A stretch of 64,000 bases of DNA from an uncultured Pontibacter sp. (lineage in GTDB: Bacteria; Bacteroidota; Bacteroidia; Cytophagales; Hymenobacteraceae): contig NZ_CANLMZ010000013.1 of the NCBI RefSeq assembly GCF_947492645.1, positions 10,195 to 74,194 on the forward strand. The letters are read 5' to 3'. The notes beneath the pieces were generated by a model. It made no database searches. It had not been told where the DNA came from and saw only the letters and a list, made by a program, of their open reading frames with translations. Both the position numbers and the translations under genes were made by a program. This document shows, one piece after another, positions 1 to 64,000 of this stretch. Numbering within the stretch: position 1 is the stretch's first letter; each line of letters starts with the position of its first letter.

Positions 1-264
1 TTATTGTTCAGTATCCGATTAAATAATGTAAAGATTTAATAAAAATTATCTCATTATACTTTATGGTATTGTTCGGTGTTGACCCCCTAAGCAGAGCCTT
101 AATCAAAAAGTTCCTGATGGGTAAGATTTTTTTATGAGCTTAATTTAGTGTAGGTGTTTTTAAAGTAATGCTGCTCAAATAGTATAGCCATAGGCTTAAA
201 TGCGCGTGCTGTAAGACTATTTGTTTCTCATTTATACTTAGCATTTATCAATGCTGCCAACACT

Positions 265-1119
265 TTGTCGTATATGGGATTTAAAAAATTTGAAATGAAG
301 ACAGGTATAGAACAATTTTCTTTGAATGATAAAGTAGTCGTAATTACTGGTGCAACAGGTGTTTTGGGGGCTGCGCTGTCAGTAGCTGTTGCTCAGGCCG
401 GAGCGAAGGTGGCAGTCCTCGGAAGAAATGAGAAAAGGGCCGCTGAACGTGTAGAAGCCATCATAGAAACCGGGGGAGAGGCCATGGCAGTATTGGCGGA
501 CGTGTTGGATGTGCGGCAAATGGAGGCAGCCAGAGATAAGATCTTAACTGCCTGGGGTACTGTGGATGGGCTTGTAAACGGGGCGGGAGGGAACATGCCT
601 GGCGCAACTGTTTCGCCTGATCAGGATGTGTTTGACTTTAGTATAGAAGACACGCGTAGGGCCGTAGACCTGAATTTGTTTGGAACTGTTATTCCGACTA
701 AAGTTTTTGGTAAAGTAATGGCAGAGCAGGGTAGGGGCACTATTGTCAATATCTCTTCGGTTGCAGCGCAAAGGCCGCTTACACGTGTTTTGGGGTATGC
801 CATGGCCAAGAAATCGGTTGAGTCTTTTACCCAATGGATGGCAGTTGAACTTGGCATGCGCTACAACGGAAAGCTAAGAATAAACGCCATTGCTCCGGGT
901 GTATTTCTGACTGAACAAAACAGGAGCTTACTTTTAAATGAAGATGGAAGCATGACCGACAGAGCACGCAAATTTATAAACAATACGCCGTTCCAGCGCT
1001 TTGGGGTGCCCGAGGAGTTAACCGGCACTTTAATATACTTACTAAGCGATGCTTCTAAATTTGTGAATGGCGAAACTGTGTTAGTAGATGGTGGCTTTAA
1101 TGCCTATTCAGGTGTATAA
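265..1119 (+). CDS. SDR-family NAD(P)-dependent oxidoreductase
   Basis: 284-aa ORF with Rossmann glycine motif VVVITGATGVLGAAL, NGAGGN, NISS and catalytic Y-x3-K (YAMAKKS). The ORF opens with TTG; in-frame ATGs at 274 and 295 are alternative starts. Confidence 0.85.
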   Translation: MSYMGFKKFEMKTGIEQFSLNDKVVVITGATGVLGAALSVAVAQAGAKVAVLGRNEKRAAERVEAIIETGGEAMAVLADVLDVRQMEAARDKILTAWGTVDGLVNGAGGNMPGATVSPDQDVFDFSIEDTRRAVDLNLFGTVIPTKVFGKVMAEQGRGTIVNISSVAAQRPLTRVLGYAMAKKSVESFTQWMAVELGMRYNGKLRINAIAPGVFLTEQNRSLLLNEDGSMTDRARKFINNTPFQRFGVPEELTGTLIYLLSDASKFVNGETVLVDGGFNAYSGV

Positions 1120-1169
1120 AAACCTGGGAGCTCATGTTGTACTATGTCGCAACTTTAGAGGCAATACAC

Positions 1170-2255
1170 TTATTTACCCGGTTCGTGCACATCCTCTTCT
1201 TCTACATCGTGCTCCTTCATTTTACGTTCTGCCCATGCATGATCAACTTCTCGTGCCTTAAGGCCTTCCTGGTCCGACCCGTGCTGCACATCATACATCA
1301 GCTCAACCAGCATCGGAAAGTGGTCAGACCCAAAGTATGGCAGCTTTTTAATGTAGGATAAGGTAAAGTGGCCGCTATGGAAAAGATGATCCAAAGGCCA
1401 GCGGGCAAACCAGAAATCAGCATGAAAAGTATTAAACATGCCACGGCCAATTCTGGGGTCCAGCAACCTGCTGATTTTCCGGAACAGCCTCGTTGTGGCA
1501 GACCAGGCAACATCATTCAAATCACCGGTTACAATAATCGGTGAAAACTCATCTGAAACGCTTTTAGCTACCACCAACAGTTCGGCATCTCTTTCTGATG
1601 AGCGCAAGTTTTCGGTGGGGCTTGGCGGTGCGGGGTGCAGGAAATGTACCCGTACCTTAATATCGGACCTCATAACAACAAGCGCATGCATCGACGGAAC
1701 ATCAGGCTCAACCAAAAACTGAATTGCGGTATCCTCCAAAACCAAACTAGAGTACACATGCATGCCATACTTGTTGTCGAGCGGGCACTTTAAAGTATAG
1801 GGATACTCTTTTTCTATCACCATCAATTTTTCCTCCCACCAAAGGTCTGTTTCCAGCGTTACCACTATGTCAGGTTTATACTTTGCGATCATGTCAAGTA
1901 AGCCCTGGTAGTTTTGGTTTGTGGTGAGAACGTTGGCTGTAAGTATACTGATGAGATTAGCTTTATCTTTATGTCTTGCCTGTTTTACCTCCACAGGAAA
2001 TAATTGAGTATAGGGCAAAATCCAACCAAAGTGAAAGCAAAAGCAGCCAAAAGATGTTATGGCCAACACCCCAGCCTTATAACTTGAAAAGTCCAGGAAC
2101 ATAGCGGCTGCTACAAAAAGTATAAGGGCAAAGATCATGAACTGGAACCTCGGGAAATCTAAACCGCGAACCCACCAGCCCTCGTGCCTCCAGATGGGCA
2201 ACAAAGTTACCAGGACCAGAATATAGGTAAACCATGCTACTATTATTTCTGCCAT
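1170..2255 (-). CDS. endonuclease/exonuclease/phosphatase (EEP) family protein with N-terminal transmembrane segments
   Basis: 361-aa ORF with about 3 hydrophobic helices at the N-terminus, then EEP-type motifs (TLETD, GDLNDVAWS, GSDHFPM). Confidence 0.8.
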   Translation of the reverse strand: MAEIIVAWFTYILVLVTLLPIWRHEGWWVRGLDFPRFQFMIFALILFVAAAMFLDFSSYKAGVLAITSFGCFCFHFGWILPYTQLFPVEVKQARHKDKANLISILTANVLTTNQNYQGLLDMIAKYKPDIVVTLETDLWWEEKLMVIEKEYPYTLKCPLDNKYGMHVYSSLVLEDTAIQFLVEPDVPSMHALVVMRSDIKVRVHFLHPAPPSPTENLRSSERDAELLVVAKSVSDEFSPIIVTGDLNDVAWSATTRLFRKISRLLDPRIGRGMFNTFHADFWFARWPLDHLFHSGHFTLSYIKKLPYFGSDHFPMLVELMYDVQHGSDQEGLKAREVDHAWAERKMKEHDVEEEDVHEPGK

Positions 2256-2612
2256 TAAGTGTGCTCTCCGCTTGCTTAAGTATAATTTAAAGCCTTAATA
2301 GAACAGATACGTTTCAGCAGCAGGAGCGTAGATTGATAAGGCAACTTTCTGTTTTATTGATTTGAAAATAAACCTCAGTTTAGGCTCATGCATGCGCAAC
2401 ATGAACACTTTCTTAAGAAATGATTGTGAAACCAAAAGCTCATTAACTTAACTTGCAGGAAACAGCAATAAGCCTATAATAATGTATAACAGCTACTTAC
2501 AGGCTACAAACCAGAGTGATATTAATAGTGACTACCAATTACGTGCGCTTAACTTAAATCAATGTGCGTACTGTTGCGTAACAGGAAGCAAATTATACTT
2601 GTAAGAGCACCT

Positions 2613-3227
2613 ATGATAGCAGCAATAGTTAGTTTCCTGGTAATGCTTAATCCCTTCGCCCTTTTCCTATACCTGAAACCTGTAATGGGGGATCTTTCAG
2701 ATGCAGATTTCCGGAATGTGTTTGTAAAAGCTTCCCTGATCTCTTTTTCAATTTACCTGGTGTTCCTGTTATTTGGTGACTTGGTATTTCAGCGCGTTTT
2801 CCGGATCAATTTTGAATCGTTTAGGATATTTGGCGGCATTGTGCTGTTCTCGTTTGCGTACATGTTTATTGTACAGGGTAAAAAAGCATTTATCCAGATA
2901 AAGGGAGACCTACACGATTTAGCATCTGAGATTGCTTTGCCGTTTATGGTAGGAGCCGGCACTATATCGCTGACCGTGTTGATGTCGGAGCAACTGGAAC
3001 TATGGCAGGGTACGGTGTCTCTTGCCGTAATTATGCTGATTAATTACCTTATAATTATGGGTTTAAAACAGGTTAGACGTGGTATGCGCTCTAAAAAGGT
3101 ACAGTTGGCTTTTGATAAGAATATGGAGCTGCTGCTGCGTATAAACGGTTTTTTTCTGGGTGCAATTGGCGTAGATATGGTGGTTACCGGCATCAGCAAT
3201 GTAATGCGCTCTTCCGGGCAGTTATAA
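2613..3227 (+). CDS. MarC-family (UPF0056) integral membrane protein
   Basis: Multi-pass hydrophobic protein. The N-terminus MIAAIVSFLVMLNPFALFLYL and overall size fit the MarC family. The start is moved to the ATG at 2613 inside the 2562 ORF. Confidence 0.7.
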   Translation: MIAAIVSFLVMLNPFALFLYLKPVMGDLSDADFRNVFVKASLISFSIYLVFLLFGDLVFQRVFRINFESFRIFGGIVLFSFAYMFIVQGKKAFIQIKGDLHDLASEIALPFMVGAGTISLTVLMSEQLELWQGTVSLAVIMLINYLIIMGLKQVRRGMRSKKVQLAFDKNMELLLRINGFFLGAIGVDMVVTGISNVMRSSGQL

Positions 3228-3291
3228 TTTAAAAGTATAAGCTTACATGCACGAATAATAAACTGGCCAGGCTTGTATACAAGTATAAGCA

Positions 3292-4467
3292 TTAGTTTAT
3301 CGGCACGCGCTTTCCACCTGCTTTGGCAGACTCATAAATGGCCATTAGTATTTTCATGTCGCGCAAGCCCATTTCGCCGGGCACAATAGAGGGTTTGTTC
3401 CTTCGGAAGCTCTCTGCCTGGCTATCCATTTGCTTTACCTGCTCGTAAATGTTTGGCAAATTCATCGGGCCTTCGCTGGTTTCTCCTTTTTTGCCTTCAT
3501 AAGCATAGGAGGGGCTAAGTTTCCACCAGCCTTTTTCGGCCTTGCTCGAAAGTACATTTTCGTCATCAGCATAACTGCTGTTGCAGGTAGCCACCACACC
3601 GTTTTCAAACTCCATTTGCCAGCTTATGGATTGTTCTACATCATAGAAGTAACTTGGTTTAGTAACCTCTCCAAACTTAGCTGTAACTGCAACCGGTGTT
3701 GTGCCCATTGTATAAATTGCTCCCTGCACACAGTAAATCCCAAGGTCCATTAAAGGGCCCCCACCAGCTAACTTTTTGTTAAGGCGCCAGATATCAAGGC
3801 TTCCGTTGGTTTGGTCGCCGCTGTTGCGGGCTTCTATTTGCTGCACTTTGCCATATACCTGCTTTTGCCCCAGCTCCATTACACGCCTATGGAAAGGCTC
3901 GAAGTGCAGCCTGTAGCCAATGGCTAACTGCACATTGTTCTGCCTACAAGCATCAAGCATTCGCTGGGCATCCGCTACAGTTGTAGCCATGGGCTTTTCA
4001 CAAATAACGTGCTTTTTAGCCTTTGCTGCGCGTATTGTGTATTCGGCGTGCATGGCGTTTGGTAATACTACATATACAATGTCAATGTCTTTGTTTTGGG
4101 CTATTTCGTCAAAGTTTTCGTAGTTGTAGATGTTTTTAGCGGGTATGTTATACTTTGTTTTCCAGGCTTGTGCTTTAGAAGGAGTACCCGTTACAATCCC
4201 TGCCAGGTAGCAGTTTTCGGTTTCTTGTAAGGCAGGCGCAAGTTGGTTTGCACTATACTGCCCGAGCCCCACCAATGCGATGCCAAGTTTCCTTTTTTGA
4301 GCTCCTGTCTGTTCCGACTCATTTTCAGCTGCAACGCTGCTCTCAGCACTTTTCTGACTCATCGAAAGCAGGGGCAGGCCTAAAATTGTAGTTCCCAAGG
4401 TTAAAGTAACTCCTTTCAGAAACTTCCGGCGGTTAAAAGCTTCAGGTTGGTTGCGATTTGTTTTCAT
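3292..4467 (-). CDS. Gfo/Idh/MocA-family oxidoreductase with twin-arginine signal
   Basis: 391 aa with Tat-like NRRKFLKG plus a hydrophobic stretch, Rossmann GIALVGLGQYS and the EKP motif (CEKPMA) typical of glucose-fructose oxidoreductase-like enzymes. Confidence 0.85.
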   Translation of the reverse strand: MKTNRNQPEAFNRRKFLKGVTLTLGTTILGLPLLSMSQKSAESSVAAENESEQTGAQKRKLGIALVGLGQYSANQLAPALQETENCYLAGIVTGTPSKAQAWKTKYNIPAKNIYNYENFDEIAQNKDIDIVYVVLPNAMHAEYTIRAAKAKKHVICEKPMATTVADAQRMLDACRQNNVQLAIGYRLHFEPFHRRVMELGQKQVYGKVQQIEARNSGDQTNGSLDIWRLNKKLAGGGPLMDLGIYCVQGAIYTMGTTPVAVTAKFGEVTKPSYFYDVEQSISWQMEFENGVVATCNSSYADDENVLSSKAEKGWWKLSPSYAYEGKKGETSEGPMNLPNIYEQVKQMDSQAESFRRNKPSIVPGEMGLRDMKILMAIYESAKAGGKRVPIN

Positions 4468-4543
4468 GGGTATAGTGCGGTAAATATGTTAAACAGTTTA
4501 GGTAAGCTATGTATGCTTTTAAGCTCTCAGCAGTTTAATTAGC

Positions 4544-4580
4544 GCATGCCGTACCATGAAAACAGCCTGGTACGGCATGC
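4544..4580 (-). terminator. GC-rich hairpin downstream of the 4594..5493 gene
   Basis: 13-bp perfect stem gcatgccgtacca / tggtacggcatgc with an 11-nt loop, lying between two minus-strand genes. There is no clear T-run on the minus strand, so intrinsic-terminator status is uncertain. Confidence 0.5.
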
Positions 4581-4593
4581 TTGGGCAAACCCT

Positions 4594-5493
4594 TTATATA
4601 GTAGGAGTGCCGCCAGTAACCTGTACAGTAGAGCCAGTCATGTAGCTTGAGTCCTGGGAGGCCAGCAGTACGTAAATAGGAGCAAGTTCGGCTGGTTGTC
4701 CGGCCCGCTTAAGCGGTGTGTCCTTCCCAAAAGTCTTCACTTCTTCTGTTGGCATGGTAGATGGTATAAGCGGGGTCCAGATGGGGCCTGGGGCAACGCA
4801 GTTTACACGTATTCCCTTGTCGGCTAGTAACTGTGCCAACCCAGCGGTAAAGTTTTGTATAGCCCCTTTCGTAGCAGCGTAAGCCAGCAGTATAGGCTTG
4901 GGTTTATAGGCGTTTACAGAGGTGGTGTTTACGATGGTGCTTCCGGGCTTCATATGAGGCTCGGCTGCTTTACACAAATGGAACATGGCATAGATGTTTG
5001 TACGGAACGTGTAATCCCACTCTTCACTTGATACATCCTGAAGTGTTTCCCTGGCCATCTGGTAAGCGGCATTATTTACCAGGATATCAATCTGCCCAAA
5101 CTCTTTTACTGCCTGGTCTATTATCTTTTTGCAATGAGACTCCTCACTTATATCGCCAGCGACCAACACCGCTTTTTTACCGGCTTCTTCTACATACTTT
5201 GCTGTTTCTTCGGCATCTTCGTGCTCACTTAAATAGGAGATAAGTACATCAGCCCCTTCACGCGCAAAAGCGATGGCAACGGCTCTGCCTATTCCGGAAT
5301 CGCCTCCTGTTAGAACTGCTTTTTTACCTTCTAGCTTACCAGATCCGCGGTAGCTTTTTTCACCGTGGTCTGCCTGAGGCATTAAGTCCTCTTCAGTTCC
5401 GGGCACTTCCTGCTCTTGCTCCGGATAGGGTGGCTTTGGGTACTGCTCCTGCGGGTTCTGCTTCTTTTTCTGATCTTCCTGGTTCTCCTTCAT
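4594..5493 (-). CDS. SDR-family oxidoreductase (YdaD/YghA-like, with polar N-terminal extension)
   Basis: 299 aa with TGGDSGIGRA glycine motif, NNAA, Y-x3-K (YAATKGA) and a PGPIWTP segment. The N-terminus is low-complexity and rich in Q/E/P. Confidence 0.85.
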   Translation of the reverse strand: MKENQEDQKKKQNPQEQYPKPPYPEQEQEVPGTEEDLMPQADHGEKSYRGSGKLEGKKAVLTGGDSGIGRAVAIAFAREGADVLISYLSEHEDAEETAKYVEEAGKKAVLVAGDISEESHCKKIIDQAVKEFGQIDILVNNAAYQMARETLQDVSSEEWDYTFRTNIYAMFHLCKAAEPHMKPGSTIVNTTSVNAYKPKPILLAYAATKGAIQNFTAGLAQLLADKGIRVNCVAPGPIWTPLIPSTMPTEEVKTFGKDTPLKRAGQPAELAPIYVLLASQDSSYMTGSTVQVTGGTPTI

Positions 5494-5638
5494 GTTTCTT
5501 TTGGTATAAGTTTGCTTTATAGTTTGGGTGCTTGCATAAAAAACGGCAGCTAACTGTTTAAGTTGCAGGTAAAAGCTCTCACATAAGGCTATAGCTAAAG
5601 CTCGGCGATAAGCAGTTTTAGAAGGTTGATGCTGATTA

Positions 5639-5656
5639 TAGCCATAGCTATGGCTA
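5639..5656. promoter_or_regulatory. 18-bp perfect palindrome in a divergent intergenic region
   Basis: tagccatagctatggcta equals its own reverse complement. It lies between the divergently transcribed SDR (start 5493) and DUF983 (start 5790) genes, with related ggctatag/tatagcc words on both sides. Confidence 0.4.
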
Positions 5657-5789
5657 AGACTATTATAGCCTTCAATTTTACCGCTACAGATTTACCGCGT
5701 ATATTTACCTTATAATCCATATCAATACGGCTTCCGTAAGTAGTAATATCTTAGAAATGCTTGTGATTAGAGGCCTATAATACAATAGT

Positions 5790-6188
5790 ATGAGCAGCAA
5801 GAATTCACTTTTATACAGCATAGCCACCGCTAAATGCCCAAGATGCCGAGAAGGTGAAATGTTTCCGGGTGGGTTGTATACTACCCGGTTTGCCGATATG
5901 CATTCCAGTTGCCCCTGTTGCGGGCAGGCCTACGAGCCAGAGCCGGGCTTTTACTACGGTGCCATGTACGTGAGTTTTGCCTTTAATGTAGCGGCCTTTC
6001 TGGTTTCCCTTTTTATACTATCCCAGTTTGTGGAAGAGGTAACTATGGGGATGATGATAGGGGTGGTAGCAGTAGTTGTTATTGGGCTGCTGCCGGTTAT
6101 TTTCAGATTGTCCCGTATTATCTGGATTAATTTTTTTGTACGCTACGAAGGGCCTTGCGATCAAATACCAAAGAAGGCAGTAAAATAG
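5790..6188 (+). CDS. DUF983-like small membrane protein with Cys4 zinc-ribbon
   Basis: 132 aa with CPRC...CPCC at the N-terminus followed by two hydrophobic helices. Confidence 0.65.
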   Translation: MSSKNSLLYSIATAKCPRCREGEMFPGGLYTTRFADMHSSCPCCGQAYEPEPGFYYGAMYVSFAFNVAAFLVSLFILSQFVEEVTMGMMIGVVAVVVIGLLPVIFRLSRIIWINFFVRYEGPCDQIPKKAVK

Positions 6189-6250
6189 CGCAAGCCTAGC
6201 TCGGATGATGTGCTGAACCAGGCTTGCGGCAGTAGCAAGCATAACACCTG

Positions 6251-8050
6251 TTACTTTGTGTACATTGAACCGATCAGGTGTTTATATTTTTCGATAATTA
6301 CTTTTCTTTTAAGCTTAAGTGTTGGAGTTAGTTCTTCGCCTTCTATTGTCCAATGGTTTGGCAGGAGTACGAATTTCTTTACCTGCTCTACCTGGTTAAA
6401 GTGCTTGTTGTGCTGGTGCACCGATTCTTTTATCAAATCATGGGCTTGTTTGTCGTTTACAACATCGCTGTTGCCCGGATACATTAATCCTTCCTGTGTA
6501 TACCAATCCTTCAGGGCATTAAATGCAGGTACGATAAGCGCGCCTACAAATTTCTGTGTTTCTCCTACAACCATTATCTGCTCAATCCATGGGCTTTCCA
6601 CCATCTTGTTTTCGATGGGCTGCGGTGCGACATACTTGCCGCCGCTTGTTTTAAAAAGCTCCTTTTTGCGGTCTGTAATTTTCAGGAACTTGCCGTTTAT
6701 CATAGTGCCGATATCCCCTGTGTGCAGCCATCCCTCTTTAATTACTTCGTTTGTAAGATCAGGGCGTTTAAAATAGCCCATCATCACATTAGGTCCCTTG
6801 CAAAGTATTTCTCCGTCAGGGGCAATTCTAACTTCAACACCTGAAAGCAAAGGGCCAACCGTACCAAACATCCTGTTTTTTTCGCTGTAGCGGTTACCGC
6901 TGATGATAGGCGATGCCTCGGTTAACCCATAACCTTCCTGTATTACAATCTGTGCGGCTGTAAATACTTTTAGTAGCCGTACCTGGCACGCCGCTGCGCC
7001 CGTTATAATTGCTTTGACTTCACCTCCCAGGGCATCGCGCCATTTACTGAATACAAGTTTATTAGCCAACGCCAGCTGCATTCTGTAACTGGCACTTTGG
7101 GGCTGGTTTATCTCGTATTGTTCAGCTAGTTTAAGTGCCCAGTAAAACAGGCGTTTTTTTATACCTGTAAGTGTAGCTCCCTTAGCTAAAATACCCTCGT
7201 ATACTTTCTCCAGGAGGCGCGGTACTGTTGTAAAGAGGGTTGGTTTTACCTCTTGCAGATTAGCAGCTATAGTTTCCATACTTTCGGCATAGTAAATAGA
7301 AACTCCGCAGTAAAAGAAACAATAAGTTGCCATGCGCTCAAAGGCATGGTTTAGCGGCAAAAAACTTATGGTTCGTTTTCCCCGCACCCCAATTTCCTCG
7401 ATAATCTCTGCACTTCCGAAAACGTTGCTGAGCATGTTGCGGTGAGAAAGCATGACACCTTTTGGTGTTCCAGTTGTTCCCGAAGTATATAGTATGGTAG
7501 CCAAGTCAGTTTCCTGTATTGATTCCCGCTGCTCGTTTACCTGCTGCTGTGCTTCCGGTGTTAGCTGTATTAGCAGTTCGGACCAATGGCTTGCGCCAGC
7601 TACTGGTTTAAAAGTATAGATGGATTTTATACTTGGTAATGACTCGCTGATGCCGCTAAGTTTATGGTAGAGTGCCGTATCACCCACGAAAGCCATTTTT
7701 ACATGCGCATCTTCAAGTATAAATTTCAGCTCGTTTTCGTTTATGTTTGGGTAAACAGGCACAGATACAGCGCCTATCTGCTGTATTGCTAGGTCCACCA
7801 ACATCCATTCCGGGCAGTTTGCGCTAAGGATCGCAATTTTGTCTCTGCCTTCTATCGTGCCGTCACCCTTCGAAATTCCTGCGGCGAGAAGAGCCGCGCT
7901 AATCTGGTTCACGATCTTGTAAACTTCCTGCGTGCTGTATTTTTTCCAGGCGCCATCCTCCTTAGAGCAAAGCATATCTGGCAACGGGAAATTTTCTAAC
8001 TGATAGGTAAGGCAGTCAAATAACCGTTTTGGTTTTTGCGTGGGCATCAT
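6251..8050 (-). CDS. long-chain-fatty-acid--CoA ligase (AMP-dependent synthetase/ligase)
   Basis: 599 aa with AMP-binding signature YTSGTTGTPKGVMLSH, the GYGLTE motif, and the TGD...D...ITDRKKELFK segment. Confidence 0.9.
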   Translation of the reverse strand: MMPTQKPKRLFDCLTYQLENFPLPDMLCSKEDGAWKKYSTQEVYKIVNQISAALLAAGISKGDGTIEGRDKIAILSANCPEWMLVDLAIQQIGAVSVPVYPNINENELKFILEDAHVKMAFVGDTALYHKLSGISESLPSIKSIYTFKPVAGASHWSELLIQLTPEAQQQVNEQRESIQETDLATILYTSGTTGTPKGVMLSHRNMLSNVFGSAEIIEEIGVRGKRTISFLPLNHAFERMATYCFFYCGVSIYYAESMETIAANLQEVKPTLFTTVPRLLEKVYEGILAKGATLTGIKKRLFYWALKLAEQYEINQPQSASYRMQLALANKLVFSKWRDALGGEVKAIITGAAACQVRLLKVFTAAQIVIQEGYGLTEASPIISGNRYSEKNRMFGTVGPLLSGVEVRIAPDGEILCKGPNVMMGYFKRPDLTNEVIKEGWLHTGDIGTMINGKFLKITDRKKELFKTSGGKYVAPQPIENKMVESPWIEQIMVVGETQKFVGALIVPAFNALKDWYTQEGLMYPGNSDVVNDKQAHDLIKESVHQHNKHFNQVEQVKKFVLLPNHWTIEGEELTPTLKLKRKVIIEKYKHLIGSMYTK

Positions 8051-8520
8051 ATTTCTTATGTTTAATCGGCAACTCCAAGCAGCCGCACCTTCTAAAACAG
8101 ATGGGTTGTGAGGCTGCTGTATATTGCATCTACGGTTTAATGCAAGAGCTGTTCAGGAGCAAAATTACCTCTTATGGTTCGCATCTGCTATAATGCGGCT
8201 CCACTAATTCTGTGGTTAAACCGTTTTGCGAGCTTATTCTATACTTGCTGTAGCGCATTTGATTATCTTACCTAGTACAGGGAAAGAGAGAAGCTGCAAA
8301 GGAAGTATGAGCGAAGGGCCGCCAAGTTGAAAATTAGTTTGCTATTGTAGTTCATCGATACGCCCTCCGCATTCTTTTATTCAACCTGTTAGTGACTATA
8401 CCTGGCAGGTTGCTATTGTATCACCCCTAAAATCTGAGTGCCTCTATTATTTGCAACATGTAAAATCTTAAGTAATTTACAGTGTGATAAGTTATTGTCT
8501 TTTAAGATCAGCCAGTTAAT

Positions 8521-9393
8521 ATGAATCAGTTTATACTTGGAGTTGATATTGGCGGCACGCACATTACCGCCGCCGTTGTAGACTTAAGTACCCGAACGCT
8601 TATACCCGGGAGTATAAGCCGTCAGCCTGTGGATTCTGGTGGAAGTGTAGCATCCATTATTTCCGGTTGGAGCAGTACCATGCTGGCCGCCTTAAAGAAG
8701 CAGGAAGGCATTGTAAATCATTTCGGAATAGCCATGCCTGGTCCTTTTGATTACGAGCGTGGCATTTCTTTGATGCAGCACCAGGACAAGTATGATGCGC
8801 TTTACGGGGTTCATGTAAAAGAGCTTTTGGCTGAGGCTTTACTTACAGAACCGATGTATTTAAAATTCCAGAACGATGCTCCCTGCTTTTTACAAGGCGA
8901 AGCTTTTGCGGGGGCAGCCAGGGGGTACAACAGGGCAATTGGGTTAACCTTGGGCACAGGCCTGGGGTCAGCAGTTACCGTGAATGGCAAGGCATGGGAT
9001 GCCAACCTCTGGGATACTCCTTTTCAAGGAAGTATAGCCGAGGCATATTTAAGCTCGCGCTGGTTTGTGAAGCGCTTTTATGAGCTGACCGGTACAAATG
9101 CAGCCAATGTGAAAAGTATAGTGGAGTTGAGTGCAGCGAAGCCAGAAGTGCACGAACTCTTTTCTGAGTTTGCAGCTAACCTGGCAACTTTCCTGAGGGA
9201 TTTTGTGCAGCAGGAGCAGCCCGAAGTAATTGTATTAGGTGGCAGTATTGCCAAGGCTTTTTATTTATTCGGAGATGCTTTGCAGCAAAAGCTACTGGAG
9301 CAAAGTATAAATGTACCGGTAAAAACAGCAGCGCTAGGAGAGGAAGCTGCCTTGCTGGGTGCAGCTTGTCTGTGGCAGAATATGGCAAACTGA
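8521..9393 (+). CDS. ROK-family sugar kinase
   Basis: 290 aa with N-terminal ATP-binding motif LGVDIGGTHITAAVVD and GLTLGTGLGSA. It sits next to mannosidase genes. Confidence 0.8.
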   Translation: MNQFILGVDIGGTHITAAVVDLSTRTLIPGSISRQPVDSGGSVASIISGWSSTMLAALKKQEGIVNHFGIAMPGPFDYERGISLMQHQDKYDALYGVHVKELLAEALLTEPMYLKFQNDAPCFLQGEAFAGAARGYNRAIGLTLGTGLGSAVTVNGKAWDANLWDTPFQGSIAEAYLSSRWFVKRFYELTGTNAANVKSIVELSAAKPEVHELFSEFAANLATFLRDFVQQEQPEVIVLGGSIAKAFYLFGDALQQKLLEQSINVPVKTAALGEEAALLGAACLWQNMAN

Positions 9394-9469
9394 TAGCTTT
9401 ACACTTTGTTAAAATAAACCTTAACTTTAAACATACTTTAATTCTATACTTGCCCAAAAAACTAACCAA

Positions 9470-11785
9470 ATGAAAAAACTTGTCCTGGGGGTACTGTTGC
9501 TTTCACCTGTAATCACGTTCGCACAATCAAAGCCGATTCAAAACCTGACCAAATATGTGAATCCTATGATTGGCACCGCTAAAATGGGGCATACTTACCC
9601 GGGCGCAACGGTGCCTTTTGGCATGGTGCAACTCAGCCCAGACACCGATACCATACCTTATGAAGTAAATGGCAAGTATAACAAAGACGTCTACAAGTAC
9701 TGCGCCGGCTATCAGCACGACGATAAAACAATCGTAGGATTCAGCCATACACACTTCAGCGGCACGGGCCACTCCGATTTAGGGGATTTCCTGATAGCGC
9801 CCACCACCGGTAAATTGCAGCTGAACCCCGGTACTGAAGACAAACCTGAGTCAGGTTATCGTTCCGCTTTTTCGCATGCAAATGAACTGGCAGAGCCCGC
9901 ATACTACAAAGTGAAGCTCGACGACCACAACATTCTGGCGGAGCTAACAGCAAGCAACCGCGTAGGCATGCACCAGTATACTTTCCCGAAATCAGATGAG
10001 GCCCATATTATACTTGACCTGATGGCGGGCATCTACAACTACGACGACAAAACCACCTGGACCTTTGTGCGGGTGGAGAACGACACCCTGATTACCGGAT
10101 ACCGCCAGACAAACGGATGGGCACGCACCCGCACTATGTATTTTGCTATGGCCTTTAGCAAGCCTTTTTACCAGTATGGCAACAAAGATTATTCGGAGGC
10201 GCAGGTGTACAAAGGCTTCTGGCGTAAGTTCGACCAAACCAAAAATTTCCCGGAGTTTGCCGGTAAAAAGCTGCGCGCTTACTTTGATTTTAAAACGGAG
10301 GAAGGAGAGAAGATAAAAATAAAATTTGCGCTATCGCCGGTAAGCACCGAGGGAGCCCTGGCTAACATGCAAGCCGAGATACCGCACTGGGATTTTGAGC
10401 GTGTAAAGCGTGAAGGACAAGCCGCCTGGAACAAAGAATTAAATAAAGTGGTGGTTGACGCTGGCAAAGACGATCTGGTGAATTTCTATACAGCCATGTA
10501 TCACTCGTTCCTGGGGCCAACCACTTACATGGATGTAGACGGCAAGTATAGAGGCCTTGACATGAACGTGCACCAGGCAGATGGCTTTACGAACTTCACC
10601 AGCTTCTCGCTTTGGGATACATACCGCGCGCTGCACCCGCTGTTCAGCATTTTGCAGCCTGCCCGCAACAACGACATGGTAAAGTCGATGTTGGCGCACT
10701 ACGACCAGAGCGTCCACAAAATGCTGCCTGTCTGGTCGCACCACGCCAACGAGAACTGGTGTATGATAGGCTACCATGCTGTGCCGGTTATTGCCGACAT
10801 GGTAATGAAAGGTGAGGCCAAGTTTGATGCAAACCGTGCCCTTGATGCCAGTATACAGACTGCTCGCACCCGCTACTACGATGGCCTGGAATATTATATG
10901 CAAATGGGGTATGTGCCTGAAGACAAAAATGGCTCGTCGGTATCAAAAACGTTGGAATATGCCTACGATGATTGGTGTATTGCGCAGATGGCGAAAAAGC
11001 TCAACCGCCAAGACATTTACGAAGAGTTCAGCAAGCGATCCCAGAACTATAAAAATGTGTACGATGCCAAATCCGGTTATATGCGCCCTAAGTTGAGCGA
11101 CGGCACTTGGAAAAAAGAATTTGACCCGCTTGACACACACGGACAAGGCTTTATTGAGGGCAACTCTTGGAACTACAGCTTGTATGTGCCACACGAACCG
11201 GCCCAAATGATTGCGATGATGGGAGGGAAGAAGCGCTTTGCCCAGCACCTGGACTCACTTTTTACCATGGACCTGCCAGACAAGTATTTCGAGAATACAG
11301 AGGATATTTCGAGAGACGGTATAATCGGTAATTATGTGCACGGCAACGAGCCTAGCCACCATGTAGCCTACCTTTACAATTGGACAGACCAACCCTGGAA
11401 AACACAGGAACGCACCCGCATGGTACTTAAGGCTATGTATAAACCTACTGTAGATGGCTTGGGTGGAAACGATGACTTTGGCCAGATGAGTGCCTGGTAT
11501 ATTTTCAGCGCGCTTGGATTTTACCCGGTAGCTCCCGGCTCTGACCATTATGCACTTACAAGCCCAGCGATTAAATCGGCAAGTATAAACCTGGAAAACG
11601 GCAAGACTTTTACTATAGAAACCAAAAACCAAAAGAACAATAACGTATTTATACAGAAATTAGAGTTAAACGGCCGAGCTATAAACCGTACTTATATAAC
11701 ACACGATGAGATCGTGAGCGGCGGTAAAATCACGTTTTACATGGACAGCAAGCCTAACAAAAAGCTGATGACCGTAGAACCTTAA
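9470..11785 (+). CDS. GH92-family glycoside hydrolase (alpha-mannosidase), secreted
   Basis: 771 aa with a signal peptide and GH92-typical blocks (VNPMIGT...GHTYPGATVPFGMVQLSPDT, GFSHTHFSGTG, LEYAYDDWCIAQMA, GNEPSHH, GNDDFGQMSAWY). Confidence 0.92.
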   Translation: MKKLVLGVLLLSPVITFAQSKPIQNLTKYVNPMIGTAKMGHTYPGATVPFGMVQLSPDTDTIPYEVNGKYNKDVYKYCAGYQHDDKTIVGFSHTHFSGTGHSDLGDFLIAPTTGKLQLNPGTEDKPESGYRSAFSHANELAEPAYYKVKLDDHNILAELTASNRVGMHQYTFPKSDEAHIILDLMAGIYNYDDKTTWTFVRVENDTLITGYRQTNGWARTRTMYFAMAFSKPFYQYGNKDYSEAQVYKGFWRKFDQTKNFPEFAGKKLRAYFDFKTEEGEKIKIKFALSPVSTEGALANMQAEIPHWDFERVKREGQAAWNKELNKVVVDAGKDDLVNFYTAMYHSFLGPTTYMDVDGKYRGLDMNVHQADGFTNFTSFSLWDTYRALHPLFSILQPARNNDMVKSMLAHYDQSVHKMLPVWSHHANENWCMIGYHAVPVIADMVMKGEAKFDANRALDASIQTARTRYYDGLEYYMQMGYVPEDKNGSSVSKTLEYAYDDWCIAQMAKKLNRQDIYEEFSKRSQNYKNVYDAKSGYMRPKLSDGTWKKEFDPLDTHGQGFIEGNSWNYSLYVPHEPAQMIAMMGGKKRFAQHLDSLFTMDLPDKYFENTEDISRDGIIGNYVHGNEPSHHVAYLYNWTDQPWKTQERTRMVLKAMYKPTVDGLGGNDDFGQMSAWYIFSALGFYPVAPGSDHYALTSPAIKSASINLENGKTFTIETKNQKNNNVFIQKLELNGRAINRTYITHDEIVSGGKITFYMDSKPNKKLMTVEP

Positions 11786-11808
11786 TAATTGAAACTATAG
11801 CTATGAGT

Positions 11809-11849
11809 AAACAAGAAAGCCTTTCCTGATTGGAAAGGCTTTCTTGTTT
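11809..11849. terminator. bidirectional hairpin terminator between convergent genes
   Basis: 18-bp perfect stem aaacaagaaagcctttcc / ggaaaggctttcttgttt with A/T runs built into both ends. It lies between GH92 (+) and the MFS transporter (-). Confidence 0.8.
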
Positions 11850-12009
11850 AGGTCTGAAAGATGTCGCAAGTTTAGCGATAGCGCAACTTGTGGCTAACTA
11901 TGGTGCCAGTTTGTAACTGGCGAAACTATAGTTCTGGAATCCGGCAGTTGCAAATTGCCGCCATACTTTACCACCAGTTACCGCTGCGCTCAAACTGGCA
12001 TTATATGAC

Positions 12010-13428
12010 CTACGTTTTCCTGATTTTATATCCAACAAAGCCATAGTATACGATAAATGCATAGCAGAGCATGGGTACTACAAAAGAGAGCTGCAGATTA
12101 CCAGAAACGTCAGCAAACAACCCTTGTAAGGGTGGTATAATTGCTCCTCCAACGATCGCCATAACTAAAAGCGATGATCCCTGGCTGGTGTTTCTGCCAA
12201 GACCTTTAATGGCTAAGTCGAAAATAGTCGGGAACATTACCGAATTGAATAGTCCGATGGCAATGATAGCCCACATAGCCAGCGAACCTTTTGCTAATAT
12301 TCCTACCAGTAATAAACCAATAACGGCTATGGCAAAAAAGGCAACTGTTCTGTTCGGGATGAATCTGGCAATCAGCAAGACAGCTAAGTTCAGCGCAATC
12401 AACCCAAGTATGATTAAGGCCTGATCGAGATCATATACCAGGTAAACAGTCAGGAAAGTGATCAGAGAAATAAATAGAATGAACACAAACTTACCAAACA
12501 GCTTGATGGTGCTTAACGCAATGGCTCCAAAGAAACGCCCGACCATGGCACCGCCCCAGTAAAAGGCCAGGTAATGCTTTGCCTCCGATTCTGACAAACC
12601 TGTAATCTGCGGTAGTTTGATGAAATTGATGATTGCACTACCTATACTTACCTCGCCGCCCACATACATAAATATGCAGATGATGCCCAATACCAAATGC
12701 CTGTGCTTTACGGCGCCTGCACCAGTTTCAATTTTGCCACTACCTTCCAGGCGGGGGAGGCGGGCTACTTTAATGAGAACGGCAATTAAAAGCAACAAGG
12801 CAGCCAAACCCAGGTACGGGAGTTTCACAGAGTCTGCATTGTCTATTTCAGTGGAGGCCACCTGGTCAAAAATAAGGTAACCGCCTATAATCGGGGCTAT
12901 GGTGGTGCCAAACGAGTTAACAGCCTGCGACAGGTTCATGCGGCTGGACGATGTATCTGGAGGGCCAAGTATTGCCACGTAAGGGTTAGCGGTTATCTGC
13001 AGAACCGTAATGCCTGATGCAAGTACAAACAGCGCCAGCAGGAAAAAGCCATAGTTATGTAAAACAGCCGCCGGGTAAAACAGCGTACAACCTGCCGCTG
13101 CTACTAGCAAACCGATAATGATGCCGTTTTTATACCCAATCTTAAGTATGGGATCTCCTTTGGTGGCAGAAAGCAAAAAGTATACTAACGAAACTATAAA
13201 GTATGCCCCGAAAAATGCTGTCTGAATAAGCATGGCCTGCCAAAGCTGTAGCGTAAACACCTGTTGCAGTTTAGGAATCAGGATGTCGTTCATGCAGGTG
13301 ATGAACCCCCACATAAAAAACAACATTGTTACTACAATAAGCGGGGTTGTAGAATTTTTGTAGTTCTGGGAAAGATCGACGTGCTTTGGAGTTGCCTCTT
13401 CAGCTGAGCTTGGTTTCAAGGAAGACAT
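12010..13428 (-). CDS. sugar MFS transporter (FucP / glucose-galactose transporter-like)
   Basis: 472 aa and about 12 predicted TM helices. The N-terminal block FFMWGFITCMNDILIPKL is typical of fucose/glucose/galactose:H+ symporters. Confidence 0.85.
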   Translation of the reverse strand: MSSLKPSSAEEATPKHVDLSQNYKNSTTPLIVVTMLFFMWGFITCMNDILIPKLQQVFTLQLWQAMLIQTAFFGAYFIVSLVYFLLSATKGDPILKIGYKNGIIIGLLVAAAGCTLFYPAAVLHNYGFFLLALFVLASGITVLQITANPYVAILGPPDTSSSRMNLSQAVNSFGTTIAPIIGGYLIFDQVASTEIDNADSVKLPYLGLAALLLLIAVLIKVARLPRLEGSGKIETGAGAVKHRHLVLGIICIFMYVGGEVSIGSAIINFIKLPQITGLSESEAKHYLAFYWGGAMVGRFFGAIALSTIKLFGKFVFILFISLITFLTVYLVYDLDQALIILGLIALNLAVLLIARFIPNRTVAFFAIAVIGLLLVGILAKGSLAMWAIIAIGLFNSVMFPTIFDLAIKGLGRNTSQGSSLLVMAIVGGAIIPPLQGLFADVSGNLQLSFVVPMLCYAFIVYYGFVGYKIRKT

Positions 13429-13461
13429 CAGGTTTGGGCTTTATAGGTCTTAAATAAGGGC

Positions 13462-15765
13462 TTATTGTTTGTCGTTGGAGAAAGAATAAGGTACGGCACT
13501 TTGCTCTGTGCCACGATGCTGGTTTGGTTCTGCCCCCATATCAAATTTAAGCTTACCGCCCTTCAGTATGTCTTCGTGCGAGATCCAGTTCTTTTCATAC
13601 TTTTTACCGTTTAAGGTGGCTTTTTGTATATACAGGTTTTCTTTGCTGTTAGCTGGTGCTTCAATAACAAATTCTTTTCCGTTTTCAAGTTTTATAGTTG
13701 TCTTTTTAAACAGAGGAGCCCCCACTACATATTGGTTTACGGCAGGTGTGACCGGGTAAAAGCCCATGGCTGAGAAAACATACCAGGCGGATGTCTGGCC
13801 ATTGTCTTCGTCGCCGCAGTAGCCGTCTGGTGTAGGCTGGTACATGCGGTTCATGGTTTCGCGTGCCCAGTATTGCGCTTTCCAGGGTTCTCCGGCATAG
13901 TTGTACAAGTAGATCATGTGCTGGATAGGCTGGTTTCCATGCGCATACTGGCCCATGTTGGCAATCTGCATTTCACGAATCTCATGGATCACACCGCCAT
14001 AGTAGCTTTCGTCATACTTCGGGGGAAGCGAAAAAACAGAATCCAGCTTGGCAACAAAATTCTTTTTGCCGCCCATCAGGTCTATGAGCCCTTGCACATC
14101 ATGGAACACCGACCAGCTGTAGTGCCAGCTGTTGCCCTCGGTAAAGGCATCGCCCCACTTAAACGGGTTAAACGGCGACTGGAAAGACCCATCCTGGTTT
14201 TTACCGCGCATTAGCCCGGTCGTAGGGTCAAAAAGGTTGCGGTAGTTCTGGCTGCGTTTAGCGTAAAGGTCGATTTCTGATTGTGGTCTGTTAAGTGCTT
14301 TGGCAAGCTGGTAAATGGCAAAATCATCATAAGCATACTCCAGCGTGCGGGCAGCATTCTCGTTTATTTTTACATCGTAAGGCACGTAACCCAGTTTGTT
14401 GTAATATTCCACACCTGCACGACCAATGGCGGTAATGGGGCCTTCATTGTTCGCGCCATGCAACAGGGCTTCATAAAGGGTATTAATGTCGTATCCACGC
14501 AGCCCTTTTATGTGGGCATCGGCCACTACAGAGGCAGAGTTGTTGCCAACCATAATATTGGCATACCCGGGGCTGGACCACTCAGGCAGCCATCCGCCCT
14601 CTTTATAGTCGTTTACCAAGCCCGCTTGCATTTCTTTGTTTATACTTGGGTAAGTCAGATTCAGGAAAGGGTAAAGTGCCCTGAAAGTATCCCAAAAGCC
14701 CGTGCCTGCAAAGCGGTAGCCAGGGTATACTTTCCCATCATATGGGCTGTAGTGTACAGCGTTGCCATCGGCATCTAACTCATACATTTTGTGCGGAAAG
14801 AACAGCGTGCGGTACAGGCAGCTGTAGAATGTTCTCATTTGCTCGTCGGTGCCGCCTTCTACGGTAATCCGGCTCATGGCCTGGTTCCAAAGCGACTTTG
14901 CTTTCTGCTTAGTAGCTTCAAAACCATCAGAAGCCAATTCGCGCTTCAAGTTCAGCTCGGCCTGCTCCAGGCTAATAAAAGACGATGCAACGCGCAGGTT
15001 TACTTTTTCACCTTTGGCAGTTTTAAAACCAACAACTGCACCGGCATGATGCGCGTTCATCTCCAGCTTATCTTTAACAAGCGTTGTGTCATGCCAGGTA
15101 TAGGCTACTGTGAAGGGTTTATCAGTATAGATTACAAAGTAATTTTTAAAGTTTTTTGGGTTGCTGCGTGCGTTTTTGGTGGTGTACCCTATTATTTTGT
15201 TTTCGGAGGGTATAACCTTTACGTATGAGCCTTTGTCCAGCGCATCAATCACTATAAATGAACTATCAGACTTTGGATAAGTAAAGCGGAACTGGGCAGC
15301 ACGCTCCGTTGGTGTAAATTCGGTGGTAACGTCGTGGTCGGCAAGGTATACGCTGTAGTAGTATGGTTTTGCCACTTCTGATTTGTGGGAGAACCAGCTA
15401 GCCCTTTCATCCTGGTTAAAGCGTAATTTGCCTGTTACCGGCATTAGCACGAACTGGCCATAATCATTCATCCATGGCGATGGCTGGTGCGTTTGCTTAA
15501 ACCCCCTGATCTTATCATCGTCATAAGTATAGGCCCAACCATTTCCCATTTTGCCGGTTTGCGCCGTCCATAGGTTCATGCCCCAAGGTACAGCCACGGC
15601 AGGGTAGGTGTTTCCATTAGATAGGCTTACTTTAGAATCTGTGCCCATCAGCGGGTTTGCCAATTCTTCAGGTTCAAAGTGAGGATTCTTTTTTTGTGCC
15701 AGCATCATGGATGGGAATACTAACACGAAGACCAGAAGTATGAGAGGGAGTAAGCCTTTATTCAT
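13462..15765 (-). CDS. GH92-family glycoside hydrolase (alpha-mannosidase), secreted
   Basis: 767 aa with a signal peptide and GH92 blocks (GNTYPAVAVPWGM, LEYAYDDFAIYQLA, HGNQPIQH, GDEDNGQTSAWY). It is a paralogue of 9470..11785. Confidence 0.92.
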   Translation of the reverse strand: MNKGLLPLILLVFVLVFPSMMLAQKKNPHFEPEELANPLMGTDSKVSLSNGNTYPAVAVPWGMNLWTAQTGKMGNGWAYTYDDDKIRGFKQTHQPSPWMNDYGQFVLMPVTGKLRFNQDERASWFSHKSEVAKPYYYSVYLADHDVTTEFTPTERAAQFRFTYPKSDSSFIVIDALDKGSYVKVIPSENKIIGYTTKNARSNPKNFKNYFVIYTDKPFTVAYTWHDTTLVKDKLEMNAHHAGAVVGFKTAKGEKVNLRVASSFISLEQAELNLKRELASDGFEATKQKAKSLWNQAMSRITVEGGTDEQMRTFYSCLYRTLFFPHKMYELDADGNAVHYSPYDGKVYPGYRFAGTGFWDTFRALYPFLNLTYPSINKEMQAGLVNDYKEGGWLPEWSSPGYANIMVGNNSASVVADAHIKGLRGYDINTLYEALLHGANNEGPITAIGRAGVEYYNKLGYVPYDVKINENAARTLEYAYDDFAIYQLAKALNRPQSEIDLYAKRSQNYRNLFDPTTGLMRGKNQDGSFQSPFNPFKWGDAFTEGNSWHYSWSVFHDVQGLIDLMGGKKNFVAKLDSVFSLPPKYDESYYGGVIHEIREMQIANMGQYAHGNQPIQHMIYLYNYAGEPWKAQYWARETMNRMYQPTPDGYCGDEDNGQTSAWYVFSAMGFYPVTPAVNQYVVGAPLFKKTTIKLENGKEFVIEAPANSKENLYIQKATLNGKKYEKNWISHEDILKGGKLKFDMGAEPNQHRGTEQSAVPYSFSNDKQ

Positions 15766-16263
15766 GTGATGCCAGTTAGATTTGGTGCAAATATGCTAAG
15801 CAACTAATATAGTAAAGCTAACAATTTTTGTGAAGTTCCACCGCTAACATGTTTATGTTGCTGTTAGATATTACTACTAGCTTATACTCTTTATTATCCT
15901 GGCAAAGTGAAATCAGGCTCTATTTACTTGAAATGGCTTTTAAATAAAAGTAAACTTCAGGGTTGAGTTACGGAGCATTATACACGAGGATGTTAGCGCT
16001 TTCAGAGAAACATTTAGAAGCTTTTACGCATTATCCTTATATACTTAGGGCTTGGGTAGAATTTCTATGAGAACAATCTGAAATAGTAACGGATCGGGTG
16101 GAATTACATAATCGGAACAAAGTTGTTTTTAACAGTAAAGATGTTTCGATAAATCTGTTATAAGTAATGGTGCAAATTTGGTAATAGCCAAAGTATAGAA
16201 TATGCTAAATTGCATGCATCTGTTTTACCGGTATTTATATGGCTCTGCCTAAACAAACCTTAT

Positions 16264-16845
16264 ATGTACGAACTGTTCTTCCAGAAATTCAATGAAAAAG
16301 TAGCACTCTCACCTCAAGAACAGGAGCAAATAAAGGTATACTTAACGCCGAAGAAACTGCGCAAAAGACAGTACCTGTTGCAGGAAGGAGATGTGTGCAA
16401 ATCCATTGCTTTTGTAGAAAAGGGGGCTTTGCGCGCCTACACGGTTGATGAGAACATGAATGAGCACATCATTCAGTTTGCCATAGAAAGCTGGACGATC
16501 TCGGACCTGTTCAGTTACCTGACGGCTGAGCCTGCCACTTATAACATCGATTCCTTGGAAGATGCAGAACTGGTACTGATCACCCGTTCTGCCCACGAAG
16601 AACTTCTAAGAACCCAGCCAAAATACGAGACTTACATCCGCCTGCTTATTACAGGTGCTTACATTGCTTTGCAACGGCGACTCTCATCCAACATCAGCCA
16701 GCCGGCAGAAGAACGCTACACCCGCTTTACAGATACCTACCCTGCTATTGCCCAGCGCGTGCCGCAACACATGATTGCTTCCTACTTAGGCCTGACACCT
16801 GAAACCCTGAGCCGGATACGCAAGAAAATGGCTGAGCGCAGGTAA
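16264..16845 (+). CDS. Crp/Fnr-family transcriptional regulator
   Basis: cNMP-binding-like N-terminal domain (RKRQYLLQEGDVCKSIAFVEKGALRAY) and a C-terminal HTH (IASYLGLTPETLSRIRKK). The start is moved to the ATG at 16264 inside the 16210 ORF. Confidence 0.85.
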   Translation: MYELFFQKFNEKVALSPQEQEQIKVYLTPKKLRKRQYLLQEGDVCKSIAFVEKGALRAYTVDENMNEHIIQFAIESWTISDLFSYLTAEPATYNIDSLEDAELVLITRSAHEELLRTQPKYETYIRLLITGAYIALQRRLSSNISQPAEERYTRFTDTYPAIAQRVPQHMIASYLGLTPETLSRIRKKMAERR

Positions 16846-16943
16846 TTTTCCTTTTCTCCCTTGATAAATGTCAAGGTTCTTTCTTGACATGGCGCAATGC
16901 GCCGAGCCCTTGTTTGGCTGTACCTTTGTATTGTAAGAAGCTC

Positions 16944-17159
16944 ATGCCTATGAAGACAATACAAACCATCGCCATCATAGGCGCTTCCGGAAACATGGGA
17001 ATTGCCATATTCAGGGGGCTGGCAAAGGGTAACTATATACTGCTGCTTTGTGTCAACGATCTGCGCAAAGTGAAGGCAGTAGCCAACCAGAAGATCGTAA
17101 TCAGCTTTGCCAACCTATGTCAGAAGACTTTCGATGGAGTAGTGCAGCAAGCTATTTGA
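16944..17159 (+). pseudogene. possible truncated Rossmann-fold (NAD(P)-binding) gene remnant
   Basis: About 72 codons beginning MPMKTIQTIAIIGASGNMGIAIFRGLAKG (G-x-S-G-x-x-G dinucleotide-binding start). The ORF ends far short of any complete dehydrogenase domain. Confidence 0.25.
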
Positions 17160-17214
17160 ATTTGACTTAAAAGACACCGGATTTTCAGCCTATGACAGCT
17201 ATCAAACCAACACC

Positions 17215-18096
17215 ATGCGTCGGGACCAATTTATAAGAACATTAATAACAGGAGTAGTAGGTATGAGCACATTATCAGCATTTAATAGATTTACAGATAA
17301 CCTGAGCAAGCAGGAGCAACTCATGCCGGTTTTATTTGTGGGCCATGGCTCACCGATGAACGGTATTGAAGACAATGCCTTTAGCCAATACTGGAAAAAG
17401 CTGGCCAAAGAAATGCCCACACCCAAAGCAGTGCTGGTGGTGTCGGCACATTGGCTGAGCAAAGGCACCCGCATTACGGCCATGGATTTCCCGAAAACCA
17501 TCCACGATTTCGGAGGTTTTCCGCAGGAATTATTTGATGTGCAGTATAATGCACCTGGCAACCCGGCGCTGGCTAAAGAAACGGCTTCTATCATTAAATC
17601 GGCAGAGGTAGAACTGGACCACGACTGGGGCTTAGACCACGGCGCTTGGACCATTGTACGGCACATGTACCCCGACGCCAATATACCCGTGCTGCAGTTA
17701 AGTATAGATTATACCAAAGGCCCGCAGTACCACTACGACCTGGCAAAAGAATTAGCCGGCTTGCGCAAAAAAGGCGTACTGATTATGGGCAGCGGCAACA
17801 TGGTGCACAACCTGCGCATGGTAGCCTGGGACAGACTGAACGACGATGAATACGGCTATGACTGGGCCAAACAGATAAATTCCACTTTTAAGGAAATGAT
17901 CAGCAATGGGCATCATGATAAGTTGATAAAGTATGAGCAGCTGGGCAAGGAAGCGATGATGGCCATTCCGACGCCGGAACATTACTGGCCGCTAATGTAC
18001 ACGCTGGGGCTGCAAGGAAACAAGGATGATGTATCTTTCTTCAACGATAAAGTGGTAGGTGGTTCGCTGACCATGACCTCTGTGAAGATAGGGTAG
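17215..18096 (+). CDS. LigB-family extradiol ring-cleavage dioxygenase (4,5-DOPA dioxygenase/YgiD-like)
   Basis: 293 aa with blocks PVLFVGHGSPMN, VSAHW, DHGAW and GSGNMVHNL, which are characteristic of class III extradiol dioxygenases. The N-terminus looks Tat/signal-like (MRRDQFIRTLITGVVG). Confidence 0.85.
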   Translation: MRRDQFIRTLITGVVGMSTLSAFNRFTDNLSKQEQLMPVLFVGHGSPMNGIEDNAFSQYWKKLAKEMPTPKAVLVVSAHWLSKGTRITAMDFPKTIHDFGGFPQELFDVQYNAPGNPALAKETASIIKSAEVELDHDWGLDHGAWTIVRHMYPDANIPVLQLSIDYTKGPQYHYDLAKELAGLRKKGVLIMGSGNMVHNLRMVAWDRLNDDEYGYDWAKQINSTFKEMISNGHHDKLIKYEQLGKEAMMAIPTPEHYWPLMYTLGLQGNKDDVSFFNDKVVGGSLTMTSVKIG

Positions 18097-18326
18097 GGCA
18101 TCAGTCAATTTAAACTAAAAGCTATGGCAATTACAGAAAATATAAAACAGAACACGCTACAATATAGCCTGACATTAGATTACCTGCTGCGCCTAGCTAC
18201 TGGGGAGTAGCTGAAGGAATCTGCTGATAAGGACTAAGGTATAATAAACTATAGCCAGCTGCAGCAACTAAGTATAGCTACTCATTAAAAGAACAAATTA
18301 ACACATTGACTATAAATTAAAAATCT

Positions 18327-19184
18327 ATGAAAATTGGAATTACAGGTGCCACAGGTCAGTTAGGAAGACTTGTTGTATCGAAACTAAAAGATAAAGTGGC
18401 GACTGATAAAATTGTTGCACTTGTACGTACACCGCAAAAAGCTGAAGGTTTAGGGGTTGAAGTACGCGAAGCCGATTATACAAAACCGGAGACGCTGCAT
18501 AAAGCTCTCCAGGGAATTGACATACTGCTTTTGATTTCGTCAAGTGAAGTAGGGCAGCGTGCCACCCAGCATAAAAATGTATTGGGAGCTGCAAAGCAAG
18601 CCAATGTAAAACACATAGTTTATACAAGCCTGCTACATGCCGACACATCTACGTTGAGCCTAGCCGATGAGCACCTGGCTACAGAAAGGATGCTGAAGGA
18701 AACAGGGATAGCACATACCATTTTACGTAACGGCTGGTACACCGAAAATTATACTGGCGCTATACAAGGGGCTCTTACCGGTGGCGCTTTTATTGGCAGC
18801 GCCGGTGATGGTAGAATTTCATCCGCCTCCCGCGAAGATTATGCAGACGCCGCCGTCGCTGTGCTGACAGATGAGGAGCATAAAGGTAAAGTTTACGAAT
18901 TGGCCGGAGACGAAGCGTATACCCTTAGCGATCTCGCTGCAGAAATCTCCCGCCAGTACGGCCAGGACATCCCCTATAAAAATTTACCTGAAGCCGATTA
19001 CGCTACTGCATTAGCAGGATTTGGATTACCTGAAGGACTGGCAGGTGCTATTGCAGGTTGGGATGTAGCTGCATCTAAAGGTGCTTTGTTCGACGAAAGT
19101 CGTCAGCTTTCCAAACTGATAGGGCGCCCAACAACGCCTATGGCTAAGACAGTTGCGGCTGCGTTACAAGCTACCATTAATTGA
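18327..19184 (+). CDS. NmrA-like / atypical SDR NAD(P)H-binding oxidoreductase (YtfG/QorB-like)
   Basis: 285 aa with N-terminal MKIGITGATGQLGRLV. Length and the LRNGWYTENY block resemble NAD(P)H:quinone oxidoreductase type 2. Confidence 0.8.
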   Translation: MKIGITGATGQLGRLVVSKLKDKVATDKIVALVRTPQKAEGLGVEVREADYTKPETLHKALQGIDILLLISSSEVGQRATQHKNVLGAAKQANVKHIVYTSLLHADTSTLSLADEHLATERMLKETGIAHTILRNGWYTENYTGAIQGALTGGAFIGSAGDGRISSASREDYADAAVAVLTDEEHKGKVYELAGDEAYTLSDLAAEISRQYGQDIPYKNLPEADYATALAGFGLPEGLAGAIAGWDVAASKGALFDESRQLSKLIGRPTTPMAKTVAAALQATIN

Positions 19185-19323
19185 TACTTGTAATTTATAC
19201 TTAGGTAAAAAAGGCCAACTCAGTTGGTAAGTTGGTATCGAAACAGATAAGAGAGGTTTCGGAAAGGGCGACTGACAGGTTGAACAATAGTTTAAAAAGT
19301 CTACCAAAAGGGGGGATTACAAA

Positions 19324-19364
19324 AGGGAACAGCCTCTCCATTAAATGGAGAGGCTGTTCCCTTT
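19324..19364 (+). terminator. rho-independent terminator marking the end of the backbone segment
   Basis: 16-bp perfect stem gggaacagcctctcca / tggagaggctgttccc with a 5-nt loop (ttaaa), followed directly by tttt. Confidence 0.85.
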
Positions 19365-19598
19365 TAGTAGACCAAAGGATGGAATTATCGAACCATTTCC
19401 ACAGTGATTTGGCTGCAATGGTAAGCTATTTGGGATAAGCCTAACTTAAAAGAATGGCTATCAACTAAGGTTTTATAAGTTCTCAAGAAGCTAAAGCGCA
19501 AGGGGAAGGAACCAGCCTATTTTCAGCTTCCAATGTAAATTTTCAGCAAATTAAAACACTAGGCAGCACCCTTAGGCTGTTGCTATTTCAGGTGATCT

Positions 19599-20057
19599 CT
19601 ACCAGTTCACCATATACTGATAAGGAACGCCCGCTTCATAATCATCCTCATCAATTCCCAGATCATCTCCGACGTAATTGTCCACATAGTTGGTCATCCG
19701 GCATTCCTCAAATGTAAGGTAGCCTTGAATGTAACCGCCCTTATCCCAGCTCTCCCCGGTGCGTTTCATATACTCTTTTTTGAGGAGAGCATATTCCTGA
19801 GGAGCGCCTAAGTAATAGAAGCCTGAGGAACATCTGAAAAAGCCATGTTCTCTTTGATGAGTCCAATAAATATCCAAATTCTTACCGGCTATTCCCTTGT
19901 TCTTCTCTATTTCTTTTTCCAGGTTCACCAGCACTTCGATCAGGTTATAATCGCTAAGCGCGCTTATGTCCACCACCTCTTGTAGATGGTCAATTATTTT
20001 GCTGCAGTAGGTAGGCTCACTAATAGAATGTAAGTGTGCGTTGGCTTCGAAAAACAT
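19599..20057 (-). CDS. hypothetical acidic protein, paralogue of 20579..21010
   Basis: 152-aa ORF. It shares a block with the divergent neighbour (LLKKEYMKRTGESWD versus MLKREFNKRTGQEWD, plus a preceding L..LE.E helix). I recognise no known domain. Confidence 0.6.
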   Translation of the reverse strand: MFFEANAHLHSISEPTYCSKIIDHLQEVVDISALSDYNLIEVLVNLEKEIEKNKGIAGKNLDIYWTHQREHGFFRCSSGFYYLGAPQEYALLKKEYMKRTGESWDKGGYIQGYLTFEECRMTNYVDNYVGDDLGIDEDDYEAGVPYQYMVNW

Positions 20058-20224
20058 GTGTTTAAAGTTTAAAAGTTAGAAGTGTATTTGTGCTGTCTGA
20101 CGACGGAATCGGGAGACAGCCAATATACAAAGTAGGTCCTCACTTGTTACGCTGCCCTGGCTGTTATCAGAATTACCTTGCTTGAGGAGCTGAATTATGT
20201 AAGGATTTAACCCTGGTAAAAAGA

Positions 20225-20510
20225 CGGATTTCCGCACAATGTATGAGGAGCAAAACGAGGTGAGGAGTTACGGAAATGATTGTGAGGACAAGCAAAATCC
20301 GTAAAATAATTACGGAAACAGCTTTGAGGAGTGTTTTTTTAAGGAAACAGCGTTGAGGACACTACGGAAACTATAAGTTGAGGAGTTTACGGAATAGTAC
20401 GGAGTAGTAGTTTACGGAAGGTTTAAATGATGTTGGTCTGAGGTTGCTATAAAGTTGCTAATCGTTGAGGAGTAAGATGCGGATGAGGTTGCCGGGTGCT
20501 GAGGTAATCC
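20225..20510. repeat. degenerate array of TGAGGAG/C and TACGGAA words in a divergent intergenic region
   Basis: Composite unit TTGAGGAS-N1-2-TACGGAA at 20261-20276, 20353-20370 and 20378-20394. (TA)CGGAAACAGCKTTGAGGAS occurs at 20312-20331 and 20343-20360. Further single TGAGG or TACGGA words are at about 20244, 20283, 20398, 20411, 20438, 20465, 20483 and 20498, and inverted copies at about 20228 and 20298. Confidence 0.7.
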
Positions 20511-20578
20511 TGAATTCCCTCAAAAGTATAAGTGTTACCAGGCTGCACAGGGTAGTGCTGGTTTAACTTACAAGACAC

Positions 20579-21010
20579 ATGAAAAAGCAACCTGTTTTTG
20601 AAGCCATCACACAACTACGAGCTGTCCACACCAATGACTTCAGAGCTTACACCCGCTGCATCGAAAAGTATGTTGGCAAGACCGACCCATTTCTCAGATG
20701 GAAGCTGGAGCACCTGGAAGATGATTCCCTATGCCGGGTACTTTACGATCTGGAAGAGGAAATGTCCTATTATGAACAGGAGCATGGATACCAACCTAAC
20801 AAACCGATGGAGCTCACCATGCTGAAGCGGGAATTCAATAAAAGGACTGGCCAGGAGTGGGATGAGGTTTACATCGATTTTGAAGAGATCCGTTACGGTG
20901 GTTACGCTTCCATTCACTCCTATACGACAAGAGAGCTAAAAATTATAGAAGATCAGTATAGCGGCTATGACTGTACGGACGGTTTCAATACGGATGACTT
21001 TAAGATTTAA
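20579..21010 (+). CDS. hypothetical acidic protein, paralogue of 19599..20057
   Basis: 143-aa ORF that shares the KRTG-x-EWD block with the divergent neighbour. Confidence 0.6.
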   Translation: MKKQPVFEAITQLRAVHTNDFRAYTRCIEKYVGKTDPFLRWKLEHLEDDSLCRVLYDLEEEMSYYEQEHGYQPNKPMELTMLKREFNKRTGQEWDEVYIDFEEIRYGGYASIHSYTTRELKIIEDQYSGYDCTDGFNTDDFKI

Positions 21011-21340
21011 AACCTTAGGCAGGGAATATAACCCCTTATAGCTTCCGAATTATTTTTTTCTTAGAAAACGGGTCTGTTTAATTTAAAAGTAGTTATCGGG
21101 GAAACTATGTTACTTGGCAGTGAGAGAGGAGGGAGTTAAGTACTTTGAGCACAGTAGAATTTGTTGTATTACATTTATATTATTAGAGATGTACTAAATT
21201 AAATCCATTAAACTTATACTTCTAATATAGTTGAACTGGAGCTGAGGTACTTCTGACCTACTGTACTAGAAAAAAACTAGAGCAGATAATATTTAATTGA
21301 AGATTTATGAGTTTAACCAAAGGGGATATTTATCAAACTC

Positions 21341-21371
21341 AAAAAAGCCGCTTTACATTAAGTAAGGCGGC
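21341..21371 (-). terminator. rho-independent terminator of the minus-strand envelope operon
   Basis: 9-bp stem (gccgcttta / taaggcggc, one G-U pair) with a 7-nt loop. On the minus strand it is followed by tttttt (complement of 21341-21346) and lies 50 nt downstream of the stop at 21421. Confidence 0.65.
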
Positions 21372-21420
21372 CCTTCTTCTAATAGGGAAACGCAAGAATT
21401 TATTCTGAATTGATGTTTCT

Positions 21421-22059
21421 TTACTGGACAATCCACATCAACGTACGCTTCACTGCCTGCTGCAATTTTTGATCTACTGCACGCATGGCGCTGTTGGAAA
21501 TAGCCGGGCAGCCCCAGCCTTCCGGTGTGCCGGCTGGGTAAACTTCTTCATCACTTACCTGCTCCCACGAGTGGAAAACAATATCCCGGCGGGTAGCATT
21601 GTTGTTAGTCCCTTCCTGGCCATGCATCAGGTATTTTATTCTTATACCCCACTGACTCGGACCACGCTCCCCTAAAATGTATTTACCTACTGAAGAACAA
21701 TGGCTGTTCTCGATATTGCTGAATTTAACCTGATCTTTGGACACGTCACTAGACCAGGGGTTGTCGCAGGCGCCGTGGCTTACCAAAAAGCTATTAGTTA
21801 TTTTACTTTGGTTAAAGTCCCAAATAAAGAATCGCTTTAAACCGGAGTGCATGCTCATGTCAATGATGATAAAGAAATCGGTATTCAGATTTCTGGTGCG
21901 GCAATACTCCTCTGCTTCGTGAGCTTTTGCTTCCAGTTTAGCCATATCAGGACCAGGATTAGCAGTTTCCCATATCGCCTGACTTTCGTCTCCCTCAGGG
22001 CTGCTGCAACTGATTAGCAATAGCAGGAAAAACATAAAGATGGGTTTGAGTACTTTCAT
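21421..22059 (-). CDS. L,D-transpeptidase catalytic-domain-like (YkuD_2-type) lipoprotein
   Basis: Start chosen at MKVLKPIFMFFLLLLISCSS (lipobox LISC). The body block IIIDMSMHSGLKRFFIWDF...LVSHG...FSNIENSHCSSVGKY resembles murein L,D-transpeptidase catalytic domain family proteins. There is an ATGA stop/start overlap with the upstream gene. Confidence 0.65.
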   Translation of the reverse strand: MKVLKPIFMFFLLLLISCSSPEGDESQAIWETANPGPDMAKLEAKAHEAEEYCRTRNLNTDFFIIIDMSMHSGLKRFFIWDFNQSKITNSFLVSHGACDNPWSSDVSKDQVKFSNIENSHCSSVGKYILGERGPSQWGIRIKYLMHGQEGTNNNATRRDIVFHSWEQVSDEEVYPAGTPEGWGCPAISNSAMRAVDQKLQQAVKRTLMWIVQ

Positions 22060-22295
22060 ACCTTGACCTTTGAATATTGTACCTGTTTTACTCTTCTGCG
22101 TTGGGCCTGTATAAGGCGGATCTTCTGAACTATAAACAGCAAGCTTAAACCTGCTGTTAGTAGCGGCCATACAATTACGAATAGCAGCGTATTTATTTCA
22201 TAGTAAGAGAGACCTGTGAGGTTAGCCAAGTTAATAACAAAATCGGTGCAGTAATTGAAAACGGCCGTCACAGCCTGTGAAATCAGGTTATACAT
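22056..22295 (-). CDS. small hypothetical membrane protein
   Basis: 79 aa with one strong hydrophobic helix (LLFVIVWPLLTAGLSLLFIV). It overlaps both neighbours by 4 and 8 nt, which suggests translational coupling. Confidence 0.45.
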   Translation of the reverse strand: MYNLISQAVTAVFNYCTDFVINLANLTGLSYYEINTLLFVIVWPLLTAGLSLLFIVQKIRLIQAQRRRVKQVQYSKVKV

Positions 22296-22695
22296 GGCGC
22301 TTGTTTATTTTTGTTATTTGAACTTGCATCAGAAACAGTTTAACGAGTAGGTACGACATCAGTAAAGGCCACAGCAAAACCAGGAAAATGAGATTGGCAG
22401 CGCCATAGTTTCCGAAAAGCATTAAACCTGAGATCATTCCAAAATAAAGCGTATCTGTTATTCCGAAATAGCTTTTAGCTAACTTAACATGATGTTGCTT
22501 GCAGTAAGTTGTATCATGAAAGCACTTCCAACTGCAGGCGTCCGGCAAAGCTTCGGCGGTATTCATCAACAGCGGCCTAGTGGTCTTTTGCTTTTCAGGC
22601 ATAGTGCTTCTGGTATATTCATTTATAACGATCATAGTCGCAAAAGCGAGCGCCAGCGGGAGAAGATAAAAGGAGAGGCTTTTCAGGAAATACAT
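22288..22695 (-). CDS. hypothetical membrane protein with Cys/His cluster
   Basis: 135 aa with an N-terminal helix, the cluster CSWKCFHDTTYCKQHH, then two more hydrophobic helices. Confidence 0.5.
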   Translation of the reverse strand: MYFLKSLSFYLLPLALAFATMIVINEYTRSTMPEKQKTTRPLLMNTAEALPDACSWKCFHDTTYCKQHHVKLAKSYFGITDTLYFGMISGLMLFGNYGAANLIFLVLLWPLLMSYLLVKLFLMQVQITKINKRHV

Positions 22696-22708
22696 TTTGT
22701 TTGTGTGC

Positions 22709-23194
22709 TTAATGCCAGTCTATAGTTGTCAGGATGTGTTGCTTTGCTGTATTTAGGTCCAACACTTTTACCCATTGCTTTTTACTTAAAGCTCTGTGAA
22801 CCATGTAATCTTTTGCTGTGCCAGATTCACCTAAGTTTCCGCTTTCGTCAATTCCACGCTCTGCTATTACTTTATTCATTTGTAAATCCCAGACAGCATA
22901 TCCTGTGTTATCTTCAGCAATCAAGAAAGCTTGTTTGTCTTCCTGTAGTACCTTCAGGTTTACTACATCGCTGTAATGAGCCTGGTGGATTTCCCATTCG
23001 CTGGACCTGCCGTTTTCAAATTCCAGGTGTATGATCCTCTTAACAATACCTTCGGGATTAAAGAAGGTCTCTGAATAGAGAGTGGCGTTAATTTCACTAT
23101 GTGGGGTGGCAAAGCGTGTAGATGCTAGTTTCTCCCTTGAAGTACAGGAAGACAGGAACAGAAAGGTAAACAGTAGAAGTAAGTTTATTTTCAT
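22709..23194 (-). CDS. hypothetical lipoprotein
   Basis: Start chosen at MKINLLLLFTFLFLSSCTS (lipobox LSSC) inside the 22709..23218 ORF. No domain recognised. Confidence 0.55.
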   Translation of the reverse strand: MKINLLLLFTFLFLSSCTSREKLASTRFATPHSEINATLYSETFFNPEGIVKRIIHLEFENGRSSEWEIHQAHYSDVVNLKVLQEDKQAFLIAEDNTGYAVWDLQMNKVIAERGIDESGNLGESGTAKDYMVHRALSKKQWVKVLDLNTAKQHILTTIDWH

Positions 23195-23320
23195 GATAGG
23201 GTAAGATAGCTTACACAAGTATAATAAAATCTATATATATTGTAAAGGTGTAAGCTATAGTTAATCTTTAGCTAGTGCTAGAACTAGTGCATCTTAATAT
23301 TTAAAATTTGAATTTCAGGT

Positions 23321-24250
23321 ATGAAAACATATAACGGAACCACCGTGAAGGTGATAGGAGTGGGCGGTATCGGCTGCAATACTATAAGCTACATCCATGA
23401 GCAGAAACTCAATCATGTTCAACTTGTAGCCTGTGATTTTCAAGGACCAGTTTCTGATAGTGGAATAGCAGACACGCTATTCCTAAAAGCAAATGAACAA
23501 GAAGCTAATCCTGCTAATGCTGACGCTGAGATAATCCAGAACACGGTCTTCACTAAAGCAGAACGTGTGAAGGAAATGCTGGTAGAAGGCAATACGGAGA
23601 TTGTGTTTATAGTTGCCGGGATGGGTGGCGCAACCGGAACAGGTGCTGCACCGGAGATTGCCCGCTTGGCTAAAGAACTAAGTTTGCTGACGATAGGTGT
23701 TGTGACGGCTCCTAAAGACTCAACTATAGCTGAAGCCGGTATTAATGCTATGAAGAAACATACAGATACTACCATTGTGCTTTCAATAGATAAGCTGAAC
23801 CAGCAGAAGGAGATTTCGCTAAGGATAGATGTTTCTGATCAGCTAAATAAATATGTTGCCACAGCGGTGCGGGCTATAACTGAAATAGTGACAGTAACCG
23901 CTGAAGTAAATGTAGATGTAGAAGACGTGCGTATAGTTATGGCAGGAGCTGGAAGAGCTACTGTTGGAAGCGGTACAGGTGCCGGGGAAGGCCGTGCTAT
24001 GATAGCTGCCCAGGAAGCAATTGCTACAGCTTTGCTTGGCAACGAAATTCAAGGTGCTAACCGGGTACTGCTTTCTGTTATTTCCGGACCTGAAACTGAG
24101 CTTGAAATGGAGGAGCTGACAGAGATAACTGAGTTTATCCAAAACAGTACCAGCGAACAGGCGGAGATAATTTTTGGCCATGCGATTGATGAAGACCTAG
24201 AAGATCAGCTGCGGGTAACATTCATCGCATCTACCTTTTCTGAGAACTAA
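23321..24250 (+). CDS. FtsZ/tubulin-family GTPase paralogue (core only, no C-terminal linker or tail)
   Basis: 309 aa with VIGVGGIGCN (G-box 1), the tubulin signature VAGMGGATGTGAAPEIA, LLTIGVVTAP, a T7-like N-x-D-x-x-D (VNVDVEDV), and a C-terminal FtsZ-type subdomain (GANRVLLSVISG...IIFGHAID...VTFIAS). Confidence 0.85.
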   Translation: MKTYNGTTVKVIGVGGIGCNTISYIHEQKLNHVQLVACDFQGPVSDSGIADTLFLKANEQEANPANADAEIIQNTVFTKAERVKEMLVEGNTEIVFIVAGMGGATGTGAAPEIARLAKELSLLTIGVVTAPKDSTIAEAGINAMKKHTDTTIVLSIDKLNQQKEISLRIDVSDQLNKYVATAVRAITEIVTVTAEVNVDVEDVRIVMAGAGRATVGSGTGAGEGRAMIAAQEAIATALLGNEIQGANRVLLSVISGPETELEMEELTEITEFIQNSTSEQAEIIFGHAIDEDLEDQLRVTFIASTFSEN

Positions 24251-24300
24251 TTACAAGCTTGCAAAGTAGCAAGGGCAGGGGAGTAGGCGCAGTATATTTG
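24251..24300 (+). promoter_or_regulatory. conserved upstream element TTACAAGCTTGCAAA plus -7 box TATATTTG (copy 1)
   Basis: The 15-nt motif at 24251-24265 (core palindrome CAAGCTTG) is identical to 29245-29259. The TATATTTG box at 24293-24300 lies exactly 42 nt downstream of the motif start in both copies and matches the Bacteroidota -7 consensus TAnnTTTG. Confidence 0.65.
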
Positions 24301-24323
24301 TGCCGTACTATCCACTCCTGCCT

Positions 24324-24821
24324 ATGCTTGAACCCCTGCCGTTTGTTCCTTATCCTTTTGTTACGCTGCCGGACGAAAATCTGAGCTACGAACCTATCCT
24401 GTATGTAGCGCCCGATCGCCTGATCTGCACAGGTGATGTTACGTTTAAAACCAAGCACTACCCGTTAGCTAAAGTATTGTCTGATAAGTTCAAACAAGAG
24501 TGGTCGCAGGAAATGGCGGACGAGATGGCCCGAAGGGTAATTAAAGAGTCTAAAGGCTATCTCGTAAGCAGAGACCTTTTTGTTAGTGCCATTATCCTGC
24601 CTGACTTTACGTTCTCAGCTATGGAGTTAGCTTATTCTGGCAAGACTCCCATTACTGGTCTCGACGTTACCTATGGATGGCCTTCCGGCAAGATCACCCG
24701 CATTACTAAAATACTGTATGGGTATACAGTTGGAATGGAGTCATGCATCCTGCATGTGCGCCACGAAGAAGCCGCTTTGCCCGGAAAGGTACATCATCAG
24801 CTCCAATTTCCTATTCAGTAA
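24324..24821 (+). CDS. hypothetical protein, family shared with 29315..29776
   Basis: The C-terminal block VTYGWPSGKITRITKILYGY...ILHVRHEE matches VTYTWPNGRITQVKRVIKAY...VLYVRHES in the paralogue. The start is moved to the ATG at 24324 because the ORF-track start (24300) overlaps the -7 box. Confidence 0.6.
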   Translation: MLEPLPFVPYPFVTLPDENLSYEPILYVAPDRLICTGDVTFKTKHYPLAKVLSDKFKQEWSQEMADEMARRVIKESKGYLVSRDLFVSAIILPDFTFSAMELAYSGKTPITGLDVTYGWPSGKITRITKILYGYTVGMESCILHVRHEEAALPGKVHHQLQFPIQ

Positions 24822-24841
24822 AGCTCATATAAACGATAGCT

Positions 24842-25861
24842 ATGCGCAAGAAACAGATCACTACTTTTTACATGCCCCAGCAGGTAGATGCCCTCAACGG
24901 AGAAGACCTGTATACCCGCAGTCCGAACAAGCCGGCTTTGCTGTTAAACAAATTAAAGCTGGAAGGTCTGATGCCGTACTTTGATGTAAAAGAATATGCT
25001 CCTTTTGAAAAGGAAGAATTTTACCTGGCGCATACACAGGAATATGTAGATGCCTTTTTTGAAGGTACCAAACCACTGGCTACCACCAACGGCCTTACCT
25101 GGAGCGAGAACCTGGTCAATTCTGTGTGCTATACAAATGCCAGCCTATACCATGCTATCAAATACGCCATGCAGCACCCTGAAGTGCTCACCTTTAGCCC
25201 GACCAGCGGCTTTCACCACGCCAAACCTGATCGTGGCTCCGGGTTCTGTACCTTTAGTGGACAGGTGATTGCTTCGGTTAAATTATACCAAGAGCTGGGT
25301 GTTTCCGGGGCTTACCTGGACCTGGACCATCACTTCGGCAACTCCATAGAAGACAGCCGCAGTTTCGTACCAGATCTGGACAAGGCGATTCCTGTCTATG
25401 CCAACATAAACCCGAAAGGTACCAACGAAAGTTACCTGGCAGATCTGTGCCGCAACCTGGCTATACTTAAAGAGAAAATACTTGCCAGAGAGATACACTA
25501 TATTGTATGGTGCCATGGGGCCGACTCGCATGTGTATGATGACTTGGGCGGAAGCGTGAATACAGATTACTGGTTGTTGGTGGCAGAGTTGTTTTATAAG
25601 TGGGTGCTGGAAGTAGAGCAAGAGTTGGGGTACCATTTACCAGTTAGTATGTCGTTGTTTGGGGGCTATCGTACCAATGCTTATGATTCAGTACTATCAC
25701 TACACACAGCTGATCTGGTAATGGCTGCCAATATGCTTTTAGGCCACTCCATTGCTTACGAGCCACAGGTAGAAGTAAATCCTTATATCAGTAAAGAACC
25801 TTTCCGGGTAGCCATTGCTGCCGGCGAAACCATTATGGGCTACCTTGACGAAATTTTGTAA
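24842..25861 (+). CDS. histone-deacetylase (HDAC/acetoin-utilisation/acetylpolyamine amidohydrolase) superfamily protein
   Basis: 339 aa with SGFHHAKPDRGSGFCTFSG (HH plus GFC block), YLDLDHHFGNS (D-x-H metal ligands), CHGADSHVYDDLGG and FGGY (catalytic Tyr context). Confidence 0.75.
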   Translation: MRKKQITTFYMPQQVDALNGEDLYTRSPNKPALLLNKLKLEGLMPYFDVKEYAPFEKEEFYLAHTQEYVDAFFEGTKPLATTNGLTWSENLVNSVCYTNASLYHAIKYAMQHPEVLTFSPTSGFHHAKPDRGSGFCTFSGQVIASVKLYQELGVSGAYLDLDHHFGNSIEDSRSFVPDLDKAIPVYANINPKGTNESYLADLCRNLAILKEKILAREIHYIVWCHGADSHVYDDLGGSVNTDYWLLVAELFYKWVLEVEQELGYHLPVSMSLFGGYRTNAYDSVLSLHTADLVMAANMLLGHSIAYEPQVEVNPYISKEPFRVAIAAGETIMGYLDEIL

Positions 25862-26053
25862 AATTCCTACACTTTCTAAGTATATAATTTTTATTATATA
25901 GTATTTTTATATACTTTTGTAATACAATTCCCCTTTATTTATTGGTTAGTGAAAGTAAAAGTGCCGAAAGGGCGCTTTGTGTTCGTTCGTGTCCTTGATT
26001 AGGATGCGATGTGTTCCCGTGTGTCTGTATTTCAACCTATAAACCCCTGTTAA

Positions 26054-26611
26054 ATGAGAAGAGACTTTATTTGCCGCCAGTTAGAAGATGTTCGTTCGTC
26101 CAATGAGCCAATCGTCCTTAATGAGCAAGATGTAGACCTGAGCGGATTGGACTTGTCCGGTCTTAACATGAGCGGGTCAACTTTTACAAAGGTTAACTTA
26201 AAAGGAGCTAATCTTAGAGGGGCAATTCTGAAAGAGGTTGAGTTTAAAGGTGTTGAATTGGATGGAGCTAACTTACAAGGGGCTTGTTTAGTGGACGCAA
26301 AGTTTGACTGCAGCCAACTTATTAAAGCTAACCTTAAAGGAGCAGAGATGCGCTATACTAAACTCTTCTCTACTTTCTTTACTAATGCAGATTTAACCGG
26401 TGCTGACCTGTCCGGCTGTAAGATGGCTTACTCAGATTTCTCTCATGCCATTATGGACGATGCAAACTTGTCTGATGCTGACATTAACCTGATCGTTAAT
26501 GAAGATGACGAGATGGATAAGAATGACTTTACATGTGCTTCCATGTATGGCGCAATCATTACCTCACCTGAAGTAAGAGTTTTTCTAATAGAAGAAGGAG
26601 CAGAGCTGTAA
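26054..26611 (+). CDS. pentapeptide-repeat protein
   Basis: 185 aa with uninterrupted A(D/N)LxG-type pentapeptides (DLSGLDLSGLNMSGSTFTKVNLKGANLRGAILKEV...ANLQGACL...ADLTGADLSGCKM). Confidence 0.9.
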   Translation: MRRDFICRQLEDVRSSNEPIVLNEQDVDLSGLDLSGLNMSGSTFTKVNLKGANLRGAILKEVEFKGVELDGANLQGACLVDAKFDCSQLIKANLKGAEMRYTKLFSTFFTNADLTGADLSGCKMAYSDFSHAIMDDANLSDADINLIVNEDDEMDKNDFTCASMYGAIITSPEVRVFLIEEGAEL

Positions 26612-26704
26612 AATATGGTCGGCCTATACCTCTATAGTATAGCCCGATTATAGTTTCATAACATAGCCTGTAAGTTTTAACCTATAACCAACTATAGCCA
26701 ACAC

Positions 26705-27123
26705 ATGATAGAAGTAACAGCTGGAGTAATTCAGAGAAATGGCCTTTTTCTAATTGCCCGACGTGCGCCTGGTAAAAGCCTGGAAGGGTATTGGGAGTTT
26801 CCGGGTGGCAAAGTAGAAGCCGGAGAAACCCACGAATATGCCTGGCCCGAGAACTAAAGGAAGAGTTGGACCTTGATGTAACGGTTGAGGAATACATTGG
26901 CGAATCTGTGTCTGGCGAAGGTAATAAGCAAATACGATTAGTTGCCTATGCTGCCAGATCGGAACAGGAAACCATTACTTCTAAAGACCATGACCAGCTA
27001 AAGTGGATCAGTATCTACGAGTTTGGCGACTATAATTTTGCCCCGGCGGATATTCCGATTATTGAGGCACTACTTATGAAGCGGATTGCGATAGTGGAGC
27101 AGTTGGCTGAAAGTTTAAAATAA
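26705..27123 (+). pseudogene. NUDIX (MutT-like) hydrolase interrupted by a frameshift inside the NUDIX box
   Basis: The frame from ATG 26705 reads MIEVTAGVIQRNGLFLIARRAPGKSLEGYWEFPGGKVEAGETHEY and stops at 26855. The rest of the box (CLARELKEELDLDV) and the C-terminus continue in another frame (ORF 26791..27123). Restoring one nucleotide near 26838-26842 rebuilds G-x5-E-x7-REUxEE. Confidence 0.75.
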
Positions 27124-27149
27124 GTTCTTTACACTTTAAAATTATAATT

Positions 27150-28244
27150 ATGAAAGTAGACATTGGAGAATCGATAATTTATTCTTGGCTTAGACATGAA
27201 AAGCAGTGTCAGTTTGTACAGCTTAATTGGAAGACTTCAGGGACTTGGGAAAAATCAAATATTGAACTTGCTGAAGACATTTTTGAAAAATTAAAAAAGA
27301 TAACTGATACAAGAGGGGTAAACTTAATTGGAGAATCTGTAAAGCTTGACCAATTTTTGAGGCAAGCTGAAATTGATGTGTTGGGATTATCTATCAATAC
27401 TAGTACAGGTATAAACAATCCATCTTATGCCATCTCAGCAGTTGATATAGCATTCCATGAGGGAGGATTAGGTTATAAGAACCCACACTTAGTGGTTGCT
27501 AAGAAACTTGCTAGAGCTGCATTAATCACTTTAATTTATTTCAAAACTGATAATGCGGAAATAGTTTTTGCTTCCCCTAAGGTACATAAAGATACATTAA
27601 ACAAGCTTGATGTAACATTATCAGAGGTTGAAAGATGTTTTGATAGTTTATCTTTTGACTTTAAGTGTATTTTCAATGATAATTTTGAAAAACAGATATT
27701 ATTACCAGTCCTAAATCATACTAGGAATATAGCCGATACATCAGAATTATTTTCACGAGCTACTAAACTGCTTGATGTATTCGGTTGCTTAAGAGAGAAT
27801 TTAAATGTAGAAGATTTAGGTAATATAGAAATTCAAGAATTAGATCAAGATGATGTTTCGGCAGATCAGAGAAGTTTAACAGATGAGATTTCTCTAGATG
27901 CCCTTTCATACAAAGAGTTAACTAAAATGTTGGATGAAGGTAACTTAAAGATTGGAGAGTTTGCGAAAACAATTTTTAATAAATTAGATGAAGATCAGGC
28001 TCTATTCCACCGTGTACTTGACTATTTAGAGAATGATAGAATTCCAACTGGCAAAGAACTTAAATTGTTGAAGCAGCTTAATCCCAATGATGATATAAAT
28101 AATCAGATAAAAGATTCAAAAGGGCGAGCAAGATATTACAGAAACCCTCTGAAGAATAATGATTACATTCTTTACAGTCAATGGGTAGAAGCTAGGCATA
28201 AAGTTCCTCTCAAACAAATGTTGGCTGATTTTAAATTGCTTTAG
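27150..28244 (+). CDS. hypothetical protein (AT-rich)
   Basis: 364-aa uninterrupted ORF in a very AT-rich segment. No motif that I can assign with confidence. Confidence 0.6.
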   Translation: MKVDIGESIIYSWLRHEKQCQFVQLNWKTSGTWEKSNIELAEDIFEKLKKITDTRGVNLIGESVKLDQFLRQAEIDVLGLSINTSTGINNPSYAISAVDIAFHEGGLGYKNPHLVVAKKLARAALITLIYFKTDNAEIVFASPKVHKDTLNKLDVTLSEVERCFDSLSFDFKCIFNDNFEKQILLPVLNHTRNIADTSELFSRATKLLDVFGCLRENLNVEDLGNIEIQELDQDDVSADQRSLTDEISLDALSYKELTKMLDEGNLKIGEFAKTIFNKLDEDQALFHRVLDYLENDRIPTGKELKLLKQLNPNDDINNQIKDSKGRARYYRNPLKNNDYILYSQWVEARHKVPLKQMLADFKLL

Positions 28245-28297
28245 GTTATTTATTTTAGTGATTTAAAATCATTAGTACGACAAAGCTTTATATTCTT

Positions 28298-29113
28298 ATG
28301 ATGGACATTACAACAAATGAAGAACCTAATGTACTAGAGGTCGCTTTAAGTACAATAAATAAACTTGCACATCAGCCAGATATAATGAATAGGCTGAATG
28401 AATTAGCTACTAAAACCACGTCATTACATTTATTCCTACGATTATATGATGACTATGAAAAAGAGGGTTTAGATCAAGACGATGAGATTCTAAATTGGAC
28501 CGTTCCAGTTATTACACGTGAATTAAACGCTGCTTTATGGAATTTAGCAAGCGGTTTTTATAAAACGGCTGCTACTTGCTTAAGTAGTGCATTAGAAATG
28601 GGGATAGTTGCCTTATATTTTCAGGTTCTTGAAAATGAAAAAGGTAATCAAGTAATGAGTAAAGAATTTGTTGAGTGGTATTCTTACAATGCATCTACAC
28701 CAAGCTGGAAGAAGGTAATAACGAAATTAAAACAAGACCAAAACATAGAGAAGTTCTCAAAGCAATTTGATTACGTTCCTCTTAAGGAAGTTAATGATCT
28801 CTATAGCTATTTTCAAGATTTTATACGGAACAGAAACCTATCTTCTATAGACACTGAAGGAGCTAATTATATGAATATGAGAAACTCTGCAGGGGAATTC
28901 TCAAATGATGAATTTTTAAGATTTAGCGATGCTTTTGATAGTACAATAGGTATGATTGCTTCTTCTTGGGCTTTAGTATACCCACACATCGTTGAAGGAT
29001 ACTCTCATACTTACAGCAGTACTTCCTATAGTACGTTAGTAGATTTATTTCAACCACTTTATCCTCAGTTTGTACTATACCATTTAAATACAAAAAGCAC
29101 GGCAGGTGCTTAA
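28298..29113 (+). CDS. hypothetical protein (AT-rich)
   Basis: 271-aa ORF on the same strand, 53 nt after the previous gene. No recognised domain. Confidence 0.6.
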   Translation: MMDITTNEEPNVLEVALSTINKLAHQPDIMNRLNELATKTTSLHLFLRLYDDYEKEGLDQDDEILNWTVPVITRELNAALWNLASGFYKTAATCLSSALEMGIVALYFQVLENEKGNQVMSKEFVEWYSYNASTPSWKKVITKLKQDQNIEKFSKQFDYVPLKEVNDLYSYFQDFIRNRNLSSIDTEGANYMNMRNSAGEFSNDEFLRFSDAFDSTIGMIASSWALVYPHIVEGYSHTYSSTSYSTLVDLFQPLYPQFVLYHLNTKSTAGA

Positions 29114-29244
29114 GGCATAATGGTTTATAGTAACCTTTGACTGTTGTTCTGATACAAAACTAGTTGTTTCTGAATGTTAGAAATAAATTATACGCTTAAG
29201 GGGTCATTGAGACAATTATTCCTTAAGCTTTTACCCCTGGTTTA

Positions 29245-29294
29245 TTACAAGCTTGCAAACTATCAGTGCAGCACTTCATACAGGTTTATATTTG
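29245..29294 (+). promoter_or_regulatory. conserved upstream element TTACAAGCTTGCAAA plus -7 box TATATTTG (copy 2)
   Basis: The motif at 29245-29259 and the TATATTTG box at 29287-29294 have the same 42-nt offset as copy 1. A 10-bp perfect inverted repeat acaggtttat (29280-29289) / ataaacctgt (29305-29314) brackets the -7 box and abuts the ATG at 29315. Confidence 0.65.
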
Positions 29295-29314
29295 AACATT
29301 TAACATAAACCTGT

Positions 29315-29776
29315 ATGATTAAATATTCTTATCCTTTTATTATTCCACATGAAGAAGGTGGTAAGTTATATGTTTCTTCCAATCGTTTTATAGGTGCAGG
29401 CACCTTTAGCTATGGAATTGATAAGGAAATTATAGAGCAGGCTCTATTAGATGAATGCAAGCAAAAATGGCCAGATAAAATTGCTCCGCAAATAGCTAGT
29501 GGATTAGTTACTAGCCTAACAATTGGGTACAGCAGTAGTTTACCTATGATTAATGCGCTTGGGGTTCCAGATCATGTAACGAAACAAGTTCAACATGTTT
29601 TTTATGGAGGTGTCGAGATTATGGGACCAAATGTAACGTATACTTGGCCCAATGGCAGAATTACACAGGTTAAAAGAGTAATCAAGGCATATGCCTTTCA
29701 AGACTCAAATGTATTGTATGTGCGGCATGAGTCGGTTAAGTCTCATAGCGAGATTAACTACATGTTAAGTGTTTAA
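29315..29776 (+). CDS. hypothetical protein, family shared with 24324..24821
   Basis: 153 aa. See the paralogue for the shared C-terminal block and the shared upstream element. Confidence 0.65.
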   Translation: MIKYSYPFIIPHEEGGKLYVSSNRFIGAGTFSYGIDKEIIEQALLDECKQKWPDKIAPQIASGLVTSLTIGYSSSLPMINALGVPDHVTKQVQHVFYGGVEIMGPNVTYTWPNGRITQVKRVIKAYAFQDSNVLYVRHESVKSHSEINYMLSV

Positions 29777-29864
29777 CAGAGTAAAGGTTAAGCCTGTCTA
29801 TTTTCCGCATTTATAAGTCGAGTGTGTTCTATTTTTTTCAAGTAGTGTCTCCATCTGTAGTGAT

Positions 29865-31034
29865 ATGATGCAAGTTCATTTAATTCGTTCTCATGATTTT
29901 AGTTCTGAAGCTTTTGAAATGATTCAGAACGTGCTTCAATCTAAAGCAGGACTTATATCGTTTATCGGCAGCAAAACCATATGTGGATGTCTTAGACTGA
30001 GTGTAGTTGTTGAAAAAGACTTTGATGGTTATACCTCAGATACCAGCTGGCAGAACTTTAACGACTTCTGTACCAGATACCGAAATGAAAATGGTTTATC
30101 ACCAGAGGATGTTGTGGTACTACTTACACCCGAACCATTATTCTTAAACTGGTTTACCGCTTTTGACGATGAAGAGAACAACATCTTTATACGAACAGAT
30201 GAGTGGGAAAAGTACTTACATTGTAGCCCGGTATATCCTGTTGCTTACCTTGTAATGGCTCAGGTTCTACAGAAAGCATTGTACAAATCAACTGCTGTTA
30301 AGCTAGCGCATACACACGATAAACCAGAGGGATGTATCAATGACTTTTGTAGCTATAAAAAGGACATAACCTTTAAGTTGCGTACAGCTGATATTTGTGT
30401 TCCCTGCTTAGAGAAAATGGTGCATGCAGGATTAAAGCCAGAATACATTACCCAGGCACTTTCACTCTTTGATGTAATACGCCAAGAGATGTTATTTCGG
30501 CAGCGCTACAAATTAAACTTAGTGCCCAAGAGCATTGCTATAAGAAGAAACAAAGGCAGAAAAAAGGGTATCGTTGTAGAGTTATTGGAATCGAAACAGT
30601 TAGTGGAACTTAACCCAACACAGTCTCTTGTTTATCTCTTCTTTTTAAATCATCCAGAAGGGGTAGTACTAAGTAAGTTATTGCATACAAAGTATAGAGA
30701 AGAGCTACTTTATCTATATGCAAACCTTACCAACAGAATAAAAATCAATAATACTGATTCATTGAATCGGTACGCTGGTATTGAAAATACTATTGACTCT
30801 TTAGTTACGGATGATGCCATACTTTCTCCTATCATTGCCAAAATTAAAAAGCTATTTATAGACAAAATTGGCCTTGAGAGCTCAAAAGTGTACTACATCC
30901 AGGGCGAGAAATCTATGCCTAAAAAAATCAGCTTAGATCGTTCAATGATCACTTATGAGCAGGATGTTATTGATTATGTGCTAGGACCATATCATTTTGC
31001 ACAGCCGGAAAGTAATACTGTTTTAATACAATAA
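29865..31034 (+). CDS. hypothetical protein with archaemetzincin-like Cys4 motif (HExxH degenerate) and C-terminal helical domain
   Basis: 389 aa. The segment LAHTHDKPEGCINDFCSYKKDITFKLRTADICVPC has the same C-x4-5-C-x-[MY]...C-x2-C layout as the canonical archaemetzincin at 47031, but lacks HExxH. Confidence 0.55.
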   Translation: MMQVHLIRSHDFSSEAFEMIQNVLQSKAGLISFIGSKTICGCLRLSVVVEKDFDGYTSDTSWQNFNDFCTRYRNENGLSPEDVVVLLTPEPLFLNWFTAFDDEENNIFIRTDEWEKYLHCSPVYPVAYLVMAQVLQKALYKSTAVKLAHTHDKPEGCINDFCSYKKDITFKLRTADICVPCLEKMVHAGLKPEYITQALSLFDVIRQEMLFRQRYKLNLVPKSIAIRRNKGRKKGIVVELLESKQLVELNPTQSLVYLFFLNHPEGVVLSKLLHTKYREELLYLYANLTNRIKINNTDSLNRYAGIENTIDSLVTDDAILSPIIAKIKKLFIDKIGLESSKVYYIQGEKSMPKKISLDRSMITYEQDVIDYVLGPYHFAQPESNTVLIQ

Positions 31035-31059
31035 ATAAAGTGACAGTGAAAAGGTAAAT

Positions 31060-32070
31060 ATGGACTTTATGGGAATCAGTCTCTTGTTAAAAGCTACTTT
31101 ACTTTTTTTGCTTCTCTCATGCGCTAGTCTATGCAAAGCGCAGGCACTAAGTAAAGCAAAGTTTTACAAAAAGATTGAAAAGCTTTATCTAAGTGGCGAG
31201 TATGATAAAGCTCTTAAGGAGATTAAAAAGCTAGAGCAGGAGAGATTTGATAAAGAAGGCAACTTAAAGTATTCTCTCCGAAATGACATAGTCTACTACC
31301 ATTTCAAACTTTCAGCAATTTTAAAAAGAGGTGAAAAAAATAATCTTCGAGAATTGGTCGGTCTTTATAGTAGGCTACAAGCACTGGATAGCACAAAGCA
31401 ATATCTCACACTGCCACAATACAAGTCTCTTTTAATATACTTTAATCAGGTTGCTGAGAAGTTCCTGCATACGGATCAACTAATGCTAACAAGGAGTATA
31501 GTTAACATACTCGCTAGACATGGAGATACGACAGTCCTTTATCATAGTGTTTACCCGAAGCTTGAGACATTAGAACAAGCTAACAGAGGTGCCTTGCAAG
31601 AGTTTTTGATAAAGTATGATTTTGGCGAAGTTGATAAAAAGGCATTAGCAGTTAATAAGCAGTCTGCCATCAAAGAACAGGCTCTGGAATTAACAAAAGG
31701 CCTGACTCATGATTTTGAGAAAGCGAGGGCAATCTATAGCTGGATTGTATATAACATTACCTACGACTACACCTATTCATATTACTTTGCAGGCGATACC
31801 TTTAAGAACAATTCAGGAGTATGCAGTGGGTTTAGTTACTTGTTTCAAGAGATGTGTTACTACGCTGGTTTGAGTGCTGTTCGAATAACTGGGAGGGCTT
31901 ACAATGGATCAGGCGTAGGAAGGCATGCATGGAATTCTGTGGAATTGTATGGTTATGACTTCTTTATTGAGAGTACTTGGGCATCCTGTGTTAAGGAAAA
32001 AGTGGATGACTATTTTCTAGTAGATCCTCAAGTATTTTCTAAAACTCATATTGCAGACATATATGATTAA
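31060..32070 (+). CDS. secreted transglutaminase-like (papain-fold cysteine peptidase-like) protein, copy 1
   Basis: 336 aa with a signal peptide, a helical N-terminal half, and a C-terminal core SGVCSGFSYLFQEMC...GRHAWNSVE...IESTWAS (Cys and His in transglutaminase-core context). It is a paralogue of 48456..49472. Confidence 0.7.
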   Translation: MDFMGISLLLKATLLFLLLSCASLCKAQALSKAKFYKKIEKLYLSGEYDKALKEIKKLEQERFDKEGNLKYSLRNDIVYYHFKLSAILKRGEKNNLRELVGLYSRLQALDSTKQYLTLPQYKSLLIYFNQVAEKFLHTDQLMLTRSIVNILARHGDTTVLYHSVYPKLETLEQANRGALQEFLIKYDFGEVDKKALAVNKQSAIKEQALELTKGLTHDFEKARAIYSWIVYNITYDYTYSYYFAGDTFKNNSGVCSGFSYLFQEMCYYAGLSAVRITGRAYNGSGVGRHAWNSVELYGYDFFIESTWASCVKEKVDDYFLVDPQVFSKTHIADIYD

Positions 32071-32183
32071 AACTTCCTTATCTTTTTTAAAATATATTTA
32101 AAGCGCTATATTATACAGCGAAACTTTCATACTATAGTTGCTATAGAAAATTTATAAACTTCTCACTCTTACAATTTTTATTA

Positions 32184-33995
32184 ATGGAAAACTTGCTAAC
32201 TAAATCCGACTTCCTGGTGGCTCAGGAATGCCCAACTAAATTGTATTATAAAAAGCTTGGAATGCCAACTTCTGATGAGGGCAACGAGTTTAGGAATATG
32301 TTAGCTGAAAGTGGATATGCTGTTGGTAAAATGGCGCAATTATATTTCCCTGAAGGAATTTTAGCTGGTAGTGATACTAATACAGAAGCTGCCATTGAAG
32401 CAACTAAAGCGCTGTTAGAAAGTGAAAATGTTACTTTGTTTGAAGCAACTGTTAAACATGGTGCAATGCTTGTTAGAATTGATATTCTACAGAAAGTGGG
32501 CAATGCGTTAAAAATCATAGAAGTTAAATCCAAGTCATTTTCTTCTAGTGAATTCAATATAGCAGAAGCAAAAGGGAATACCTACTTTGGAAGCAAGTGG
32601 TCTGCTGAATTACATGATGTAGCATTCCAAAAATTAGTGCTTGCATCAGCTTATCCAGAGTCAATTATTGAAACTTGGCTGATGCTGCCAGATACAGATA
32701 AAATTACTAAGATGGAAGGGCTTGCATCTATGTTTGAGCTTCAGGAAGCTATAAATGGTACAGGTAAAACAGACTATATTTTTAATTTTACTGGTGATGA
32801 GGAGGAGCTTCGCAAGGAAAGTCTGTTAAGTACAGTAAGAATAGATAAATTTATCACACCTGCCATGGCTGCAGAAGCTTATAATTTTGAGCAGGCAGTT
32901 GTTGCCAATAATAAAATTCAAGTCCCGATTTCTGCGAAATGCAACAATTGTAATTACACAGTTACAAACGCTAATTTTCCTAAAAGCGGTTATGAACAGT
33001 GTTGGGGTAATTTAGCATACAGAGAACCGCACATTTTAAAGCTGTCATATTTAGGAAATTTAAACACTGAAAAGAAAGGGAAATTGATTGACAGGCTCAT
33101 TAAAGAAGGTAAAGTTTTGCAAACTGACATCCCAGAAGCTGAGTTGCAAAAAATGAAGATTCGTAGGCCTTGGTTTCAGGCTTATCGTAAGGAAGAGTTT
33201 TTTGAAACAGACGCGTTTAATAAAATAACGTCTACTCTCAAGTATCCACTTTACTTCGTTGACTTTGAAACAACAAATATGGTAATACCTCCACATGCAG
33301 GTATGAGACCTTACCAAGATGTAGGTTTCCAATGGAGTTGTCATACCATTAAAGAAAAGGGTGCACCTATAATTCATGACGAGTGGATCAATACAAAAGC
33401 TGCAAATCCAAATCTTGAATTTTTAACGTCATTGAAAAACTGTATCGGAAATAGTGGTACAGTTTTAACCTGGTCTAATCATGAGTCGAAAACTATAAAT
33501 AAATTAGTACAACAGTTAGACCCTACTACTCACGAAGATTTGATCCAATGGGCAGAAACCTTGAAAAAGGAATCAGCTAGAATACTTGATATGCGCGAAT
33601 TCGCTACTAGTAACTATCATCATCCGTTGATGGGTGGTAGAACTTCTATCAAGGTAACTCTGCCTGCTGTTCTTGCTGCCATGGACACAAAGAAGATTGA
33701 AAACATGTTAAGTCCTCAAAAATTGTATGGCACTGATGAAATAGGTCAGGTTATCAATCCCTATAATTTGTTGCCAGATATAACCATTGGTAATAAAGCA
33801 TTAAATGTAAGTGATGGCACGGGAGCTATCAAAGCTTATAAAGAGATGATCTATGGTGAATATAAAAATGATACTGCAAAATCAGAAGCTGTAAAAAAGT
33901 CTCTACTTAACTATTGCCATTTAGATACGCTAGCCATGGTTATCATTTGGAAACACTGGTGTGATCTAGCAGGCTTTGAATTTAATGTTAACTGA
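32184..33995 (+). CDS. DUF2779-like protein (PD-(D/E)xK nuclease-like N-terminus plus RNase H/exonuclease-like domain)
   Basis: 603 aa with N-terminal LTKSDFLVAQECPTKLYYKK, IEVKSKS (E-x-K), a CNNCNY...C cluster and YPLYFVDFETT, as I recall for DUF2779 family members. Confidence 0.65.
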   Translation: MENLLTKSDFLVAQECPTKLYYKKLGMPTSDEGNEFRNMLAESGYAVGKMAQLYFPEGILAGSDTNTEAAIEATKALLESENVTLFEATVKHGAMLVRIDILQKVGNALKIIEVKSKSFSSSEFNIAEAKGNTYFGSKWSAELHDVAFQKLVLASAYPESIIETWLMLPDTDKITKMEGLASMFELQEAINGTGKTDYIFNFTGDEEELRKESLLSTVRIDKFITPAMAAEAYNFEQAVVANNKIQVPISAKCNNCNYTVTNANFPKSGYEQCWGNLAYREPHILKLSYLGNLNTEKKGKLIDRLIKEGKVLQTDIPEAELQKMKIRRPWFQAYRKEEFFETDAFNKITSTLKYPLYFVDFETTNMVIPPHAGMRPYQDVGFQWSCHTIKEKGAPIIHDEWINTKAANPNLEFLTSLKNCIGNSGTVLTWSNHESKTINKLVQQLDPTTHEDLIQWAETLKKESARILDMREFATSNYHHPLMGGRTSIKVTLPAVLAAMDTKKIENMLSPQKLYGTDEIGQVINPYNLLPDITIGNKALNVSDGTGAIKAYKEMIYGEYKNDTAKSEAVKKSLLNYCHLDTLAMVIIWKHWCDLAGFEFNVN

Positions 33996-34081
33996 GATGT
34001 TAGTAAGGTAACAATACTTCTATTATATGGGTCTTTAAGCGCTCATAGCTTCAGAACATTGAATAGAGTACAAGTATCTTA

Positions 34082-34687
34082 ATGGATAAGGCTTTAAAAA
34101 GAATAAAACAACTTTTCCTGTATAGTGGGGCCACCATGATTGTATTTGTTATAATCATGGTTTCTCCATTAGGACGAATTATCGAGAAAGGCATAAACCT
34201 TCATTTTATGTCAATCCATAACAGGATGCTTAGCAACGAAATAACTGCTTTTGACAGTATAGAGTGTAAGTTGCTGTATGAAGGTATGATAGTAGCTGGC
34301 AAGTTCTTGTATCCAGAAGGGGCAGAGATATTAAATCATTATATCAATGGAAATGGCTCAGATTTAAATCTTGATCCAACCTATATACAATCTTCTCCAG
34401 TTGTGGTAAGACATTTACAAAAAATGCGGATTGGTGAAACCAAAGTGGTTAGGTTTTCACAGAGGGAGGATTGGAGACTTTCTTATGCATTAAACCCATT
34501 TAAACTAAAGAAAGAGAAGGATAGAGTATTACTTTGGCAAGAAATAGAGTTTCTCAAAAGCAAACATGTTTATACTGAGTTAAACTTTGGTGTTTTCAAA
34601 TTAAAGCTACAAGATGGTCTAATTCATTCTTTAAAACCAAAAAAATTTGTAGTTAGAAGCGAATGGGTATATAAATCTGTAAAATGA
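34082..34687 (+). CDS. hypothetical membrane-anchored protein
   Basis: 201 aa with one N-terminal hydrophobic helix (YSGATMIVFVIIMVSPL). No recognised domain. Confidence 0.5.
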   Translation: MDKALKRIKQLFLYSGATMIVFVIIMVSPLGRIIEKGINLHFMSIHNRMLSNEITAFDSIECKLLYEGMIVAGKFLYPEGAEILNHYINGNGSDLNLDPTYIQSSPVVVRHLQKMRIGETKVVRFSQREDWRLSYALNPFKLKKEKDRVLLWQEIEFLKSKHVYTELNFGVFKLKLQDGLIHSLKPKKFVVRSEWVYKSVK

Positions 34688-34767
34688 TAATATTATACTT
34701 TGTGTACTGTCAATAACTCTATTGCTATGTTCAGCAGTACTTCAATTAAAAGTATACGCAACTATCA

Positions 34768-35277
34768 TTATCTCACAAGCTTTTCAAACTCTATCCTTGA
34801 TTTGTTTTGGCTCCCAACAACATTGTGGGGGAAAGAGGCCAATCTTACTACATAGTAATTCGAAATATAACTAATACTTATATAAGAGTAGCCTTCATCC
34901 ATTTGAATCGCATGGTGTCTAGGGGAATCTTTAAAGTTATCATAAATAGCATTAGCTAATTCTTTAATATCCTTATACTCATCCTGAGTAGAATATCCAC
35001 AAAGCTCAGCCGAAACAACACATTCTTCGCATATGGTGCCATTGTAGTGATATAGATCTTGCTCTTTATACAATCTATGGTTAAATAAATAGGTGTCATA
35101 TAATAAATTACTATCATAATAAACATCTACAGGTATTCCCTTTAGTTTACTCCGCTCATTTTTAATAATTTTTACATACTCCAAATTTAGTTGTGTTAAC
35201 TGATCCTTAGTAAGGAAAGGTTTTAAGTGCATTAAAGATGCGAGACACGCCAAAAATATGATTTGAAGTATGTGCAT
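34768..35277 (-). CDS. secreted CAP/SCP-like (YkwD-type) domain protein
   Basis: 169 aa with a signal peptide. The block NERSKLKGIPV...DSPRHHAIQMDEGYSYISIS...YVVRL resembles the bacterial CAP domain (SPxH...Y..IGI...Y.V). Confidence 0.45.
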   Translation of the reverse strand: MHILQIIFLACLASLMHLKPFLTKDQLTQLNLEYVKIIKNERSKLKGIPVDVYYDSNLLYDTYLFNHRLYKEQDLYHYNGTICEECVVSAELCGYSTQDEYKDIKELANAIYDNFKDSPRHHAIQMDEGYSYISISYISNYYVVRLASFPHNVVGSQNKSRIEFEKLVR

Positions 35278-35503
35278 AAACTAAAAGAATCAGAGGCTTT
35301 AGGAGTAGTTAAATTCTAATAAAAGCTGATCATTATTTATTAAAAGAACTCCTTACTAAACGTGCATGATTTTTTCATTATTATATTCTGATATTTATAT
35401 ATATTTGAAAATATAATAAGGGGAATTCTTGATAACCCACCTACCGTAATAATAGGTTCTGCTCAACTACTCTCTTATTTGTATATCCAAATCCAATTTT
35501 TAA

Positions 35504-36619
35504 ATGAAAACTATACAACTAATAAAAAGCCACATTGGTGGACGATCTGAGCAGCAAGACTCGAGCAATTCAGAGAGAGTACAAACAAAAATTGGCCGGC
35601 TACTTTTAATTGCCGATGGAATGGGTGGGCATAATGGAGGGAGTATAGCATCAAAAAAAGCTATTGAAGTTGTTTTAGATACTGTAAATAATTGTGAAGT
35701 CTCATTATCTGCATCAGATTGTTTAGTAAACAGTATTTGCAAGGCCAATGAAGCTATATATAATACTGCTCAAGAGGACCCAGCTTTAAAAGGTATGGGT
35801 ACAACCATAGTAGCTTTATTACTAACTGACGAATCTGCTATTCTTTGTCATGTAGGAGATAGCAGGATATATCATATAAGAGGTAATTCTATCCAGTTTA
35901 AGACTCAGGACCATTCTTGGGTAGGGGAGATGGTGAAAAATGGGCTTCTCAGCGAACAAGAAGCTCAACATCATGAAAAGTCAAATATTATAACTAGAGC
36001 TTTAGGCATAAGCTCGACTGTACAGGTTGACTCACATACAATAACAGACCTACAGGAAGAAGATATGTTTCTTCTATGCTCTGATGGAATAACTGGTGCT
36101 TTAGATGATGCTACGCTAGTTCAGGTACTCAATTCGAAAGAACATTTAGAGGATTGCTTAGACCACATTATTTCTGTTGTAGATAATGTAGGCCAATCTA
36201 AGGGCGGTGGACATGACAACATGACTATTGGTGTCTTGAAGATTAAGAAATTAGAGAAAAACCAAGCAAATCTTAAGACACGAATTATTCCAGAGCAGGA
36301 TGGTGGATCTTCACCTGAAAAGGCTGGCATTAACAAAAAGCTACTTGTAACACTCATTTTTTTAGCTGTTCTGTTAAGCTGTATCAGCTTCTACTTAGGG
36401 TACCAAAATGGAGCTCCTGAAGCCAGCCTGAATAATAATGAGCAGACTGATGAGAAGCGAAGTGAGTTAACTACGCCTGTACAAGATAAGGAAGATAATG
36501 ATCTGCCCACGGATAGAAAAGCGGTAGATAAAAATACCTCTCAACATGCCATTATACCTTCAAACGAAACACAAAAGACGACAGTTGAATCAAACCCAAC
36601 TGTAAATAATGCAGAGTAA
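35504..36619 (+). CDS. PP2C-family Ser/Thr protein phosphatase with C-terminal membrane anchor
   Basis: 371 aa with ADGMGGHNGGSIASKKA, GTTIVALL, HVGDSRIY, LCSDGITG and HDNMT. It has a hydrophobic helix LLVTLIFLAVLLSCISFYLGY and then a polar tail. Confidence 0.9.
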   Translation: MKTIQLIKSHIGGRSEQQDSSNSERVQTKIGRLLLIADGMGGHNGGSIASKKAIEVVLDTVNNCEVSLSASDCLVNSICKANEAIYNTAQEDPALKGMGTTIVALLLTDESAILCHVGDSRIYHIRGNSIQFKTQDHSWVGEMVKNGLLSEQEAQHHEKSNIITRALGISSTVQVDSHTITDLQEEDMFLLCSDGITGALDDATLVQVLNSKEHLEDCLDHIISVVDNVGQSKGGGHDNMTIGVLKIKKLEKNQANLKTRIIPEQDGGSSPEKAGINKKLLVTLIFLAVLLSCISFYLGYQNGAPEASLNNNEQTDEKRSELTTPVQDKEDNDLPTDRKAVDKNTSQHAIIPSNETQKTTVESNPTVNNAE

Positions 36620-36623
36620 TCTA

Positions 36624-38333
36624 ATGACAACAGACTTACTAATTCCTAATTATAACCTTCTGCGTGTAATAGGCGAAGGGGGCATGGCCACAGTGTACCT
36701 TGGCGAACACGCTCATCTGGGTAATAAGGTGGCTATCAAGGTGCTCAACTCCCACTACGCTCGGCACCAGCAGGTGCGAAGTCGCTTTTTGACGGAGGCC
36801 AAAGTGCTGGCCTCCTTTCAGCACCCGCACATTGTAGGCGTAAAAGACTTCTACGAAGAAGGCGATACGCTGGCTTTTGTCATGGATTATGTTGAAGGAC
36901 TTCCCCTTGATGAGTACCTCTACACTCACAATGCCCTGCGTGATCCGGCTAAAGCCATTGTTTTCTTTTCACAGATGCTGGATGCCTTCAGCTATGCCCA
37001 CCAAAAGGGGGTAGTGCACCGTGACATCAAGCCCGGCAATCTGATGGTAACACAGGACGGACAAGTGCGGGTGTTGGACTTTGGGATTGCTAAATTATTG
37101 GAAACGCAAGTAGGTGCGGCTAAGGCCACTGCCACCGGCACGATGCTAGGCACGCCGATGTACATGAGCCCGGAGCAGATCAACTTAAAGTCAGGCGAAA
37201 GCATTGACCACCGCAGTGACATCTACGCGTTAGGGGTGACGCTGCATCAGATTCTCTCAGGTCGTCCGCCCTACGATGCTGACACCCATTCAGGCTTTGA
37301 GATGCAGATGAAAATCATGACTGAGCCCCTGTCTCGCCTGGAACAAGTGCCCGAGTGGCTGCAGCAGGTTGTAGACAAGGCCACAGCTAAGATAAGAGAC
37401 GATCGTTTCCAGAGCTGCTCTGAATTCCTGCAAGCGCTTAGAAGAGAAACAGGCGCTAGCATAGTAGAGCAGCCAGTGTTCAAGCCTGTCTATAATGAAA
37501 CTCCTAGAGTGGAGGCTAAGACAGTTGTAAGTACGCCAGAGCAGCAGAAGACACATTTAACTGCTGTTCCTCAAGTAACACAAATACTTGAAAAGCCACA
37601 GACCACGCAGTTTATCGCCCCTGCCCAACCAACCAAAGCAGTAGAGCAGAAGGCGGGACTGGATCTAAATAAATTCGGTAAAGAGCCTGATAAAAAGAGT
37701 AACACTTTGTCTTGGGTCATAGCAGTTTTAGTTATAGTCATTGGTGGTATCATTTGGGGAGTTAGTGTAATGTCTGGTAGTTCATCTTATTCTGGTTCAG
37801 AGACTGTGATAAGTGATGAGACCTGGGTTGAAGAGACTATAATTGAAGATACAACAGCTATTGAAGTGGATGAAGTAAAAGTTGTTGAAGCTGAACCTTT
37901 TGTAGTTGGTAAATCAGTAGTTGAAAAAGCTTTCCTACAGTACTTACCTGACATTTCTGGAGGAAGAAACCTTTTGGAGTTAGAAGCTTACGAAGGGAAA
38001 AAATACAAAATTTTAGTTGGCGATTTAAATGGCGATGGCCTGCAGGATGGTATAGTTGATTACTCTCTTGAACCAACATTTGAAGATACTGGCGGAGGAA
38101 ATGCAATTGGCGCACTACCGGGGCTAGTAGCATTCATCAATACTGGTAATAAATTGACTATTGCTGATCATTCAGAAGAATTTAATTACATGTATAAAAT
38201 ATCGAAAATTAATAATGGGGTTATCTTTCTTGAAGGGTTCGAATATGCAGAGGATGACGCAAGGTGCTGTCCTTCAATTGAAGTAACTAAGAAGCTTGTA
38301 CTTCGAAATGATAAGTTAACATCATTAGATTAA
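36624..38333 (+). CDS. Hanks-type Ser/Thr protein kinase 1 (TM plus extracytoplasmic FG-GAP-like domain)
   Basis: GEGGMATVY, VAIKVL, HRDIKPGN, DFGIAK and MYMSPEQ, with TM helix WVIAVLVIVIGGIIWGV and a C-terminal domain containing VGDLNGDGLQDGIVD. The start is set to the ATG at 36624 (MTTDLLIPNY), as in the three paralogues. Confidence 0.9.
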   Translation: MTTDLLIPNYNLLRVIGEGGMATVYLGEHAHLGNKVAIKVLNSHYARHQQVRSRFLTEAKVLASFQHPHIVGVKDFYEEGDTLAFVMDYVEGLPLDEYLYTHNALRDPAKAIVFFSQMLDAFSYAHQKGVVHRDIKPGNLMVTQDGQVRVLDFGIAKLLETQVGAAKATATGTMLGTPMYMSPEQINLKSGESIDHRSDIYALGVTLHQILSGRPPYDADTHSGFEMQMKIMTEPLSRLEQVPEWLQQVVDKATAKIRDDRFQSCSEFLQALRRETGASIVEQPVFKPVYNETPRVEAKTVVSTPEQQKTHLTAVPQVTQILEKPQTTQFIAPAQPTKAVEQKAGLDLNKFGKEPDKKSNTLSWVIAVLVIVIGGIIWGVSVMSGSSSYSGSETVISDETWVEETIIEDTTAIEVDEVKVVEAEPFVVGKSVVEKAFLQYLPDISGGRNLLELEAYEGKKYKILVGDLNGDGLQDGIVDYSLEPTFEDTGGGNAIGALPGLVAFINTGNKLTIADHSEEFNYMYKISKINNGVIFLEGFEYAEDDARCCPSIEVTKKLVLRNDKLTSLD

Positions 38334-38382
38334 TCAATACATATAGCTCCTTTCTATAAATTATTTTAAGAAAAATAATTAC

Positions 38383-40035
38383 ATGACAACAGACTTACTG
38401 ATTCCTAACTATAACCTTCTTCGCGTGATAGGCGAAGGTGGCATGGCCACCGTGTATCTGGGCGAACATGCCAGGCTTGGTAACAAAGTAGCTATTAAAG
38501 TACTCAACTCCCACTACGCCCGCCACGAGCAGGTGCGCAGCCGCTTTTTGACCGAAGCGAAAGTGCTGGCTTCATTTCAACACCCGCACATTGTGGGGGT
38601 AAAAGACTTTTTTGAAGAAGGTGATGTGCTGGCCTTTGTGATGGATTATGTAGAAGGACTACCGCTGGATGAGTACCTCTACACCCACAACGCCTTGCGT
38701 GATCCAGCTAAAGCCATTGCCTTTTTTTCGCAGATACTCGATGCCTTCAGTTATGCGCACCAAAATGGAATAGTGCACCGCGACATCAAGCCTGGCAACC
38801 TGATGGTAACACAGGACGGACAAGTGCGCGTGTTAGACTTTGGCATCGCCAAGCTGCTGGAGACACCGGTAGGCGCGGCCAAGGCCACAGCTACCGGTAC
38901 CATGCTAGGTACACCCATGTACATGAGCCCGGAGCAGATCAATTTAAAGCCAGGCGAGAGCATCGACCACCGTAGTGACATCTATGCGCTGGGCGTAACG
39001 CTGCACCAGATTCTCTCCGGCCGTCCGCCTTATGATGCTGATACCCATTCGGGCTTTGAAATGCAGCTAAAGATTATGACTGAACCCCTGCCACGATTAG
39101 AACATGTGCCAAACTGGCTGCAGCAGGTGGTAGATAAAGCTACAGCTAAGAAAAGAGAAGATCGTTTCCAGAGCTGCTCTGAATTTCTGCAAGCACTGAA
39201 AAGAGAAATAGGTGCTAGCAAAGAAGAGCAGCCAGTGTTCAAGCCTGTCTACAACAAAGCTTCAAGAGTAGAAGCCAAGACAGTGGCAATTGCCCCAGAG
39301 CAGCAAAAAACACAGATTGCTTCAGTCCCACAAGCCACACAAATACTTGAAAAGCCACAGACCACGCAGTTTATCTCTCCGGCTGCGGAGACCAAAGTAG
39401 TAGAACAGAAGGCGGGTTTAGATATAAGTAAGTTAGGTAAAGAGCCGGAAGAAAAAAGTAAAGCAATTTTATGGATCGGTCTTGCCTTGTTGTTAACAGT
39501 CATCTGCGTTGTAATGTGGCGAGTTATGATGAATGATGAGGAGTTCACTATTCAAGATGAACCTTTTGTCGTATCAAAAACAGTTGTCGATGACTCTTTT
39601 GTACAATATCATCCAGATCCTAATTTGTACTCAAGTCATTTTAAAGAACTGCTGCCCAAAGGTTATGACATTGGTATTGGTGATATTAATAAAGACAGTT
39701 TAGAAGATGGAGTAATAGCATACAACTACAAACAATATGCTGGATATAATGACACAATTCCTTCGCGGTTATTTGGTGTCTTGGCTATGATTAATAACGG
39801 AAGTTATTTAGTAGAATATGATAATTCATCTGAACTTTTTGAAAACGGTAAATACATGTTTCTCTTAAAGAAGTTAGCAAAAGTTGAAAATGGAATAATT
39901 TTTTTAGAAGGAATTGAAGTTGATAATATGAGAGGTGATATAAGAACTGCAAAGCTTGAAGTTGTTTTACGCGATAACAAATTATTCCGCCAAAAATGGT
40001 CTACAAAAATTAGAGGTAATTGGAGAAATAGATAG
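38383..40035 (+). CDS. Hanks-type Ser/Thr protein kinase 2 (TM plus diverged extracytoplasmic domain)
   Basis: The kinase motifs are the same as in kinase 1. It has a TM helix LWIGLALLLTVICVVMW and a C-terminal domain with IGDINKDSLEDGVIA. Confidence 0.9.
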   Translation: MTTDLLIPNYNLLRVIGEGGMATVYLGEHARLGNKVAIKVLNSHYARHEQVRSRFLTEAKVLASFQHPHIVGVKDFFEEGDVLAFVMDYVEGLPLDEYLYTHNALRDPAKAIAFFSQILDAFSYAHQNGIVHRDIKPGNLMVTQDGQVRVLDFGIAKLLETPVGAAKATATGTMLGTPMYMSPEQINLKPGESIDHRSDIYALGVTLHQILSGRPPYDADTHSGFEMQLKIMTEPLPRLEHVPNWLQQVVDKATAKKREDRFQSCSEFLQALKREIGASKEEQPVFKPVYNKASRVEAKTVAIAPEQQKTQIASVPQATQILEKPQTTQFISPAAETKVVEQKAGLDISKLGKEPEEKSKAILWIGLALLLTVICVVMWRVMMNDEEFTIQDEPFVVSKTVVDDSFVQYHPDPNLYSSHFKELLPKGYDIGIGDINKDSLEDGVIAYNYKQYAGYNDTIPSRLFGVLAMINNGSYLVEYDNSSELFENGKYMFLLKKLAKVENGIIFLEGIEVDNMRGDIRTAKLEVVLRDNKLFRQKWSTKIRGNWRNR

Positions 40036-40159
40036 CTTTTGATTTTTTTTGATAAACATAACTTATTATATGTTAATGGTTATGCCTAATTAAAATTAAA
40101 GGTCTCAAAAAAAATATCAATTAAAATAATACCGAATCTTTTCGGTAATAAATAACTCT

Positions 40160-41611
40160 ATGACAACAGACTTACTGATTCCTAGCTATAATATTCTGCG
40201 CGTGATAGGTGAGGGGGGCATGGCAACCGTGTACCTGGGCGAGCACGCCAGGCTAGGCAACAAAGTAGCCATCAAAGTGCTTAACTCTCACTATGCCCGC
40301 CACGAGCAGGTGCGTGGCCGCTTTCTGACGGAAGCTAAAGTGCTGGCTTCATTTCTGCATCCGCACATTGTAGGGGTGAAAGACTTTTTTGAAGAAGGTG
40401 ATGTGCTGGCCTTTGTGATGGATTATGTAGAAGGACTACCGCTGGATGAGTACCTCTACACCCACAACGCCTTGCGTGATCCAGCTAAAGCCATTGCCTT
40501 TTTTTCGCAGATACTCGATGCCTTCAGTTATGCGCACCAAAATGGAATAGTGCACCGCGACATCAAGCCCGGCAACCTGATGGTAACACAGGACGGACAA
40601 GTGCGGGTATTGGACTTTGGGATTGCTAAACTTTTGGAAACACCGGTAGGCGCGGCCAAGGCCACAGCTACCGGTACCATGCTAGGCACACCCATGTACA
40701 TGAGCCCGGAGCAGATCAATTTAAAACCAGGAGAGAGCATCGACCACCGCAGCGACATCTACGCACTAGGGGTAACGTTGCACCAGATCCTTTCAGGTCG
40801 TCCGCCCTATGATGCTGATACCCACTCAGGCTTTGAGATGCAGATGAAGATCATGACTGAGCCCCTGCCTCGGTTAGAACAAGTGCCCGAGTGGTTGCAG
40901 CAGGTAGTAGACAAGGCCACAGCTAAGAAAAGAGAAGACCGCTTTCAGAACTGCTCGGAGTTTCTGCAGGCGCTCAAAATAGAAACTGGCAACTTTAATG
41001 TAACAGGCTCCAAGCAGGATGAGCAACCAGTGTTCAAGACTGTCTACAACGAAGCAGCAAAAGTAGAAGCCAAGACTGTGGTAAGTACGCCAAGGCAGCA
41101 GAAGACACAGATTGCTGCTGCGCCACAAGTCACGCAAATACTTGAAAAGCCTCAGACCACGCAGTTTATTCCTCCGGCACAGGCAACTAAAGTTGTTGAG
41201 TCAAAGCCAGATCAGCAAATTGAGGAAGAATCAAGTCCACTGTCAGAGAAGATATTACTAGGTGTACTTGCCTTATTTGGAGTAGCATGGCTTTTATTAC
41301 AATTTGTCGCAGATCTTAGAGCTGAATCCCTAAATGAAATCTATAATCTTTATGGAGGGTTACCAAATTATGTCCTAAATGTTTATTTATCAAATATATA
41401 TCCTTTTGATAGTCCAGCTGTTTACTATAGTACAGAAATTATATTCCTAACGGGTATAATATTCACGCTTGCTTATTCGGCAATTCCTTTTGTAAGTAAT
41501 GAACCTGATGAAAATAAGTATTGGGAGGCACTTAAACTTTTTGGTGCGCTACATTTTTTCGGCGGACCATTGATAAGTGGTGTTATTTTAATTTTAAAAA
41601 TTTTGATATAG
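40160..41611 (+). CDS. Hanks-type Ser/Thr protein kinase 3 (multi-pass membrane C-terminus)
   Basis: The kinase motifs are the same. The C-terminus is replaced by about 3-4 hydrophobic helices (ILLGVLALFGVAWLLLQF, IIFLTGIIFTLAYSAIPF, FGGPLISGVILILKILI). Confidence 0.9.
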   Translation: MTTDLLIPSYNILRVIGEGGMATVYLGEHARLGNKVAIKVLNSHYARHEQVRGRFLTEAKVLASFLHPHIVGVKDFFEEGDVLAFVMDYVEGLPLDEYLYTHNALRDPAKAIAFFSQILDAFSYAHQNGIVHRDIKPGNLMVTQDGQVRVLDFGIAKLLETPVGAAKATATGTMLGTPMYMSPEQINLKPGESIDHRSDIYALGVTLHQILSGRPPYDADTHSGFEMQMKIMTEPLPRLEQVPEWLQQVVDKATAKKREDRFQNCSEFLQALKIETGNFNVTGSKQDEQPVFKTVYNEAAKVEAKTVVSTPRQQKTQIAAAPQVTQILEKPQTTQFIPPAQATKVVESKPDQQIEEESSPLSEKILLGVLALFGVAWLLLQFVADLRAESLNEIYNLYGGLPNYVLNVYLSNIYPFDSPAVYYSTEIIFLTGIIFTLAYSAIPFVSNEPDENKYWEALKLFGALHFFGGPLISGVILILKILI

Positions 41612-41630
41612 ATTTTGATTGTAAACCTCT

Positions 41631-43355
41631 ATGACAACAGACTTACTAATTCCCAATTATAACATCCTTCGAACTATTGGTGAAGGTGGCATGGCCACCG
41701 TGTACTTAGGCGAGCACGCCCGGCTGGGCAACAAGGTAGCCATCAAAGTGCTTAACTCTCACTATGTCCGTCACGAGCAGGTACGTAGCCGCTTTCTAAC
41801 AGAAGCTAAAGTACTGGCTTCGTTTCAGCACTCGCACATTGTAGGCGTAAAAGACTTTTTTGAAGAAGGTGATGTGCTGGCTTTTGTCATGGATTATGTG
41901 GAAGGGCTTCCCTTAGACGAATACCTTTATACTCACAACGCCTTGCGTGACCCGTCTAAAGCCATTGCCTTTTTTTCGCAGATGCTCGACGCCTTCAGCT
42001 ACGCCCATCAGAAAGGAGTAGTGCACCGCGACATCAAGCCCGGCAACCTGATGGTAACACAAGACGGACAGGTTAGAGTATTGGACTTTGGGATTGCTAA
42101 ACTGCTAGAAACACCAGTAGGAGCAGCCAAGGCAACAGCTACAGGCACGATGCTAGGCACGCCGATGTATATGAGCCCAGAGCAGATCAACTTAAAGCCA
42201 GGCGAGAGCATCGATCACCGCAGCGATATTTATGCGCTGGGCGTGACGCTGCACCAGATCCTTTCAGGTCGTCCGCCCTATGATGCTGATACCCACTCAG
42301 GCTTTGAAATGCAGCTAAAGATCATGACTGAACCCCTGCCACGCCTAGAGCAGGTGCCCGAGTGGTTGCAGAAGGTGGTAGACAAAGCTACAGCCAAGAA
42401 AAGAGAAGATCGTTTTCAAAGCTGTAATGATTTTCTACAGGCACTCAAAAGAGAAACTCCATCTAGCAAAGTAGAGCAGCCAGTTTTTAAGCCTGTTTAT
42501 AATGAAACTCCTAGAGTGGAGGCTAAGACAGTGGTAAGTACGCCTGACCAACAGAAGACGCAAGTAGCTGCTGCAGCGCAGGCCACACAAATACTCGAAA
42601 AGCCACTAACTACTCAATTTTTCTCTCCCGCTGCCGCGACCAAAGCAGTAGAACAGAAGGCGGGACTGGATCTAAATAAATTCGGTAGAGAGCCTAAGAA
42701 AAAAAGTAATTCCTTATACTGGATCATAGCAATTTTAGTGGTAGTTATTGGTGGTTTTATTTGGGGATCTATTGCAATGTCTGGTAACTCACCTTATTCT
42801 GATTCAGAGACTATAATAAGTGATGAGACCTTGGTTGAAGAGACCATAATTGAAGATACAACAGCTATCGAAGTGGATACTACTGCCGTACCAGAGGAGG
42901 TAACTGCTGTAGAAGAGCCCTTTGTTGTAACTAAATCAGTTGTTGGAGCTGCTTTTGAGGATGTGATATTTTCCATTTCTGGTGGGTTTCAAGTTCACCA
43001 ACTGAGAAGAGTTCATGGTAATGGAAAGAGGTACAAAGCAATTGTAGGGGACATAAATGGCGATGGCCTGCAAGATGGTATAGTTGATTGTTCACTTATG
43101 ACTTTTTCTTCTACCCAAGAAGGAGTGGATGGTTCTTCAATTCTTGTTGCCTTTATTAATACAGGCAAGGCATTAGTCATGGTCGATTATTCAAGAGAAG
43201 AAATGAGTCAAGGCTTTGTTTTGCAGAATATTAAAAACGGAGTGATTAACCTTAAAGGAGAAATATACATAGCAGCAAATGAGTCACCATCTAAAACTAT
43301 AATAGTCAACAGACAAGTTATACTAGATAATAACAAACTCACAATTGTTGAATAG
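41631..43355 (+). CDS. Hanks-type Ser/Thr protein kinase 4 (TM plus FG-GAP-like domain related to kinase 1)
   Basis: The kinase motifs are the same. It has TM helix WIIAILVVVIGGFIWGS, and its C-terminal domain shares SETIISDETLVEETIIEDTTAIEVD and VGDINGDGLQDGIVD with kinase 1. Confidence 0.9.
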   Translation: MTTDLLIPNYNILRTIGEGGMATVYLGEHARLGNKVAIKVLNSHYVRHEQVRSRFLTEAKVLASFQHSHIVGVKDFFEEGDVLAFVMDYVEGLPLDEYLYTHNALRDPSKAIAFFSQMLDAFSYAHQKGVVHRDIKPGNLMVTQDGQVRVLDFGIAKLLETPVGAAKATATGTMLGTPMYMSPEQINLKPGESIDHRSDIYALGVTLHQILSGRPPYDADTHSGFEMQLKIMTEPLPRLEQVPEWLQKVVDKATAKKREDRFQSCNDFLQALKRETPSSKVEQPVFKPVYNETPRVEAKTVVSTPDQQKTQVAAAAQATQILEKPLTTQFFSPAAATKAVEQKAGLDLNKFGREPKKKSNSLYWIIAILVVVIGGFIWGSIAMSGNSPYSDSETIISDETLVEETIIEDTTAIEVDTTAVPEEVTAVEEPFVVTKSVVGAAFEDVIFSISGGFQVHQLRRVHGNGKRYKAIVGDINGDGLQDGIVDCSLMTFSSTQEGVDGSSILVAFINTGKALVMVDYSREEMSQGFVLQNIKNGVINLKGEIYIAANESPSKTIIVNRQVILDNNKLTIVE

Positions 43356-43430
43356 CTCATATATTGCTCGTTATGAGACTTATAGAATTCTGTGGCAAAT
43401 AATACCCATTGACTAAGTTTTATTCGGAAA

Positions 43431-46400
43431 ATGAAAAAATATATTATAGGTCGCTTAGATGAGAGCGATATAGCCATAAACAACCCAACAGTATCAAGAA
43501 CTCATGCTGTTCTGATTTTATATCCAGATTCGACTTTTGAAATCCAAGATCAAAACTCTACTAATGGTGTAATGATCAATGGTAAAAAGATTGGCTCTTC
43601 TAAAGTAAATTTTGCTGATGAGATTAAGCTAGGCTCTCATAAAGTTGACTTGAACCAACTGTTACAGCTGTGTAATAAAAAAGAAGCTGAAAGAGCTGAA
43701 AGACTCCGTCAAGCAGAGCTACAAGTAGAAGCTAAAAAAAACCAAGACTTAGAGGCTGAGCTAAAGCAACGGGCTGAAGAAGCTGCTGCAGCGGAGAAGA
43801 AAAAAATAGAAATCGATGAACGAATAAAAGCTATTGCGCAAAAGCTACATGACGGAGAAAGTCTAACAGTACTGGCAGATGCGCAATTTTATAGTAGCTA
43901 TAAAAAAGAAGTAGATGCCTACGTTAATATTCTATATACCCAGGCTCAAAAAGCGGCTGCCATACTTCATCAGCAACAACAAGAAGAGCAAGCCAAGCAG
44001 TTTGAGATTGAAAAAAGAAAAAGAGAAGAAGATGAATTGTTGCTGTTTTTGAAAAAGCAGAAACAACAGCATGAAGTTGATCTATATTCAGCTCATTTAG
44101 ATAATGTGCTAGGTGCTGAACCAAGCTCAGCAGTATCAGATGAGTTTGATCTATATAATACGAAGCGAACTCTGCCCGCCTATCTAAAGGTCGGAGATTA
44201 TAAACTGCACGATTCGGTTTTCCCTTTTTGTATTCAATTTAATGATACAAAGAGAGGTATAACTTTATCTGCAGATGGCTCAAAATCAAATGATCTTTTA
44301 GAGAATATTATTTTCAGGCTTATAGCTTCTAATACTCCTAAAAAGACTCTTGTTAAAATAGTAGATACTGAGAAAAAGGGGTTGGCATTCTCAAATTTAG
44401 TGGCGCTTAGTCCAAAGGTTATTGGGAACGATGTATTGGATACGACTCAGGAAATTGATCAATTTTTCGATGAATCAATAAAGAAATCTGGTGAACTGGT
44501 ACTAAGTATATTAAAGAACCAGTACACCAACATAGCTACTTTTAACAAAGAGAATCCTGATATGGCATTGCCGGTAACTCTTTTGGCAATTTCTAACTTC
44601 CCATCAGGTTTCGATCGTGAGAGAACTAAGAAACTGCTTGAGCTGCTTAAAATTGGCAATAGGGTAGGGCTATATGCCTTCATTAGTATAAATAAACCTG
44701 CTCTGGAAGATTGGAAGACAAAGCACCAGGATCTGCAACCACTTGTAGACGAGTTATTCCAAAACTTCTTAACGATAGAGCAAAATACTGTTTCAGAATA
44801 TTCAACTGATCTATATCCTTCTGCAAACTATACTGTAAGCTATAACACATTACCACAAATACAGCATTTAATAAACAACATTAATGAAGAGGTAAACAAA
44901 GTAGTTACGCTTAAGGTAGATCTTAATAAGCGCTTGGGCGACTACTGGCAGGAAGACTCTTCTTATGGTGTGAAAATACCTGTTGGACAAACAGGAATGA
45001 ATGTACAACATTTCGAACTTGGTGGTGAAAGTAATGTTCATCATGCGCTTATAGGTGGTGCAACAGGTTTTGGTAAATCTGTGCTCTTACACAACATAAT
45101 TGTAAATGGAGCGCATCTCTATTCTCCAGACAATCTACAATTTATTTTACTTGACTATAAAGAGGGCACAGAATTCAAGCTATACTTAGACTTGCCACAT
45201 GCTAAGATTTTATCTATTGGTAGTGAGCGAGAATATGGTCTGAGTGTTTTCGAATACCTGGTAGAGGAAATTAAGAATAGGGGTGAAAAGTTTAGAGAGG
45301 CAGGAGTTGCTAACATTGGCGATTATCGGAAGGCTACTGGCGAAAGTATGCCACGGTTTTTAGTTGTGATAGATGAATTTCAGGTTTTGCTTTCAGGAAA
45401 GGACAATGTTAGTAACCAATCAAGTAGCCTGTTAGAAGATTTATCAAAGAGAGGTAGGTCATTTGGCATTAATCTTCTCCTATCATCTCAGACTTTAGCT
45501 GATGTGGAAGTTAGTACTTCTACAAAAAGCAACATAGGCTTAAGAATTGCGCTCAAATTAAACGAAAGCGATTGTGATAGAATTTTACATTACGAGAACA
45601 CTTTGCCATCTACCTTTAGTAGAGCAGGCCAAGCGGTTTATAATGATAGGAATGGTTTAAAAGTAGGTAATACAGAGTTTCAAGTTGCTTACTTATCTAA
45701 TGATGAGTTAAAAGAGAAGGTTACCAGAATTGCGGATGAGTACGCTAAAGTAGGTAGTTCTGCAGTAGAGAAGTTTGTTTATGATGGTACCATCAATGCA
45801 ACTGTTAACGATAACCTTGCTCTATCTGAAGCTATTGGAAATGATGCATTTGTACCGAATGATGTTATTTCAGATATATACATAGGTGAACCATCTTACC
45901 TCTCGAAGCAAAGTGTAAAAGTGAGGATAAAGAGAGAGCCACAGTCAAATGTTTTAGTCTTAGGACAGGATAGTGCTTCTGTAGTTTCTATTTTTTACAA
46001 TTCCTTCTATCAGCTAATAAAGCAGAGCTCTCCTGAGAGTGAGTTTTATCTATTCGATTTGTTTAATATAGATTCAGGCTTTAAGGGGCAGCTAGACGGA
46101 CTTAAGGATTTAGGCGATGTAAAGTTATTTAGCAGAAGCAGAAACATCGAGGAAGTTGTAGAGCGCGTTTACGAAGAATTGCAAAAGCGCATAAGTGATG
46201 ATGACGAAGGTAGTAAGAGAATTTGTATTGGTATTACAAATGCTCAATCAGCCAGAGAGCTCCGAAAAGCGGACTGGGATGTACCGCAGGTAACACAGCA
46301 ACTAATTAAGTTAATGAAAGATGGGCCAGATTTCGGAATACACATCTTTATGCATTACTACTCTTATGCGTCTTTCAGAGAAATTTTCGATACTAATGTT

Positions 46401-46559
46401 ATCAATGAGTTTGAAAACATCATTGCTTTAAAAGGTGATGATTCTACTGAAGTCTTTGACTTCTCTGCTAAGCCTGTTACTCAGGAAAGAATTGGCCAAA
46501 TAAAGTACCCACACGGGAAGTACAAAATTGAAGGTTTCAGAATTTACAATAAAATATAA
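43431..46559 (+). CDS. FHA domain + coiled coil + FtsK/SpoIIIE-family P-loop ATPase (EssC/EccC-like multi-module layout, no TM helix seen)
   Basis: 1042 aa. The FHA domain is at aa 1-75 (IGRLDESDIAINNPTVSRTHAVL...DQNSTNGVMINGKKI), followed by an E/K/A/Q-rich coiled coil at aa 80-215. Canonical Walker A IGGATGFGKS (nt 45054-45080) and Walker B RFLVVIDEF (nt 45357-45380) sit in FtsK context (HHALIGGATGFGKSVLLHNII...ILLDYKEG). Flanking modules have degenerate P-loops (LSADGSKSNDLL, VLVLGQDSASVV). Confidence 0.85.
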   Translation: MKKYIIGRLDESDIAINNPTVSRTHAVLILYPDSTFEIQDQNSTNGVMINGKKIGSSKVNFADEIKLGSHKVDLNQLLQLCNKKEAERAERLRQAELQVEAKKNQDLEAELKQRAEEAAAAEKKKIEIDERIKAIAQKLHDGESLTVLADAQFYSSYKKEVDAYVNILYTQAQKAAAILHQQQQEEQAKQFEIEKRKREEDELLLFLKKQKQQHEVDLYSAHLDNVLGAEPSSAVSDEFDLYNTKRTLPAYLKVGDYKLHDSVFPFCIQFNDTKRGITLSADGSKSNDLLENIIFRLIASNTPKKTLVKIVDTEKKGLAFSNLVALSPKVIGNDVLDTTQEIDQFFDESIKKSGELVLSILKNQYTNIATFNKENPDMALPVTLLAISNFPSGFDRERTKKLLELLKIGNRVGLYAFISINKPALEDWKTKHQDLQPLVDELFQNFLTIEQNTVSEYSTDLYPSANYTVSYNTLPQIQHLINNINEEVNKVVTLKVDLNKRLGDYWQEDSSYGVKIPVGQTGMNVQHFELGGESNVHHALIGGATGFGKSVLLHNIIVNGAHLYSPDNLQFILLDYKEGTEFKLYLDLPHAKILSIGSEREYGLSVFEYLVEEIKNRGEKFREAGVANIGDYRKATGESMPRFLVVIDEFQVLLSGKDNVSNQSSSLLEDLSKRGRSFGINLLLSSQTLADVEVSTSTKSNIGLRIALKLNESDCDRILHYENTLPSTFSRAGQAVYNDRNGLKVGNTEFQVAYLSNDELKEKVTRIADEYAKVGSSAVEKFVYDGTINATVNDNLALSEAIGNDAFVPNDVISDIYIGEPSYLSKQSVKVRIKREPQSNVLVLGQDSASVVSIFYNSFYQLIKQSSPESEFYLFDLFNIDSGFKGQLDGLKDLGDVKLFSRSRNIEEVVERVYEELQKRISDDDEGSKRICIGITNAQSARELRKADWDVPQVTQQLIKLMKDGPDFGIHIFMHYYSYASFREIFDTNVINEFENIIALKGDDSTEVFDFSAKPVTQERIGQIKYPHGKYKIEGFRIYNKI

Positions 46560-46581
46560 CCTTTTACTATATATATATCAT

Positions 46582-46869
46582 ATGTCACATATTTCCTTAT
46601 CACCTGCCGAGCTTGAGTCTATCATAACTAAGATCAGTAGTTTTAAACAAAACTTCGAAACTGATATTAAGAAAATCAAATCTTATTCTGAAGGCTTAAG
46701 TCAATCATGGAAAGATCCACAGTACCCTATCTTCAAGGGTGAGATCAATAGTTTCTACAACGTTTGTCACAATCAAATTGAGACCCTACATAGGTTGGAG
46801 TCAAACTTGAGATCTTTAAAGAAACAAAGTGAAGAAGCAATTAAAATTGCTAAGCAGTTTGGACGCTAG
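46582..46869 (+). CDS. WXG100/ESAT-6-like small helical protein (W-K-D variant)
   Basis: 95 aa from the ATG at 46582 (the ORF-track start 46528 overlaps the ATPase). It begins ISLSPAELESIITKISSF and has W43 in SQSWKDPQY at the centre of two predicted helices. This matches WXG100 proteins in length, in Trp position and in placement right after an FtsK/SpoIIIE ATPase. Confidence 0.55.
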   Translation: MSHISLSPAELESIITKISSFKQNFETDIKKIKSYSEGLSQSWKDPQYPIFKGEINSFYNVCHNQIETLHRLESNLRSLKKQSEEAIKIAKQFGR

Positions 46870-46923
46870 AATAAACATTACTTGTGAGTCTTTGGAATAA
46901 GAAGTAATACAAAGTACATAAAT

Positions 46924-46958
46924 AAAATAGCCAGGTATAAATTAGACCTGGCTATTTT
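46924..46958 (+). terminator. rho-independent terminator closing the kinase/ATPase block
   Basis: 13-bp perfect stem aaaatagccaggt / acctggctatttt with a 9-nt loop. The T-run is built into the 3' arm and continues as gttt. Confidence 0.8.
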
Positions 46959-47030
46959 GTTTACACGGTTTATATTAAACCTATGCATTTCTATTTATCC
47001 TTTCTTATAGTCCTTTAGGTAATATTAAAA

Positions 47031-47693
47031 ATGACAAAGAGGTTATACTTGATTATAATAGCTTCACTATTAATCTTTTTATCTATAAGTTATGGCTTAC
47101 ATTCTTTAGGGTATGTAAACATTCACTACACTAAAAATGATAACTTGTTTTTCGAAGGTAAAATAGCGCTTGTGCCCTTTGGAGAAATTAGAAACTCTGA
47201 AGTTCAGTATGTGAAGGCCCAGATTGAAAAGTTTTATGGATTTGAAGTTGATGTTTTAAATAGAGCTAAAATGCCAGCTAATGCTTTTTACAAGCCACGT
47301 AGCAGGTACAAGGCAAGTAAGGTATTAGATCATCTTATAGCCACTAAATCTGTAGAATATGATAAGGTTATTGCATTATCTAATGACGACATTTCTGCTA
47401 AAGTTAAAGGGTATAAAGACTGGGGAGTAATAGGACTCGCTTATCTGGGGAATTCAGCTTGCATTGTATCTACTTACAGGCTAGGAAAACAAAAAGTAAG
47501 TAGTGATAGATTTAAAAGTAGATTGGCAAAAGCTTCGTTGCATGAGCTAGGCCATACGTTGGGTTTGCCACACTGCGATAGAACTGATTACTGTTTTATG
47601 AATGATGCAAAAGGTAAAGTTTCAACGATTGATAGAGCAAATCTAACTTTATGTGATTACTGCCAAAAACAGATTCTGATCTATCAACTTTAA
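47031..47693 (+). CDS. archaemetzincin-type zinc metallopeptidase with N-terminal membrane anchor
   Basis: 220 aa. HELGHTLGLPHCDRTDYCFM-x17-CDYC fits the archaemetzincin signature HExxHxxGxxHC...CxM-x17-CxxC. The N-terminal hydrophobic helix is LYLIIIASLLIFLSISYGL. Confidence 0.8.
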   Translation: MTKRLYLIIIASLLIFLSISYGLHSLGYVNIHYTKNDNLFFEGKIALVPFGEIRNSEVQYVKAQIEKFYGFEVDVLNRAKMPANAFYKPRSRYKASKVLDHLIATKSVEYDKVIALSNDDISAKVKGYKDWGVIGLAYLGNSACIVSTYRLGKQKVSSDRFKSRLAKASLHELGHTLGLPHCDRTDYCFMNDAKGKVSTIDRANLTLCDYCQKQILIYQL

Positions 47694-47923
47694 GGTTTAA
47701 TTCTGCCAGCTATTATTTGCTCTATATTTCCACATTTGTTTTTTTGCTGCTTAAGCATATCTAATTGATGTTACTATGAAATTTATATTATAAGCATATA
47801 ATATAGGGTATTATATATGCGTTATTCCTAGCATTAGATTCAGCACACTTTATGTTACCGTAAGAGTCAGCTTTGTTTGTTTAGCTACTCGAAAATCAGA
47901 AGTATAAAATTAGGTTATACAGA

Positions 47924-48439
47924 TTGAAGAAGCTTATACTGTTCCTCGCACTATTACTAATAACATCATATTTAATGAAAGATTTTCTTCTGGAAAAGAG
48001 ATTATCTAGTGATGCTGTCATAGATAAACTTAGTATTGATAAATCTGAGAGAGAATTAAGTGTTTATTCTAAGGGCAAGCTACTTAAGACTTATTCAATA
48101 TCATTGGGTAAAGAGCCTATTGGAGATAAGCAGTTTGAAGGTGATAATAAAACTCCAGAAGGCTTATACTTTATAAACGGAAAGAACTCTCAAAGTAGTT
48201 ACTACAAAAATCTAGGCATTTCCTATCCTAACTCTGAGGATAGAAATGAAGCTAAGAAACTTAGTAAGTCAGCAGGCGGAGACATCAAGATTCATGGGTT
48301 GCCTAACAAATTGCCATTTCTTGGCCGATTGCACCGCATTACAGATTGGACTGCAGGATGTGTAGCAGTTACTAATGAAGAAATGGATGAGCTATTTAAT
48401 ACTGTAAAGATGGGTACACCTATTGAAATCAAGCCATAA
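47924..48439 (+). CDS. L,D-transpeptidase (YkuD/ErfK family)
   Basis: 171 aa with a TTG start and a signal/anchor helix. The catalytic block is IKIHGLPN...TAGCVAVTNEEMDELF (H-G...G-C). Confidence 0.8.
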   Translation: MKKLILFLALLLITSYLMKDFLLEKRLSSDAVIDKLSIDKSERELSVYSKGKLLKTYSISLGKEPIGDKQFEGDNKTPEGLYFINGKNSQSSYYKNLGISYPNSEDRNEAKKLSKSAGGDIKIHGLPNKLPFLGRLHRITDWTAGCVAVTNEEMDELFNTVKMGTPIEIKP

Positions 48440-48455
48440 TCAAAGCACATAAGGC

Positions 48456-49472
48456 ATGTACAGGTTTGTTGCGACTCTTATTGTAATAATGTTATTGAAT
48501 ACACAGAAGGTGTTTGCTAATAGTAACTATTCTGGTCTAAACAAAACTTTCAAGAAAATAGAGAATCTGTATTCTAGAAAAAAATATGAAAATGTTCTTA
48601 ATGAAATCAGACTATTAGAAAATCAAAGGTTTGGTAAAAATGGGAAATTAAAGTTCTCTTTAAAAGATGATGTAAGGTATTATCATTTGAAATTATCATC
48701 TAGGGTCCAACTGAAAAGATATGGATCTCTAAAAGAAACTGTTGCTCTTTATGAAAGGCTTCTTGCTTTAGATAGTACTAAGTACTACTCAGCAATGGAT
48801 CATTATGATACATTTAATGATTACCTAAAACAAGCATCGGAGAATTTGTTCAAAAAGAACCAAATCGCCTTTACCAGAAGATTAGTAAATATTTTGGCTT
48901 CACAAGGAGATACTACTTGGGTTTATAAAAAAGCTTATCCAGACAGGCAATCACTACAGTTTCTAGATAAAGAAAAGCTACATAAGTTCTTGAAAAACTA
49001 TGACTATACTAAAATAGATAGTATTGCTTTAGCCACTACAAAGCAAACAAGTATAGAAAACCAAGCTTGGGCTTTAACAAAAGACTTTACTTATGATTTT
49101 CAAAAAGTACGGGCCATATACATCTGGATAGTCAATAACATAGATTATGATCATACCTATAGAATTTACGATGAAGAACGTACTTTTAAGAGTAATACCG
49201 GCGTCTGTAGTGGGTTCAGCTACTTATTCAAAGAGATGTGTAATAAGGTCGGCCTAAAAGCTAAAAGTATTATTGGTGTTGCTGATAATGGGGTAGAAAT
49301 AGGAGGCCATGCTTGGAATTCAGTTGAAATTGAAGGCTACCCATTTTTAATTGAGAGTACCTGGGCATCTTGTGTTAAATATAAAACTGAGTACTACTAT
49401 CTGATCAGAGAAAAGGATTTAGCGAAAACTCACAAAGCGGATCCGTTAAAGAATAATTTACTGGAATATTAG
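48456..49472 (+). CDS. secreted transglutaminase-like protein, copy 2
   Basis: 338 aa, collinear with 31060..32070 over its full length (KKIENLYSRKKYENVLNEIRLLENQRFGKNGKLKFSLKDD...; TGVCSGFSYLFKEMC...GGHAWNSVE...IESTWASCVK). Confidence 0.7.
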   Translation: MYRFVATLIVIMLLNTQKVFANSNYSGLNKTFKKIENLYSRKKYENVLNEIRLLENQRFGKNGKLKFSLKDDVRYYHLKLSSRVQLKRYGSLKETVALYERLLALDSTKYYSAMDHYDTFNDYLKQASENLFKKNQIAFTRRLVNILASQGDTTWVYKKAYPDRQSLQFLDKEKLHKFLKNYDYTKIDSIALATTKQTSIENQAWALTKDFTYDFQKVRAIYIWIVNNIDYDHTYRIYDEERTFKSNTGVCSGFSYLFKEMCNKVGLKAKSIIGVADNGVEIGGHAWNSVEIEGYPFLIESTWASCVKYKTEYYYLIREKDLAKTHKADPLKNNLLEY

Positions 49473-49665
49473 TAAATTTTTATTCTATCCTGTGCTAAGT
49501 CTCTAATGAGTATGGGGCTTTCTACAGCTTCTAATCTTATCTAATGTATATTAATATCAAAATAGCTAATATCGGTACAAGAAGTTAATAAAATAGTGTA
49601 ACAGGTTGATATTGAGTTGCTAGGCTAATGTTTTAATTTAATTGTAATTTATTCGAATATATTCT

Positions 49666-52600
49666 TTATTTAATGTTTCCTATTTCAAAAGTATAATAAG
49701 GTTTTAACTCCAATACTTTAATATAATCAGCCCTTTTCTCAGGGTATCTACTAATTTTATTGAATAGTTTACCTCGCTTTAAATAGTATTCAGCCTCATA
49801 TGGATCTATTTCGATTGCCATTGAGTAATCATTTAAAGCACCTTTGTTATCTCCTTGCAATTCTTTTGTTTGTGCTCTTAAAAAATAGAACTCGGGATCA
49901 TAAGGCATTAACTCTATAGCTTTTGAATAATTTAGGATCGCTCCACTTACATCTGGAATCCCTAATTGTGCTTTGGCTTTTTGTTTATAAGTGTACTTAA
50001 TTGTAGGATCTGCTTTTAATGCTCTATCACATTCTTTAATAGCACCTATAAAGTCATCATGATTTATCATTAAAAGTATCTTATCAAAGATATACTCTCC
50101 ATTAAAAATATCTTCATTACCAATAGCTAAATCATAATATTTTAAAGCTTCATCATAGTTTCCATATTCACTTTCAATTTCAGCTTTAACAGTATGATAA
50201 TATCCTTCAAAATTAAAATAGCCTAGAGTATTAGCCTCATCGCAATCGCGTATAGCTCCTGTATAATCACCATTTTTTGATTTAACAAGGCATCTTAGTC
50301 GATAAACTGAGGAGTTGTAACTGTTGTTTGGGTACAATTCAAGAATTTCATTGCAATCTTCTATAGCTCCTTCATAATCTAGCAATTGAAATTTAGCATA
50401 TGCTCTGATATGAAGTCCGCCAAGACTTTGGTCGGCTAGTAAAGTGATCAGTTGGTAATCTTCATTTGCGCCATTATGATCACCAAGTTTATTTCTTAAT
50501 TCAGCTCTTAATTTATAATTAAAAATAGAAGGTTCGTGATTTATTACCCAATCAATAATTTCCAAAGCGCCATTATAATCACTTATATCCATTCTAAATC
50601 TAGCAAGATCTAAATAGCGAGGTATCTTATTAGGTGATAGTTCTATCAGCGTATTATATTCTTCCATAGCACCTAAATAATCACCATACTTGGCCCTTAA
50701 TTCAACTCTAACTCTGAAGTAATACTGTTCCACTAGATTAGAATTAAGCTCCTCCATCATTCCTGAAATATCTCCAGAAATTGCCTTCACTTTAGCTCTT
50801 TCGATGTATAGTAACCAATTGTCAGAAGTTAATGCTATGGCTTTATCATAATCATTTATTGCTCCTTGTAAATCACGAAACCAATTACTGCTTTTGGCCT
50901 CAGCTCTTTTTATATAATATTCAGCACTTTCAGGGGAATATTCAATAGCTTTATCGTAATCTTTAATCGCATCTTTGTGCTTGCCTAATTTGACTTTGAG
51001 CTCTGCACGCAAAATATAAAATTCGATTTCTGAAGGTTTTCTTGTAAGTACAATGTCTAAATCATTCACAGCATCAGAAAAATTTCCTAATTTTTCGTGA
51101 ATTTTAGCTCGTTTAATATAAAGTTTAGTTCTGCTAGGCTGTAATAAAATAAGTTTATCAAAATCTGAAAGAGCATTCTGCTGTTGATTAAGACGCAGAT
51201 AAATCTCAGCTCTATTTAGTAAATAATATCCCTTTGATGGTGTTAGTTCTATTATTCTAGAATACTCTGCAATTAGATTATTACAATATTCTTCATGTTT
51301 TGGTTGATTCTTTTCTAGATGCCTTTTTAGAATTATTTCTTTACAAAAAGCCTTTTCGCAGTACCCATTAACATCCTCAGGGTTAGAGCTAATGTGCTGG
51401 GAAAAATCATTAATTGCAGCTTCGTAGTCACCGAGGTTTTTATAGCATATGCCACGGTTAAAGTAAACGGGTGTTTGATAATCCTTGCAATTTTCTATAA
51501 TTCTATCCAAGTCCTTAATAGCCTCAACGTATTTCTCTTCTGAAATATGAGATATTGCTCTATGTTCCAGAGCGGAATAAAGTAGAGTGTTACTTAAAGA
51601 TTGGAAATTAATGACCTCGGTAAGATCATCAATTGCTGATTTATGAGAGCCTATTTTCTGCTTACATAAACCGGTCAATAATACTAAATTTTGCCATTCG
51701 TAATGAAAAGTATCGTCAGTAGTCGTTTTTTCGATGTAGGTAGAAGCATTATAAAAATAATCTATTGCATCACCATATTCCTCCTGTTTATAAAGAATTT
51801 GACCCATAAAAAAAACTGCTAAACCATTCTCGCAATCCTGTTCAAATGCAACACTACAGTCATCAAGTGCTTCGTCTAATCTATCTGCTTTAATGAGTGA
51901 ATATGCTCTAGCACAATATGCAGCTGGGTAATGAGAGTGAATTTCAATTGCTTTTGTAAAACATTCTATAGCTTTAATAAAATTAAAGTCTATATACATA
52001 AGGCCTAAAGTATAGTTATCTAGCGCTTCTTTTGCTATTGAATCATCTACTAAAGGTGTACTAAAATTAACAGGTGTGGGAGGAATTGATATATCATTTA
52101 TTAAATGAGATTCTGGTTCAACAGCTTTAGTAGCAATTATAAGATCATCTACTTCTTCCCTTTTAACACCTAGGTGAACAAGTATTTTTTTTATCTCATC
52201 TTCTGTAAATTTTTCTAAACCACAATAAATAAAATTACTGTCAGTAGCTATGCCTTGAATATCTGATATATGAAACCAACTATCTGTAATAGGTGATGTT
52301 TGCTGTATATAAACGATAGGCTTTTTAAATAACACCAACCCCTGAATACTATTGATAGCTCTTACTTGATAAAGTGATTGGCCTAATAGCTTAATATTGT
52401 TGTCTAAGGAAATGTAGGGATTATTGCCAACCATAACATTTTTTCCTGCTCTCCAATTACCCGTTTTTCTAGGTTCTATTCTTCCTCCATAATCCTGAAA
52501 GTCGATGATACAAACTGTGTTATTAGTAATTAGAACTGCATCGTATGGTTTATGATGAATGTAAACATTACCAACAAGAGCTAAAAATTTGTCTTCATCA

Positions 52601-52698
52601 GTCCAGGTTTCTCTTAGCCTTTCAGCTAGATCTTTAAATAACTGATTCTTAAATGAGGTGTTAAAGTAGGGGGCGTGGGAGAAAATATGTAAAGGCAT
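49666..52698 (-). CDS. NERD-like N-terminal domain fused to a very long TPR array
   Basis: 1010 aa. The N-terminus (LALVGNVYIHHKPYDAVLITNNTVCIIDFQDYGGRIEPRKTGNW) resembles the NERD nuclease-related domain with the E-x-K position changed to D-F-Q. From about aa 225 onwards there are about 20 or more 34-residue TPR-like units (A..Y..RA......G.Y..AI.DY..AI...P). Confidence 0.65.
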   Translation of the reverse strand: MPLHIFSHAPYFNTSFKNQLFKDLAERLRETWTDEDKFLALVGNVYIHHKPYDAVLITNNTVCIIDFQDYGGRIEPRKTGNWRAGKNVMVGNNPYISLDNNIKLLGQSLYQVRAINSIQGLVLFKKPIVYIQQTSPITDSWFHISDIQGIATDSNFIYCGLEKFTEDEIKKILVHLGVKREEVDDLIIATKAVEPESHLINDISIPPTPVNFSTPLVDDSIAKEALDNYTLGLMYIDFNFIKAIECFTKAIEIHSHYPAAYCARAYSLIKADRLDEALDDCSVAFEQDCENGLAVFFMGQILYKQEEYGDAIDYFYNASTYIEKTTTDDTFHYEWQNLVLLTGLCKQKIGSHKSAIDDLTEVINFQSLSNTLLYSALEHRAISHISEEKYVEAIKDLDRIIENCKDYQTPVYFNRGICYKNLGDYEAAINDFSQHISSNPEDVNGYCEKAFCKEIILKRHLEKNQPKHEEYCNNLIAEYSRIIELTPSKGYYLLNRAEIYLRLNQQQNALSDFDKLILLQPSRTKLYIKRAKIHEKLGNFSDAVNDLDIVLTRKPSEIEFYILRAELKVKLGKHKDAIKDYDKAIEYSPESAEYYIKRAEAKSSNWFRDLQGAINDYDKAIALTSDNWLLYIERAKVKAISGDISGMMEELNSNLVEQYYFRVRVELRAKYGDYLGAMEEYNTLIELSPNKIPRYLDLARFRMDISDYNGALEIIDWVINHEPSIFNYKLRAELRNKLGDHNGANEDYQLITLLADQSLGGLHIRAYAKFQLLDYEGAIEDCNEILELYPNNSYNSSVYRLRCLVKSKNGDYTGAIRDCDEANTLGYFNFEGYYHTVKAEIESEYGNYDEALKYYDLAIGNEDIFNGEYIFDKILLMINHDDFIGAIKECDRALKADPTIKYTYKQKAKAQLGIPDVSGAILNYSKAIELMPYDPEFYFLRAQTKELQGDNKGALNDYSMAIEIDPYEAEYYLKRGKLFNKISRYPEKRADYIKVLELKPYYTFEIGNIK

Positions 52699-52811
52699 AA
52701 TAGTTACAATAAGAATCTAAATATATAAATATAGATGCTATTATAAAACTGAGGTATGCTACTTGGGATGAAATAATTGAATTGGCAAATTTTATGACAC
52801 CTAACCAGTAT

Positions 52812-53837
52812 CTACATACAATCACTACTTTTTATACTTTCTAGTAGACCGTATTCATGTAAGGCAAGACTAAAATCGTTTTTCATTTTTTCTTTCAGAT
52901 GGTCGGGCTCTATTACTACTAATTTATTGCCAAAGCTCAGCAGTTTTGCTTTTAGCTCTACATTAATACCTACCTCAAGTGTAAATGTATTATTTGCATT
53001 ATTTAGTAATTTTTGAGAGCTGTGTATAGGCTTTGTTTCAATGTATTTTCTATGGGACGCAACAATTTTAAAAATTACTGTTTCTATACCTGTAGCAGGT
53101 ATACTAACACCAATAAGGTGGTTAAGTTGATCCAATAATTGTGTGGCATTCTCAGGTGCTTGTAGTTCATTGGTTTGTTTTACGTCAATAATTCTATCGA
53201 GCGGAAAATTTTGAAGACACTTATAATCCTGATTATAGCCAATAAAAAACCAACGACCATTATATTCTTTTAACAATAAAGGGAAAGTATCAAAGTCTGC
53301 CGGAGCTTCATAAGAGAAGGGTTGATAGGAGATGGTAAGGCCTTGCTGTGCTTTGGTATAAACAAGTAATTTGCTTAACCATTTCTGAGCAGCAGGGTAC
53401 TCAGTCTTCTCAAATTGTATGTAGGAGCGCTCATCATCTTTTTTAGCAGATAATACATTCTGCAGCTTTTCTTCAACCTGGCGCAATGCTTCCAATTGAC
53501 CTAATTCGCTAAACTGCTCCAATACGGAAAGTGAATTTCTGATCGTCTGGTAATCTTCTTCTGTTAGAGGTGTGTTAGTGATAGAGAAGTTTCTGTCGCT
53601 ATAAAAATAATAGCCTTCTTCGCAAACTATAGGTGCTTCGTAACCAAACTTGCCGCTGCGCATATCCTTTATATCTTCCTGCACACTGCGCTTGCTTATA
53701 CCTTTATACACGCCTTCATATTCCTCAAGTGCTTCAGAACATTCTTCCATTAAATCGTCTAAAGTATATCTGCGGAATTTATTTCGGAAACATCTGTCTA
53801 ACACCTTTAAGCGGACCAGTTTATTCTTATTCGCCAT
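52812..53837 (-). CDS. WYL-domain transcriptional regulator (wHTH + WYL, BrxR/CapW-like architecture)
   Basis: 341 aa. The N-terminal HTH region is RLKVLDRCFRN...YTLDDLMEECS. The central WYL-type strand is YNGRWFFIGYN, and there is a C-terminal extension. Confidence 0.75.
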   Translation of the reverse strand: MANKNKLVRLKVLDRCFRNKFRRYTLDDLMEECSEALEEYEGVYKGISKRSVQEDIKDMRSGKFGYEAPIVCEEGYYFYSDRNFSITNTPLTEEDYQTIRNSLSVLEQFSELGQLEALRQVEEKLQNVLSAKKDDERSYIQFEKTEYPAAQKWLSKLLVYTKAQQGLTISYQPFSYEAPADFDTFPLLLKEYNGRWFFIGYNQDYKCLQNFPLDRIIDVKQTNELQAPENATQLLDQLNHLIGVSIPATGIETVIFKIVASHRKYIETKPIHSSQKLLNNANNTFTLEVGINVELKAKLLSFGNKLVVIEPDHLKEKMKNDFSLALHEYGLLESIKSSDCM

Positions 53838-53859
53838 ATATTTTTTAATATATTTGAGA

Positions 53860-53895
53860 AATGCAGAAAGGCTGCACTTTAGTATAATACTTTTG
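53860..53895 (+). promoter_or_regulatory. 19-bp element AATGCAGAAAGGCTGCACT + TAnnTTTG box (copy 1, WYL/ATPase divergent region)
   Basis: The element at 53860-53878 contains the palindrome TGCAG-N5-CTGCA. TACTTTTG at 53888-53895 starts 10 nt after the element. The element sequence and spacing are identical at 56442-56477. Confidence 0.65.
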
Positions 53896-53899
53896 TATC

Positions 53900-55423
53900 A
53901 TGAATAGAATATCACTGTCCAATTTTAGGATTTTCCAGAAGGCAACAGCGTTTGATCTTGCCCCTATCACTATACTTACCGGCAGAAATAGTTCTGGAAA
54001 ATCTTCCCTAATTAAAGCTTTTATTCTATTAGCTGATTTTATTGGTTCAGAAGAAAGCCATTTAAGACTAAATCTAAATGGTGAAAGAGCTTCTAAACAT
54101 AAAATTAACAAATTTGAAAACTTAAAGAATTGGTTTGAGGAGGATAATGAAACAATATTATCTTATGAAGATGATGAATATGTGTTCACACTTACCTTTC
54201 GACTTTTTGTAGAGCCAAATTTTGCAGAATTAGATAGTTTACATATAGAACTTAAGCCCTTAAAAGATATACTAAAGCTTGAAAATGCTTATGGATCATA
54301 TGAATTATCAGTATCTCAAAATTTTATAGACTTTACTACCAAGGGTGACGCAGACAAAGATATACTCAAGAGTCAGGCTGAATATCTCAATGAATTCAAA
54401 ATAATCAAAGAAGAGTTTAAGAAGCTTTCATCTATACTACATTCTAAAGACGATTTTAACTATGGTTCGCGAGGAAATGGATCTTCAGTTGATTCAATGG
54501 TGGATGTAGTTGAGCAAAGGCAAAAGATTGAAACTAGGATGGCTTTGCTCAAGTCAATTATCAATCCAAACTATTTTAAAGATAAAGGTATCAACTTCCA
54601 ATCAAATGTTGATATTGAAAACTTTTATAGACCAACAATTCCAAATTTGATTAAAGATTGTTTGTTAAAGTATGTAGACACAAATACTTCTTACAAATTT
54701 TCAAACAAAGAAGAGCGAAGGTATATTTTAGATTTTACTGATAAGCTAAAAAAGTTGATGAGCTTTACTTCTTATCATTTAGGACCTAATAGGACATTTC
54801 AATCGAGATTATACAATAATGATCATAATGGAAGTGAGATAAACAAAATAATTGAAGACTTTATAATACATGAACCTGTACACAACTCAGAAGCAGGGTT
54901 ATTTCTGCGTAAGTGGTTGAAAAGGTTCGAGATAGGCGATTTACTATCCGTAGAGCAAATAGAAGGAACTGCTACAAAAGTAGAAGTACGGCAGAAAGGC
55001 AGGTTGGTAAACTTAGCAGATTTAGGTTTTGGTGCAGGTCAAATTCTCACTATACTTATGCATGTTACCGCTATCATTGAGAGAAAGCTATCCAATTCAA
55101 AGCATTCAGAAACTATTCTTGTCTTAATTGAAGAGCCAGAAGCAAACTTACATCCCAAACTACAATCTTTATTAGCAGAGTTCTTCGCCGAAGCTGCTCT
55201 AAAATATAATCTGCAGTTTATTTTAGAGACACATTCCGAATACTTAATTAGGAAGGTGCAGGTGCTGGTGAAGGAGAAAAAACTTAACAGTTTATTCAAG
55301 GTGTATTACTTTGATGAAGAGGGGCCTTACGAAATGAAAATGCGGGAAGATGGAAAGTTCATTGATGAATTTGGAGAAGGCTTTCTAGATGAATCAAGAA
55401 AGCTTGCTTTTAAAGTCCTTTAG
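53900..55423 (+). CDS. AAA_15/ABC-type ATPase (OLD/Gabija-class N-terminal ATPase fold, DUF3696-like C-terminus)
   Basis: 507 aa with Walker A LTGRNSSGKSSL, signature/Walker B region LVLIEEPEANLHP, an H-loop ETHSEYL, and a long helical insertion between them. Confidence 0.75.
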   Translation: MNRISLSNFRIFQKATAFDLAPITILTGRNSSGKSSLIKAFILLADFIGSEESHLRLNLNGERASKHKINKFENLKNWFEEDNETILSYEDDEYVFTLTFRLFVEPNFAELDSLHIELKPLKDILKLENAYGSYELSVSQNFIDFTTKGDADKDILKSQAEYLNEFKIIKEEFKKLSSILHSKDDFNYGSRGNGSSVDSMVDVVEQRQKIETRMALLKSIINPNYFKDKGINFQSNVDIENFYRPTIPNLIKDCLLKYVDTNTSYKFSNKEERRYILDFTDKLKKLMSFTSYHLGPNRTFQSRLYNNDHNGSEINKIIEDFIIHEPVHNSEAGLFLRKWLKRFEIGDLLSVEQIEGTATKVEVRQKGRLVNLADLGFGAGQILTILMHVTAIIERKLSNSKHSETILVLIEEPEANLHPKLQSLLAEFFAEAALKYNLQFILETHSEYLIRKVQVLVKEKKLNSLFKVYYFDEEGPYEMKMREDGKFIDEFGEGFLDESRKLAFKVL

Positions 55424-55428
55424 CCGAT

Positions 55429-56436
55429 ATGAGACTACACATAGACAAAGCCAATTTGATTAACATCTTTCGTGAGGATGAGCACTATCTTCAAAAAGAT
55501 GTCATCAAAACTATGAAGCTTAACCTTGATGTACAGTTTAATTTCTCTAAACAAGAAATAGGAGCTGATGAATTTCTTTCGATGCAAATGCTTCAATTTA
55601 CTGAGGGTATTGGAGAAGATGTTGATCATTTTTATGAAGAAGAGAATTATGTACCTTATCTAATTGACAGCGATGTACACAAATCTCATCCAAACAAACA
55701 ATCTCTTTTCCTGCTAGATAATCCAGCAGAAGTAATACAAGAATGTAAATTAAATGGGGGTTTATTGATTCAAGGTTTAGGTGAGGAGTTTGACCTTTTT
55801 GAAAAGTTGTTTCTATTCAGAAAGGATGCTGGTTTTCATAAAGGATTGAAAATAGGATCTGATCATCTAAAATCGTGGCCATGTTTAAGCCCTTATGCAC
55901 TGCCATTCACGGATCTAATTTTGATAGATAATTATATAGCAAATGACTCTTCAATTTTAGATAGCAACTTAATTGATTTGCTTAAGAACCTTCATCTTAA
56001 TAAAAGTATAGAAACTAACATAGTCATATTCACAGATAAGACTAAACAGGCTATCAGTATTGATAACCTAAGAAGTAAGATAATTAAGGCAATAAAGAAA
56101 GTTACTGGAAAATGCCCCAAAGTTACCATAGTGCTTTGGAAAGAGTCAAAAGATAGAAAGCATATAGATTATGGTAACCAATACACCGAACATGACCGAA
56201 CTATACTTCTGAACTATGTTAGGTTTAAATCTGGAGACTCTTTTAATTACTTCAATAGTAGTGGAGTGAAAATCACTCTTGGAAGAGAATTGGATATATT
56301 CAGTTTGGCCAATAGAGATAATTTTATACTTGCTAAAGATATTATCAATGACTTGAATAAGTATATAGCTTGGGCAAAGGAAAAAAACTCTGAAAACATA
56401 CAGGGCGACAAAAAGTCAAATTTTTTAAAATTTTAA
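55429..56436 (+). CDS. hypothetical protein, likely partner of the upstream ATPase
   Basis: 335-aa ORF starting 6 nt after the ATPase stop. AT-rich, with no recognised motif. Confidence 0.55.
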   Translation: MRLHIDKANLINIFREDEHYLQKDVIKTMKLNLDVQFNFSKQEIGADEFLSMQMLQFTEGIGEDVDHFYEEENYVPYLIDSDVHKSHPNKQSLFLLDNPAEVIQECKLNGGLLIQGLGEEFDLFEKLFLFRKDAGFHKGLKIGSDHLKSWPCLSPYALPFTDLILIDNYIANDSSILDSNLIDLLKNLHLNKSIETNIVIFTDKTKQAISIDNLRSKIIKAIKKVTGKCPKVTIVLWKESKDRKHIDYGNQYTEHDRTILLNYVRFKSGDSFNYFNSSGVKITLGRELDIFSLANRDNFILAKDIINDLNKYIAWAKEKNSENIQGDKKSNFLKF

Positions 56437-56441
56437 ATTCC

Positions 56442-56477
56442 AATGCAGAAAGGCTGCACTCCCTGCCCGTACCTTTG
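56442..56477 (+). promoter_or_regulatory. 19-bp element AATGCAGAAAGGCTGCACT + TAnnTTTG box (copy 2, upstream of hsdM)
   Basis: The element is at 56442-56460. TACCTTTG at 56470-56477 starts 10 nt after the element, as in copy 1. Confidence 0.65.
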
Positions 56478-56505
56478 CATTATAATTACAGAATAACACA
56501 TACCC

Positions 56506-58224
56506 ATGGCCGATAAGAGACCTACCATAGATTTTATTTTCCGCATCACGAACGATGTGCTTTGGAATACCTTTAAGAAGAATGAGATTGGCGATGTGAT
56601 GCTACCCTTTGTGGTGCTGCGCCGCCTGGACTGTATACTGGAGCCGCAGAAGCAGGCGGTACGCGATGCCTACCTGAACTTTAAGGACAAAGTGCAGCCC
56701 GACAAGCTGGGACCGATCTTGGAGCGTGCCGCTGGCGGCCTGAAATACTACAACACGTCGCCTTACGATCTGCGTGCCCTAACACAGGATGCGCAGAACG
56801 TGGAGATCAACTTCCGGGCCTACATCAACGGCTTCAGCCCGAACGTGACCGAGATTATGGAGCACTACCAGCTTGATAAGGTGGTGGCCCGACTGGTGAA
56901 GAATAACCTGCTTTACGAAATGGTAGCGGCCATTGCAAAAGTAGACCTACACACCAGCGCCGTGAGCAACCACGACATGGGCTATGTTTTCGAGGAGCTG
57001 ATCCGTATCTCGAATGAGCAATCTAACCAGACGGCGGGAGAGCACTTTACGCCGCGTGAAGTGATTCGCCTGATGGCCAGCGTAATCTTCAGCACCGAGA
57101 AGGAGGAACTGAAACAGACAGGGGTGATACGCACCATTTACGACCTGGCCTGCGGTACGGGTGGTATGCTCACGCTGAGCAAGCACTATGTGCACGAGCA
57201 CATTAACAAGGATGCTAGCCTGAACATCTTCGGGCAGGAGATAAACGAGCAGTCGTACGCCATTGCCAAGTCGGACCTGTTGATTACGGGCGAGAATCCG
57301 GACAACATACGCCACGGCAACTCGTTCTCGAACGACCGCTTCCCGGACCGCAAGTTTAACTACATGCTGGCTAACCCGCCCTATGGTGTAAGCTGGAAAA
57401 AAGACGAAATCTTTATAAAGCACGAGGCGCTTAACCCGATGGGCCGCTTTAATGCAGGCTTGCCGCGCACGTCGGATGGGCAGTTCCTGTTTATCCAGCA
57501 CATGATTTCGAAGATGGACCCGCAGGGCAGCCGCATAGGTATTGTTACAAACGGTTCGCCGCTGTTTACCGGCGATGCGGGCTCTGGCGAGAGCGAGATC
57601 CGTAAGTGGATCATCTCCAACGACTGGCTGGATGCCATCATTGCGCTGCCGTCCGACATCTTCTACAACACGGGTATTTATACTTATATCTGGGTGGTAA
57701 CGAACAAGAAGCAGCCACACCGCAAAGGCAAAGTGCAGCTGATAAACGCCACTGACCTGTATGTGCCCATGAAGAAGAGCCTGAACTTTAAACGGAAGCG
57801 CATTTCGGATGATCAGATTAAGGAGATTACCCGCCTGTACGAGGCTTTTGAAGAAGGCCCGCAGGTGAAGATCTTTGATAACGAGAGCTTTGGCTACTTC
57901 CAGGTAACGATAGAGCAGCCGGTGCGCAAAAACGGCAAGGTGGTGCTGGATAAAAACGGCGAGCCAAAGGCCGATAGCAAGAAGCGCGACACCGAAAATA
58001 TACCACTCAACGAGAATATAGAGGAGTACTTTGTACGCGAAGTGAAGCCGCATGTGCCGGATGCCTGGATAGACTTCAGCAAGACGCGCATTGGCTACGA
58101 GATAAACTTTACTAAGTACTTCTACCAATACCAGAAGCCGGATGATTCTGCTAAACTGAAAGTTGAGATTCAGAAATTAGAGGAATCTATAGTGGGGCTT
58201 TTAGAAGAGATTTTGAACGACTAA
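56506..58224 (+). CDS. hsdM: type I restriction-modification system, DNA methyltransferase subunit M
   Basis: 572 aa with an HsdM N-terminal helical domain, SAM motif I (IYDLACGTGGML) and catalytic motif IV LANPPYG. Confidence 0.92.
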   Translation: MADKRPTIDFIFRITNDVLWNTFKKNEIGDVMLPFVVLRRLDCILEPQKQAVRDAYLNFKDKVQPDKLGPILERAAGGLKYYNTSPYDLRALTQDAQNVEINFRAYINGFSPNVTEIMEHYQLDKVVARLVKNNLLYEMVAAIAKVDLHTSAVSNHDMGYVFEELIRISNEQSNQTAGEHFTPREVIRLMASVIFSTEKEELKQTGVIRTIYDLACGTGGMLTLSKHYVHEHINKDASLNIFGQEINEQSYAIAKSDLLITGENPDNIRHGNSFSNDRFPDRKFNYMLANPPYGVSWKKDEIFIKHEALNPMGRFNAGLPRTSDGQFLFIQHMISKMDPQGSRIGIVTNGSPLFTGDAGSGESEIRKWIISNDWLDAIIALPSDIFYNTGIYTYIWVVTNKKQPHRKGKVQLINATDLYVPMKKSLNFKRKRISDDQIKEITRLYEAFEEGPQVKIFDNESFGYFQVTIEQPVRKNGKVVLDKNGEPKADSKKRDTENIPLNENIEEYFVREVKPHVPDAWIDFSKTRIGYEINFTKYFYQYQKPDDSAKLKVEIQKLEESIVGLLEEILND

Positions 58225-58230
58225 GAAGGT

Positions 58231-59535
58231 ATGAGCAAACAGTACGAAGAGTATAAAGATTCAGGAATTGAGTGGCTGGGGGAAATTCCATCGCATTGGG
58301 GGATTAGCTTTCTTAAACATACAGCAGATTTTGTTAATGGCGCTGCCTTCAAACCTGAAAGCTGGCAAGATGAAGGAATACCTATTGTTAGGATTCAAAA
58401 CCTGAATGGTAGTCAAGATTTCAATTATGTGGATCCTTCTTTAGAAGTAAATAGAAACTGCTATTTGTCTGGTGGTGAACTTCTATTCTCATGGTCTGGG
58501 AATATTGGAACTTCTTTCGGTCCATTCTTCTGGCAAGAAGAGAGAGAAGCATACTTAAACCAGCACATATTTAAAGTAACTAACTATGAGCTGCATACTC
58601 GCTACTTCTATTGGTTATTAAGAGCTGTTACCAAATACATTGAGTCTAAGACACATGGTATTATTGGTATGGTACACATCACCAAAAAGGAACTTGGTGG
58701 GATACCTATACCTAAAATTAGCTACGAAGAACAAGAAGCAATTGGGGATTATATAGACTATAAAACCGGACAGATTGACAAGCTTATTGCTCAGAAAGAA
58801 GAGTTGATGAAGCTGTTGCAGAAGAAGCGCCAAGCCATCATCAACGAAGCCGTAACGCAAGGCCTTAACCCCGACGCTCCCCGCCGCGATTCAGGTATAC
58901 AATGGCTCGGCGAAATTCCTGCTCATTGGGAGGTGAGTAAGATTAAAAGGATAGCGCAAGTTAAACGCGGTGCTTCACCACGACCAATCGATGACGAGAA
59001 GTACTTTGATGAAGAAGGAGAATATGCTTGGGTTCGAATTTCAGATGTTACTGCAAGCAACAAATACCTTGAGCGTACAGAGGAATCTCTTTCTGAATTA
59101 GGTTCATCATTGAGTATAAAAATGAATCCTGGTGATCTATTTTTAAGCATTGCAGGCTCTGTGGGTAAACCAATTATCACGAATATAAAATGTTGTATTC
59201 ATGACGGTTTCGTTTGGTTTGAAGATTTAGATATTGATAGAGAGTTTTTATACTATATCTTTTTAAGTGGTGAAGCATTCAAGGGACTTGGGAAATTGGG
59301 GACTCAACTTAATTTAAATACAGAGACCGTTGGAAGTATCGATATAGCCATACCACCACAGGATGAAATTAAGGCCATAGTTGAGTATCTTAATAATCAG
59401 ACTTCAAAACTTGACAGTTTATTAGGTGAGCTAAGATCTCAAATACTAAAAATTAAATCCTATCGTCAATCCATTATCAGCGAAGTGGTAACGGGTAAGG
59501 TAGATGTGCGCGATGTAGTGCTGAACGAAGTATAA
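58231..59535 (+). CDS. hsdS: type I restriction-modification system, specificity subunit S
   Basis: 434 aa with two target-recognition halves, each opening with GI(E/Q)WLGEIP(S/A)HW, separated and followed by conserved helical spacers. It starts 7 nt after hsdM. Confidence 0.9.
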   Translation: MSKQYEEYKDSGIEWLGEIPSHWGISFLKHTADFVNGAAFKPESWQDEGIPIVRIQNLNGSQDFNYVDPSLEVNRNCYLSGGELLFSWSGNIGTSFGPFFWQEEREAYLNQHIFKVTNYELHTRYFYWLLRAVTKYIESKTHGIIGMVHITKKELGGIPIPKISYEEQEAIGDYIDYKTGQIDKLIAQKEELMKLLQKKRQAIINEAVTQGLNPDAPRRDSGIQWLGEIPAHWEVSKIKRIAQVKRGASPRPIDDEKYFDEEGEYAWVRISDVTASNKYLERTEESLSELGSSLSIKMNPGDLFLSIAGSVGKPIITNIKCCIHDGFVWFEDLDIDREFLYYIFLSGEAFKGLGKLGTQLNLNTETVGSIDIAIPPQDEIKAIVEYLNNQTSKLDSLLGELRSQILKIKSYRQSIISEVVTGKVDVRDVVLNEV

Positions 59536-59575
59536 ATAAAGGCGATTAAGGAGACTATAAGTAAAATTTTAGCTA

Positions 59576-60817
59576 ATGGTAATTGATAAAACTCTACGCG
59601 CTGATTTTAAAAATTGGCTTGTACAAGAGGCTCAAGTAAATGGAGTAAGCCCTGAACAGAAAAAGAAATCTATCAGCAGTATCGTATCAAATGCTTTGTC
59701 GTTTGATGTGGGATGTCAACAACTATATTACATAAAGAACCAAACTGCAACCACAAACTGGGAAGATACCTTTGCCACTATTTCAAGTACATTTCCTGGC
59801 GTCGTTAAAGGCGATCGTTTCTCAGCTGTTCGGTATTTAAGTTTATCTTGGCATTACCCGCAGGGGCTGCCACAAACAGTTGCAGAAGGGCCTTTCAGAA
59901 AAAATACCAGCAATAAGATAGTTACGCCAAAACCTAAAACAATTAAAACTACTGTTGTTAAGCAAACTATAAGCGCTACTGCTATTGCGTCTGCACCTGT
60001 AAATTTCCAGCCAAGCGTGTATCATTACGATCCAGTTGAAATGCGCAGAGCATTTAAAAGCAGGCTTGGTACGCAAGAACGTGACTATTTACAAGAAGGC
60101 ATCCGCTTTCCTATCAGAATGTTACAGCTTAAAAGTTGTGCGGGATTGGTTCCTACTATGTCAACTTATTTTCAGCATCAGATAGATACAATCGTTTTTC
60201 TTTGTACTGCACATCGTAACCCCGACAATGCAGCATTTTATTCGGCATATGAAGAAGTATTGTTTAAGGACATAACACAAGTGCGAGCAACCGTAAAATC
60301 TGCTGGGCCAGTTTATGAACTGCAACGCCAGGGAGATGCGCATTGGTATACCATTTTGCACCGCACCTACACACGCGCAAACGGAAGTTTCCGTGAAGAT
60401 GGTGTTGTCAATCTCACTGTTCCGGAAGCCAACTTTATGAAGCTACTAGGTAATGGAAAAGACCTAAAGCCGGCACTCTTTGCGAAACTAACATTAGACC
60501 ACAGAGATTCTTTTCACTCCATCTTAAAGAGCTATAAAAACACAAAAGGTAAGGCTATGGATGGTTTGCTTGAAGTTTCATCTATAGTTAAAGATATGGC
60601 TCTAAAGCGCGGAGTTAATATTAGCAAACGTCGCTTTCATAAAGATGAACTCAAAACACAGCGATCCATCTATACACAGTTAGCGCAAGATCTAAATGCG
60701 CAGCCCCGTATAGTTGCTTGTTTAATAGATGAAGTTGAGTTTATCAATTCCCAAAGTCAATTAGAGATCATGGAGTTTTCTATGAACAGTAAAAAAGGGA
60801 AAGATAAATTTGATTAA
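59576..60817 (+). CDS. hypothetical protein inserted between hsdS and hsdR
   Basis: 413-aa ORF on the same strand with short gaps to both neighbours. No recognised motif. Confidence 0.6.
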   Translation: MVIDKTLRADFKNWLVQEAQVNGVSPEQKKKSISSIVSNALSFDVGCQQLYYIKNQTATTNWEDTFATISSTFPGVVKGDRFSAVRYLSLSWHYPQGLPQTVAEGPFRKNTSNKIVTPKPKTIKTTVVKQTISATAIASAPVNFQPSVYHYDPVEMRRAFKSRLGTQERDYLQEGIRFPIRMLQLKSCAGLVPTMSTYFQHQIDTIVFLCTAHRNPDNAAFYSAYEEVLFKDITQVRATVKSAGPVYELQRQGDAHWYTILHRTYTRANGSFREDGVVNLTVPEANFMKLLGNGKDLKPALFAKLTLDHRDSFHSILKSYKNTKGKAMDGLLEVSSIVKDMALKRGVNISKRRFHKDELKTQRSIYTQLAQDLNAQPRIVACLIDEVEFINSQSQLEIMEFSMNSKKGKDKFD

Positions 60818-60872
60818 CCTTTTAGCAGTAAGAGTAGCTTACCAATAAACCGAACAAAGACTAAGATAAACT

Positions 60873-63851
60873 ATGGCAACAGGAACAAAAGAACTACACT
60901 TAGAGGAACACATTGAGCAACACCTGGTAACAAAATATGGCTACCATGAGCTGCACACCAGCCTTTATGATAAAGAACTTTGCCTTGTGCCTGAAGAGGT
61001 TATTGGCTTTTTAGAAGCCACACAACCGAAGCCCCTTAAAGCCCTGCGCGAGCACTACGGGGCACGAGCCGACGAGCGTATAGTTACGAACATCAGTAAG
61101 AACATAACCAAGTTTGGTACCTTGCATGTGCTGCGCGAAGGTGTAAAAGATGCCGGGCAAAAACTACGCCTGACCTACTTTAAGCCCGTGAGTGGCATGA
61201 ACAAAGAGCACCAGGAGCTATACCAGGCTAATTACTTCAGCGTCATCCGCCAGTTGCAGTACTCCAAGTTCAACAGCAACTCGCTGGACCTGGTTATTTT
61301 CCTGAACGGTTTGCCATTGCTTACTTCCGAGCTCAAAAACGCTCTTACCGGCCAATACCTGACCGACGCCATACGCCAGTACCGCGAAGACCGTGATCCT
61401 AAAGAGCCGCTCTTTGCTTATAAGCGCTGCCTGGTGCACTTTGCCGTCAGCACCGAAAAAGTAGCCATGGCTACCAAGTTGGCCGGCCTAAAAACATTCT
61501 TCCTGCCTTTTAATCAGGACGTAGAAAACCCTGTGAACCCTAACGGCTTCAAGACCGAATACCTGTGGGACGACGTTTGGGCACCTGATTCGCTGCTGGA
61601 CCTGGTGCAGAACTTCGTGAATGAGCAGACCGACCAGGAAGTATACTTCAATGAAAAGGAAGGCAAACTGGATATTAAAAAGTCAGAAAAGCTGATCTTT
61701 CCGCGCTATCACCAGCGCAAAGCTGTTTACAAGCTCCTTAATGCCGTAGCGCACGAAGGCGTAGGGCATCGCTACCTGATCAAGCACTCTGCGGGTTCGG
61801 GCAAGTCCAATACCATTTCTTGGCTGGCGCACCGTCTGTCTAACTTCTTCCAGAACCAAACCGACGAAAAATCGCTGTTTGACTCGGTGATTGTGGTAAC
61901 AGATCGCCGCGTACTAAACAAGCAGCTGATTGCTAACATTAAGCAGTTTGAGCAGGTACCGGGCGTTATTGCCGCCATAGACGAGAAACAGCCGGGCGCA
62001 GAACTGAAAAAGGCGATAGAAGAAGGCAGCCGTATCATCATTACCACGCTGCAAAAGTTCCCTGTAATATCCGATACCATTGCTCGTCACCCCGACAGGC
62101 GCTATGCTGTGATCATAGACGAGGCTCATAGCTCACAGTCGGGGGAATCGGCACGCCACCTGCGCAAATCCCTTAGCCTGAACGAAGCTGAGCAGGAAGA
62201 CCAGCAAGAAAAAGAACTGGATGATCTTGTATTAGATGAGATCCAGAGCCGTGGCCGTCAAAACAACGTGTCGTTCTTCGCCTTTACTGCTACGCCAAAA
62301 CCGAAGACAATTGAGCTCTTCGGTACAAAGGTAGATGGTAAGCTAGAGCCGTTTGATGAGTACACCATGCGTCAGGCCATTGCCGAAGGCTTTATTCTGG
62401 ATGTGCTGGGTAACTATACGCCGTTTAAACGCTACTATAAACTAGCCAAACGCAGCAGCTCTGATGACAAGGAGTATGAAACGCGCAAAGCCGTGCGCCT
62501 GCTCACGTCTTACGTAGACCTGCAGGACCACGCCATTGAGTTGAAGTCGCGCATCATGCTGGAGCACTTTGTTAGCAAAACAGCAAACGAAATTAATGGT
62601 CGTGCACGCGCCATGGTCGTTACTCGTTCTAGGCTGCATGCCGTGCGTTACAAGTGCAAGTTCGATGCCCTGATGCAGGAAATGAAGCTGCCTTACAGAG
62701 CCTTGGTAGCTTTCTCTGGAACCGTGCATGATGCTGAAACAGGCATGGATTATACCGAAACCAGTATGAACGACCTGGGTGGCAACATCAGCATACCCGA
62801 TGCGCTTAAGCTGCCGCAAAACCGCATTCTGATTGTGGCTAACAAGTACCAAACTGGCTTTGATGAGCCTTTGCTGCACACGATGTTCGTGGACAAGAAG
62901 TTGGGTGGCGTAAACACGGTACAAACCCTGAGCCGTCTGAACCGCACTACTTCTGGCAAGGGTGGTACGATGGTGCTTGACTTTGTGAATGATCCGGAAG
63001 ACATTCAGGCTGACTTCCAGGACTACTTCGACCTGAACTTTATGGCCGAAGATAACCAGACCGATCCGAACACGCTTTATGATTTGCAGACTGAGATCAG
63101 CTTGCAGGGTGTCGTGACCAGTGTGGAGCTGGAGGCCTATGCAGAAGTGTTCTTCCGTAAAGGTGATAACAAACAGCTGCTGCAACCACTACTGGGTACT
63201 GCCTTGAAGCGCTTTACCGACGAGCTGGAGGAAGATGCTCAGGACAAGTTCCGCGCCGATGCCCGCGACTTTGTGCGCCTCTACAAGTTCCTGAGCCAGA
63301 TCATCACTTTCTCGGATGTGGAGCTGGAGAAGCTTTACGTATTCCTGAACCACCTGCTGAAAGTGTTGCCACTAAAAGGCAGCGACCTGCCGCAGGAAGT
63401 TCTGAATGAGGTGCAGCTGGATAGTTACAAAATTCAGCAGCAGGGCCAGCAAAATATTACTTTAGTGGAAGAGCCGGCTGAGTTGTATGGCCAAACTCGT
63501 AGTGGCGGAGGTAACGGAAGTGATGAGTTACGCGACCTGCTCTCTAACATCATCAAAACCCTAAATGACACCTATGGTCTGGAATTGACTGATGATGACA
63601 AACTAGACTTCGAACAAATACGGAACCGCCTGGAAAGTGACCAGGAGTTACTGGGCATCTTCAACCCCAACAACTCCCGCGAGAACATCAAAGACAAGTT
63701 CAACGATGTGCTGGACCAGGCCCTGCTTGACTTCATAGATACTAAGCTGGACCTGTATAACAAGCTGTCGGAAGACAAGGCAAACGCTACGTTGAAGCGC
63801 CTGTGGTTTAACTCATTGTATGATGCCAGAATTAGAGGGCTAGGCAAATAA
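60873..63851 (+). CDS. hsdR: type I restriction enzyme, endonuclease/helicase subunit R
   Basis: 992 aa with an N-terminal nuclease-type region (DLVIFLNGLPLLTSELK: D...E-x-K), SF2 helicase motif I (HSAGSGKS), motif II DEAH (VIIDEAHSSQ), motif III (FAFTATP) and motif VI (QTLSRLNR). Confidence 0.92.
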   Translation: MATGTKELHLEEHIEQHLVTKYGYHELHTSLYDKELCLVPEEVIGFLEATQPKPLKALREHYGARADERIVTNISKNITKFGTLHVLREGVKDAGQKLRLTYFKPVSGMNKEHQELYQANYFSVIRQLQYSKFNSNSLDLVIFLNGLPLLTSELKNALTGQYLTDAIRQYREDRDPKEPLFAYKRCLVHFAVSTEKVAMATKLAGLKTFFLPFNQDVENPVNPNGFKTEYLWDDVWAPDSLLDLVQNFVNEQTDQEVYFNEKEGKLDIKKSEKLIFPRYHQRKAVYKLLNAVAHEGVGHRYLIKHSAGSGKSNTISWLAHRLSNFFQNQTDEKSLFDSVIVVTDRRVLNKQLIANIKQFEQVPGVIAAIDEKQPGAELKKAIEEGSRIIITTLQKFPVISDTIARHPDRRYAVIIDEAHSSQSGESARHLRKSLSLNEAEQEDQQEKELDDLVLDEIQSRGRQNNVSFFAFTATPKPKTIELFGTKVDGKLEPFDEYTMRQAIAEGFILDVLGNYTPFKRYYKLAKRSSSDDKEYETRKAVRLLTSYVDLQDHAIELKSRIMLEHFVSKTANEINGRARAMVVTRSRLHAVRYKCKFDALMQEMKLPYRALVAFSGTVHDAETGMDYTETSMNDLGGNISIPDALKLPQNRILIVANKYQTGFDEPLLHTMFVDKKLGGVNTVQTLSRLNRTTSGKGGTMVLDFVNDPEDIQADFQDYFDLNFMAEDNQTDPNTLYDLQTEISLQGVVTSVELEAYAEVFFRKGDNKQLLQPLLGTALKRFTDELEEDAQDKFRADARDFVRLYKFLSQIITFSDVELEKLYVFLNHLLKVLPLKGSDLPQEVLNEVQLDSYKIQQQGQQNITLVEEPAELYGQTRSGGGNGSDELRDLLSNIIKTLNDTYGLELTDDDKLDFEQIRNRLESDQELLGIFNPNNSRENIKDKFNDVLDQALLDFIDTKLDLYNKLSEDKANATLKRLWFNSLYDARIRGLGK

Positions 63852-63856
63852 GATTA

Positions 63857-64000
63857 TGAGATTCGAAGTAGATTATTATGAACCCGCCAGCCCCTACTAT
63901 GTGGAGGTGAAAGACAATACGCCCTATCCTTTTCCTTTTATGAAGGCAGAATATTCGGAGGGGTTTATAGAGTACGTCACGTACAAAACCACTATTTATG
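63857..64000 (+). CDS. 5' part of an ORF truncated by the window end
   Basis: The ATG at 63857 is 5 nt after the hsdR stop. The frame stays open for 48 codons (MRFEVDYYEPASPYYVEVKDN...) to the window end. Confidence 0.35.

Follow-up and report, generated by a model that had tools for sequence, protein, structure and literature searches.

The question raised by this locus is what a shortened FtsZ-like protein does in an accessory island, and whether its action is tied to the orphan protein and the HDAC-fold enzyme encoded immediately downstream. The window, i.e. the whole 64,000 nucleotide stretch of DNA analyzed here, carries the three genes on the forward strand. An earlier sequence-only reading had proposed that the FtsZ-like protein is either a regulated cytomotive filament or a decoy or antagonist of FtsZ.

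Architecture and origin of the FtsZ-like protein

FtsZl is an FtsZ-like paralogue encoded at positions 23321..24250 (+) with a predicted chain length of 309 aa. It consists of the globular core only, with a conserved T7 loop, a conserved C-terminal domain and a partly degenerate nucleotide pocket. Pfam shows a Tubulin domain (PF00091, 1.9e-19) and an FtsZ_C domain (PF12327, 5e-20), and the PDB sequence matches are bona fide FtsZ in 49 of 49 cases. The score with the FtsZ equivalog model TIGR00065 is 190.9 bits, which is under the curated cut-off of 295.2. The sequence-only reading had described a full FtsZ core. This is correct for two signatures, the nearly intact G-box (GGATGTG) and the T7 synergy loop (N-x-D-x-x-D, here NVDVED), but not for the core as a whole. 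Compared with canonical Pontibacter FtsZ, the T3 loop is lost (GLGAGANP is replaced by EANPANAD). A 6-residue deletion removes the T5 FxFEG motif, T1 is changed from GGGG to GGIG, the T6 Asn is replaced by Ile, and the H7 base contacts are lost (Phe to Ser and Asp to Asn). The sequence suggests that nucleotide binding is impaired.

A motif table of the FtsZl family shows that the T1, T3, G-box, T5, T6 and H7 contacts have been lost progressively and independently. The nucleotide pocket is essentially gone in members P0009 and L008, where the G-box is destroyed (DSTGSG and DRREAMG, respectively) and the genes are still intact. Most GTP contacts are still present in members P0005-7 and P0010, and the ancestral and some present-day forms might still bind GTP and co-polymerize. 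The T7 NxDxxD motif is retained in 11 of the 12 members.

The C-terminal end of the window FtsZl, ...IASTFSEN, is found right after strand S10, and the linker and C-terminal peptide are absent, as had been noted from the sequence. The alignment shows that all FtsZl members end in FSEN, FSDN or FSPL immediately past the core; canonical FtsZ in more than 40 named Pontibacter species has a chain length of 500–530 aa.

The closest relatives of the window FtsZl are canonical Cytophagales FtsZ proteins (43–44% identity). In a phylogenetic tree FtsZl is monophyletic in 200 of 200 bootstraps and is sister to Hymenobacteraceae canonical FtsZ in 150 of 200, with very long branches, a placement that bears out the proposal of an accessory FtsZ paralogue. 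On sequence grounds FtsZl arose by lineage-specific duplication of Hymenobacteraceae FtsZ, is truncated and evolves fast. That it would be the sole FtsZ of the host organism is very unlikely because the tail is missing and the pocket has decayed. An assignment to TubZ, PhuZ, CetZ or FtsZl1-2 was rejected, as the Tubulin_2 score of 16 bits is below the cut-off of 27 and the nearest sequences are canonical FtsZ; this exclusion is based on the Pfam, TIGR and best-match evidence and not on the tree. Matches to FtsZl in phage databases are ordinary bacterial-type FtsZ (32–39% identity), and no match was found in PHROGs.

The window FtsZl is located outside the dcw cluster, in a variable island with conflict genes, in agreement with the accessory location first proposed. 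The island is flanked by an integrase in at least one genome, and its chromosomal position differs between loci. Defence-type genes in the window include type I R-M, AAA_15, WYL, NERD-TPR, PP2C/kinases/FHA-FtsK and the PDC-S07 NUDIX gene; related loci have GmrSD, Schlafen/AlbA_2, PARG and UvrD-PDDEXK.

FtsZl is core-only, outside dcw and derived from the host lineage, and these are also the properties of truncated accessory FtsZ paralogues of the FtsZ1/FtsZm type. FtsZm of magnetotactic bacteria is a tail-less FtsZ copy in the mamXY operon of the magnetosome island, beside unrelated functional genes, and is reported to polymerize with GTP and to serve magnetosome biomineralization. FtsZl resembles it as a tail-less, accessory-island FtsZ but differs in lineage, neighbours and pocket state; no magnetosome genes were found in the window. 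Truncated paralogues in the Rhizobiaceae/Phyllobacteraceae, namely FtsZ1 of A. tumefaciens and FtsZ2 of S. meliloti, likewise represent an independent duplication of the host FtsZ with the globular core only and a location outside dcw. They are non-essential (bioRxiv 10.1101/2025.09.29.679267, 10.1101/412759). Unlike FtsZl, they have kept GTPase activity, co-polymerize with the main FtsZ and are maintained vertically across families. FtsZl has a separate origin within or beside Hymenobacteraceae FtsZ, is very rare and island-borne, displays a decaying pocket together with a conserved bottom face, and is always followed by the DUF and HDAC-fold genes.

The DUF and HDAC-fold genes and their shared upstream element

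The DUF gene (24324..24821, +) encodes an orphan protein of 165 aa, the partner of the HDAC-like enzyme. Its true start is the ATG at 24324 and not the GTG at 24300. The HDAC-fold gene (24842..25861, +) encodes a predicted class IV/HDAC11-like Zn-dependent deacylase of 339 aa with intact catalytic residues. The Pfam PF00850 score is 69.7 bits (gathering threshold 27.9), with an alignment that covers residues 27–171 only; Pfam and PDB sequence matches are both confined to the N-terminal half. The motifs GFHH, DLDHH, GADSH and FGGY are present in the window protein. In 126 HDAC sequences the HH dyad, the D-x-H, the third Zn-ligand Asp and the GGY columns are at least 90% conserved, and the enzyme is thus catalytically intact by its residues, as had been supposed. 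An AF2 model of the Rufibacter homologue (66% identical to the window protein) has a pLDDT above 90 in the HDAC domain, and its best Foldseek matches are 9gky, 9gkv and 9gz5 (target-normalised TM 0.75–0.77).

By this model and its motifs, the enzyme is HDAC11/class IV-like and not HDAC6-like; the nearest proteins are HDAC11-type fatty-acid deacylases (PMC11532494). It shares the fold and the Zn-ligand and catalytic residues with human HDAC11, Vibrio cholerae HdaH and Leptospira HDAC11, and it has the xGxFHH motif (TSGFHH) in place of RPPGHH, plus FGGY, as in class IV/cluster 5 (PMC11532494). Identity to the HDAC11/HdaH class is only 18–19%. The enzyme belongs to a separate family and is, in this lineage, paired or fused with the 165-aa orphan domain. 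Candidate substrates of the predicted deacylase are lysine fatty-acyl, acetyl or non-peptide groups. The wider family comprises more than 1,000 clusters, which come from Bacteroidota, a planctomycete, megaphages and a phage-like contig; its genes stand alone or belong to phages, and FtsZ is not encoded near them.

The order FtsZl, DUF, HDAC-fold gene is present in at least nine distinct Pontibacter-type loci. DUF and HDAC genes are downstream in every FtsZl locus with context (the window, L001, L003, L005, L008, L016, L017, L018 and L019), and the co-conservation implied by the sequence-only reading is thus found. Upstream flanks and downstream gene order vary between loci, but the order and spacing of the three genes persist, down to an FtsZl identity of 34% (L008). 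In Rufibacter, DUF and HDAC are fused in one protein (P0137), and the locus has the rest of the backbone with FtsZl absent. Judged from the sequences, DUF and HDAC are a firm, obligate pair, and the DUF is presumed to be a regulatory or targeting subunit of the HDAC. FtsZl and DUF-HDAC belong to one inherited unit, where the sole demonstrated tie is conserved adjacency; shared descent of closely related islands could explain this adjacency without functional coupling.

An operator-like palindromic box, TTACAAGCTTGCAA, is located at 24251..24264 (+), is shared in the island and abuts the FtsZl stop codon. An inverted repeat flanks the sequence TATATTTG (24293..24300, +), which is placed 42 nt past the start of the box and 24 nt upstream of the ATG of the DUF gene. 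It matches TAnnTTTG, the Bacteroidota -7 promoter consensus. The conserved element that had been seen upstream of the small unknown gene is thus real: an invariant TTACAAGCTTG box and the TAnnTTTG motif precede the DUF in all related loci. DUF-HDAC carries a promoter-like element of its own. A second exact TTACAAGCTTGCAA copy (29245..29258, +) is followed by TATATTTG 42 nt downstream and is 70 nt before a DUF paralogue (29315..29776, +; 153 aa, 28% identity). This paralogue precedes a 389-aa orphan protein (29865..31034, +) that is conserved in all island loci and is directly behind the box in other loci. The shared TTRCAAGCTTGYAA box, at a fixed 41–42 nt from the -7 motif, precedes several unrelated island operons.

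A pentapeptide-repeat gene and a NUDIX gene usually come after the three genes. In the window the former, already recognized from the sequence, is at 26054..26611 (+; 185 aa) with a TAnnTTTG motif upstream at 25912. The NUDIX hydrolase gene (26706..27123, +; PADLOC candidate PDC-S07, 1.1e-21) is disrupted by a 1-nt deletion near 26836. A transglutaminase-core protein (31060..32070, +) is shared with L008, L019 and the locus of Rufibacter, but some island loci lack it; the window has another copy (48456–49472) that adjoins YkuD (47924–48439). The divergent genes at 21421..23218 (-) encode a lipoprotein, two small membrane proteins and YkuD_2. These had been regarded as a four-gene envelope operon; the genes exist, but their conservation does not reach beyond L005 and L019, the closest relatives, and they lie outside the conserved module. 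Recurrent members of the island backbone are YkuD and YkuD_2 genes, lipoproteins and two genes with a transglutaminase core.

Constraint on FtsZl and its possible action

The two domains of FtsZl have evolved differently. Identity with canonical FtsZ is 23–47% in the N-domain and 47–60% in the C-domain, whereas canonical FtsZs among themselves display the opposite trend (77–79% and 69–75%). Between the window and locus L003 the N-domain is 30% and the C-domain 82% identical, with neighbour genes at 87–89%. The dN/dS ratio is 0.30–0.53 for the N-domain, 0.07–0.16 for the C-domain and 0.04–0.20 for neighbour genes. The N-domain value below 1 indicates relaxation and not demonstrable positive selection. 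T7, H10 and S9 are nearly invariant among FtsZl members. FtsZl alleles look to have been exchanged between islands, because dS between the window and L005 is lower in FtsZl (0.08–0.17) than in its neighbours (0.34–0.53).

The reading we favour, tentatively and at somewhat less than even confidence, is that FtsZl docks onto the host FtsZ and alters Z-ring assembly when the island is expressed. In this reading the Hymenobacteraceae FtsZ duplicate, found on a variable island that is integrase-flanked in at least one genome, shed its linker and membrane-anchoring tail once duplicated. Constraint was relaxed on the GTP pocket and the top (N-terminal) polymerization face, and the bottom or plus-end face (T7 loop, H10, S9) was kept by strong purifying selection. 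Such a protein could not anchor to the membrane and probably could not extend a filament, but would retain the surface with which a subunit normally enters the GTP pocket of the following one. We infer that this face may bind host FtsZ, as a monomer or at the N-terminal (minus) end that a protofilament exposes, and that FtsZ would thereby be sequestered, capped or nucleated. Published work places the growth of FtsZ at the end with the C-terminal domain; a binder of the N-terminal face would act as a minus-end cap, a nucleator or a sequestering agent (PMC11157280, PMC11938149). Engineered FtsZ longitudinal-interface (top-face) mutants also have one functional polymerization face only, and SulA, MciZ and MinC recognize the T7/H10/S9 plus-end surface that is conserved in FtsZl (PMC11938149, PMC11157280). 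FtsZl, a natural homologue with the full FtsZ fold, differs from these comparators, which are either mutants made in the laboratory or small, unrelated proteins. Overexpression of the truncated FtsZ1 of Agrobacterium blocks division (bioRxiv 10.1101/2025.09.29.679267). Against docking, a subunit with the bottom face alone adds poorly to filaments and is the less effective inhibitor design (PMC11157280, PMC11938149). The members that have most GTP contacts (P0005-7, P0010) and the Rufibacter DUF-HDAC without FtsZl are also counted against it.

The same conserved surface could instead be bait, displayed to phage or competitor FtsZ inhibitors or toxins, which FtsZl would soak up, or sense and so switch on the neighbouring enzymes (DUF-HDAC, NUDIX). 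SulA, MinC and MciZ do target this surface (PMC11938149), a bait lacking the top face and tail would be harmless to the Z ring, the surroundings in the window and related loci are rich in defence genes, and the apparent exchange of alleles fits as well. However, the variable half is the N-domain and not the supposed bait surface, dN/dS is below 1, and PADLOC-DB 2.0 has no match for FtsZl, DUF, HDAC or the pentapeptide protein; we regard this explanation as somewhat unlikely. It is unlikely that FtsZl is a separate, perhaps decaying, passenger whose adjacency comes merely from common ancestry of one island backbone, with DUF-HDAC as the working unit, a phage- and island-associated deacylase and its regulatory subunit. 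The box and -7 motif right past the FtsZl stop codon, the fused Rufibacter gene with its FtsZl-free backbone and the solo or phage HDAC relatives would be expected of such neighbours. So would the restriction of all FtsZl loci to one narrow lineage and the recovery of the module in only 2 of 185,579 species representatives, in a genome scan with two DUF peptide patterns that failed to recover the copies known from Rufibacter and L008. Yet at least 12 diverged lineages carry an intact FtsZl with a strongly constrained C-domain and a nearly invariant T7/H10/S9 surface, and the three-gene order and spacing are stable despite changing flanks.

A stress-induced regulon for remodelling of envelope and division, as opposed to a conflict system, would make FtsZl the division-side part of co-regulated island operons (FtsZl, L,D-transpeptidases, transglutaminase-like proteins, esterase, deacylase) that retune division and peptidoglycan. 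The box at fixed spacing before unrelated operons and the recurrent YkuD/YkuD_2, transglutaminase-core and lipoprotein genes point this way, and truncated FtsZ paralogues elsewhere have been proposed as tuners of septal peptidoglycan synthesis. The patchy and rare distribution, differing chromosomal positions and one adjacent integrase fit a mobile accessory island better, and classical defence genes are numerous in the flanks, which leaves this proposal improbable. Most improbable is the filament of the sequence-only reading, a GTP-dependent cytomotive polymer regulated by (de)acetylation as in the tubulin/HDAC6 pairing. The nearly intact G-box, the intact T7, the intact HDAC catalytic residues and the conserved adjacency had suggested it. 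The window clade lacks the T3 loop, T5 FxFEG and base contacts, P0009 and L008 lack the G-box, constraint within the protein is lowest in the N-domain, and there is no tail for membrane or partner attachment. The polymerizing GTPase is therefore not sustained. The HDAC6 analogy is likewise not supported: it had adjacency alone, the enzyme is nearest to HDAC11-type fatty-acid deacylases (PMC11532494) in a family otherwise without FtsZ nearby, and DUF-HDAC, which is preceded by its own promoter-like element, stands without FtsZl in Rufibacter.

Searches of PADLOC, PHROGs and the literature found no described system of FtsZl-DUF-HDAC composition, as had been supposed, and IMG/VR viral contigs gave no match to the module, an absence that favours none of the readings over another. 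The module is very rare, being carried by a few soil bacteria of the Pontibacter type, and is a curiosity and not a new class of system. The pocket has decayed and T7 and the C-domain are conserved, and for this reason a one-faced mimic of FtsZ is favoured over an autonomous filament. FtsZl thus most likely binds host FtsZ or serves as a decoy for FtsZ-binding proteins, a pattern that fits the decoy or antagonist branch of the original proposal.

The FtsZl sequence and its origin

FtsZl is the first of five plus-strand genes located between positions 23321 and 27123 of the window. It spans positions 23321–24250 (+) and encodes a 309 aa FtsZ-like protein that displays the Pfam Tubulin (1.9e-19) and FtsZ_C (5e-20) domains. 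The sequence-only reading credited this protein with a full FtsZ core; however, its score against the NCBIfam model TIGR00065 is 190.9 bits, below the cut-off of 295.2, and alignment with the canonical Pontibacter FtsZ and with solved FtsZ structures shows that much of the nucleotide pocket is lost or changed. The T3 loop is gone (GLGAGANP to EANPANAD), a six-residue deletion takes out the T5 FxFEG motif, T1 reads GGIG instead of GGGG, the T6 Asn is replaced by Ile, and H7 has sustained Phe to Ser and Asp to Asn changes. Thus the full core does not stand, nor do these nucleotide contacts, but two of the core motifs do: the T7 loop is intact (NVDVED) and the G-box is near-intact (GGATGTG vs. 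the canonical GGGTGTG). The H10 and S9 segments of the C-terminal domain are almost identical to the host type (ELEMEELTEITEFIQ...AEIIFGHAID). The C-terminal end of FtsZl is ...FSEN, directly behind the globular core. The protein therefore is without a linker and without a C-terminal anchoring peptide, as had been claimed.

A search of 5.8 billion protein clusters shows about ten short relatives of FtsZl (307–322 aa, 93%–44% identity), one of them from Pontibacter sp. HSC-14F20. The next-best matches are ordinary FtsZ proteins of 500–530 aa from Pontibacter and other Cytophagales (43%–44% identity), and a further member, 34% identical, is found in Pontibacter sp. MBLB2868. A neighbour-joining tree groups the short proteins as one clade (200/200 bootstraps), sister to the canonical FtsZ of Hymenobacteraceae (150/200 bootstraps); the tree is distance-based and its branches are long, those of FtsZl being many times longer than those of canonical FtsZ. 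FtsZl also displays the TAEVNVD form of the T7 region, which is specific to Hymenobacteraceae. The monophyly, the sister position and the TAEVNVD form indicate that FtsZl is an independent, lineage-specific duplication of a bona fide FtsZ. The sister position thus comes from the tree, and assignment to the TubZ, PhuZ, CetZ or FtsZl1/2 types, branches that are not in the tree, is excluded by the Pfam and best-hit evidence. A phage origin was also considered and rejected: matches in phage databases are ordinary bacterial-type FtsZ sequences with 32%–39% identity.

The nucleotide pocket decays differently among the members. Four of them (P0005–7 and P0010) retain most nucleotide contacts, the clade of the window protein is without T3 and T5, and at the G-box position P0009 displays DSTGSG and the MBLB2868 protein DRREAMG. 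T7 is retained in 11 of the 12 members. Identity of FtsZl to canonical FtsZ is 23%–47% in the N-domain and 47%–60% in the C-domain, the reverse of the pattern among the canonical proteins themselves (77%–79% and 69%–75%, respectively). The clearest case is the comparison of the window with the related locus L003, where the FtsZl N-domains are 30% identical and the C-domains 82%, and the neighbouring DUF, HDAC, pentapeptide and NUDIX proteins are 87%–89% identical. The dN/dS values (Nei-Gojobori; dS is saturated for distant pairs) are 0.30–0.53 for the FtsZl N-domain and 0.07–0.16 for its C-domain, with 0.04–0.11 for DUF and HDAC and 0.09–0.20 for the pentapeptide protein. The domain identities and dN/dS values point to a constraint on the N-domain that is relaxed yet not absent, and to a strong constraint on the bottom face (T7/H10/S9). 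Between positions 23321–26611 of the window and the corresponding stretch of its closest relative, L005 (positions 10001–13296), dS is 0.08–0.17 for FtsZl, well below the 0.34–0.53 of the other three genes (DUF, HDAC and pentapeptide). Recombination has thus made the island a mosaic, with an apparent exchange of FtsZl alleles between islands.

DUF, HDAC and the conserved gene order

DUF (24300/24324–24821, +) encodes an orphan protein of 165 aa when read from the ATG at 24324, a start set by alignment with seven database relatives. It is followed by HDAC (24842–25861, +), which encodes a deacylase-like protein of the HDAC fold (PF00850, 3.4e-19; only residues 27–171 are aligned), by a pentapeptide-repeat protein gene (26054–26611, +) and by a NUDIX gene (26706–27123, +) that matches the PADLOC candidate PDC-S07. 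Compared with two intact orthologues (L005 and L003), the NUDIX gene of the window is broken by a 1-nt deletion in the NUDIX box near position 26836; unless this is a sequencing error, the gene is a pseudogene in this genome.

The order FtsZl, DUF, HDAC is found at every FtsZl locus with enough context (the window, L001/2, L003/4, L005, L008, L016, L017, L018 and L019), although DUF is a partial, uncalled match in L016. The neighbours are thus co-conserved with FtsZl outside of this genome. The pentapeptide and NUDIX genes usually come after HDAC. The left flank is a YkuD_2 operon in the window, L005 and L019; in L001 it has a tyrosine integrase and a Schlafen/AlbA_2 gene beside housekeeping genes, in L003 a PARG gene, and in L008 GAPDH and a 223-aa gene. 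A looser recurrent backbone lies farther downstream, with a 389–402-aa orphan, a UPF0227 esterase with a 329-aa protein, a 216–219-aa protein and YkuD, and in some loci a transglutaminase-core protein. The backbone proteins of 389, 364, 216–219 and 328 aa show no significant Pfam or PDB sequence match. All FtsZl loci belong to one narrow lineage; apart from the window's own genome, the assemblies with FtsZl include GCA_947499125.1, GCA_019599265.1 and GCA_051904785.1. A scan with DUF patterns, which miss diverged copies such as those of Rufibacter and L008, gives two positives among 185,579 species-representative genomes and none in IMG/VR.

In Rufibacter roseolus the DUF is fused to HDAC in a single 511 aa protein (P0137; L006/L007, positions 10001–11536), and the full-length DUF aligns to its residues 1–160. 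This locus has the downstream backbone but is without FtsZl. DUF and HDAC thus form a pair. A second DUF copy, 28% identical, is at positions 29315–29776 of the window and precedes the 389-aa backbone protein (29865–31034). The position of this paralogue before an orphan gene, together with the fusion, suggests that DUF is a modular domain, an adaptor or a regulator, with more than one kind of partner. A search of 1.84 billion representatives with a DUF profile gives only the two paralogue clusters and two weak repetitive matches, the latter regarded as spurious. Pfam, NCBIfam, PADLOC and PHROGs give no identity for DUF. The DUF part of the natural fusion is modelled by AF2 with a pLDDT below 50. 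DUF modelled alone gives one model of pLDDT 72.8 and four of 44–58, all of low reliability, and for the best of these Foldseek finds nothing in the PDB (best E = 0.36).

The HDAC family is large, with 1,063 clusters at E ≤ 0.001; identity is 50%–93% among the best 120 of these. The catalytic positions (His-His dyad, Asp/His/Asp zinc ligands and GGY tyrosine) show at least 90% conservation across 126 sequences, which agrees with the earlier description of an apparently catalytically intact enzyme. The window protein displays the class IV-type motifs TSGFHH and FGGY, not RPPGHH. AF2 modelling of the Rufibacter homologue (66% identity to the window protein) gives a pLDDT above 90 for the HDAC domain, which is structurally most similar to Vibrio cholerae HdaH and Leptospira HDAC11 (TM ~0.76, 18%–19% identity). 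Both of these are class IV/cluster 5 fatty-acid deacylases (PMC11532494, PMC13325672).

Outside of the Hymenobacteraceae island, relatives of HDAC are solo genes in unrelated neighbourhoods, and therefore a widespread FtsZ–HDAC pairing is rejected. Relatives with 48%–52% identity are present in three "uncultured phage" records of 0.64–0.74 Mb (including LR756504.1 and LR756501.1), and one with 61% identity is in a 92.5-kb phage-like contig (JGI 3300076144, positions 7594–12221), where it adjoins a PARP-domain protein, a dNMP kinase and an adenylosuccinate-synthetase (PurZ-like) gene. An FtsZ-like gene was not found beside any of the solo, phage-record or phage-like contig relatives.

The island and its palindromic box

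Positions 1 to 19.2 kb of the window contain housekeeping genes (e.g. GH92, MFS, ROK, SDR), and a composite, partly low-GC island spans from ~19.2 kb to the window end. GC is 0.32–0.38 in the blocks 27000–36000 and 44000–56000 vs. 0.42–0.49 elsewhere, consistent with recent insertions into the island backbone; positions 27150–29113, for example, are missing from L019, a locus otherwise collinear with the window. tRNA and Rfam scans of the window gave no matches. At the left edge of the island two divergently oriented orphan genes, 19599–20057 (−) and 20579–21010 (+), are paralogues (31% identity, E = 7e-11) that match no family. Positions 35504–46559 encode a PP2C phosphatase, four tandem paralogous Ser/Thr kinases (574, 550, 483 and 574 aa) and an FHA-FtsK/SpoIIIE ATPase (1042 aa), a run reminiscent of NTPase-based conflict systems. 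At 47031–63851 there is a dense cluster of conflict-type genes, with an M54 peptidase, YkuD, a second transglutaminase-core gene (a paralogue of that at 31060–32070), a NERD-TPR protein (1010 aa), a WYL regulator, an AAA_15 ATPase with a 335-aa partner, and a type I R-M system (HsdM, HsdS, a 413-aa orphan and a 992-aa ORF, presumably HsdR).

The FtsZl–DUF spacer is conserved at the DNA level in all loci, so that the conserved element assigned to DUF's upstream region is borne out. Adjoining the FtsZl stop codon, the spacer opens with a palindromic box, TTACAAGCTTGCAA (24251–24264). A motif that fits the Bacteroidota −7 promoter consensus TAnnTTTG, TATATTTG, is found 42 nt from the start of the box. 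The exact 14-mer recurs at 29245–29258, 70 nt ahead of the DUF paralogue, and here too TATATTTG follows 42 nt downstream. The exact palindromic form is TTACAAGCTTG(C/T)AA. An 11-nt core of the box is present in 14/14 island loci (L001–L008 and L014–L019) and in 0/6 non-island loci. The genes it precedes are unrelated: DUF, the DUF paralogue, the Rufibacter fusion, the 389–402-aa gene, the 216–219-aa gene and the minus-strand 328-aa/UPF0227 pair; in L008, copies precede a UvrD-PDDEXK gene and the gene ahead of FtsZl. There is no box upstream of FtsZl itself in the window.

Most forward copies of the box have the exact −7 motif at an offset of 41–42 nt. Inverted repeats flank this motif and extend to the start codon; DUF and its paralogue have different repeat sequences, and RNA folding predictions for the two give z-scores of −3.1 and −3.9. 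The box was considered as a −33 promoter element and rejected: the distance to the −7 motif is ~30 nt, where 19–21 nt is expected between −33 and −7 elements. The box TTRCAAGCTTGYAA looks like the operator of an island-wide regulator or regulon, and the WYL protein (52812–53837) is a candidate for its binding. As marked by the box, DUF-HDAC may be read as a transcription unit apart from FtsZl.

Possible function and significance

Tail-less FtsZ paralogues are already known, e.g. FtsZm of magnetosome islands and FtsZ1 of Rhizobiaceae/Phyllobacteraceae. FtsZ1 retains GTPase activity, co-polymerises with the main FtsZ and blocks division if overexpressed (bioRxiv 10.1101/2025.09.29.679267, 10.1101/412759). 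FtsZl is a new, independent instance of such a paralogue. Its traits are unusual: it is island-borne and is losing its nucleotide pocket, its constraint is reversed, with the C-domain more conserved than the N-domain, and the DUF–HDAC11-like pair is invariably adjacent. The sequence-only reading was aware of no described system with this composition, and none is found in PADLOC, PHROGs or the literature searched; nor is there anything pertinent in the literature on FtsZ paralogues in defence islands, on FtsZ-like genes with deacetylase neighbours, or on HDAC-fold anti-phage systems.

The favoured reading, a tentative one, is that FtsZl is a modulator directed at the host FtsZ and encoded by a mobile island. 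The protein is tail-less, with a degenerate, weakly constrained pocket and conserved T7/H10/S9 segments; it is tightly co-inherited with DUF-HDAC, which is fused in one genome, and its setting is rich in defence genes. Without a tail FtsZl would not be anchored to the membrane and would be unlikely to propagate a filament, but it could still offer a surface for docking onto the GTP face of another FtsZ. Growth of FtsZ filaments takes place at the C-terminal-domain end, also the hotspot for SulA, MinC and MciZ; a protein bound at the N-terminal face would act as a minus-end cap, as a nucleator or stabiliser of filaments, or as a sequesterer of monomers (PMC11157280, PMC11938149). The closest rival, rather unlikely, makes FtsZl a harmless bait for inhibitors that bind FtsZ. 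It relies on the same conserved face as the modulator, and the defence-island context fits it equally well.

The putative link of FtsZl with the deacylase is drawn from conserved adjacency. Another rival, of low probability, is that FtsZl is functionally unlinked to DUF-HDAC. A stress-induced regulon of envelope and division genes has a smaller chance still. The autonomous, deacetylation-regulated filament of the sequence-only reading is very improbable, and the decay of the nucleotide pocket speaks against it. As a long shot, the module may be an FtsZ-mimicry device for immunity or counter-attack, or a variant in which FtsZl caps or nucleates the FtsZ minus end in the manner of gamma-tubulin. 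If it is a mimicry device, a one-faced decoy would guard the plus-end face of FtsZ against division inhibitors delivered by phages or competitors, the engaged decoy would release the DUF-gated HDAC11-like deacylase as effector, and an island-wide regulator binding the box would drive the whole module.

The known distribution, a handful of Pontibacter/Rufibacter genomes and metagenome contigs, limits the impact of these observations, and so does the putative nature of the FtsZl–deacylase link. The DUF–HDAC fusion and the phage-borne relatives point to an unexplored clade of HDAC11-like deacylases in phage–host biology. Why cells retain truncated FtsZ paralogues is poorly understood, and the FtsZl family represents a natural experiment. 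Its pattern of selection, with T7/H10/S9 kept and the pocket and the other face decaying, is that expected of a protein that binds FtsZ or the partners of FtsZ, not of a filament former. Should FtsZl prove to be a natural decoy, sequesterer or minus-end binder, it would be a genetically encoded probe of FtsZ filament polarity and a new kind of cargo for conflict islands.

Follow-up and report, generated by a model that had tools for sequence, protein, structure and literature searches.

The paralogous genes DUF1 and DUF2 of the window (the whole 64-kb stretch of uncultured Pontibacter sp. DNA that was analysed) each lay downstream of the same palindromic element, which was held at a fixed distance from a -7 box. 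Judging from sequence comparison, we consider it somewhat probable that the element is a fixed-phase activating operator of a new regulon, with a 389-aa pseudo-protease/winged-helix protein as its likely factor and hairpins at the two DUF genes as a separate layer. The features, all on the forward strand (+), were as follows.

23321..24250 (+), FtsZ-like gene, 309 aa (Pfam Tubulin/FtsZ_C and TIGR00065, below cut-off; synteny in L001-L005)
24250..24265 (+), operator copy 1, ATTACAAGCTTGCAAA (sequence match; core invariant in nine orthologous intergenic regions, flanks drifting)
24251-24264 (+), near-palindrome TTACAAGCTTGCAA within operator copy 1
24268..24328 (+), hairpin 1, its stem enclosing the -7 box and pairing the ATG at 24324-24326 (RNA fold -33.2 kcal/mol, z -4.7)
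24293..24300 (+), -7 box copy 1, TATATTTG, of the Bacteroidota TAnnTTTG type, 27 nt past the 15-mer, with no -33 TTG in the spacer
24324..24821 (+), DUF1, orphan 165-aa protein with the conserved start MLEPLPF (homologue comparison)
24842..25861 (+), HDAC-like (Hist_deacetyl) gene, conserved follower of DUF1 (Pfam and synteny)
26054..26611 (+), pentapeptide-repeat protein, conserved member of the DUF1 operon (profile match and synteny)
26705..27123 (+), conserved NUDIX gene at the end of the DUF1 operon (synteny)
27191..29244 (+), insertion of two genes with low GC (33%), in place of 37 bp in L001
29244..29259 (+), operator copy 2, ATTACAAGCTTGCAAA (sequence match; kept in L001)
29276..29318 (+), hairpin 2, a 14-bp perfect stem (29276-29289 / 29305-29318) enclosing the -7 box and pairing the ATG at 29315-29317 (-17.7 kcal/mol, z -6.7)
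29287..29294 (+), -7 box copy 2, TATATTTG, 27 nt past the 15-mer
29315..29776 (+), DUF2, 153-aa paralogue of DUF1 (sequence comparison)
29865..31034 (+), 389-aa archaemetzincin-fold pseudo-protease with a candidate PhoB/OmpR-like winged helix at the C-terminus (fold search, alignment, operator co-occurrence)
31060..33995 (+), transglutaminase-like and DUF2779 genes (same order in L001)

The upstream regions of the two paralogues shared an exact 16-mer, and beyond this element and the equally spaced box their DNA could not be aligned. The sequence-only reading had placed a 15-mer, TTACAAGCTTGCAAA, at 24251-24265 and 29245-29259, and both positions were exact. Its account of the geometry also held: in either copy the motif start and the start of TATATTTG were 42 nt apart, the ATG, expected 20 to 24 nt past the box, was found after 23 nt (24324) and 20 nt (29315), and the -33 TTG was missing from both 27-nt spacers. 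No further match to TTACAAGCTTGCAAA with 0-1 mismatch was present in the 64 kb, and matches with up to 3 mismatches were at chance level (8 found, 5.6 expected); the count of only two sites in 64 kb speaks against a new regulon. The copy-1 box was kept as TAnnTTTG in all DUF1 orthologues. In the DUF2 region of L001, TTACAAGCTTGCTAA was retained 42 nt from TAAGTTTG while the remaining spacer had diverged.

A scan of 185,579 GTDB species genomes with the pattern palindrome-N(25-29)-TAnnTTTG gave 79 matches, nine at spacing 25, 24 at 26, 31 at 27, nine at 28 and six at 29. The bias toward spacings 26/27 (55/79) had a chi-square p of 3e-6 and a binomial p of 1e-7, and according to record titles Bacteroidota accounted for 52 of the 55 matches at these two spacings and for about 6 of the 24 at the others. 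In loci selected by protein homology, where spacings of 0-42 nt were examined, TAnnTTTG followed the core only at 25-28 nt. Five loci (L020, L034, L029, L062 and L002) had divergent promoters around a perfect palindrome, with a box 26-27 nt to either side. A -33 TTG occurred in 4 of 44 non-redundant operator promoters, the same as in a control window. The operator consensus was [TC]T[AG]CAAGCTTG[TC]A[AG], a palindrome of 14-16 bp in which ACAAGCTTGT was conserved and the flanks varied (CT..AG, TT..AA, TG..CA).

Dozens of unrelated gene families in Cytophagales, Sphingobacteriales, Chitinophagales and some Bacteroidales were preceded by the operator. It headed accessory operons of the DUF6717-vWA-AMZ-like, DUF2130, AAA/M41-like, SprT-like, DprA and RhuM/Fic types and many orphans, and an SbcD-like gene was also among its targets; recA, umuDC and dinB were absent from the genes downstream of operator sites. 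The RhuM/Fic promoters of Bacteroidales carried a canonical -33 TTTG 20 nt before the box, abutting the palindrome, and thus look self-sufficient. The proposal that the palindrome co-regulates both DUF modules therefore stands in that a conserved, position-locked site links them, but the site is not exclusive to these genes. A scan for the 15-mer had been suggested as a check; in the window it found two copies, and in other genomes the palindrome-plus-box pattern stood upstream of many unrelated accessory genes.

DUF1 and DUF2 were indeed paralogues (28% identity over 152 aa, E 3e-21). The label DUF was wrong: the two proteins do not belong to a Pfam DUF but to an orphan family, for which 1.84 billion representatives contained no more than two clusters at 50% identity. 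DUF1 had no match in Pfam, NCBIfam or PADLOC, and its predicted model had no fold match in the PDB and no recognisable DNA-binding fold. The FtsZ-like gene, whose stop codon abuts operator 1, was always immediately 5' of DUF1 in related loci (L001-L005). The HDAC-like gene named as follower in one module was confirmed (Hist_deacetyl, Pfam E 3.4e-19); it came after DUF1 in 8/8 loci with an annotated or alignable downstream gene, and in the two remaining DUF1 loci DNA homology extended through it. The window copy of the NUDIX gene was frameshifted by a 1-nt deletion after 26836. Past the insertion at 27191..29244, homology to L001 restarted exactly at operator 2. The transglutaminase-like and DUF2779 genes were co-directional with short gaps, and operator 2 probably drives them as the remainder of its operon. 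The DUF1-HDAC pairing was thus conserved, but the suggested adaptor-plus-effector design is doubtful for module 2. The DUF2-AMZ pairing was confined to the window and L001.

The description of the second follower as degenerate archaemetzincin-like was correct. The top five PDB matches of its N-terminal fold (residues ~1-215) were archaemetzincins with a Foldseek probability of 1.0 and a TM of about 0.6 on the target (3lmc, 3zvs, 2x7m). The family has the archaemetzincin (Peptidase_M54) fold and the zinc motif G-C-x4-C...C-xx-C; it differs from that group in having lost HExxH, with only one His invariant, in having an extra C-terminal domain of ~170 aa and in lacking a Pfam M54 match. A true M54 peptidase is separately encoded in the window at 47031-47693. 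The C-terminal half, with a predicted topology of three strands and three helices, aligned to OmpR-family winged-helix helices with an hhalign probability of 71.5% (E 3.6e-5; four reference sequences entered by hand) and to PhoB alone with 16%. No Pfam HTH model, including Trans_reg_C, matched any of 38 family members, and the assignment of a winged helix to this half is weak. Direct repeats, and not palindromes, are the usual sites of the OmpR family, which also counts against such a factor.

The 389-aa family was the most recurrent ORF family in motif-selected loci (15 loci). A gene of this archaemetzincin-like (AMZ-like) family was present no farther than 8 kb from the DUF1 operon on every contig that extended far enough (the window, L001, L002, L013/L030 and L032) and was further present in L081, L082 and L086; it was usually preceded by DUF6717-vWA and not by a DUF2-like gene. 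In the converse test, 499 kb of metagenome loci were picked solely by homology to the 389-aa protein. The exact core occurred at ~22 places, compared with ~1 expected, and the majority of these lay 700-1250 nt upstream, where the operon begins. It was found in 14 of the 40 loci with enough upstream sequence, and no recognisable core was seen in ~12 of the 40 or in the Lentimicrobiaceae AMZ-like loci L083-85. The fact that this family shows the tightest linkage to the site suggests that the 389-aa protein is more likely a regulator than an effector. The co-occurrence would also be expected if a factor encoded by the host had the AMZ-like operon simply as its most frequent target.

In the model that we favour, the conserved promoter module comprises the palindromic operator, a 26-27 bp spacer without -33 TTTG and a TAnnTTTG -7 box. 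If transcription starts 4-7 nt past the box, the dyad centre lies near -46 to -50. A dimeric transcription factor on the dyad may recruit RNA polymerase to promoters that lack a -33 contact. The most likely candidate is the 389-aa protein, with its pseudo-protease domain presumably as sensor and a winged-helix-like domain at the C-terminus. It would act through operator 2 on the operon that encodes it together with DUF2 and the transglutaminase-like and DUF2779 genes, and through operator 1 on the DUF1-HDAC-pentapeptide-NUDIX operon; in other Bacteroidota the same operator heads accessory 'conflict/defence island' operons. An activator site had been proposed before; the locked position and the missing -33 element are as expected of one, and the activating sign is probable as judged from the geometry. 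A dyad centre near -46 is outside the classical E. coli class I or class II positions, which counts against activation.

That a neutral duplication remnant or a chance match accounts for the common 16-mer and box is scarcely credible. The genes are paralogous and their upstream regions may share ancestry, but the proteins are only 28% identical and the other upstream DNA is unalignable, yet 16 nt, box and spacing are identical. We estimate that two upstream regions of ~100 nt would have an exact 16-mer in common by chance with a probability of ~2e-6. The same module stands before dozens of unrelated genes elsewhere, and the genome scan, the spacing lock and the homology-selected loci refute this explanation in practice. 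A repressor operator, at which the AMZ-like protein acting negatively or a LexA-like/XRE-S24 protein silences otherwise constitutive island promoters until a signal arrives, is unlikely. Bacteroidetes LexA-like repressors do bind short palindromes before several operons (GGA-N5-TCC, CTAA-N5-TTAG and, for one diverged paralogue, TTAC-AAATT-GTAA; PMC8565304), and some variants of the operator described here have TTAC/GTAA-like outer bases. The DNA-related targets (SprT-like, DprA, DUF2130, SbcD-like) and the self-sufficient look of the RhuM/Fic promoters would also suit a repressor. However, the site precedes the core promoter and does not overlap it, and its spacing to the box is fixed at 26-27 nt, which repressors seldom require; a -33 TTG is missing from 40 of 44 promoters. 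The 6-nt spacer is itself conserved here (AAGCTT) and the outer bases vary, unlike TTAC-N5-GTAA; the regulon lacks SOS genes, and no S24 peptidase regulator is nearby.

It is possible, though we hold it to be rather doubtful, that a conserved host factor, for example of Crp/Fnr type, binds the operator and that the 389-aa protein acts as effector or sensor without binding DNA. The same core was found across several orders, the 5-4-5 layout TTACA-N4-TGTAA resembles FNR/PrfA-type boxes, and a Crp-like gene is present in the window at 16210-16845. The missing HTH model match of the 389-aa family and the RhuM/Fic sites of Bacteroidales that have no AMZ-like gene within 8 kb point the same way. Against this, the AMZ-like family is rare and yet occurs in 15 motif-selected loci, and its gene adjoins the site in every genome with at least three sites. 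The operator flanks differ between AMZ-like clades, the C-terminal half resembles OmpR/PhoB, and the island's WYL regulator showed no association with the operator. Class II CRP/FNR/PrfA sites are similar in their 14-bp dyad with 5-bp half-sites, fixed helical phasing and weak or absent upstream element. They differ in their centre (-41.5, compared with ~-46 to -50 as estimated here); in our loci no cNMP-binding or Crp-type regulator was linked and the promoter is of the Bacteroidota -7 type.

The start-codon hairpins were specific to the two DUF genes. The copy-2 repeat had been described as perfect over 10 bp; it is real, but 14 bp are perfect. The copy-1 repeat was imperfect as described, with the ATG paired. 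Across nine orthologues, 91.5% of cells in hairpin 1 were paired, compared with 32-56% in slid controls, and covariation was not significant (40 of 500 shuffles reached the observed value). Its z values were -4.7 in the window, -4.2 in L004, -2.3 in L001 and -2.2 in L005. Hairpin 2 of L001 had a z of -4.7 and differed by a compensatory pair of substitutions, C>T / G>A. When both arms were included, each of the window hairpins gave z -5.5, whereas 22 other operator-bearing promoters ranged from -2.6 to +1.9. Both DUF genes are preceded by co-directional genes, and the hairpins probably block translation of read-through transcripts: these would contain both arms and hide the start codon, a transcript from the internal -7 promoter would lack the 5' arm and be translatable, and DUF expression would thus depend on the operator. 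Alternatively, the repeats may be DNA operators for autoregulation by the DUF proteins or terminators of the upstream genes, which we regard as improbable. In favour of this, the repeats flank the -7 box and the likely start site, where repressors typically bind, and their sequence differs between the paralogues; the symmetric substitution that separates L001 from the window also fits a co-evolving palindromic site. However, the pairing is rich in G-U, which exists only in sense-strand RNA; a terminator scan of the stretch from each upstream gene to its DUF gene found nothing, with no T-run after either stem; and the DUF model does not suggest a DNA-binding protein.

The activating arrangement that we favour has partial parallels. 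In the PhoB/pho-box system of E. coli, a winged-helix activator acts from a fixed-distance box without an upstream hexamer, and the regulator is autoregulated and controls several operons. The fixed distance, the missing upstream element, the proposed autoregulation and multi-operon regulon and the alignment to OmpR-family helices are alike; the 389-aa protein differs in having an archaemetzincin-fold N-terminus instead of a receiver domain and no Trans_reg_C match, its binding is predicted, and the site is a palindrome 26-27 bp from the -7 box instead of a direct repeat 10 bp from the -10. ImmA/ImmR of ICEBs1 and CapP/CapH of CBASS are pairs of an active protease and an HTH repressor. They share a metalloprotease-type and a DNA-binding module (a candidate here), a palindromic site and accessory/defence genes, whereas in the present case a single polypeptide carries an inactive protease fold, and the geometry points to activation. 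The CUP elements in the leading region of IncN plasmid pKM101 are repeats of several hundred bp. Like the operator, they place one repeated promoter/operator unit before many unrelated accessory genes under a single regulator (proposed here); only ~16 bp and the box are common in our case, and the loci are chromosomal islands, at which no conjugation genes were seen. The site would mark a set of co-regulated accessory-island genes that is widespread in Bacteroidota and, it appears, new to the literature.

The 15-mer TTACAAGCTTGCAAA was found exactly at positions 24251-24265 and 29245-29259, as the sequence-only reading had proposed, and identity between the two copies runs one base further upstream (ATTACAAGCTTGCAAA). 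That reading had also placed the box TATATTTG 42 nt from the motif start and an ATG 20 to 24 nt past the box. Both were confirmed: the boxes start at 24293 and 29287, followed by an ATG at 23 nt (24324) and 20 nt (29315), respectively. Neither 27-nt spacer contains the TTG that it had reported missing at -33, and the products of the two downstream genes, DUF1 and DUF2, are indeed paralogous (28% identity, E 3e-21). The upstream regions of the two copies could not be aligned beyond the 16-mer and the box. The Bacteroidota primary-sigma feature near the gene, a -7 TAnnTTTG, is present at both copies and kept in all orthologues; the other feature, a -33 TTTG/TTG located 17-21 nt before the -7 box, is absent in both spacers. 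The principal features are as follows.

24250-24265: predicted operator, copy 1
24324-24821: DUF1 gene (165 aa), followed by a gene for an HDAC-like protein
29244-29259: predicted operator, copy 2
29315-29776: DUF2 gene (153 aa)
29865-31034: gene for a 389-aa archaemetzincin-like (AMZ-like) protein, directly after DUF2

No copies of the motif with 0-1 mismatch were found in the window other than the two exact ones, and looser matches (up to 3 mismatches) were at chance level (8 vs 5.6 expected). The earlier reading had named a common genome-wide repeat as a refuting outcome; within the 64 kb a common local repeat was rejected, since the motif has just these two exact copies and looser matches do not exceed chance.

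A Logan contig, L001, and a contig of an uncultured Pontibacter sp. (L032) each share about 89% identity with the window over the locus, which places the host among Pontibacter-like Cytophagales. Nine orthologous FtsZ-like/DUF1 intergenic regions were compared, taking in proteins down to 60% identity, and in these the spacer drifts and next to no variation is seen in TAATTACAAGCTTG[CT]AAAG or the TAnnTTTG box. The DUF2 upstream region of L001 has diverged almost fully from that of the window and retains TTACAAGCTTGCTAA, the box TAAGTTTG and the 42-nt distance.

One genome per species (185,579 species) was scanned for the pattern TTACAAGCTTGNNAA-N(25-29)-TANNTTTG. The scan gave 79 matches, with about 4 per spacing expected under uniform composition.

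Table. Matches to the operator-box pattern at each spacing.
25 nt: 9 matches
26 nt: 24 matches
27 nt: 31 matches
28 nt: 9 matches
29 nt: 6 matches

Spacings of 26 and 27 nt were in excess, accounting for 55 of the 79 matches (chi-square p 3e-6, binomial p 1e-7). Judged by record titles, Bacteroidota contributed 52 of these 55 and only about 6 of the 24 elsewhere. The 26/27-spaced Bacteroidota matches belong to Cytophagales, Sphingobacteriales and Chitinophagales, with a few Flavobacteriales and Bacteroidales, and several genomes have 3-5 sites, often grouped on one contig. In five loci (L020, L034, L029, L062 and L002) a single perfect palindrome lies between divergent promoters, with a box 26-27 nt to either side. 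The genes behind the operator are diverse and accessory, and include DUF1 orthologues, an AAA/M41-like ATPase, DUF2130, SprT-like, RhuM/Fic, DUF6717, vWA, a DprA operon and many orphans. Of the 44 non-redundant promoters with an operator, just 4 have TTG at -33, the same number as a control window gives. Because these promoters have only the dyad and the box in common, the element is not a dispersed repeat. A phage origin was rejected: the 19 pattern matches in IMG/VR were redundant, non-canonical and coding-looking, and no canonical instance of the module was present in IMG/VR viral contigs. Full-text literature searches turned up no paper that links the core sequence to Bacteroidetes, describes the motif or mentions DUF6717. 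From these sequence comparisons, the two copies in the window appear to be instances of a widespread and apparently undescribed module of Bacteroidota accessory islands.

Several other operator-bearing loci showed variations. The related island of L002 has more operator copies at 7635-7648 and 10101-10114; one lies between divergent promoters, reading leftwards into the gene of a 329-aa orphan and rightwards into 67-aa, 209-aa and AMZ-like genes, and the other (ATACAAGCTTGTAG) precedes a DprA gene but shows no clear box. Three Daejeonella / Sphingobacteriales loci (L015, L071, L074) have one palindrome flanked by two orphans, one of 390 aa (MNTEFLYLVAEQLYLNASGH...) and one of 187 aa that has an IMLGHG motif, and their second promoter has TATTTTTA in place of TAnnTTTG. 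Operator-bearing DUF2130 promoters in four genomes (L049, L058, L079, L080) have a conserved stem-loop (CCTTAATCAGCGAATTAAGG) directly past the -7 box, a possible 5'-UTR element.

The ORFs from every motif-selected Bacteroidota locus were clustered into families. The most recurrent family, present in 15 motif-selected loci, was that of the 389-aa protein, and every genome with at least three sites has a gene of this family adjoining a site. The family counts 69 homologues in databases, each annotated 'hypothetical' and without Pfam domains, and at least 521 metagenome loci; its usual operon order is DUF6717, vWA, 389-aa gene. An 'adaptor plus effector' design, proposed from sequence alone, is not supported for DUF2 and the 389-aa gene, as the latter usually follows DUF6717-vWA and is the most recurrent gene beside the operator. 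The island's WYL regulator was considered as the operator-binding factor and showed no association with the sites.

In a reverse test, loci were picked solely by homology to the 389-aa protein. The core dyad was located at the operon head in Cnuella (L081), Algoriphagus (L082) and a further locus (L086), and was absent from the head of the AMZ-like operon in a Lentimicrobiaceae lineage. Within 499 kb of metagenome sequence from 80 loci, exact matches to the 10-mer core occurred at about 22 places vs about 1 expected, most of them 700-1250 nt upstream of the 389-aa-family gene. Among the 40 such loci whose upstream sequence reaches 1.4 kb or more, 14 contained the exact core and 28 contained it with at most 1 mismatch, where about 10 such matches were expected by chance. 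In these protein-selected loci, which were not chosen for the box, TAnnTTTG was found past the core only at spacings 25-28. The core flanks differ by clade (TT..AA, CT..AG, TG..CA, GCAAGCTTGC).

The AlphaFold model of the 389-aa protein is confident (pLDDT 86). For the N-terminal ~215 residues the top five PDB matches are all archaemetzincins (probability 1.0), and a Cys4 zinc-binding motif, G156-C157-x4-C162-x15-C178-xx-C181, is invariant in the family alignment. The catalytic HExxH is lost in the family, where only H151 is invariant (VKLAH in the window). The protein, described earlier as a degenerate archaemetzincin, has kept the fold and lost the HExxH, and is thus a pseudo-protease. The C-terminal half is modelled as 3 strands followed by 3 helices (residues 224-288), and the string L-P-L-E-K-T-L-Y-L-L-F-L-N-H-P-E-G-I is conserved in this half across the family. 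Aligned with hhalign, the C-terminal region matched PhoB alone (beta4-alpha1) at 16% probability (E 1.6e-3) and a four-sequence OmpR-family profile at 71.5% over alpha1-alpha3 (E 3.6e-5), the latter a lead and not a test, its reference profile being provisional; the loci retrieved contained no OmpR-type regulator for a verified one. No Trans_reg_C or other Pfam match was obtained at E<=10 for 38 family members, no HTH model matched with HMMER, and PDB sequence searches with the family gave nothing, so the C-terminal domain has neither a Pfam nor a PDB sequence match. An N-terminal receiver domain is absent and the archaemetzincin fold stands in its place. We therefore take the 389-aa protein as our leading hypothesis, not a result, for the cognate DNA-binding factor, at somewhat short of even chances.

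Both inverted repeats that had been described around the -7 boxes proved to be real. In copy 2 a perfect 14-bp stem (29276-29289 / 29305-29318; -17.7 kcal/mol, z -6.7) surrounds the box and pairs the ATG. L001 retains it, a C>T on one arm being compensated by a G>A on the other (z -4.7; one pair in 2 sequences). The imperfect repeat of copy 1 forms a GC-rich hairpin (24268-24328; -33.2 kcal/mol, z -4.7), also pairing the ATG, which is weaker in orthologues (z -4.2 to -2.2). The ATG pairs in each case with bases upstream of the -7 box, and both stems are more stable than shuffled sequence. Across nine orthologues the pairing of hairpin 1 was kept in 91.5% of cells vs 32-56% in slid controls, with many G-U pairs; its covariation was not significant, since the 3 pairs that change on both sides were reached by 40 of 500 shuffles.

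The hairpin is not a general feature of operator promoters: 22 others lacked such a structure (z -2.6 to +1.9), and among those examined it was confined to DUF1/DUF2. An intrinsic terminator was rejected at both, as neither has a T-run or a terminator-like site on the plus strand, and no Rfam family matched either hairpin. Because the stems match in architecture, not in sequence, and rely on G-U pairs, we favour the reading that they are sense-RNA structures. A co-directional gene without a terminator lies upstream of each DUF gene. In a read-through transcript both hairpin arms would be present and the start codon would be masked; RNA initiated at the internal -7 promoter would be without the 5' arm.

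DUF1 and DUF2 matched no known family in Pfam, NCBIfam or PADLOC. An exhaustive HMM/profile search of 1.84 billion cluster representatives recovered only the two DUF1/DUF2 paralogue clusters. The AF2 model was moderately confident (pLDDT 77; just one of the 5 models was confident) and had no PDB fold match. DUF6717 was considered as a relative and no relation was found, and no plasmid homologues were detected.

Positions 1-19 kb of the window are ordinary chromosome (GH92, MFS and SDR genes and a Crp-like regulator), and a mosaic accessory island extends from ~19.5 kb onward. Its order is YkuD, FtsZ-like, DUF1, HDAC-like, pentapeptide, NUDIX, DUF2, 389-aa protein, transglutaminase-like and DUF2779, then PP2C, four tandem Ser/Thr kinases, FHA-FtsK, true M54 peptidase, NERD-TPR, WYL regulator, AAA_15 ATPase and a type I restriction-modification system. 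The string from FtsZ-like to NUDIX (FtsZ-like, DUF1, HDAC-like, pentapeptide, NUDIX) is conserved in the seven related contigs annotated. Further features of the island are listed here.

19599-20057 (minus strand) and 20579-21010 (plus strand): two small orphan genes in divergent orientation, at the left border of the island, without Pfam match; they look mutually paralogous, with common motifs around W-D/E-x-G-Y and E-E-x-R
26416-26479: sub-threshold Rfam match to snoR60 inside the pentapeptide gene (30 bits, gathering score 40), almost certainly chance
26705-27123: NUDIX gene, last of the conserved DUF1 operon, in two frames with a 1-nt deletion after 26836 vs L001; either a pseudogene or an assembly error
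27191-29244: low-GC (33%) insertion vs L001, which has 37 bp there; homology to L001 returns with the very first base of operator 2
27150-28244 and 28298-29113: two orphan genes carried by the insertion, the latter with a very weak HamA/DUF1837 match
35504-46559: kinase-based conflict-type module made up of a PP2C phosphatase, a tandem array of four paralogous Ser/Thr kinases (36609-43355) and an FHA-FtsK/SpoIIIE ATPase
47031-47693: true Peptidase_M54, an archaemetzincin that keeps its HELGH; next come YkuD and, at 48456-49472, a second transglutaminase-like gene, which is paralogous to that at 31060-32070 after the AMZ-like pseudo-protease
52812-63851: defence cluster in which a minus-strand WYL/WCX regulator and an AAA_15/AAA_21 ATPase are divergently oriented and are followed by a type I restriction-modification system, complete with HsdM, HsdS and HsdR; a WYL and AAA_15 pair is also near the AMZ-like operon of Cnuella (L081)

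The distance from operator to promoter core, and with it the helical phase, is fixed across independent promoters (26/27 nt dominant, 25-28 nt in protein-selected loci), and the palindromes shared by divergent promoters indicate that the dyad symmetry is usable both ways. Activation is favoured because the spacing is fixed, the dyad works in both orientations and the -33 element is missing, and the predicted operator plausibly acts as an activator site. A repressor role seems fairly unlikely. A dimeric factor on the dyad, centred at about -46 to -50 if the start is 4-7 nt past the box, would activate polymerase at promoters without a -33 element. In the window its regulon would comprise one operon of DUF1, HDAC-like, pentapeptide and NUDIX genes and another of DUF2, the AMZ-like regulator, transglutaminase-like and DUF2779 genes. 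Binding by a host-encoded factor seems rather improbable; the adjoining 389-aa gene is the likeliest to encode the regulator of the module.

Similar logic operates at PhoB/pho-box and class II CRP/FNR promoters. However, the present module has no receiver or cNMP domain, a palindrome and not a direct repeat, another distance and no Trans_reg_C match, and membership of either family fails because these defining features are missing. The LexA-like SOS box of Bacteroidetes is a dyad, GGA-N5-TCC or CTAA-N5-TTAG, that precedes SOS genes and an S24-peptidase regulator (PMC8565304). It was rejected, since motif, spacer, position and regulon content differ; no SOS genes or S24 regulator were found among the genes downstream of or neighbouring the operator. 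The idea of a pseudo-protease joined to DNA binding recalls ImmA/ImmR and CapP/CapH, whereas here the two would be fused in one polypeptide that is catalytically dead.

We tentatively propose, at well below even chances, that an undescribed family of one-component activators, each a dead archaemetzincin-fold sensor with a divergent PhoB-like winged helix, runs a horizontally mobile conflict/defence-island regulon across Bacteroidota via the ACAAGCTTGT dyad, 26-27 bp, a -7 box and no -33. The orphan DUF1 and DUF2 would be small partner proteins, and their hairpins would insulate translation from read-through so that only this switch counts.

To our knowledge, very few transcription-factor regulons have been defined in Bacteroidota outside Bacteroides, and we know of no account of what switches on the accessory 'conflict' islands of the phylum, whose gene content includes vWA, STK/PP2C, FtsZ-like, HDAC-like, DUF2130, SprT-like and others. 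We regard the finding as real and as of more interest than a duplicated promoter, namely what seems to be a widespread module beside its most likely regulator. The 16-bp operator with its fixed promoter geometry is a simple sequence handle for listing the regulon in any genome. With it, dozens of orphan families could be assigned to a single response, and inducible promoters could be made for Cytophagales and Sphingobacteriales. Bacteroidota are a phylum without Shine-Dalgarno-led initiation, and the hairpin layout would exemplify an internal gene made dependent on its own promoter. If the pseudo-protease/winged-helix protein is the factor, it would represent a new sensor-regulator architecture.

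What the first reader, a model, noticed from the sequence alone, without database searches (positions are those of the whole stretch)
36624..43355. Tandem four-fold kinase array with a constant kinase/juxtamembrane module and swapped sensor modules
All four genes start with the same atgacaacagacttact sequence. Their kinase domains are near-identical, as is the roughly 100-aa linker (EQPVFKPVYNE...QILEKPQTTQFI...VEQKAGLD). Past the TM helix they diverge sharply. Kinases 1 and 4 share an acidic stalk plus a GD(L/I)NGDGLQDG (FG-GAP/Ca-binding-like) domain. Kinase 2 has a strongly diverged version of it (GDINKDSLEDG). Kinase 3 replaces it with a multi-pass membrane domain. Base composition also switches within each gene, from a GC-richer constant part to an AT-rich variable part. 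This looks like a diversified receptor family feeding one output (the FHA ATPase) rather than simple redundancy.
Basis: seen in the sequence. Interest (0 to 1): 0.75.

Follow-up and report, generated by a model that had tools for sequence, protein, structure and literature searches.

The report
Four receptor kinases sharing one core
A Pontibacter-like bacterium carries four tandem membrane protein kinases with a nearly identical intracellular half and different outer halves, in one operon with a phosphatase, a phospho-threonine-reading secretion-type ATPase and a small WXG100-like protein; this looks like several sensors driving one type VII-like machine.

Summary
Four complete, co-oriented Hanks-type Ser/Thr kinase genes (36624-43355) share a kinase domain (93-97% aa identity) and a ~90-aa juxtamembrane linker. 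After the first TM helix they diverge. K1, K4 and K2 carry increasingly diverged versions of one ~145-aa beta-rich domain. K3 carries an orphan 3-TM tail.

The copies are old and not an assembly artefact. In the kinase domain dS is 0.5-1.3, dN ~0.03 and dN/dS ~0.03. There are also clear inter-paralogue gene-conversion tracts.

The array sits in a probable operon: PP2C, K1-K4, FHA-ATPase, WXG100-like. This lies in a low-GC island of a Pontibacter-like genome. The ATPase is of the EccC/EssC type, is soluble, and has one active P-loop and a canonical pThr-binding FHA.

The closest known systems are two: the phospho-regulated T7SS subtypes c-e of Gram-positives, and the 'mobile T7SS' (WXG plus YueA-like ATPase) noted in Bacteroidetes.

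Tandem kinases with a constant core and variable tails recur in other FHA/PP2C clusters, apparently also from Bacteroidota. The array type is therefore not unique, but this output module is.

'Many sensors, one FHA output' is plausible but untested.

A side finding remains unexplained. Only the repeated kinase modules use core-genome-like, GC-rich codons.

The parts
35504..36619 (+). PP2C/PPM phosphatase (371 aa) with one TM helix (aa 274-302) and a ~70-aa polar C-terminal tail. Its stop codon lies 4 nt before the K1 start.
   Evidence: Pfam PP2C_2 1.3e-14, PP2C 1.5e-9, SpoIIE 3.7e-7. TM helix by hydropathy. GC3 0.27-0.32.
36624..38333 (+). K1. Kinase aa 10-265 (36651-37418); juxtamembrane linker to aa ~357; TM aa 358-383; acidic stalk aa 384-422; canonical ectodomain aa 423-569 (37890-38330).
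   Evidence: Pkinase 7.3e-54. VAIK, HRDIKPGN, DFG and SPE motifs read directly. The ectodomain scores 191 bits against the lipoprotein-family HMM. AF2 pLDDT 91.
38383..40035 (+). K2. Same kinase and linker; TM aa 358-382; short stalk; diverged ectodomain aa 392-550 (39556-40032) that lacks the GGGGNAI and DDxRCCPS motifs.
   Evidence: Pkinase 3e-54. Ectodomain 44 bits, E 1e-9 at Z=1e6. It shares a 191-nt identical tract with K3.
40160..41611 (+). K3. Same kinase and linker (6-aa insertion before EQPVFK), followed by an orphan tail with three predicted TM helices (41237-41323, 41435-41497, 41537-41608).
   Evidence: Pkinase 1e-53. TM helices. No lipoprotein-domain signal in any frame. No homologue in 1.84 billion representatives. 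No Pfam hit.
41631..43355 (+). K4. Same kinase and linker; TM helix and acidic stalk like K1; ectodomain aa 428-574 (42912-43352) with the DxNxDGxxD loop retained but the CC motif lost.
   Evidence: Pkinase 1.3e-53. Ectodomain 57 bits, E 6.5e-14. DNA identity to K1 through the TM helix and stalk is 83-85%.
43431..46559 (+). FHA-ATPase (1042 aa). FHA aa 1-75; charged coiled-coil-like region aa 76-215; a single active FtsK/EssC-type P-loop domain (Walker A at 543, Walker B at 644) flanked by regions with no Walker A or B motif; no TM helix.
   Evidence: Pfam FtsK_SpoIIIE 3.5e-25 and FHA 1.1e-14. Best PDB matches are EccC 4nh0 (6e-30), EccC5 and YukB. The FHA aligns to Rv1747, GarA and EmbR with GR/SRxH/NG conserved. 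Motifs. No TM helix.
46582..46869 (+). WXG100-like helical hairpin protein (95 aa; the turn reads SWKDPQ rather than WxG).
   Evidence: Pfam WXG100 E 4.8e-5, 24 bits, below the cutoff of 27.3. AF2 predicts two helices, pLDDT 89. The top 36 PDB fold matches are all EsxA/EsxB/WXG100 proteins, TM-score 0.68-0.87.
46905..46977 (.). Long hairpin (36-nt arms, 78% complementary, 1-nt loop) directly after the WXG100-like gene; a candidate operon terminator.
   Evidence: Inverted repeat I1. No convincing + strand terminator inside the array.

Best explanation
K1-K4 are tandem paralogues of one PknB/StkP-like membrane Ser/Thr kinase. They lie inside a seven-gene operon (PP2C, K1, K2, K3, K4, FHA-ATPase, WXG100-like) in a low-GC accessory island of a Pontibacter-like Bacteroidota genome.

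Shown:
- The cytoplasmic half (kinase plus ~90-aa juxtamembrane linker) is kept almost invariant by strong purifying selection (dN/dS ~0.03 at dS ~1).
- It is also patched by occasional gene conversion between the copies.
- The periplasmic halves have diverged. K1 keeps the canonical form of a ~145-aa beta-rich, DxNxDGxxD-loop domain that otherwise occurs as stand-alone lipoproteins, apparently of Bacteroidota.
- K4 and K2 are derived versions of that domain that lack its CC and GGGGN motifs.
- K3 has exchanged it for an orphan 3-TM tail.

Inferred:
- The shared half is constant because all four copies must work with the same partners.
- Each kinase is switched on by a different envelope cue (K3 perhaps from within the membrane) and autophosphorylates Thr residues in the activation loop and in the conserved linker (TQIL, TTQF(I/F/V)).
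- The canonical FHA domain of the soluble EccC/EssC-type ATPase docks on these phospho-threonines.
- This brings the motor to the membrane or activates it to handle the WXG100-like protein. The single PP2C resets the system.
- The array would thus be a multi-input OR-gate on one type VII-like output.
For: Architecture and identity.

Selection: in the kinase dS is 0.53-1.28, dN 0.015-0.041 and omega 0.025-0.039. In the linker omega is 0.11-0.23. In the tails dN is 0.38-1.17.

Gene conversion: K2/K3 show a run of 40 concordant variable sites (permutation p<1e-4). K1/K4 show a run of 12 (p=0.001). All three 2+2 site patterns are present (19/19/32) and appear clustered in position.

Active kinase: all catalytic motifs are present. 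The best solved relatives are StkP, PknB and PknA.

Output module: the ATPase matches EccC/EccC5/YukB, has a single Walker A/B and no TM helix. Its FHA aligns with the pThr-binding FHAs of Rv1747, GarA and EmbR and keeps GR, SRxH and NG. The small protein has a WXG100 fold.

Operon: gaps are 4, 49, 124, 19, 75 and 22 nt. There is no convincing internal + strand terminator, and a hairpin follows the last gene.

Precedent: T7SSc/d/e of Gram-positives combine a membrane kinase (cytoplasmic N-terminal kinase, extracellular C-terminus), a PPM phosphatase and an ATPase whose FHA keeps the pThr motif (PMC11217815). The phosphorylated juxtamembrane domain of PknB binds the FHA protein FhaA, and the StkP JMD is phosphorylated (PMC12077195). 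In the alignment to StkP the match runs on into its JMD.

Generality: other FHA/PP2C clusters carry tandem kinases with 91-97% identical kinase domains and unrelated tails (L095: unknown/Sel1/TPR; L096; L014).
Against: - No phosphorylation, binding or secretion was tested. Every step after 'paralogous receptor kinases in one operon' rests on gene order and analogy.
- The ATPase has no TM helix, and no other T7SS membrane or outer-membrane component was found. A secretion function in a diderm is therefore uncertain.
- K4 and K2 lack the motifs conserved in the ectodomain family, and the K3 tail is an orphan. This could mean decay rather than new specificities.
- Synonymous sites in the tails are saturated, so positive selection on the sensors could not be assessed.
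- No related genome carries the locus, so copy-number or cassette variation could not be examined.
- The ligand of the ectodomain family is unknown, and the contexts of the stand-alone homologues are uninformative.
Confidence: 0.55

Rival explanations
1. Decaying redundancy. Only K1 is a real sensor kinase. K2-K4 are duplicates whose outer halves drift under relaxed constraint. Their kinase halves look constant mainly because gene conversion from a functional copy keeps overwriting them. No distinct inputs exist.
For: K1's ectodomain is 54-65% identical to most of the stand-alone lipoproteins (34-48% to the five most distant), but only 46% identical to K4 and 41% to K2. K4 and K2 lack the family's GGGGNAI and DDxRCCPS motifs. 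The K3 tail has no homologue anywhere and is T-rich. Gene-conversion tracts exist.
Against: All four ORFs are intact. Kinase dS of 0.5-1.3 with dN ~0.03 means each copy has accumulated many synonymous changes while rejecting replacements, which conversion alone cannot produce. Tail dN/dS for K1/K2/K4 is 0.27-0.33, not ~1. K2 and K4 ectodomains still match the family profile over its full length. The same constant-core, variable-tail arrays recur with clearly functional tails such as Sel1 and TPR in L095.
Confidence: 0.18
2. Structural scaffold rather than sensors. The four kinases are EssB/YukC-like membrane subunits of a type VII-like apparatus. Their different periplasmic parts build a heteromeric envelope structure. 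The constant cytoplasmic parts hold a hexameric, TM-less ATPase at the membrane through FHA contacts.
For: The topology (N-terminal kinase fold, one TM helix, outer domain) is that of EssB. EssB binds the FHA domains of EssC/YukB (PMC11217815 and PMC9600267). The ATPase has no TM helix of its own. The ectodomain model resembles about two propeller blades, a type of unit that can oligomerise (weak matches).
Against: Unlike EssB, the catalytic motifs are all intact, and a PP2C is present, which points to real phospho-signalling. No other apparatus components were detected. The fold matches are not significant.
Confidence: 0.12
3. Anti-phage or conflict module. The kinases are defence kinases of the PD-T4-6/Stk2 kind. 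Their varied outer parts detect different phages or envelope damage. The ATPase/WXG100 pair is the effector arm.
For: K1 scores 292 bits on PADLOC PD-T4-6 models and also hits mad6, Stk2 and PglW. The ATPase hits SspH and mad8. The operon lies in a low-GC island directly upstream of WYL, AAA_15 and type I R-M genes. Distant relatives of the ATPase sit with WXG100, E1/E2/JAB and Gln_amidase toxin genes. In E. faecalis, phage infection activates T7SS transcription, and PMC11217815 attributes this to the kinase IreK.
Against: The PADLOC hits are generic domain matches. The MADS gene set is absent. No relatives occur in viral contigs. No toxin or immunity genes are recognisable next to the operon. 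This rival is a statement about purpose and is compatible with the proposed mechanism.
Confidence: 0.12
4. Assembly duplication artefact: a single kinase gene collapsed or expanded by the assembler.
For: None beyond the repeated start sequence.
Against: The copies differ at 294 of 1032 aligned constant-region sites and have four different tails and four different intergenic spacers.
Confidence: 0.01

Closest known systems
Phospho-regulated type VII secretion subtypes T7SSc/d/e of Bacillota and Actinomycetota (Garrett & Palmer 2024, PMC11217815)
   Same: Shared parts list: an EssC/EccC-type ATPase whose N-terminal FHA keeps the pThr-binding residues, a WXG100 protein, a membrane Ser/Thr kinase with a cytoplasmic N-terminal kinase and an extracytoplasmic C-terminus, and a PPM phosphatase.
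   Different: The host is a diderm Bacteroidota (Pontibacter-like). The ATPase has no TM helices and only one active P-loop. No ubiquitin-like TsxB and none of the further membrane components were recognised. There are four paralogous kinases where that paper describes a single kinase component. ATPase identity to any database protein is 28% or less.
[quoted passage not shown] 2012, PMC3482391, Table 1 footnote 6)
   Same: A WXG100-like gene lies next to an FtsK/EssC-type ATPase with a single active central P-loop. The pair sits in an accessory island of a Bacteroidetes genome.
   Different: That description, as read, does not mention an FHA fusion, a PP2C or kinases. Here the ATPase is FHA-fused and embedded in a kinase/phosphatase operon.
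STK-FHA effector pairs such as PknF-Rv1747 (FHA-ABC transporter; the PknF-Rv1747 relationship is from my own knowledge), PknB JMD-FhaA (PMC12077195), and the threonine-phosphorylation control of T6SS (membrane kinase plus FHA protein in Agrobacterium, as cited in PMC11217815; PpkA/PppA/Fha1 from my own knowledge)
   Same: A membrane Hanks kinase, a PP2C and an FHA-bearing effector are encoded together. A phosphorylated juxtamembrane or substrate Thr is read by the FHA. FHA x3-ABC transporters of the Rv1747 kind sit next to related kinases in L025, L027, L030, L036 and L049.
   Different: The effector here is an EssC-like ATPase with a WXG100 partner. The input is a four-member paralogue array rather than one kinase.
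Tandem constant-core, variable-tail kinase arrays in other FHA/PP2C clusters, apparently Bacteroidota
   Same: Two to three adjacent kinases have 91-97% identical kinase domains and unrelated C-terminal parts. They sit next to PP2C and FHA proteins. In L095 and L014 the repeated modules also show raised GC3; in L096 the rise is only about +0.1.
   Different: Those kinases are only about 47-51% identical to the window's. Their FHA partners are proteases, DUF805 proteins or ABC transporters, not an EssC-like ATPase. None has four copies or the conserved long linker.
EssB/YukC pseudokinase of T7SSb
   Same: Membrane topology, and partnership with the FHA domains of the ATPase.
   Different: EssB is a pseudokinase and the EssC FHA domains lack the pThr site. 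Here both are catalytically and ligand competent by motif. No sequence similarity was tested or claimed.

Membership tests
Hanks-type (eukaryote-like) Ser/Thr protein kinase, PknB/StkP-like | Pkinase domain above the Pfam gathering score | tested here: met
   182-185 bits against a cutoff of 31.7 for all four. Best PDB relatives are StkP, PknB and PknA, E 1e-39 to 1e-52.
Hanks-type (eukaryote-like) Ser/Thr protein kinase, PknB/StkP-like | Catalytic residues present: Gly-rich loop, VAIK Lys, alpha-C Glu, HRDxKxxN, DFG, activation-loop Thr, SPE | tested here: met
   IGEGGMATVY, VAIK, TEAK, HRDIKPGN, DFG, ATATGTMLGT and MSPE are invariant in K1-K4 (read from the alignment).
Hanks-type (eukaryote-like) Ser/Thr protein kinase, PknB/StkP-like | Demonstrated phosphotransfer activity | not testable with these tools
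   Needs biochemistry.
Type VII secretion system (canonical T7SSa/b) | EccC/EssC-family FtsK/SpoIIIE ATPase | tested here: met
   Pfam FtsK_SpoIIIE 3.5e-25. Top PDB hits are EccC 4nh0, EccC5 and YukB.
Type VII secretion system (canonical T7SSa/b) | Adjacent WXG100 protein | tested here: inconclusive
   Pfam WXG100 scores 24.0 bits, below the cutoff of 27.3, and the turn is SWKDPQ, not WxG. However, the AF2 hairpin matches only EsxA/EsxB-type structures at the top (TM-score 0.68-0.87).
Type VII secretion system (canonical T7SSa/b) | ATPase anchored by TM helices; three nucleotide-binding domains | tested here: not met
   No TM segment. Only one Walker A and one Walker B.
Type VII secretion system (canonical T7SSa/b) | Further core membrane components (EccB/D/E and MycP, or EsaA/EssA/EssB, and ubiquitin-like EsaB) | tested here: not met
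   No such Pfam families in the operon or in the neighbours scanned. Distant versions could have been missed.
T7SSc/d/e-type phospho-regulated T7SS (PMC11217815) | FHA on the ATPase with the pThr-binding consensus, plus a membrane kinase with an extracytoplasmic C-terminus, plus a PPM phosphatase | tested here: met
   FHA 1.1e-14, and GR/SRxH/NG conserved in the alignment with Rv1747 FHA-1. Kinase topology. PP2C.
T7SSc/d/e-type phospho-regulated T7SS (PMC11217815) | Orthology of components to TsxA-J, and occurrence in Bacillota/Actinomycetota | tested here: not met
   The host is Pontibacter-like. The ATPase has no database relative above 28% identity. Direct comparison with Tsx proteins was not done.
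'Mobile T7SS' of Zhang et al. 2012 | Solo WXG gene next to a YueA-like ATPase in which only the central FtsK/HerA domain is active, outside Firmicutes/Actinobacteria | tested here: met
   Single Walker A (543) and Walker B (644), flanked by regions with no Walker A or B motif. WXG-like neighbour. The description is quoted. That the flanks are degenerate FtsK domains was not tested by profile.
FG-GAP / VCBS repeat (integrin-alpha-type propeller blade) | Match to the Pfam FG-GAP families above threshold | tested here: not met
   FG-GAP E 0.012-0.042, 14-16 bits against a cutoff of 22.1, covering only 11-13 residues.
FG-GAP / VCBS repeat (integrin-alpha-type propeller blade) | DxNxDGxxD calcium-loop motif and propeller-blade fold | tested here: inconclusive
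   The motif D-L-N-G-D-G-L-Q-D is present in K1 and K4 (D-I-N-K-D-S-L-E-D in K2). The AF2 model is one helix plus 8 strands. The best PDB matches are propeller blades (DDB1, LGI1 EPTP), but with E > 0.1 and TMq of 0.45 or less.
Uncharacterised lipoprotein domain family, apparently Bacteroidota (P0002-P0034; no Pfam entry) | Full-length match to a profile built only from the stand-alone lipoproteins | tested here: met
   K1 191 bits, K4 57 bits, K2 44 bits. K3 gives no match and P0001 is marginal at 13 bits.
MADS / PD-T4-6 / Stk2 defence systems | System-specific gene set (MAD6+7+8 with a methylase; or a stand-alone defence kinase) | tested here: not met
   Only generic kinase and FtsK-domain hits. 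MADS requires MAD6, MAD7 and MAD8, and no MAD7-like gene or operon arrangement is present here.

The most novel reading that the evidence does not exclude
The locus is a diderm, phospho-switched type VII-like module. A TM-less EssC-type motor is recruited to the membrane only when one of four receptor kinases phosphorylates its own conserved juxtamembrane linker. This would be an active-kinase counterpart of the fossilised EssB pseudokinase-EssC FHA contact of Firmicutes. The 'constant region' of the receptor family would be maintained by concerted evolution, which also drives its codon usage away from the rest of the island. That signature recurs in independent kinase arrays and may mark a general way in which bacteria build multi-input receptor families.
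Probability: 0.2. Interest if true: 0.8.

Novelty: new variant of a known kind. Interest (0 to 1): 0.55.

Why it matters
If the reading is right, it links three things that are usually studied apart.

1. Phospho-threonine/FHA control of type VII-like ATPases has so far only been proposed, from genomics, for Gram-positive subtypes. This locus would be a minimal version in a diderm.
2. It would show how a bacterium builds a multi-input receptor family on one signalling core, much like a small receptor-kinase family.
3. The conserved TQ-rich linker gives a concrete, testable docking site for the FHA domain.

The operon is compact: seven genes, one soluble motor and one small WXG100-like protein. 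It would therefore be a tractable system for asking how an FHA-bearing EssC-like ATPase is switched on.

The codon-usage contrast between repeated kinase modules and everything around them is a separate observation. It could be used to test GC-biased gene conversion versus selection in bacterial paralogues.

Tried and rejected
**Related strains or genomes**
- A scan of 185,579 species-representative genomes with K1 peptide patterns gave nothing above 39% identity.
- The metagenome scan gave nothing above 46%.
- The protein database gave only the four window kinases, then kinase-only hits of 53% identity or less.
- Copy number and cassette content in relatives could therefore not be compared.
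- The only other family member is a 1071-nt metagenome fragment (P0001/L094). It is as diverged from K1-K4 as they are from each other and carries yet another ectodomain variant.

**Other checks that led nowhere or were rejected**
- A look-up of the window's own contig by the ATPase found nothing on record.
- K3 tail as a frameshifted ectodomain: rejected. No profile signal in any frame and no DNA similarity to the other tails.
- K3 tail as a known sensor module: no Pfam hit and no homologue in 1.84 billion representatives.
- Function of the ectodomain from the gene context of stand-alone homologues: uninformative.
- Fold assignment of the ectodomain: no significant PDB match.
- MADS or other named defence systems: only generic domain hits.
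- Phage origin: no relatives of the ATPase and only remote kinases in viral contigs.
- Phase-variable cassette switching: no inverted repeats within the array, no recombinase in the neighbours scanned, and no tRNA in the window.
- 'Conserved domains are simply GC-richer' as the cause of the composition switch: not supported. The PP2C catalytic domain and the ATPase P-loop domain have GC3 of 0.27-0.29, and a non-repeated kinase-fold gene in L095 has 0.31.

Full report
**1. What is there**

Between 36624 and 43355 the + strand carries four complete ORFs: K1 (569 aa), K2 (550 aa), K3 (483 aa) and K4 (574 aa). All begin with ATGACAACAGACTTACT. The repeat finder recovers four copies with start-to-start spacings of 1759, 1777 and 1471 nt. 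Each scores 182-185 bits on Pfam Pkinase.

All four keep every catalytic motif of an active Hanks kinase: IGEGGMATVY, VAIK, HRDIKPGN, DFG, an ATATGT activation loop and SPE. Among solved structures the closest are StkP, PknB and PknA.

Each protein has the kinase at aa 10-265 and a linker of about 90 aa. A first TM helix follows at about aa 358-385. The kinase is therefore cytoplasmic and the remainder lies in or beyond the inner membrane.

**2. Constant and variable parts**

Kinase domains are 93-97% identical in protein. The linker EQPVFKPVYNE...QQKT...TQILEKPQTTQF... is shared by all four. Beyond it:
- K1 and K4 share the TM helix and an acidic Ser/Thr/Glu stalk (83-85% DNA identity), then an ectodomain that is 46% identical.
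- K2 diverges from about the TM helix onward.
- K3 diverges from about aa 343 and has three predicted TM helices and no ectodomain.

The boundary is thus nested rather than one fixed junction.

Nei-Gojobori estimates:

| Region | dS | dN | dN/dS |
|---|---|---|---|
| Kinase | 0.53-1.28 | 0.015-0.041 | 0.025-0.039 |
| Linker | – | – | 0.11-0.23 |
| Tails | saturated | 0.38-1.17 | – |

The copies are therefore old. Each is individually under strong purifying selection in its cytoplasmic half. They cannot be an assembly artefact.

**3. Gene conversion**

The constant region is a mosaic.
- K2 and K3 share a 191-nt identical tract, which spans 40 consecutive concordant variable sites (permutation p<1e-4).
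- K1/K4 share a run of 12 (p=0.001).
- All three possible 2+2 site patterns are frequent (19/19/32) and appear clustered in position.

Selection and occasional inter-paralogue conversion together keep the core constant.

**4. The outer halves**

The K1 ectodomain (aa 423-569) is 54-65% identical to most of a family of ~200-aa proteins, and 34-48% identical to its five most distant members. Most of these have a signal peptide followed by a cysteine, as in lipoproteins (my reading of the N-termini). One is annotated Ferruginibacter. None has a Pfam domain.

A profile built only from these stand-alone proteins scores K1 at 191 bits, K4 at 57 bits and K2 at 44 bits over its full length. It does not detect K3. 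K4 and K2 lack the family's GGGGNAI and DDxRCCPS motifs. So three of the four 'sensors' are one domain diverged in place, not swapped cassettes.

The K3 tail is a true replacement. It has no profile or DNA similarity in any frame, no Pfam hit, and no homologue among 1.84 billion representative proteins.

An AlphaFold2 model of the K1 ectodomain is confident (pLDDT 91; one helix plus eight strands). It has no significant match in the PDB. The best partial matches are propeller blades (DDB1, LGI1 EPTP; TMq 0.45 or less, E>0.1).

The DLNGDGLQD loop fits the DxNxDGxxD calcium-loop consensus of FG-GAP repeats (from my own knowledge). Pfam FG-GAP matches only 11-13 residues and stays below threshold.

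**5. Surroundings**

*Upstream.* A PP2C phosphatase (35504-36619) lies four bases upstream. It has one TM helix.

*Downstream ATPase.* 75 nt downstream lies a 1042-aa protein (43431-46559). It has the following parts:
- An N-terminal FHA domain.
- A charged, coiled-coil-like stretch.
- One FtsK/SpoIIIE P-loop domain with a single Walker A (543) and Walker B (644).
- No TM helix.

Its best solved relatives are the T7SS ATPases EccC (4nh0), EccC5 and YukB. Its FHA aligns with the pThr-binding FHAs of Rv1747, GarA and EmbR and keeps GR, SRxH and NG.

*WXG100-like gene.* Next comes a 95-aa protein (46582-46869). It scores just under the Pfam WXG100 cutoff and folds as a helical hairpin (pLDDT 89). 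Its top 36 PDB matches are all EsxA/EsxB/WXG100 proteins. A 36-nt-arm hairpin follows (46905-46977).

*Operon.* Gaps are short and no convincing internal + strand terminator is seen. I read this as one operon: PP2C, K1, K2, K3, K4, FHA-ATPase, WXG100-like.

**6. Host and island**

A GH92 protein of the window clusters at 90% identity or more with Pontibacter vulgaris and P. fetidus proteins. The first 26 kb have GC of 45-49% and GC3 around 0.5. From about 27 to 56 kb the GC falls to 32-38% (GC3 about 0.3). This stretch includes the PP2C and the ATPase.

Downstream are a WYL regulator, an AAA_15 ATPase and a type I R-M system. No tRNA gene lies in the window, and no integrase or recombinase was seen in the neighbours scanned.

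No representative genome, metagenome contig or database protein carries a close relative of the constant module. The one exception is a 1071-nt fragment (P0001/L094). It has the same linker, TM helix and stalk, a further ectodomain variant, and is about as diverged in DNA as the four paralogues are from each other. The locus is thus a rare accessory element, and the requested comparison with related strains could not be made.

**7. The array type recurs**

The nearest kinases are 47-53% identical in the kinase domain only. The few that carry names are from Bacteroidota lineages. They often lie in clusters with PP2C and several FHA proteins, and come as tandem paralogues.
- L095 has three kinases that are 92-97% identical in the kinase domain. 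Their tails are an unknown domain, Sel1 repeats and TPR repeats.
- L096 and L014 have pairs at 91%.
- In other loci the neighbouring FHA protein is a triple-FHA ABC transporter of the Rv1747 kind.

A constant core with variable tails is therefore a recurring design, which I did not find described in the papers searched. What is special here is four copies, the long conserved linker, and an EssC-like ATPase with a WXG100 partner as the FHA-bearing neighbour.

**8. How it most likely works**

*Shown:* paralogous, motif-intact membrane kinases with a shared cytoplasmic half; one PP2C; one FHA-bearing EssC-type ATPase; a WXG100-like protein; a tight gene arrangement.

*Inferred:* the shared half is constrained because all four kinases use the same phosphatase and the same FHA reader. 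The linker contains invariant Thr residues followed by a hydrophobic residue at +3 (T319-Q-I-L, T327-T-Q-F, T328-Q-F-I/F/V). This is a common FHA preference (my own knowledge).

Two precedents for phosphorylated juxtamembrane domains support this (PMC12077195):
- The StkP linker is phosphorylated.
- The PknB juxtamembrane domain binds the FHA protein FhaA.

I therefore propose the following sequence:
1. Activation of any of the kinases phosphorylates the linker.
2. The soluble ATPase docks on it through its FHA and is thereby brought to the membrane or activated.
3. The PP2C reverses this.

Garrett & Palmer (PMC11217815) proposed the same logic for T7SSc/d/e of Gram-positives. Those systems combine a membrane kinase, a PPM phosphatase and an FHA-ATPase with an intact pThr site. 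Zhang et al. (PMC3482391) had noted WXG plus YueA-like ATPase pairs with one active domain in Bacteroidetes as 'mobile versions of T7SS'. The window unites both descriptions.

*Unknown:* whether the module secretes anything across a diderm envelope. No further apparatus genes were recognised.

**9. Rivals**

- (a) K2-K4 are decaying duplicates kept similar by conversion. Intact ORFs, omega of 0.03 at dS of about 1, and tail omega of about 0.3 argue against this.
- (b) The kinases are EssB-like structural subunits rather than sensors. Intact catalytic motifs and the PP2C argue against this.
- (c) The purpose is anti-phage or interbacterial conflict. This is compatible with the mechanism and is suggested by the island context and generic PADLOC hits. 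No named system fits.
- (d) Assembly artefact. Excluded.

**10. Unexplained side finding**

Only the repeated kinase modules have high GC3 (0.53-0.62). Their codon choices resemble the core genome, in places more strongly (CTG, GGC, GCC, GTG and CAG; GTA stays at the core level). The summed distance to core usage is 3.5, against 7.0 to island usage.

By contrast, their own tails (0.29-0.30), the PP2C catalytic domain (0.27) and the ATPase P-loop domain (0.29) look like the island.

L095 shows the same contrast independently:

| L095 sequence class | GC3 |
|---|---|
| Repeated kinase modules | 0.66-0.68 |
| Other cluster genes | 0.37-0.41 |
| Non-repeated kinase-fold gene | 0.31 |
| Core genes | 0.56-0.71 |

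Over 96 kinase genes in the fetched loci, the kinase-minus-tail GC3 difference averages +0.08 for single kinases. It averages +0.25 for those with a paralogue 85% or more identical in the same locus. That group is only 11 genes from 4 loci. The Spearman correlation is 0.71 among genes with a paralogue, but the points are not independent.

Two explanations are candidates:
- GC-biased gene conversion among the paralogues.
- Selection for host-preferred codons confined to the constrained module.

The pattern is not a uniform GC shift (GTA, ACA and TTT are kept or raised). This speaks somewhat for selection or shared ancestry of codon choice. I could not decide between the two.

**11. Verdict**

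The locus is a new variant of known kinds: phospho-regulated T7SS-like modules, and kinase/PP2C/FHA clusters. Its interest is moderate to good, mainly as a compact and testable system.

Noticed in passing
window 36624-37433, 38383-39192, 40160-40969, 41631-42440; L095 10001-10810, 11665-12474, 19093-19900: Only the near-identical kinase modules have high GC3 (0.53-0.68) and core-genome-like codon usage. Their own tails, the PP2C, the FHA proteins and a non-repeated kinase-fold gene in the same clusters have GC3 of about 0.27-0.46. Across the fetched loci the kinase-minus-tail GC3 gap grows with paralogue identity. The cause could be GC-biased gene conversion or selection; it is unresolved.
   Followed up: partly
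window ~27000-56400: A low-GC island (GC 32-38%, GC3 ~0.3) sits in a 45-49% GC genome. No tRNA was found in the window and no integrase in the neighbours scanned. Most genes between 27 and 35 kb have no Pfam or PADLOC match; the exceptions are a transglutaminase-like gene (31060-32070) and a DUF2779 protein (32184-33995).
   Followed up: partly
window 56506-63851: In the type I R-M system, hsdM (GC3 0.70) and hsdR (GC3 0.61) are GC-rich. The specificity subunit (58231-59535, GC3 0.34) and an unknown gene (59576-60817, GC3 0.33) between them are AT-rich. This is another 'constant GC-rich, variable AT-rich' contrast in the same window.
   Followed up: no
window 52812-56436: A WYL/WCX regulator (- strand), an AAA_15/AAA_21 ATPase (507 aa) and a 335-aa protein with no Pfam match lie directly after the island. 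This is probably a defence gene pair.
   Followed up: no
window 31060-32070 and 48456-49472: Two transglutaminase-core proteins with hydrophobic N-termini, 50% identical over 300 aa, flank the kinase operon on either side. A YkuD L,D-transpeptidase (47924-48439) and an M54-like metallopeptidase (47031-47693) lie next to the downstream copy.
   Followed up: partly
window 23321-24250: A 309-aa FtsZ-like protein scores 191 bits on TIGR00065, below the 295-bit cutoff. It lies next to a 173-aa unknown gene and a histone-deacetylase-domain gene, and is probably a divergent FtsZ/tubulin paralogue rather than the division FtsZ.
   Followed up: no
window 37890-38330; P0002-P0034: The K1 ectodomain belongs to an undescribed family of ~200-aa lipoprotein-like proteins, apparently of Bacteroidota (GDLNGDxLxDxVVDYxLEPTxEDNGGGGNAI ... 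DDPRCCPS). The AF2 model is confident (pLDDT 91) and has no significant PDB match. This is a candidate new domain family.
   Followed up: partly
L094 (JGI 3300076144, Ga0620835_076413, 1071 nt): This is a fifth member of the kinase family from a metagenome. It has the same linker, TM helix and acidic stalk. Its ectodomain is longer and more diverged, retaining GDLNGDGLED. It is about 72-87% identical in DNA to K1-K4 in the constant part.
   Followed up: yes
L091 / L092 and L093: Distant relatives of the ATPase (24-25% identity) lie in clusters with WXG100, ThiF(E1)/E2-CBASS/JAB genes, a Gln_amidase toxin domain, Hsp70/GrpE/DnaJ and a resolvase or RepA_N. These look like mobile conflict or T7SS-like modules of other lineages.
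   Followed up: no
L025, L027, L030, L036, L049: Triple-FHA ABC transporters (~1100 aa; the Rv1747-like architecture but with three FHA domains) are encoded next to related kinases.
   Followed up: partly
window 46905-46977: A 36-nt-arm inverted repeat with a 1-nt loop lies right after the WXG100-like gene. It is a likely terminator of the operon.
   Followed up: no
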